Shown: positions 1 to 21,212 of the stretch, one piece after another
Layout of the letters: each line of letters opens with the position of its first letter
Numbering within the stretch: position 1 is the stretch's first letter
NCBI GenBank assembly: GCA_038127595.1
Contig: JAYPIC010000030.1
Location: 1 to 21,212 of the forward strand
Length of the DNA stretch: 21,212 bases
Direction: 5' to 3'
Origin: a bacterium
Lineage (GTDB): Bacteria > Fidelibacterota > Marinisomatia > Marinisomatales > UBA1611
Position numbers and translations under genes: made by a program
Notes under the pieces: generated by a model
Databases searched by the model: none
Told to the model about the DNA's origin: nothing
The model's input: the letters and a program-made list of their open reading frames with translations, nothing else

Positions 1-2
1 CT

Positions 3-1694
3 CTTGTACAAGGCAATGATCCTGACCCTGGAATGTTATCAGGTACGATATACTCTAATATTGATGGGAACGTAGTTGACGGAGCTGAAGTAGTAGCATA
101 CAATGTAAATACTACTCAATTATTTTCCATTGAAACATCGGATGACGGTTACTACCAATTATTCTTACCTGAGTCTGAATATTATATTTCAATTAATGCA
201 CCATATCATGAAGAGCTCCTTGATACATTATCCATAATATCGGGTCAATCCTTCACAATGGATTTTAACTTGGATCAGGTAATTGAATATAAAATTTCAG
301 GTGTTGTTTCAGATCAAAATGGGAATCCATTGAGTGGATTTGAGACTTTTGTTACACGCGGGAATGGATATCGTACTACGTACACTAACGAAAATGGTGA
401 GTATGAGTTATTCGTTCCAAATGGTACATATGATGTAGGATCAGGTTCAAATAATTATTTACTTAATCTGGTTAGTGGAGTTGAGGTTCAAGATAATGAT
501 ATAGTATTAGATTTTGTTCTTGAAAGCATTCAAGAATTTGATGGTGGTTTTGCAGGCACGGTTCATTTAAACGATGGTGATATGACCTCCGTTCAAATTA
601 ATGTGTGGGATAATAACTCTACTTATAATGCTTATGTTTCTAGTGATGACAATGGAGCATTTGCGCTTCCTCTTGTTAATGGTACTTATACTATATATGC
701 CTGGGTTCCTAACTCAGATTATGAGTCTATTTACATTCCGAATGCTTTTACTGTAGATAATAATGTTGTTAGTTATGACCTGTATTTTATTGCTCCTGAT
801 GGTCCTGAAGCTCCAACTATTGTTTTACTAGAAGATGTTCCAAATGATCAAGGTGGGCAATTAGAACTGGCTTGGACGCCTGGTGAGCCTAGAGAGTATG
901 AGATATTCCCTCAGTATAGCGTATGGCGTATGGATGGCGAATGGAATCTTGTTGCAACAGTCCCTTATCATGGTTTTGATCTTTATAATATGGTTGTACC
1001 AACGCTAGGAGATTCTACTTCCGATGGCATTTTTGAAAGTATGTTTATGGTAACAGCGCATACATTAGACCAGAATACTTTCTTTGACTCTAACCCCTTA
1101 ACAGGCTACTCAATTGATAATATTTTTCCTGCGATCCCTCAACAGCTTATGGCAAGTGTGGAGGGAGAAATTGTAGAATTAAACTGGGATATATCATCTG
1201 ATGAAGATTTCAGTTATTACAATGTCTACAGGCAAGATCAATCCTCACTAGAGGCTGCTACTATTTTTGAGACAGAAAATAATAATTATTCTGATAATAT
1301 TGATATAGATGGAGACTATCAATATTGGGTAACAGCAGTAGATGTTAATGGCAATGAGAGTGATCCTTCTGAACCAGCTATGGTGACCTTAGGAGTTCAA
1401 GAAGATCTGATGCCAATGGAGTTTGCATTAATGCAGAACTATCCAAACCCGTTTAATCCTAGTACTCAGATCATGTATTCATTACCTAAAACAAGCTTAG
1501 TTAAAATTGTTATTTATGATATGTTAGGTTCAAAAGTTCGTACATTGTACAGCGGCGTTCAAGATGCTGGATATAAAAATGTTTTATGGAATGCTACAAA
1601 TGAAACTGGAGATCCAGTGTCAGCTGGGATGTACATTTATACAATTGAGGCAGGAAGCTTTTTTGCATCGAAGAAAATGATATTACTTAAGTAG
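3..1694 (+). CDS. 5'-truncated secreted/surface protein: ~3 carboxypeptidase-regulatory-like (prealbumin-fold) repeats, FN3-like domains and a C-terminal T9SS type A / FlgD-Ig sorting domain
   Basis: The frame is open from base 3 (LVQGNDPDPG precedes the ATG at 33), so the true start lies outside the window. Repeats read SGTI..NVVDGAEV / ISGVVSDQNGNPLSG / TNENGEYEL..NGTYDV / DDNGAFAL..NGTYTI. FN3-like segment: VELNW..YYNVYR..YQYWVTAVDVNGNES. C-terminal tail: FALMQNYPNPFNPST..IYDMLG..WNATN..SAGMYIY..KKMILLK. Confidence 0.9.
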   Translation, partial: LVQGNDPDPGMLSGTIYSNIDGNVVDGAEVVAYNVNTTQLFSIETSDDGYYQLFLPESEYYISINAPYHEELLDTLSIISGQSFTMDFNLDQVIEYKISGVVSDQNGNPLSGFETFVTRGNGYRTTYTNENGEYELFVPNGTYDVGSGSNNYLLNLVSGVEVQDNDIVLDFVLESIQEFDGGFAGTVHLNDGDMTSVQINVWDNNSTYNAYVSSDDNGAFALPLVNGTYTIYAWVPNSDYESIYIPNAFTVDNNVVSYDLYFIAPDGPEAPTIVLLEDVPNDQGGQLELAWTPGEPREYEIFPQYSVWRMDGEWNLVATVPYHGFDLYNMVVPTLGDSTSDGIFESMFMVTAHTLDQNTFFDSNPLTGYSIDNIFPAIPQQLMASVEGEIVELNWDISSDEDFSYYNVYRQDQSSLEAATIFETENNNYSDNIDIDGDYQYWVTAVDVNGNESDPSEPAMVTLGVQEDLMPMEFALMQNYPNPFNPSTQIMYSLPKTSLVKIVIYDMLGSKVRTLYSGVQDAGYKNVLWNATNETGDPVSAGMYIYTIEAGSFFASKKMILLK

Positions 1695-1772
1695 AATTAA
1701 TTCTTTAATTCATCATATTCTCGATCATAATAATTTATTATTTTTCAATGTAAATTATTTTAAGATATCTTT

Positions 1773-4679
1773 GTGTTTAATTTTAAAAAACATACTACCA
1801 TATATATTATTGGTGCTTTTTTCGCATCATGTTCGATAGAGCCTGATCTTGATAAGCTCCCAATAATTCAGCCATCACTAGGTTTCTCAGTTTATCAAGA
1901 ATCTATTACATTAAATGATGTTGATATACTTACTGGGGATTCGAGCATTACTAAAGAATCATACGGAAATAATGATTCAATATTCGTTTTTAGCAAAGTT
2001 GTAAATATCGATAAGCAAGAGGTAGGGGATAAACTTTCAATAGATGACATAAATAAACAGTTTTCCCAAAGCGTTGACAATGTCACAATTGAAGATACTG
2101 AAGTAGAAGAAAAAATAGGGTTTGATCCCGTAGGTATTGATCCAATTGAAAATAAAGTTAGTTCAGAGGTTGGTATAATCTCTCTTGATAATATTGATCC
2201 TCAAGCAACAGAACCTTACTTGTTCTCTTCTATTTATCCAAGTGTTTCAGATATTCCAAATGGTAATACAGTTAACATTCCATCTTTTGACCTTGAGCCT
2301 GTAACAAATGATTTTAGTTTTTCAGATTTTTCGGCAGCTATTTTCAGCGATGGTTCATTATCACTCACTATCATAAATAACCTTGTAATACCTCTAGGGG
2401 ATGTAGATGTACAATTAAAAAATGCGGATGGATCAGATATTGTTGGTGGTTCGACAACGATAGTAGGGCCAATAAATAGCGGCGAACAGCAATCAGCTTT
2501 ATTAGATCTATCTAACGTTACTTTACCTGGTGATATCATTGTTGAGGTTACTGGTAGCAGCCCAGGTCAAAATAATGTATTGATAGATGATGATGCTAAA
2601 AATTCTTCTTTTTCTGTTGAAATAACAGGGAGTGGACTTGAGGTAACTTCAGCAACAGCTAAGATACCTGCCCAGACAATTTCAGAAGTTGGGACTATTG
2701 ATTTAGCATCCGATTCTAACAAGGTTGTTCTTGCAACTATTGCTGCAGGAAAACTTGTCATAGACATCGATAACTATATGGCTATTACAAGTGAAATGAA
2801 TCTTTCTATACCATCTCTCAAAACTCCAGATGGTTCTAATTTTCAAACCAGTATAAATGTAGGGGCTAATTCCTCTAACCTGGTTAGTGAGACCAATATA
2901 TCTGGATATGCGTTATCTATGTCAATTGATGAACAATCTGTAGACTATAGTTATGATGTTACAACTGAGGATTCTGGTGAAGATCTCATTATTATTTCAT
3001 CTACAGATAGTATCATTGTAAAAATAATTTTAGAAGGCCCAGTAGAAGGGCAGCAACTATCCTTCTCCGACTTTGAGGGCAAGGTAACTCCGCAGGACCT
3101 TGGTTTTGATGGGCAGATGAATATTGAAAGTGATTCTGATATTTTAGAAGCTAATCTTAATAGTGGCAGTTTAATCCTCAATATTAATAATGGCATCAAT
3201 ACAAGCTCCAATGGCTCCCCAGAAGCTATCATTACCATTGATGAAATTGTTAATGTTGAAACTAGTCAACCTCTGGTCATAGAGACAGGTCCTATGTTTG
3301 GAGAGCTTGCTCCTATCGAAATTGATCTAAGTGGATATAAAATACAAATGCCTCAAAATGATCAATCTCTGAATTATTCAGCTGATGTTACAACGGCGTA
3401 TGAAGTAGGAACATATAGTTTGTTAGATTCTATTATCATTGATATCATTGTTTCTGACCTTGGTTTCTCCACCGTTAGAGGATTTTTCTCTCAGGATGCA
3501 ATGTCTGATTCAAATTCTATATCTTTAGATGACTCAACGATTGTACATAGTGCAGTCTTAAAATCTGGAGACCTTTCTTTAACAATAGATAACAGTATAG
3601 GCGTTGTTGCAGATGTATTTTTTCAGATAAACGAATTTTATAAAAATTCTGTATCATTAGATACTTCATTTACCATTAGTCCAGGAGTCTCAGATGTTGA
3701 GATTGATCTTAGTGGGTATAATCTTATTTTGCCATCGGATGTCGATACTCAAAAGGTTAATTATATATCAAATATTTCATTGCCATCAGATCAAGAAATG
3801 ACACTTTCTTTAAGTGATTCAATCGCTATTTCAGTTAACATGACTAATATGGCATTTCAATCTGTTACTGGTCAAATAAATCCTGTTACTGTAGAGATCG
3901 ACCCAGTTGAACAATCTATTGACGCATTACCTGAAGAGTTAGATGGGTTTGATTTTGAGGATGTTGAGATGGTGCTTGATTTCACTTCTAGCATAGATCT
4001 TCCAGTTTATCTTGATTTGATCATTACAGCATATAATGACACGAATGGTGATTCAATTATAAAAAATGTTACTCAGAATATTCATGCTAACCCTAGTGTC
4101 CAAATCCCTGATGCCTCATCTTTAATTAATATAAGACCTGATCGTATCATTGCGCGTGGTTCAGCTCAAGTTGGTGATTTAGATTCAGTCGGAACAGTAG
4201 CAAGTGATGATTCCCTTTCAGGTGTGATGAATGTAAGAGCGCCTTTAATGTTTATTGTGGATGCTGATGCTGTTATTAGCCCAGATCCTGTTGAGTTAGT
4301 AGAGCAAGGAGATAGTCTTGGAATTCCTGATGATATAATAGATGCAGCTCTCATTTTAAAAATTGATAACCAATGGGAATTTGGAGCAAGCGTAGCTGTT
4401 ATATTAGGGCCTGATTCATTGTCTATTGAAAACGGGGAAGTAGATACCTTATTATCTGGTTTTTCTTTTAATCCTGACGCTTCTGTAGTTGATACAATGT
4501 ATCTAGATCAAGATAAGTTTCAGCTTTTAAAAAGGTCTCCTAGCTGGATTCAACCTCAGGTTAGCGTTATATCTGAAAGTGGTGCCCCAGTCAAGTTTTT
4601 AAGTACAGACACTCTTACAATAACAATTGATGGCATATCGTCATCGATTGATCTATCAAGTTTAGCTAGTAGTGATTAA
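1773..4679 (+). CDS. Large acidic, beta-rich lipoprotein of unknown function with ~135-aa internal repeats
   Basis: 968-aa ORF with a GTG start. N-terminal KK plus a hydrophobic stretch ends in lipobox FAS-C (Cys20, 1830-1832). Recurring motifs are G.L.L.I.N, (D/N)(L/I)SGY and DSI(I/A). Function is not recognisable. Confidence 0.8.
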   Translation: MFNFKKHTTIYIIGAFFASCSIEPDLDKLPIIQPSLGFSVYQESITLNDVDILTGDSSITKESYGNNDSIFVFSKVVNIDKQEVGDKLSIDDINKQFSQSVDNVTIEDTEVEEKIGFDPVGIDPIENKVSSEVGIISLDNIDPQATEPYLFSSIYPSVSDIPNGNTVNIPSFDLEPVTNDFSFSDFSAAIFSDGSLSLTIINNLVIPLGDVDVQLKNADGSDIVGGSTTIVGPINSGEQQSALLDLSNVTLPGDIIVEVTGSSPGQNNVLIDDDAKNSSFSVEITGSGLEVTSATAKIPAQTISEVGTIDLASDSNKVVLATIAAGKLVIDIDNYMAITSEMNLSIPSLKTPDGSNFQTSINVGANSSNLVSETNISGYALSMSIDEQSVDYSYDVTTEDSGEDLIIISSTDSIIVKIILEGPVEGQQLSFSDFEGKVTPQDLGFDGQMNIESDSDILEANLNSGSLILNINNGINTSSNGSPEAIITIDEIVNVETSQPLVIETGPMFGELAPIEIDLSGYKIQMPQNDQSLNYSADVTTAYEVGTYSLLDSIIIDIIVSDLGFSTVRGFFSQDAMSDSNSISLDDSTIVHSAVLKSGDLSLTIDNSIGVVADVFFQINEFYKNSVSLDTSFTISPGVSDVEIDLSGYNLILPSDVDTQKVNYISNISLPSDQEMTLSLSDSIAISVNMTNMAFQSVTGQINPVTVEIDPVEQSIDALPEELDGFDFEDVEMVLDFTSSIDLPVYLDLIITAYNDTNGDSIIKNVTQNIHANPSVQIPDASSLINIRPDRIIARGSAQVGDLDSVGTVASDDSLSGVMNVRAPLMFIVDADAVISPDPVELVEQGDSLGIPDDIIDAALILKIDNQWEFGASVAVILGPDSLSIENGEVDTLLSGFSFNPDASVVDTMYLDQDKFQLLKRSPSWIQPQVSVISESGAPVKFLSTDTLTITIDGISSSIDLSSLASSD
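2328..3880 (+). repeat. Four degenerate ~132-139 aa protein repeats inside the lipoprotein
   Basis: The Gly of the G.L.L.I.N motif falls at 2352, 2748, 3165 and 3567 (spacings 396, 417 and 402 nt). At DNA level, attgatctaagtggatataa (3321) matches attgatcttagtgggtataa (3702). Confidence 0.7.
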
Positions 4680-4680
4680 C

Positions 4681-6189
4681 ATGAAAAAAGTAGTCATAAT
4701 ATTATCGATTATTTCTTTTTTAATTGGGCAAACGAATCCCATTGATATAGCAACTACTGGTGCGAACAAGTTAAGAATGCATGGGCAGTTAAATATTTTT
4801 CAGAATCCTGCAACATTGGGTCATTCGTTAGGCCAAATAAAAATAGACTCATCGTACACTGAAGATTCTTTAAATGATTTTAATGAAAATTTAGAAAAGG
4901 CAGAAGATCTTGAAGATGCAGTTGAGGATAGTGTAGATAATGAATTCTCTGAGTTCGATGATAATCAAAGCGATCTTACTGATACTTTATCTTTAAAAAT
5001 AGAAGAAGTTACTGCTTATTCAGATTCTATAATTGCTGATTCAGTTCAGAGTAAATCTAGTTTCAGCATGAACCTTTTTAGTGTATCACTTGGATTAGGA
5101 AGTGGGTCGATCACTCCAGATTGGATCAATAATCAATTATTTGGAGGCAGAGACCTTAGAAATGCAGATCAAAGAAAATCTTTTTTAAAAGGCATATCAA
5201 AAGATATTAATGTCCAGGTTCCACTTTATTCTAGTCTGCCATTGATCAATTTTAGTTTTGGCTCAAACATTATTAGTTTAGGACAAGTAGTAAGTTACAC
5301 TTCTGTAAATATTCCAAAAGATCTAGCACAGGTTCCATTTGTTGGGTTAGAAAAAGATGAAGAGTTAAATATTAACTCTTTGAGTATAGAGCACATTTCA
5401 TATCTACCAGTATCGTACTCTAAGGGTTTTGCACTTAAGCCAGGTTTAATTCCTTTTGGAAATAAAAGTTATGCTGGCGTAAGAGCAAGTCTTCTTATTG
5501 GATTAACAGAGGTACATACCAAGAAAGTTGAAGGAATTGTTAAGGGTACTGAGACAAATACGATAATGGATGCTGATATAGAAATTGGCTCCTCATTGCC
5601 AGTTTCAATCGATGATTCCATGCCAGCAGGATCTATTCCCATTGGCCTTGGAATTGACCTTGGTGTAATAACTGAAATAGATGAAAAACTATCTATTGGC
5701 TTGAGCTTAGATAATTTATTGGCCTCATTTAATTGGGATGGTGCAACTATTTACTCTGCTAGAGCCCAAGGCGAAATAGAGCCTGATGAAATTACTGAGG
5801 CAGATTCCTTATCTGATTTATTATCTCAGTCTGAGTTAAAAGAAAGTTCGAGCTATAAAACTAGTTTGCCTACTTCAATGAATTTAAGTGGTACGTATAA
5901 AGCAGATGATTGGGTTACGTTGGATGCAAACATTAGGATTGACATTACAGATAGTTATTGGGGTAGTAATAAACCCCTTTTTTCAATTAGCTCAGAATTT
6001 TTTCCATCTACCAAAGCACCAATTTACTTAGGGATGTCTTTTGGAGGAGAAAATAGTTTTGTTTGGGGCACTGGAATTAGTTTAAAAATGGGTTCAGTTA
6101 TCTTTGATGTCAGTGGCGGCCAAATGGGTGGTTTATTTAATGATGCTACTGGAATGCAATTTGGATTTGGATTAAGAATCCAAAAGTAA
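4681..6189 (+). CDS. Outer-membrane beta-barrel protein, DUF5723 / TraF / FadL-like superfamily
   Basis: ATG at 4681 (MKKVVIILSIISFLIG-Q signal peptide) is preferred over GTG 4672. Early IFQNPATLG motif, GLGIDLG..., LSIGLSLDNL, LPTSMNLSG and alternating amphipathic strands ending GMQFGFGLRI. It starts 1 nt after the lipoprotein stop. Confidence 0.75.
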   Translation: MKKVVIILSIISFLIGQTNPIDIATTGANKLRMHGQLNIFQNPATLGHSLGQIKIDSSYTEDSLNDFNENLEKAEDLEDAVEDSVDNEFSEFDDNQSDLTDTLSLKIEEVTAYSDSIIADSVQSKSSFSMNLFSVSLGLGSGSITPDWINNQLFGGRDLRNADQRKSFLKGISKDINVQVPLYSSLPLINFSFGSNIISLGQVVSYTSVNIPKDLAQVPFVGLEKDEELNINSLSIEHISYLPVSYSKGFALKPGLIPFGNKSYAGVRASLLIGLTEVHTKKVEGIVKGTETNTIMDADIEIGSSLPVSIDDSMPAGSIPIGLGIDLGVITEIDEKLSIGLSLDNLLASFNWDGATIYSARAQGEIEPDEITEADSLSDLLSQSELKESSSYKTSLPTSMNLSGTYKADDWVTLDANIRIDITDSYWGSNKPLFSISSEFFPSTKAPIYLGMSFGGENSFVWGTGISLKMGSVIFDVSGGQMGGLFNDATGMQFGFGLRIQK

Positions 6190-6193
6190 AAAT

Positions 6194-6652
6194 TTATTTT
6201 GGGGCGTAAGCCTTAGCCCACTTTGATTCAGGAGCAATCGCAATAAGTTCTTTTTCTTTTGCTCTTGCAGTTGTTTCATCACCAAGCTTACGATAGATCT
6301 GAATCATGTAATGTCTAACTTCGGGAATCTTAGCATGGTTTTTATCTTTCTTTTCTAATCTACTAAGCGTTTTCATGAGCTTTCCCAAAGCCGATTGAAG
6401 CTCCATTTTATTAGGACCTTTCATAGACTTTCTGTAGTAAAGATGGTGTAGAGCTTCATCCTCAGCTTCAGCACCACGAACACCAGCCACTGTTACAACT
6501 TGTTCAACTTCGCCCTCTACTTCATTGATCTCTTCAATCTCTTCCCAGACGGTAGTATCCCATAGATCATCTAAATTGACGTCTTCATCCTCATCTTGTG
6601 CGAGGAGAAATGAAAAGAAGACAATAGGTAATATATAATAGAACTTTTTCAT
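6194..6652 (-). CDS. Small exported protein: signal peptide, acidic N-terminal half with VAGVRGA motif, C-terminal TPR-like helix pair
   Basis: 152 aa with signal MKKFYYILPIVFFSFLLA-Q. The C-terminus PEVRHYMIQIYRKLGDETTARAKEKELIAIAPESKWA resembles the last TPR of CpoB/BamD-type proteins. It is the last gene of the minus-strand run. Confidence 0.75.
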   Translation of the reverse strand: MKKFYYILPIVFFSFLLAQDEDEDVNLDDLWDTTVWEEIEEINEVEGEVEQVVTVAGVRGAEAEDEALHHLYYRKSMKGPNKMELQSALGKLMKTLSRLEKKDKNHAKIPEVRHYMIQIYRKLGDETTARAKEKELIAIAPESKWAKAYAPK

Positions 6653-6680
6653 GTTTTCAATATTACGACATTAGGCATTA

Positions 6681-9419
6681 TTAATCAAATTTTTTGTATT
6701 TGGAAGGTTTTTCACCCATACTTTCTATGAAACTTACTTGACCAACTAATTCGGGACTTTTTAGCTTAACTTCTTCAAAAATTTCAAATGCCTTTTCATA
6801 GTTTCTTATACGATATAAAGCTACTGCAAGATTGATTTTATATTCTCCATTATCAGGATCTTTCTCAATTGCTTTTTTGAAATAATCAACCGCCATCGCA
6901 TTATTTCCTATTTGTGCAAAGGTTATTCCAACTGCATTATCACTCTTTGCTCTTCTCGCTCTATAGGATGCACGTTGTACTGCTTCAGGTTCTAATTTTG
7001 GAGCTGATTCTTTTAGCTCATTTAATCCTTTGGAAGATTCTGCATCTAGATCGGCTTCAAGATCAGCAGATAAGCTTATTGTATTTGAACTAGCAATAGG
7101 GCCTACTGAGGCTTTTGCAGCACCTAATATATCCTCTAGCTTACCAGAAAATGAAGGAGCTATTTTTACCACATCATCATATGTTTGTTTTGCTAGTCCT
7201 TTATTGCCAAGCATGAATTGCGAAATAGCAATATTTAACATAAATCCTGGGTGGTTAGCTTGCTGTTCAAGGGCTTTATTATAAAACTCAATAGACTTTT
7301 CGTATTCTTCTTGTTTTGTATAACAAACACCTAACGTATTTAATGCATCAGGAAAATTTGGTGTTATGCTCATTGCTGTATTGAGATTGTCAATAGCACT
7401 TTGATATCTTCCAAATTCCATATATAAAACAGCAACATCATAATAATCATCTGCAGTTTCTAATTTCCCCTCGATCCCTTTTGCAACTACTTGATCGAGC
7501 CATTTTATATATTGTCTAATGTCTTCTTCCAAGAGTTCACTGACACCAGTAGGGTCTGGGATGTATACCTCTTCTGGTGTAATTGAACCTGGTAGATACT
7601 TCGCCATTGCTTTGGTCATACTTATTTCGTTTACAAATTGGTCTGCTTTCATTTGGTTATATTTTAGAGCGCCTTGCTTCCAAGCACTAAAAAACGGCTT
7701 GCCAACTAGTGTGGCTTCAACTGGTATCCAAACTTTGCCATCTAAAACTGCAACTTCATTTCTATCTAAAAATAATCTATCTACATCATCTGGGTCTACA
7801 CCACTGTCAAACATTAAAAATACATGGCCCTCGCCAGGTTTAAATACGTCCAACCACATGGTCTCAATTCCAATATTATTTAAAAGAGTGCCATATAAGG
7901 TAGCTAGGTCATCGCAGTCCCCAATTTTATCATCTAATAGCTCCCATGGGTATTTTACAGTATCAAATGCTGATTTATCATCAGAGATTTGTAAAAATGG
8001 TGTAGAAGGATCGACATTATATACTAAACCAAATGAGCCGAGAGCATCATATAGTATGATAGCTCTTCCTAAATTAGTTTTTCCAAAATATTTTTTTAAT
8101 ACTTCAGAATAAGCTTGGATGTTAGTTCTTGCAAATTTATCTACAACTACATCTTGGGTAGTGAAATAAGAAGCGATCATTTCAGGGTCACTCCATGTCA
8201 ATTTTCCTTTTCCTAGCACATAGGAAGATTCTAATTTTTTCTGAGCAAGTTTTTCTTCTCCATCTTGCTTGTAAGCAACCTTTATATCAGGTTGAACCAA
8301 ATTGTCGAATGAAGCTTTTGCTGATGTTAAAACATCAGATGAAAATGAGACTCCTAAATTATATGTTTCATCTGACTTAGGAGGTAGTGTAATTGATTCT
8401 GTATGTGGATTTTCCATCATAGTTGGTATATAAAAGGAAACATCTACAGGGAGCTCTGAATCAGATATGTTTTTAATGTTCGCTTTTACAAATGGACTCC
8501 CTTCATAATATCTATGAAGAGATCTAAAGATTGGGTTATGATTTATGGATGCTGAGTTAATACTTACTACCGCTGGGCTTAATTGCAGTGATAAAGAGTA
8601 TCTATATGTCGGTTCAAGGTAGGGGTGAGATTCATATCCATATTCAAATACAAGACTTTTAAATTTCAAAGTAATACCAAAAGAAGGGATTCTGAGTTTT
8701 TCTTCTCCATTAAGGTCTTGTTGGAACCCGGCTCTAAAACCAATACGGTTTTTAATAAAGTATTCTCCACCAACATGAACCCTATCATCATCTAAGTCCA
8801 TCGCCATTGTTAGACCATCTATTGGAAAGTAGGCTATTCCTAGTTTAAACGCTTGTCCAAGTAGTTTTTCGTCAACTTTGTTTTGCTTGTAAGTTACGTT
8901 TGTTCCTCCAAGGTCATAGACTCCCAAGCCAAAACGAATTTTTTTGTGTGGAGATATTAATAAACCTAGGTCGTACCCAATGCCTGTAGATTTTCCATAG
9001 GATGTCCCATCAAGACCCATATCTCTAGATAAATATTTGAAAGTCCCTCCTATGGAAACTAGTTTAAATGGTTGGTATCCGATTGAAAAATTGAGTTTGT
9101 TTTCGCTATAGCTTAGTTCTTGATCATCAAATCCAATATTGGCCCAGTCAAAACCAATTGCAATACGATCACCAAAAGGCCATACAATTCCTGTATATGA
9201 ATGTGTAATATCCATTGCGTAAAGATCTGCATAGCTAGAGGTAAACTCTTTTCTTCGCAATCGAGGTAGTCCAGCTGGATTCCAAGTAATTGTATTTCCA
9301 TCATCAGCTACAGCTATGAAAGCACCGCCCATACCTAGTGGTCTAGTTCCAACAAAAAGTTGATCCTGTGAAATAAGAAAAGAGCTAACAATCAATATAT
9401 ATAGAATTAATTTTTTCAT
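6681..9419 (-). CDS. Fusion protein: PorV/PorQ/UPF0164-like beta-barrel + transglutaminase-like cysteine domain + TPR repeats
   Basis: Signal peptide, then GTRPLGMGGAFIAVADD..WNPAGL and barrel strands to ~aa 280 (YRYSLSLQL). Catalytic-type motifs GDCDD (Cys502), GHVF (His532) and WIPVEAT (Glu568). About 5 TPRs, e.g. ALNTLGVCY..YEKSIEFYNKALE and AVDYFKKAIEKDP. Confidence 0.85.
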   Translation of the reverse strand: MKKLILYILIVSSFLISQDQLFVGTRPLGMGGAFIAVADDGNTITWNPAGLPRLRRKEFTSSYADLYAMDITHSYTGIVWPFGDRIAIGFDWANIGFDDQELSYSENKLNFSIGYQPFKLVSIGGTFKYLSRDMGLDGTSYGKSTGIGYDLGLLISPHKKIRFGLGVYDLGGTNVTYKQNKVDEKLLGQAFKLGIAYFPIDGLTMAMDLDDDRVHVGGEYFIKNRIGFRAGFQQDLNGEEKLRIPSFGITLKFKSLVFEYGYESHPYLEPTYRYSLSLQLSPAVVSINSASINHNPIFRSLHRYYEGSPFVKANIKNISDSELPVDVSFYIPTMMENPHTESITLPPKSDETYNLGVSFSSDVLTSAKASFDNLVQPDIKVAYKQDGEEKLAQKKLESSYVLGKGKLTWSDPEMIASYFTTQDVVVDKFARTNIQAYSEVLKKYFGKTNLGRAIILYDALGSFGLVYNVDPSTPFLQISDDKSAFDTVKYPWELLDDKIGDCDDLATLYGTLLNNIGIETMWLDVFKPGEGHVFLMFDSGVDPDDVDRLFLDRNEVAVLDGKVWIPVEATLVGKPFFSAWKQGALKYNQMKADQFVNEISMTKAMAKYLPGSITPEEVYIPDPTGVSELLEEDIRQYIKWLDQVVAKGIEGKLETADDYYDVAVLYMEFGRYQSAIDNLNTAMSITPNFPDALNTLGVCYTKQEEYEKSIEFYNKALEQQANHPGFMLNIAISQFMLGNKGLAKQTYDDVVKIAPSFSGKLEDILGAAKASVGPIASSNTISLSADLEADLDAESSKGLNELKESAPKLEPEAVQRASYRARRAKSDNAVGITFAQIGNNAMAVDYFKKAIEKDPDNGEYKINLAVALYRIRNYEKAFEIFEEVKLKSPELVGQVSFIESMGEKPSKYKKFD

Positions 9420-12400
9420 CGGTTTAGAACTCCTACTGTAGTTCTAAGTATCGATTCAGAAGACTCAAGTGTTACAATATATAATCCACTCGGTACAATG
9501 CTCCCGTCAAAATCTTTTCCATCCCATACGATTACATTTTTACCTGGCCCCAAGGACTTTTCTGGTATTATTGTTCTTTTAATTTTTCCTGCAAGGTTAA
9601 ATATTCTTGCAGTAACATTATCTGAACTAGATAAATCAAATAAAATATTTGTATGAGGAAATTCAAAAACAGAACCAGCTGGAGAAAAAATTCTAGGTTG
9701 GCACGTAATTATATCAGCATTGACTGAGTCTACTTGGAACAAGCTATCCGATTTAAATGCAGCATATATGCCTAATTCTGATAATTCAGATTGTAAATAT
9801 GGAATGTTATTTATTGTAATAATTGTCCCACCAAGTGGATCAATGTCTCCTGTTGTATTATTTACTTTGCCAATATGAAGGTGCTGATCTTTTAAGTCAT
9901 CTGCTACAAAACTATCGGGAATAGCAATCCGTAGTACGGTTGGTTTTTGTAGATTTATTTCATAAGGAGATATTGCATAAAAATCAGATATAGAATTTGT
10001 GTCTAATGAAATGAGATTAGCTATAGGATCAATTGAAACTGATATATCCTCATTAACAGCATTTTGTGGAAATAAAATTGAGACCTTACCATCAGAGCTT
10101 ATTACACTTCCTCCTGCTTGGGATATAATTTTTTCTGGTGTTTTAAAAAATATTTCACTTTTCATAATATTTCCGCGCAAATCTTGTGCGCTTGAAATAT
10201 TTAGCTTTATTGCTTTTCCTACATATTCATCAGGAAGGCTTAATAACCCAGTCCACACTGTAGCGCTAAAACTTTGTTTTTCTACGAGAAGAGTATCGTT
10301 AATATTATCTCCATCAATATCGTTCATATCCGGATGCATAGCATAGATGACTGGCTCAGCATTCAAAGAGTTATTCATTTCAAATTCTTCTTTGAAATTC
10401 ACAATGATAATTATTTGGCCACCCACTCCATAGTTTACTTGTATTTCATCCACAGTAGGTGGAGTTTGATCAATGTAAAAATAATCCCAATCAGACCAAT
10501 CTGAGAATGATAAGCTATGGTCAACTGATCTAACTCGCCATTGGTATCTACCTTCAGGCAGGCTATTAATAATATGAGAACTCCCAGATCTTAGCCCCAT
10601 CTTACCAGTACCATAATTACCTGAAATGATAGAATGTACATTCCCAGATAGGTTATAATTTTGATCCTCTCCCATTTGCAAATGGTATTTCAGTGCTTCA
10701 TCAGAAGTTTTTCCCTGCTCGGTACTATTGTTAGCATCAATTCCTCCTTGCCAACTAATTTGGACAGAATCAATATTTACATTGCTCATTAGCATAATAG
10801 GTTTTGTCGGCGGGGTATTAGAATTTGTAAAACCTTCTAGGTTTTCATAGACTCTTGTGATCAACTCTTTTTCTGCCGTCTCTCCAGTAACTAGAAGATC
10901 GAGGTCTCCATCGTTATCATAATCACCCCACTGAGTAGATGATAGCCCGACACTATCAATCATGTACAAGGATGAATCATAAATAAATACACCTTGATCA
11001 TTTTGTTGGTAAATATTAGTAATAGGGTTAGTGTATTCTTCTAATCCTTGATCAGTTGTTGATGTCGCTGTATAACCGCTAGTAACAAGATCTAAATCTC
11101 CATCATTATCATAATCACCCCAATCTAAACTAGCATATGTTGCACCTTGTAGTGTTTGATGTAAACTAAATTCGTTTATTGAGTTATTGCCATATTCATT
11201 GGTATAAATATTGGTGTGCATTTCAGTTCCATTAAGATGAGCAACGGCGACATCATCAAACCCATCATTGTTATGATCTCCAACAGAAATTGCATGAAGT
11301 GTTGAAGGAATTTCAAATGGCTCATCTGAAGACTTTATTAGTTTCCCCATTCCATCATTTATATACATATGAGAAACGCCATTTAATTCTAATCTTCCAA
11401 GTGTTAGAAGGTCTGTATAGTTATCTCCATTAATATCTATCCATGTTAAAGCACAAGGAAAGAGCGGGATTAAATCAGTTTGAATAGTATCTCTTTTTAG
11501 TATCCCATTGTTATTTTTAAAAATAGTTAAATAATTAGTATTGTCGAAAATACTTATTCCTCCACTTACTAAGTCTAGGTCACCATCATTATCATAATCC
11601 GCCCAATCATGATTGTACTGGCCACCCCAGTATCCATCTGTTACTGATAACTGGTTTTCATCATCATCTAATATGTAAGTACCATCTTCCCATTTATATA
11701 ATAAAAGAGCCGTAAAAGTTGAAAAATTCAAAGTAGCCAACCCTGACATGGATATATCTAAGAAACCATCATTATTATAATCAACAAAGCTTAAGTGGCC
11801 ACCATAAACATTTGCCATTCGAGGTTGCAAGTTATTTACATTTAATATTCCATTCTCGTTAAGGAAAATTTGTGTTTTACTTGATCCAGTGTAGAGGTTC
11901 CCTGTAATAGCTAGGTCAAGCAAATTATCATTATTAATATCACTCCATCTTGATATCCCATATGAGTATCCTGGAATTGATTGGAAGGATTTCACTAGCC
12001 TTGGAATAAATAATTCTTTTTCATTTGACCATTCAGAAACCACACCTGACGGGTCAATTGATTGAACTTTCCAAATATAATTCCCCCAAGGAATGCCGGT
12101 AAATTCTCTAATTAATTTTGTGCCAGTATTAGAATTATTATATGAGGTCGCACTTGAAATAAGAGCTCTAGAATCATCTTCTGTTATAGATCTTGAGATA
12201 GAAAGATTATATCTTAAAGATTGATCTGATCCAATGTCATCTTGGCCATCTCCCCAATTAAATATAACTCGATTGCTAATTGCAAATGATTCAAGGACGG
12301 TTGGCGGTGTGGGCTTTATATTATTATTTTCAAATTTATTTAAGAAAACTGATACAAAAGAGCTATCATTGTTTCCAATCTCAAATGAACCAGATGCAAC

Positions 12401-13699
12401 AATGTCGGGTTTTAGATCTTGGTCAATATCAACAAATGATAATGTTCTTGCACCATCAATTGTTTGAAGTTCTGAGAAGCCAAGGTTGCCATCACCATCA
12501 TTTAAAAATATTTTACCCTCTAGCGCCCAAACACTATCTCTTGGGTTTAATTGGAGAACGGTAGTATCAGCTGCTAATACGTCACCTTGCTCACTTATTT
12601 CCAGCGTATCAATAATATAAAAATTATCATAATTAATGGTATGCTCAACAGCTCCGCTAATTGCAATATCCTTAAAGCCATCCATGTTGACATCAATTGC
12701 TTTTATCGAACCAAAAATTGTACCAAAATTTATTTGTTGGCTCGCTAATCTAAAATTACCAGTAGGTTCATTTATATAAATGAGTGTTTTTAACGTTGAA
12801 TCTATTGGACTATAACCAGAAATAATTAGGTCAGAATCCGCATCATTATCCAAGTCAGAAAAACAAATTGATGTTCCTTTAAGAGGCTCAATTTCTTGGT
12901 TCGTATCTTCTCCTAAACGACCTACTGGATCATTTAAGTATAATTTTGTAACTCCAGATTCTACGGTTATTTGCTGTCCACTAGTAAGAAGGTCGAGGTC
13001 ACCATCTAGATCAACATCGTCCCAAGCAATATCTCCATTTCTTAGGTCCGGCATCACAACAGAATTATCAAATTCCCATGCAACATTACCATTAAAGTCT
13101 GATTGATTTAATAGTAATTTATTTGTGATTGTACCCCTACTATTTTTTAGCCCCATCCAAAAAATATCAAGGTCACCATCTAAATCAACATCACCCCATC
13201 TTAGAGCGCTTTCACCTAAATTTTCAATGAAGTCACTGTCTAGATAATTATTTGTAGAAAGCGAGCCCCCAAGGTTTTTTGTCATAAACATAAATTCTGC
13301 ACCGTGAGCAAGTACATCTATTAGTCCATCTTTATCATAATCTCCTAGTGCAAGTTTTCCATCTCCGCCAATATATCTTGAAGAATGATTACTTGGAATA
13401 TATGTGAAATATCCATTCAAAATATCCATCTGAATAGTATCTATTTCACCAGAACTTGAAACACTATACGTATTTAAAAAGAGACGCTCTTGATTTCCAA
13501 TTTTATTATAGCCATATAGAATTATATCATTGATTCCATCGTTATTAAGGTCGGCAACTCCAATATCTGAAGCTATAATATTTTGAAGTACAGTACTGCG
13601 CTGTTCATCTAGTTCAAAACTATTTTGCCCAAATGTGCTATGGTAAAAAAGAAATGTTAAGATGATTATCTTAAACAAAAAGTTAATCATTAGGGTCAT
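9416..13699 (-). CDS. Large secreted FG-GAP/VCBS repeat protein (two propellers, FN3-like, ZU5-like) with a C-terminal FlgD / T9SS type-B-like sorting domain; probable adhesin or surface sensor
   Basis: Signal peptide ..STFG-Q. Fourteen DxDxDGxxD-type motifs and two FN3-like blocks (Y.W.V.S.D.S..S.WS). C-terminus reads QPRIFSPAGS..IFNLAGK..WDGKDFDGSIVPSGLYIV. The start could be M4 (13690). Confidence 0.9.
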   Translation of the reverse strand: MTLMINFLFKIIILTFLFYHSTFGQNSFELDEQRSTVLQNIIASDIGVADLNNDGINDIILYGYNKIGNQERLFLNTYSVSSSGEIDTIQMDILNGYFTYIPSNHSSRYIGGDGKLALGDYDKDGLIDVLAHGAEFMFMTKNLGGSLSTNNYLDSDFIENLGESALRWGDVDLDGDLDIFWMGLKNSRGTITNKLLLNQSDFNGNVAWEFDNSVVMPDLRNGDIAWDDVDLDGDLDLLTSGQQITVESGVTKLYLNDPVGRLGEDTNQEIEPLKGTSICFSDLDNDADSDLIISGYSPIDSTLKTLIYINEPTGNFRLASQQINFGTIFGSIKAIDVNMDGFKDIAISGAVEHTINYDNFYIIDTLEISEQGDVLAADTTVLQLNPRDSVWALEGKIFLNDGDGNLGFSELQTIDGARTLSFVDIDQDLKPDIVASGSFEIGNNDSSFVSVFLNKFENNNIKPTPPTVLESFAISNRVIFNWGDGQDDIGSDQSLRYNLSISRSITEDDSRALISSATSYNNSNTGTKLIREFTGIPWGNYIWKVQSIDPSGVVSEWSNEKELFIPRLVKSFQSIPGYSYGISRWSDINNDNLLDLAITGNLYTGSSKTQIFLNENGILNVNNLQPRMANVYGGHLSFVDYNNDGFLDISMSGLATLNFSTFTALLLYKWEDGTYILDDDENQLSVTDGYWGGQYNHDWADYDNDGDLDLVSGGISIFDNTNYLTIFKNNNGILKRDTIQTDLIPLFPCALTWIDINGDNYTDLLTLGRLELNGVSHMYINDGMGKLIKSSDEPFEIPSTLHAISVGDHNNDGFDDVAVAHLNGTEMHTNIYTNEYGNNSINEFSLHQTLQGATYASLDWGDYDNDGDLDLVTSGYTATSTTDQGLEEYTNPITNIYQQNDQGVFIYDSSLYMIDSVGLSSTQWGDYDNDGDLDLLVTGETAEKELITRVYENLEGFTNSNTPPTKPIMLMSNVNIDSVQISWQGGIDANNSTEQGKTSDEALKYHLQMGEDQNYNLSGNVHSIISGNYGTGKMGLRSGSSHIINSLPEGRYQWRVRSVDHSLSFSDWSDWDYFYIDQTPPTVDEIQVNYGVGGQIIIIVNFKEEFEMNNSLNAEPVIYAMHPDMNDIDGDNINDTLLVEKQSFSATVWTGLLSLPDEYVGKAIKLNISSAQDLRGNIMKSEIFFKTPEKIISQAGGSVISSDGKVSILFPQNAVNEDISVSIDPIANLISLDTNSISDFYAISPYEINLQKPTVLRIAIPDSFVADDLKDQHLHIGKVNNTTGDIDPLGGTIITINNIPYLQSELSELGIYAAFKSDSLFQVDSVNADIITCQPRIFSPAGSVFEFPHTNILFDLSSSDNVTARIFNLAGKIKRTIIPEKSLGPGKNVIVWDGKDFDGSIVPSGLYIVTLESSESILRTTVGVLNR
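10900..13560 (-). repeat. 14 FG-GAP/VCBS Ca-binding repeats in two groups of 7
   Basis: Group 1: DLNNDGIND, DYDKDGLID, DVDLDGDLD x2, DLDNDADSD, DVNMDGFKD, DIDQDLKPD. Group 2: DINNDNLLD, DYNNDGFLD, DYDNDGDLD, DINGDNYTD, DHNNDGFDD, DYDNDGDLD x2. Confidence 0.85.
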
Positions 13700-13703
13700 T
13701 TAA

Positions 13704-16607
13704 TTATTTAGATGTTTGGGTCCAAACACCGTCCCAATCATCACCAGGAGGGTTTGATTTAAAATTTTGACAGCGAGGTATATAAACTCTGCTTGGGTTT
13801 GTTTTTCTTCCAGGGAACATCTCCTCAAGCTCATCAGCCGCTTGAAACGCCTCAATCGCTTTATCCCAGTCTTGTTTAAAATAATATTCTAAACCTTCAT
13901 GGAAAATGGGGAGTATCTTTTTATAAATTTCAGGTTCTTGGTCTTTTTCAGAAATGAGCTCAAAAACCTTGACAGGCTCGGTTTTACCCATAACTCGAAC
14001 AAAATCAAGCGCTCTTACAACGATTTGATCTTTAACTGCTTCATATGTACTATCAGCTATTTGAATATATACACCATACTGCTTTGCTGAACTTTCTAGC
14101 CTTGCTGCAAGATTTACTGTATCACCCATCATTGTGTAGTTCATTCTAGATTCAGAGCCCATATTACCAGTTACCATTTTACCAGTGTTAATGCCAATTC
14201 TATTTTGCATGTTATGTACTATTTCAGGCCATCTATCGCCCTCCTGCTGCCATTGACCTCTAAGAACAGCTAACCTCTCCTGCATTTTTATTGCTGTTCT
14301 GCATGCCATTAGCTCATGGTTTTTTAAGTCTAATGGAGCTCCATAAAATGCTACAATTGCATCACCAATGTATTTATCTAGTGTACCATTATTTTCCATG
14401 AGTATATCCGTCATTTCTGTTAGATAATCATTTAAAAGGCTGACTAGATCGCTAGCTGTTAATTTTTCTGAGAACGCTGAGAAACTTTGAATATCTGTAA
14501 AAAAAGCAGTGTGGTAACCCTCTTCACCGCCAAGTTCCGGTTCTTTACCACTCTCGTACATTTCATCAATGAGCTCAGGAGAAATATAAGTACCAAAAGA
14601 CGATTTAAGGAATTGTTTATTCTTTTCTTCTTGAATGTAGTTGTACACAGTTATGCCTAAGTACCCTAAACCTATAGTTGCGATGGGAGCGAATAGATCT
14701 AGCCAAAAATAATAATTAGTAAAAGCCCAAAAAGCAGTAAAGATATATACTAATATAAGTGCACCAACGGCAGCACCGCCAATTGCGGGGCTAAGTCTTT
14801 GAATTCCAAATGCTAATAATAGTGCTAAAGCTAAAAGAATGAATGAGACTACAGCTTTAGATGTCCTCGTTATAAAAATATCAGATAAAATTGTATTTAA
14901 AGCATTAGCGTGGAGGCCCACCATTGGATAACTACCATTAAATGGTTGTGAACCTAAATCAGATGTGCCTGGAGCGGTTAAACCATAAAGTAGTTTTTTC
15001 TTTTGAAACTCAAATGGAACAATCCTTCGAGCTGTATTTTTTTTAACATTTCCAACAACAATTCGGTCTTTATTTTGCCAGAAAAATAATGGTCTTTGCT
15101 CATCAACAATATTGTGTTTATTTAGATTTTGAACGATTAAAAATGTTCTCTCAAGTTGTGAAATTTCAACTAAAGACCTTTTTAATATTTTTATATAGCC
15201 TTCATCTTTAGATGTTTTTAATGAAGATCTAACATCTTCCTTAAGCTTATTAAAACTACTTATGCTATAATCTTTTATAGGGGCTTCAAAGGCAAGTTTT
15301 TTATTAGTTAAAAAATCATCAAGGCTAAGACTAGGGTTAACTAGTAAATCCCTGGCAATAATGTTGGCATTCTTTATTTCATTGTACATTTTAATTTGAG
15401 GATACTTAGCTTTTCTTTTTATACTTGTAAAAAACTGTTCCCCAGTATTTAGGCCATTGGTTTTAGAAATGTATGACTCCATTTGTGTTGCCATGCCTAG
15501 TTGTCTAATCGTTTTTATCACATCTTTTTTGCTTGCAAATTTTTCTTCAAACGAAGCTTTCATTAGAGCTTTTAAGTTTTTTGCACCTTGTAAACTTGGA
15601 TCAGAGTAAGCTAGTTTTTTTACCTCGGCTAATACATAATTATCATACTCACTTTCTCTGAATTTTTTTAGAACCCAATAAGGGTAGTGTATGAAATCAA
15701 AATTACCATCCGAATCTTCCCATTGCCCAGCCCAGTTGACCTGCATAAGGCCTCTTTTATCTATTGGTATTTCTATAACTGATCTACCATATTCATCTGC
15801 AGAGGGGAGAGGGATAGATAAATATTTTCCCGGTATTATTTCAACATCATTAAAACTTACTCCGTAGTGGTCAAGTGCTAATGCCAAACCTGCATTTGGA
15901 AAAAGCTTGTCTTCATATTTTCCAACTAGAGGATATCTTCTACTAATGCCATCTGGTTCGGATATAGTTTGAAAAAAGTATGTACCTTTGCTTGATTTGA
16001 TTAATTCGTCAACTGGAGGATCAATATCATAAAAGTCATTAATGGTCTCAAATTCAGAAGGGTCAATTTTTCTAAAAAATTTGCCGTCTTCAAGAAGTTG
16101 TAATCTAACGTCTTTTTCTTCGGTTCTTTTTCTGACTGCCATTTTTTTCGCTGGCTGAGGGAAAAATGTATATCCAAAATATATATTCCCTGCTTCTTCT
16201 GCAGCCTTTGCCAAATCAATATCAGGATCTGGGAAAAGGTTTTCAATCTCTTTAATTGTTAATACGCTATCATTAATTGTTGAGACATTATCATATTCAA
16301 GCTTGCGCTCTTGTCGTTCGATAAAAAAGATATCAAATGCCAAGGCGTCCATTCCATGCTCTTTTGCAGCCATAACAGAAGGTATGTGTTTTTCCCTGCT
16401 CCATGGCCATCTGCCAATTTGTTGCAGACTTTTTGCATCCATATCGAGGGTGGCAATGTCTTGTCTAGTCTCAATTCTTCCACGATTTAAAAATCTCATA
16501 TCTAAGAGTTTGTTTTCTACTCCATCATAAAGCTCAAACCAAGTCAGAATAATAAAAACAACTGCGACTCCAAAAGAAATAAGTATATATGGATAATCTT
16601 TTTGCAT
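13704..16607 (-). CDS. CHASE2-domain membrane-bound class III adenylate cyclase
   Basis: N-terminal TM, then CHASE2 motifs ENKLLDMRF..RG, IGRWPWSR, FDIFF, PDGISRRYPL, GLTAPG..DL and HANALNTIL, then three TMs. Catalytic motifs FTDIQSFS (D705), DKYIGD (K745/D749), RIGINTG, YTMMGDTVNLAARLE (T825, N832, R836) and VRVMGK. Typical WDGVW..TSK tail. Confidence 0.95.
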   Translation of the reverse strand: MQKDYPYILISFGVAVVFIILTWFELYDGVENKLLDMRFLNRGRIETRQDIATLDMDAKSLQQIGRWPWSREKHIPSVMAAKEHGMDALAFDIFFIERQERKLEYDNVSTINDSVLTIKEIENLFPDPDIDLAKAAEEAGNIYFGYTFFPQPAKKMAVRKRTEEKDVRLQLLEDGKFFRKIDPSEFETINDFYDIDPPVDELIKSSKGTYFFQTISEPDGISRRYPLVGKYEDKLFPNAGLALALDHYGVSFNDVEIIPGKYLSIPLPSADEYGRSVIEIPIDKRGLMQVNWAGQWEDSDGNFDFIHYPYWVLKKFRESEYDNYVLAEVKKLAYSDPSLQGAKNLKALMKASFEEKFASKKDVIKTIRQLGMATQMESYISKTNGLNTGEQFFTSIKRKAKYPQIKMYNEIKNANIIARDLLVNPSLSLDDFLTNKKLAFEAPIKDYSISSFNKLKEDVRSSLKTSKDEGYIKILKRSLVEISQLERTFLIVQNLNKHNIVDEQRPLFFWQNKDRIVVGNVKKNTARRIVPFEFQKKKLLYGLTAPGTSDLGSQPFNGSYPMVGLHANALNTILSDIFITRTSKAVVSFILLALALLLAFGIQRLSPAIGGAAVGALILVYIFTAFWAFTNYYFWLDLFAPIATIGLGYLGITVYNYIQEEKNKQFLKSSFGTYISPELIDEMYESGKEPELGGEEGYHTAFFTDIQSFSAFSEKLTASDLVSLLNDYLTEMTDILMENNGTLDKYIGDAIVAFYGAPLDLKNHELMACRTAIKMQERLAVLRGQWQQEGDRWPEIVHNMQNRIGINTGKMVTGNMGSESRMNYTMMGDTVNLAARLESSAKQYGVYIQIADSTYEAVKDQIVVRALDFVRVMGKTEPVKVFELISEKDQEPEIYKKILPIFHEGLEYYFKQDWDKAIEAFQAADELEEMFPGRKTNPSRVYIPRCQNFKSNPPGDDWDGVWTQTSK

Positions 16608-16618
16608 GGCTATTTTAA

Positions 16619-17938
16619 TTAATCATATACAGTAGGAGTAATAAACATTAATAGTTCTCTTTGTTCTTTTTGAACTGAGGTGGTTTTGAAAAAATAACCT
16701 ACAACAGGTATAGCACTAAGTATTGGTACGTATTTTTTATTTCTTATGATGTTATCGGCAATTAGGCCACCAATGATCACGGTTTCTCCATTATAAACAG
16801 AAACTTGTGTGGTAACTGTTCTTTTGGTAGACCTAGGCTTATCTGTTGATATTTCTGCCGCAGATAAAAGAGCCTCTACTGTAGCATCGACTAATAATGT
16901 TATAATATTATTTTCATTAATTCTAGGAGTAACTTGTAGTTTAATTCCAATATCCTTTTCTTGGACAGTATTTGCAGCTCCATACAGTCCCAGTCCAGGT
17001 ATGCCAGTCGCCGCATTACCTTGTGCGTTTGTGTTTGCATTATTACCGCCTGAGTTTAATCCCTCGATGTATACTGTTGTTGATACTTCAGTTGTAGCTT
17101 GATGATTATCGAGAGTAGTTACTTGAGGGCTGGATAATAGTTTACTTCTTCCTCTAGCTTGCATGACCTTTAGTGCTGAAGTTAATTGTGAGGGGTTAAG
17201 TGTTGCTATTGTGACATTATTTAAATTTATAGGGAAATTAACAGTGTCATTTGGACTGCCACCTAGTTGCACTGGACTATTTGTCCAATCAACACCGTAC
17301 GATTTAGACGTGTCAAGTTGAGTTTCAATGAATTTAACAGCAATATTTATATTTTTTATTGGCTTATCCAGTTGTTTTACCATACTAAGTACTCGAGGTA
17401 TGTTTTCTTGAACATCTGAAACAATAGCCATATTTGGAGGCCCTGTTTGTCCTGCCATAGAGGCTACTGGCAAGAATGATTGGACAGAACCTCGAGTTGT
17501 TAAAATAGTAGATAGTGGAGCTTGCAGATCATTTGAATTAATGTATTTTAATCTAATTACAACAGACTCAAGTTCACCAATTAGTTGAGTGTCTAAGTCT
17601 TTTACAATAATGATATTATCCTGAACAAAATAACTATAGTTATTTGGTTTTAAGATTGCATCTAATGCTGCTTTTACAGTGACGTTTTCCAGGTTTGCGG
17701 TAATTGTATCTTCAATATTAGGGCTAATTACAATATTAAGGCCTGTAAGCTCTCCAATCATCGTCAAGACATTTCGAATGTCAGACTCTTTTAAATTAAT
17801 GGACATTTTATCCATTAGTTTATATCGCTCACTTTCCTGATCGCTTTGAGTTATTTTAGAGTATGCAGGATCACTCCACTGAGACATAAGCATTGCTTGG
17901 AATAAAATAAGAACTAGTATAAAATGTTTTTTACTCAT
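16619..17938 (-). CDS. pilQ: Secretin, PilQ/GspD family, short form
   Basis: STN/N0 domain (SINLKESDIRNVL..GLNIVI) and one N domain (VIRLKYINSNDL). Core motifs LLSSPQVTTLDN, DIGIKLQVTPRI, GETVIIGGLI, VPILSAIPVVGYFF and RELLMFITP. Occupies the last position of a pilMNOP-like run. Confidence 0.9.
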   Translation of the reverse strand: MSKKHFILVLILFQAMLMSQWSDPAYSKITQSDQESERYKLMDKMSINLKESDIRNVLTMIGELTGLNIVISPNIEDTITANLENVTVKAALDAILKPNNYSYFVQDNIIIVKDLDTQLIGELESVVIRLKYINSNDLQAPLSTILTTRGSVQSFLPVASMAGQTGPPNMAIVSDVQENIPRVLSMVKQLDKPIKNINIAVKFIETQLDTSKSYGVDWTNSPVQLGGSPNDTVNFPINLNNVTIATLNPSQLTSALKVMQARGRSKLLSSPQVTTLDNHQATTEVSTTVYIEGLNSGGNNANTNAQGNAATGIPGLGLYGAANTVQEKDIGIKLQVTPRINENNIITLLVDATVEALLSAAEISTDKPRSTKRTVTTQVSVYNGETVIIGGLIADNIIRNKKYVPILSAIPVVGYFFKTTSVQKEQRELLMFITPTVYD

Positions 17939-18490
17939 TTAGTTTCCAACATTTCTTGTAACCGTTGTGCTACCGTTTCTGAAAGTAATTTGATCATTTT
18001 CAATTCGGTCAATAAGGATATCGCTATTTAAGTATTCACCTTGCCTGAATCTTCTATTATCAATTAATACAATTTTTTCATTATTGAACTCTGCCACAAT
18101 TTCTACATTGTATCTCTCTAAGTTCTTTAATAGAATGGATTTTTCTATATCTTTTTCTTCTTCAGAAGTAATAGAAGCTCCATCTATATCAGCTTCACTA
18201 GATGTAGCAACAGCATTAAATGGGTTTCTCTGCCAACCAACTAACTGAGATGATAAGGATGATCTTTTTCGGGAACTAACTGGAGAAATAGAATTATTTA
18301 ATTTTGGAGTATTATTAGTTTGAGTAGAATTTTGAGAGACCACTTTTTTAGGCCTTTGAATTTTAGGCTTTCTTGCTGGCTTTGAACTACTGGAATCGGA
18401 GGACTTACTAAATTGATCAAAAATCATGATTGCCAATGAAATTCCTAATCCAATTAAAAGATTTCTAAGTCTAGGGGTCATGTCGACCAT
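17939..18490 (-). CDS. PilP/GspB-like bitopic inner-membrane protein
   Basis: N-terminal TM (LLIGLGISLAIMIF), S/K/P-rich linker, RNPF motif (RDPF in PilP) and a C-terminal beta domain (VLIDNRRFRQGEYL..LIDRIENDQITF). It sits between pilO and the secretin, and its stop abuts the secretin ATG. Confidence 0.65.
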   Translation of the reverse strand: MVDMTPRLRNLLIGLGISLAIMIFDQFSKSSDSSSSKPARKPKIQRPKKVVSQNSTQTNNTPKLNNSISPVSSRKRSSLSSQLVGWQRNPFNAVATSSEADIDGASITSEEEKDIEKSILLKNLERYNVEIVAEFNNEKIVLIDNRRFRQGEYLNSDILIDRIENDQITFRNGSTTVTRNVGN

Positions 18491-18570
18491 TAATTTAAAC
18501 TAAAACAATGTTTAACTAACGGAAAATATTTATAAAACTTGCATAAAAAAATGGTTATAATTTTAACTAT

Positions 18571-19395
18571 TTACAGATTATTCAAACTTTTTTGTAAAAG
18601 TGAAATAGCAAGATTTTCATCGATTTCCTTACCATTATTTTCTTTAATGTAATTAATGATTTTTACTATATCAATTAAACTTGAAGCGCCAGTAGCTTTA
18701 ATGGCGTTTGTTATAATATCTTCATCAGACATTTGATAAGAACCGTTTACTGGTTTTGCAGTATTTTCACTATTTGGGGTGGTGCTGGCAAAACCTTGAT
18801 TGCTTTGCATAACAGCGGTGCTAGTAGAACTATTTTTTGTGTATATGTAAGAAATAAAAGAAATTTTTTGTTCCCCTTCTAAATATGGGTTCTGTGATAT
18901 TTGAATATTGCTTATGGTTAGGTAATAATTTGAATAAGCTAATTGGTCTAAAAAATTACCAAAATCGATGAAACTCCCTCTAAGTTCTACATCGATAGGA
19001 TACTTCTCTACTAGAATGGTTTCTTGAGTTTCAGGGTTGAGTATTTGTTTTTCATCAAGAGGAGCAAGAGAGGGATTAAAGTTATCCACTGCTAGTTTAT
19101 TTTTTTCTAACAAACTAAAAAGCATTTTTGTAACATTATCAAATTGTGCATCTGTAGGGATTTTTTGGATCAGAGATGATAGATCGTCTTTCAATTCTTT
19201 CCATTCTTTTTCGATTGCAGGGAATTTTGTTTGTATCTGAGAGTATTTATTTTTTTCGTTTTTTAATTGATTATAGCTTGTATTCATTTTATCTAATGAC
19301 TTATTCAGCTCACTAAAATACATAAAATACCACCCTCCGCATGAAAGCAAGACGAATGCTATGATACCAATGAAAAGATTTTTTTGTTTATCCAT
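18571..19395 (-). CDS. pilO: PilO-family type IV pilus alignment protein with a C-terminal extension
   Basis: N-terminal TM ending GGWYFMY, a coiled coil, then KIPTDAQFD and KYPIDVELRGSFIDFGNFLDQL..YLTISNIQI, a typical PilO ferredoxin-like core. Confidence 0.85.
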   Translation of the reverse strand: MDKQKNLFIGIIAFVLLSCGGWYFMYFSELNKSLDKMNTSYNQLKNEKNKYSQIQTKFPAIEKEWKELKDDLSSLIQKIPTDAQFDNVTKMLFSLLEKNKLAVDNFNPSLAPLDEKQILNPETQETILVEKYPIDVELRGSFIDFGNFLDQLAYSNYYLTISNIQISQNPYLEGEQKISFISYIYTKNSSTSTAVMQSNQGFASTTPNSENTAKPVNGSYQMSDEDIITNAIKATGASSLIDIVKIINYIKENNGKEIDENLAISLLQKSLNNL

Positions 19396-19400
19396 AGGTG

Positions 19401-21212
19401 TTAAATCTCACACTTTAATTCAAAGGTCATGTTATCAATGTCCATTCCACTAGTAGTTTTTTTATTTATTACATCAATTTTCTTAAACAGGCCTGAATTT
19501 TCTACCTGAGTAATAAAGTTAGAGAAGTATCTTTCTTTCAATGCTGGATTTGCTGTTATTGCCCCAGTAACTTTCGCAAAATCTTTTTCTTCGTCAACTA
19601 TTGTAATAACTTTTTCGAGAGAATTCCCGACATGAATCCAATCTCCACGCTCCCAACCTCTTTGGAATGAGATCATATCCAATGTTATTTCTTTTGGGGT
19701 ATTATAACTGAAAAACCTCATAATACTTATTGAAAGATTAGAAAGTTTTGATTCTTTTAATAAAACGTCTAGCTGGGCGATAATAGTATTTTTTTCTGAA
19801 GAAACTTTTTCATACTGGCTTTTTATTGGCGCAATACTTGTTGCTTGAGATTTCATGGCGTTTAACTTTGTTTTCATCTCATCATGATTAATGGTTGTCC
19901 AACCTGAGAGTGATATCATGCCTATGAAGATTGCCGCAGCTAATGGGATGCTAAATTTATTTCCTAGTCTAAATTTCTCTGAATCTTTGAAAACGTCAGG
20001 GAGGAGGCTAATAGATTTATCAAGATTTAAAGCAGCTCCTACAGCTGTAGTAAGCGCTGTTTTGGAAAATTCAATATTTTCTCTTTCCTCCTCATCAGGG
20101 AAGAAGGCAATATTTTTAAAGGGATCTAAAAAGTTAACATCAACGTCCAGTTGATTGTGCAGGTATTCATCCAAGAATAATACTTCTTCAGCGCAGCCGC
20201 TTAGGAAAATTTCAGAAATGTTATCTACAGGGAAAGATTGAGCCATGCTGTTTAGAGCCCGTTCTATTTCTTGATCCCAGCTTTCGATCACAGGGCGCAT
20301 TGCATCGTCCTGAGGTTTTTTCTGTTTATTAGTAGAATTATCTTTTATGTCTGATTTTAAAATAGAAGGAGGGACTCTACAATAATCTCTTTTATCCCAC
20401 TTTGCTTTTGAAGCAGTTGAACGATATTTCCATGCATCTGTAAGATTTTGGATACCAAGATCTAATGGCACGATTGCATCAGGGTAGCCTTGATTATAGC
20501 CTAGTATAAAACTTTCGATTTCTCCGACATGTAATATCAAAATAATATCATGTTTTTTGCCCGGATAATTCCATCGAAATGAATTAAGCACTGTTTGAGC
20601 AGCTGGTGGCCATAATCGTATATCCCATTTTTTCTCACCTAAAGTTTGTGCAGGAGAGTCCATGTAATCAGCATTTGCAACCCCAATAATATTTTTGCCT
20701 TGCTCCAGTTCAATTGAATCAAAAATAATATCATCTGAATTAAATGGTAAATTCTTTTTTGCATCATAATCTATTATCATTTTTCGTTCTTTTTTGTTTT
20801 CTGGAGGAACGATAACAGTCTTTAATAAACTAGATGTATTATTAATTGTAAAAGAAATGGGTGCTCCTGAATGAAGACTTTTGATAACCCCTCTAGGTAT
20901 TTTAGATCCTTTTTTTTCCAGTTTTGAGGTTAATTGTTCATAAGCTTTACCAATGGCTACAGAAAAACCGGTTGGATTTCTTTTTGGGTCTAATTTTGCT
21001 TTGGTTGCTGAGAAAATATCGGACCCAATTAGTGATTTTATTCCGCCTTTATCTTGAATTAAAGCAGAATATATGTGACCTTGGTCCATTGCTATACCTA
21101 AAAGCAGTTTTTCTTTCTTAAAAGGGGGTGAAGAAATATTTGATGGATAGGTACCAATACTTCTTTTTAATCTTTTTTTCTTTCGTTGGTACCATTTACT
21201 TGATTCTTCTTC
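19401..21212 (-). CDS. pilM: PilM-PilN fusion protein (5' end outside the window)
   Basis: The frame has no stop from 21212 to the ATG at 21089 (41 extra codons ending LLLGIA). PilM-like motifs: AKKNLPF..DIIFD, IFLSG..LDEYL..LDPF and TTAVGAAL. These are followed by ISLLP (PilN INLLP), a TM, a coiled coil and a PilN-like core (TPKEITLDMISF..VTG..VENSGLF..FELKC). Confidence 0.85.
   Translation of the reverse strand, partial: EEESSKWYQRKKKRLKRSIGTYPSNISSPPFKKEKLLLGIAMDQGHIYSALIQDKGGIKSLIGSDIFSATKAKLDPKRNPTGFSVAIGKAYEQLTSKLEKKGSKIPRGVIKSLHSGAPISFTINNTSSLLKTVIVPPENKKERKMIIDYDAKKNLPFNSDDIIFDSIELEQGKNIIGVANADYMDSPAQTLGEKKWDIRLWPPAAQTVLNSFRWNYPGKKHDIILILHVGEIESFILGYNQGYPDAIVPLDLGIQNLTDAWKYRSTASKAKWDKRDYCRVPPSILKSDIKDNSTNKQKKPQDDAMRPVIESWDQEIERALNSMAQSFPVDNISEIFLSGCAEEVLFLDEYLHNQLDVDVNFLDPFKNIAFFPDEEERENIEFSKTALTTAVGAALNLDKSISLLPDVFKDSEKFRLGNKFSIPLAAAIFIGMISLSGWTTINHDEMKTKLNAMKSQATSIAPIKSQYEKVSSEKNTIIAQLDVLLKESKLSNLSISIMRFFSYNTPKEITLDMISFQRGWERGDWIHVGNSLEKVITIVDEEKDFAKVTGAITANPALKERYFSNFITQVENSGLFKKIDVINKKTTSGMDIDNMTFELKCEI

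Follow-up and report, generated by a model that had tools for sequence, protein, structure and literature searches.

Results

The locus

In this work we have analysed a window of 21,212 nucleotides (the whole stretch of DNA studied) from a marine SAR406 bacterium of the family UBA1611. Four open reading frames lie on its minus strand, at 13704-16607 (967 aa), 9416-13699 (1427 aa), 6681-9419 (912 aa) and 6194-6652 (152 aa), and we found again both these co-oriented genes and the junctions of 4 nt, an ATGA overlap (-4 nt) and 28 nt which the first-pass annotation had described. The boundary which it had drawn, 6194..16607, is too narrow: the cyclase gene starts 11 nt after a secretin gene, with further pilus genes upstream on the same strand. 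The features are:

17939..21212, minus strand: PilP-like gene, pilO and the 3' part of an ExeA-PilM-PilN fusion (context)
16619..17938, minus strand: PilQ-like secretin, 11 nt upstream of the cyclase (context)
13704..16607, minus strand: CHASE2 adenylate cyclase, 967 aa; transmembrane helix 8-26, periplasmic CHASE2 with a large insertion, transmembrane helices near 585-626, class III cyclase
9416..13699, minus strand: predicted surface protein, 1427 aa; FG-GAP repeats in two runs of 7 (50-424, 587-926), putative C-terminal FlgD-Ig/T9SS-type tail
8568..9368, minus strand: predicted beta-barrel of the PorV/PorQ family, residues 18-284 of the fusion protein (912 aa, gene 6681-9419)
7485..8567, minus strand: Ig-like and transglutaminase-fold cysteine-enzyme domain, fusion residues 285-645; codon of C502 at 7914-7916
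6681..7484, minus strand: C-terminal TPR region of the fusion protein (Pfam/NCBIfam)
6194..6652, minus strand: AGVRG protein, 152 aa; it has a likely signal peptide, a stretch of acidic residues, a helix with W-x-T-V-W, VAGVRGAEAED as an unstructured segment, and helical hairpins at the C-terminus
6473..6487, minus strand: AGVRG motif (residues 56-60 of the small protein), for which we propose cleavage and a role as ligand of CHASE2

The PilM/N, PilO, PilP-like and PilQ genes upstream of the cyclase were identified by Pfam/NCBIfam. In the source family the four genes form the end of a type IV pilus locus, which in relatives runs on into a pilin array. Scans for promoters and terminators gave counts at or below chance (60 vs 67.9 and 5 vs 8.1, respectively). 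Contigs from four RNA runs cover 30, 30, 30 and 26 of 30 bins, and since genes on both strands are covered and there is no silent control, this coverage is no evidence of expression or co-transcription.

The predicted proteins

The domain content earlier proposed for the cyclase, the surface protein and the barrel fusion is supported by Pfam/NCBIfam, weakly in the case of Transglut_core. The prediction of an inner-membrane CHASE2 cyclase agrees with a PF05226 match of 104.7 bits (cut-off 26.3), located between membrane helix 8-26 and helices 585-603 and 608-626, and with the retention of D705, K745, D749, T825, N832 and R836 in 66/66 cyclase sequences. We take D705 and D749 to be the metal-binding aspartates, K745 and T825 to specify ATP, and N832 and R836 to stabilize the transition state. 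CHASE2 sensors occur in 125 of 151 Marinisomatota genomes and also in rhizobia and Burkholderiales; a profile search found no solved CHASE2 structure, and the stimuli of CHASE2 are stated to be unknown in the accessible part of one report (PMC5192318). In the 96%-complete source genome no Crp was found, and the sole cNMP-binding protein is a TLC-transporter fusion.

Besides its propellers, the surface protein has FN3-like, Ig-like and ZU5-like parts, these three being read by eye. Its tail is of the QPRxFSP type and the only such tail found in the genome (1 vs 49 of the PNPFN type); it scores 25.1 bits with FlgD_ig (cut-off 27) and 19.1 with TIGR04183 (cut-off 23), and the TIGR04131 and type B models gave no match on it. 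SprA is present in the source genome, above the cut-off. Export signals of the proteins were judged by eye from the N-termini, with no predictor.

The barrel of the fusion protein scores 80.3 bits (whole protein) or 86 bits (barrel alone) against NF033709, both below the PorV equivalog cut-off of 90; this model matches 41/41 barrel homologues, and the barrel matches solved PorV (PDB 6h3i) with an E value of 2.2e-12. Assignment to PorP with a type B C-terminal domain was rejected, as the HMMs favour PorV and the PorP family matched just 4/41 homologues. In the enzyme domain, C502, H532 and E568 are invariant in 44/44 homologues, E568 being the putative third residue of a catalytic triad. The Transglut_core match is weak (16.7 bits, cut-off 23), the Ig-enzyme profile retrieved no significant PDB sequence, and Peptidase_C93 had no Pfam match among the window's 11 proteins, so that the likeness to LapG is one of fold only. 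The structure model (pLDDT 92.5) has transglutaminases as its top Foldseek matches, and aligns with proteases of the transglutaminase fold, among them BDI_1141 (136 aligned, Z 10.5, rmsd 3.0) and LapG (146 aligned, Z 8.7, rmsd 3.7), middling matches for which the tool warns that Z below 8 can reflect a common arrangement. From fold and Cys-His-acid residues we predict a transglutaminase-like cysteine enzyme.

The 152-aa AGVRG protein has no Pfam or NCBIfam match. Its model contains a confident C-terminal helical hairpin, which most resembles a TPR domain, though not significantly (E 0.08); the fold search returned nothing at E<=0.001. The first-pass annotation had called it a small exported TPR protein; its likely signal peptide was read by eye. 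G57 and R59 are at least 90% conserved in 37 homologues found by HMM, and the residues after the motif (AEAED...LYY) are conserved as strongly as the motif itself.

Conservation of the four genes

The four genes are a conserved module in several uncultured phyla. All four were present in 30/31 long loci from several phyla; the Ig-enzyme domain accompanies 72/73 AGVRG loci having at least 1.5 kb upstream, and the CHASE2 cyclase 67/80 AGVRG loci. The AGVRG protein and the enzyme domain mark the identical 19 of 251 Marinisomatota genomes. Co-occurrence had been proposed as a check on the module, and by this check the genes are not scattered. Could they nevertheless be envelope genes that are loosely clustered and share no function? 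Gene order does differ between lineages, and one gene stands apart in a few genomes (in two cases the small gene is away from the barrel), but the complete long loci and the identical presence pattern largely refute this reading, to which we give almost no credence. The four genes very probably form one functional unit. The genome scans were seeded with motif-containing patterns, and the conservation of the motif in the phage and genome sets is therefore partly selected.

Wherever the contig allows, the small gene directly precedes the cyclase in 62 loci of other phyla. No match to pilQ/O/MN was found in their flanks, many of the upstream ones stopping within the propeller gene. A link of the module to pili in every case was rejected.

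A motif recurring beside CHASE2 sensors

A neighbour carrying [AGS][AGS][VI][RK]G was found in 37 of 40 other CHASE2 cyclase loci, hand-picked from among 150 matches listed and representing about three orthologous groups, compared with 77/1250 background centres (6%); the pattern was written after a few of the 40 had been viewed. These 37 neighbours comprise 20 FecR proteins and 17 proteins with an HExxH site (SH3 and M48 peptidase by Pfam in 2/2 tested), and three loci had no motif neighbour. NsrA of Sinorhizobium meliloti, on which a study by Garnerone reportedly appeared in 2018, carries AAIRG-T in its own FecR domain. The V/I-R/K-G motif thus occurs in unrelated scaffolds (FecR including NsrA; SH3-M48), mostly beside a cutting device, and the residue following its glycine differs by scaffold: T, F or A.

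Eight further proteobacterial CHASE2 loci have a FecR neighbour in seven cases, with V-[RK]-G-T in 7/7; the strict five-residue pattern is met in just one of these seven, while the shorter core held. FecRs of the sigma-factor type read L-G-T in 3/3. In the source genome one FecR reads ASVKG-T, and none of its listed neighbours is a CHASE2 gene; R/K in the motif may be a structural feature of a single FecR subfamily. Cleavage of FoxR is said to have been described by Bastiaansen in 2015. Self-cleavage of FecR has been reported at its G-T bond (PMC13719327). The AGVRG protein reads G-A in place of the self-cleaving G-T, and therefore an enzyme would be needed.

Discussion

How might these four proteins work together? 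The module probably conveys a signal from the surface of the cell to cAMP. According to the model which we prefer, the propeller protein would dock by its tail on its own predicted PorV-family barrel; we propose this because the barrel matches PorV, the genome has SprA and the tail type is unique against 49 of the PNPFN type. An event at the surface would switch on the predicted periplasmic cysteine protease of the barrel protein. This protease would cleave the small protein at AGVRG; the freed peptide would be read by the CHASE2 domain, which would change the activity of the cyclase. We infer the order of this relay, every contact in it, the cleavage, the sign of regulation and pilus control as its output. 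That the small protein acts on CHASE2 through its motif seems probable to us; that it does so by way of cleavage by the fused enzyme is a matter of even chances, and the full path from surface signal through a cut at GVRG to CHASE2 and cAMP stands no higher.

It may be that the small protein is never cut and shuttles intact between the TPR/enzyme arm of the barrel protein and CHASE2, with the enzyme acting on another target, possibly inside-out as in LapD-LapG-LapA. The strong conservation of the residues after the motif would suit such a role, as would the appearance of LapG among the fold matches and the lack of the self-cleaving Thr in some FecR neighbours (three on plasmids, with no protease seen beside them). 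In two other scaffolds, however, the motif either coincides with a self-cleavage site or shares its chain with a protease, and the residue after its glycine varies between scaffolds, and we regard an intact shuttle as rather unlikely. More doubtful still is that the enzyme is a transpeptidase, which would cut after the motif glycine and attach the resulting N-terminal fragment to an amine of CHASE2, of a pilus component or of the cell wall. Its top Foldseek matches are transglutaminases, and the motif ends in R-G, as ubiquitin-type tails do; but no acceptor was identified, and to our knowledge neither FecR self-cleavage nor the M48 metalloproteases found beside the same motif are known to ligate.

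The nearest precedent for the module, and one already named in the first-pass annotation, is NsrA-CyaK. According to two reports (PMC13001267, PMC7529298), NsrA is an outer-membrane barrel acting upstream of the inner-membrane CHASE2 adenylate cyclases CyaK, CyaD1 and CyaD2. The nsrA and cyaK genes are adjacent, and here too a barrel is encoded with the CHASE2 cyclase; NsrA has AAIRG where the module has AGVRG. NsrA is one 1197-aa FecR-domain protein sensing a protein signal, whereas none of the four module proteins has a Pfam match to FecR. The module joins a predicted PorV-family barrel and a cysteine-enzyme domain in one chain, carries the motif on a TPR-like protein of its own and has a surface protein with propellers as a dedicated component; no Crp/Clr was found in the source genome (96% complete). 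Operons of a FecR with a CHASE2 histidine kinase, such as Burkholderia BiofilmReg (PMC5192318), likewise have an exported partner beside the sensor, and FecRs of such operons carry V-R/K-G-T; they differ in their kinase output, in a FecR scaffold with self-cleaving G-T and in having no barrel-enzyme fusion. The T9SS PorV shuttle and PorP with type B anchoring share with the module a barrel (here predicted to be of the PorV family) beside a protein with a C-terminal domain of putative sorting type, SprA being present in the genome; PorV and PorP are stand-alone barrels (PMC11611037), whereas the module's barrel has about 630 extra residues. The module also hints that a PorV-type barrel of the T9SS may serve in signalling.

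LapG is a soluble enzyme, controlled inside-out by c-di-GMP via LapD, which cuts a type I-secreted adhesin. Like LapG (BTLCP), the modelled module enzyme would be a cysteine enzyme of the periplasm with a transglutaminase fold, linked both to a nucleotide second messenger and to a large surface protein; unlike LapG it is part of a fusion and has no Peptidase_C93 match, and the window's 11 proteins gave no Pfam match to LapD or LapA partners. No description of the module or the motif was found in the literature covered, which takes in a minority of subscription journals. Since the module carries the shared five-residue motif on a small protein of its own, next to a candidate protease, the question of the CHASE2 ligand becomes testable, and the same question applies to the culturable NsrA-CyaK system.

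More questions are raised by the small gene on 104 viral contigs, found in a scan seeded with motif-containing patterns. The phage copies keep the motif and are without the last 25-30 residues. A quick tree of 105 columns suggests that phages took the gene from the source family. Among the 80 viral contigs examined, 68 have pilin-like genes and none has any of the other three module genes; CHASE2 and the enzyme domain were also not found in five phage records, which are only 45-72% complete. Are the small protein and the barrel then pilus accessories, for assembly or adhesin display, with the cyclase merely co-regulated? The company of pilins without a cyclase and the position of the module at the end of a pilus locus in UBA1611 would fit, but in the 62 loci from other phyla the small gene stands directly before the cyclase with no such pilus-gene matches, and we consider this explanation improbable. 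Prophages that encode pilus components (P-FimU, PMC12952977) similarly carry genes of the host pilus locus; the phages described here have, in addition, a gene other than a pilin that belongs to a predicted cAMP signalling module, which suggests that ocean phages manipulate a surface-sensing pathway of the host besides supplying pilins.

Perhaps CHASE2 domains in general act as receptors for a short peptide with V/I-R/K-G at its end, which proteolysis would release from interchangeable partners (a self-cleaving FecR, an SH3-M48 protein, or a TPR-like protein that a PorV-fused cysteine protease would cut), and perhaps marine phages bring the ligand protein in trimmed form, along with pilins, to take over the cAMP and pilus state of the host. 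We offer this wider proposal tentatively and believe it somewhat less likely to hold than to fail. Of the genes neighbouring the phage copies, one had been read as MshEN, which Pfam did not confirm, and a Popeye-type cNMP-binding gene lies nearby in 5 of the 80 phage loci.

Results

The window makes up contig C30 of a 2.0-Mb genome, and its proteins have homologues named Candidatus Marinimicrobia. The first-pass annotation had described four co-oriented reading frames with junctions of 4 nt, an ATGA overlap and 28 nt, and all of this was found on the minus strand. The frames encode a CHASE2 cyclase (967 aa), a propeller surface protein (1427 aa), a barrel–enzyme–TPR fusion (912 aa) and a small protein (152 aa) with AGVRG at residues 56-60. 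This module is preceded on its strand by pilM/N, pilO, a pilP-like gene and a secretin gene, whose end is separated from the cyclase start by 11 nt. Other features of the window are:

3-6189, plus strand: PNPFN-tail protein, 968-aa likely lipoprotein and DUF5723 barrel, converging on the small gene and separated from it by 4 nt
6194-6652, minus strand: small gene
19401-21212: first gene, encoding an ExeA-like ATPase–PilM–PilN fusion (also on host contig C65 and at loci L203 and L204)

The likely lipoprotein had no Pfam or NCBIfam match; together with the DUF5723 barrel it adjoins the module in two same-genus genomes only.

In the 967-aa protein, CHASE2 is joined by three predicted membrane helices and a class III cyclase domain. 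The six key residues of the cyclase do not vary across 66 sequences, and K745 and T825 among them point to ATP as the substrate. The 1427-aa protein carries FG-GAP repeats in two runs of seven and a FlgD-Ig-type tail scoring just below the curated cut-offs. This tail begins QPRIFSP and has no second example in the genome, where 49 tails are of the PNPFN type. SprA is encoded in the host genome; its matches on contig C83 are split over two open frames of 423 and 1601 aa (a split gene or an assembly error). The N-terminal barrel of the 912-aa protein matches solved PorV (E 2e-12), and all 41 of 41 barrel homologues match the PorV/PorQ family, the window's member slightly below the cut-off. Residues 285-645 have a confident predicted fold (pLDDT 92.5) consisting of an Ig-like domain and a core which, in the model, resembles transglutaminase-fold proteases (BDI_1141, Z 10.5; LapG, Z 8.7). 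C502, H532 and E568 of this enzyme domain are invariant among 44 non-redundant homologues, and TPRs lie C-terminal to it. Such a fold might also serve ligation, which we consider improbable. The 152-aa protein has 4119 homologues and is without any family match; its model places VAGVRGAEAED in a low-confidence coil, followed by helical hairpins.

The co-occurrence of the four genes also held beyond the host genome. A scan of GTDB contigs for the small protein confirmed 111 relatives, the best 80 of which were retained, and all four genes were present in 30 of 31 long loci among them; that they cluster by chance is extremely improbable. Within the same best 80 of 111, the enzyme domain was found in 72 of the 73 loci with at least 1.5 kb upstream and the CHASE2 cyclase in 67 of 80. 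These relatives come under the titles Latescibacterota, Gemmatimonadota, KSB1, Zixiibacteriota, Handelsmanbacteria and Marinimicrobia; one record each titled Planctomycetota and Enterobacterales may be mislabelled. At 20 barrel loci, the small gene follows the barrel in 17, the contig ends there in two, and in one genome the gene lies elsewhere. The small gene occurs in 19 of 251 Marinisomatota genomes, the same 19 that have the enzyme domain; these are not independent because 17 represent one family. Three assemblies (G012, G014, G021) hold two barrel-fusion copies each, by true duplication or mixed bins.

In two same-genus genomes, PilC, a long pilin array, ExeA–PilMN, PilO, PilP, PilQ and then the module form one co-oriented run, and host contig C65 carries the pilin array and breaks off in the start of ExeA. 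The pilus-accessory role that such runs might suggest seems to us quite unlikely: loci outside Marinimicrobia run in the order propeller, second FG-GAP gene (480-520 aa), barrel, small gene, cyclase and then housekeeping genes, and no pilQ/O/MN match was found in the flanks, many of which are short upstream. In genome G007 the ExeA–PilMN pilus locus contains around 20 pilin-like genes, with blocks that repeat, and host contig C44 has a second, separate type IV pilus-like set (pilM/N/O/P/Q, pilB, pilC; assigned by eye). At locus L023 (genome G022) the cyclase gene sits within the pilus run, in the pilO–pilP interval, and reads in two frames across ambiguous bases.

Crp was looked for in the host genome and not found. 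The only cNMP-binding protein found there, a TLC-transporter–cNMP-binding fusion (1045 aa, G000:C59:3117-6254), is a candidate cAMP effector. Popeye-type proteins, present in 17 of 54 family genomes, are absent from the host.

Discussion

Is AGVRG peculiar to this module? A FecR neighbour is annotated at 6 of 8 plasmid cyclase loci, including NsrA beside cyaK of Sinorhizobium meliloti, and the six read AAIRG-T, AGIRG-A, AGIRG-A, AVRG-T, AAIRG-T and GIRG-G. FecR self-cleavage is reported at G-T (PMC13719327). A second CHASE2 cyclase in the host genome lies two genes from a FecR with ASVKG-T. The pattern [AGS][AGS][VI][RK]G, composed after inspecting a few of the loci concerned, occurs in a neighbour within two genes at 37 of 40 other Marinisomatota CHASE2 loci (chosen by hand from 150 listed matches, about three orthologous groups), compared with 77 of 1250 background centres. 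These neighbours are FecR at 20 loci and of the SH3-M48 type (SH3 plus M48 peptidase by Pfam in both of two tested) at 17. A fresh set of eight proteobacterial loci with CHASE2 proteins of the kinase, EAL and cyclase types had a FecR neighbour in seven; the strict five-residue pattern is present in one of the seven, as exact AGVRG-T, and the core V-[RK]-G-T in all seven. FecRs flanked by a sigma factor and a TonB receptor have L-G-T in 3 of 3, and the listed neighbours of one motif-bearing FecR in the host genome include no CHASE2 gene. The FecR, SH3-M48 and small-protein data therefore indicate that three unrelated CHASE2-adjacent scaffolds share a basic-residue–Gly motif, and that a means of cleavage usually lies close by. 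The window's small protein reads G-A, and Thr-type self-cleavage is impossible; a cysteine enzyme is encoded next to its gene. A stand-alone 483-aa transglutaminase-like gene lies directly 5' of an SH3-M48-type CHASE2 cyclase (L231:5226-6677), and similar-sized genes directly precede several others.

We propose, at about an even chance, that the module performs outside-in signalling by proteolysis, from the surface to cAMP, the cut and all contacts being our conjecture. The propeller protein, docked through its tail, would engage the barrel, which would pass the signal to its enzyme domain; the enzyme would cut the small protein at GVRG, and CHASE2 would in turn change cAMP output. It is possible, though doubtful, that the small protein instead shuttles intact. 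As proposed, the module would work like the NsrA–CyaK pair (PMC13001267, PMC7529298). Unlike that pair, it shows no FecR match in any of its four proteins; its barrel is of another kind, it includes an enzyme, and the motif is on a separate protein. CHASE2–FecR pairing (PMC5192318), PorV/PorP roles (PMC11611037) and phage pilus proteins (PMC12952977) are already published. A literature search, with most subscription journals outside its coverage, found neither the module nor the shared motif described. The module is real and, as far as that search reaches, undescribed; it gives a lead on what CHASE2 binds that can be tested directly.

Relatives of the small protein are also encoded on 104 viral contigs. 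Pilin-like genes lie within 5 kb in 68 of the 80 loci retained. No other window protein has a match in any of the 80, where UvsX, ssb and baseplate genes are among the neighbours. The phage pilins match those of host contigs C65 and C76 at a median of 30-59%. Phage small proteins stop 61-67 residues past GVRG (bacterial median 95), and they group together (SH-aLRT 97) in a quick tree built from 93 of 175 rows, where they join the rows of the window's family (99). Searches of five partial phage genomes turned up neither CHASE2 nor the enzyme domain. The simplest role for the phage copy would be that of a mimic or decoy resetting pilus-linked signalling. A 216-aa cNMP-binding gene is present in 5 of 80 viral loci near the pilin cassette (L032:1800-2450, L046, L063, L068, L097); its product is a membrane protein, Popeye-type by Pfam in both of two tested, with relatives about 30% identical in those 17 of 54 family genomes. 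Other recurring neighbours (loci L031-L110; protein clusters C2, C3, C12, C15) are a 147-aa exported-looking protein (51 loci) and a TonB C-domain (34). A 218-aa protein in 14 loci has a start resembling MshEN, which a Pfam search did not confirm, and a 105-aa membrane protein in 16 shares about 55% identity with a host gene on contig C33.
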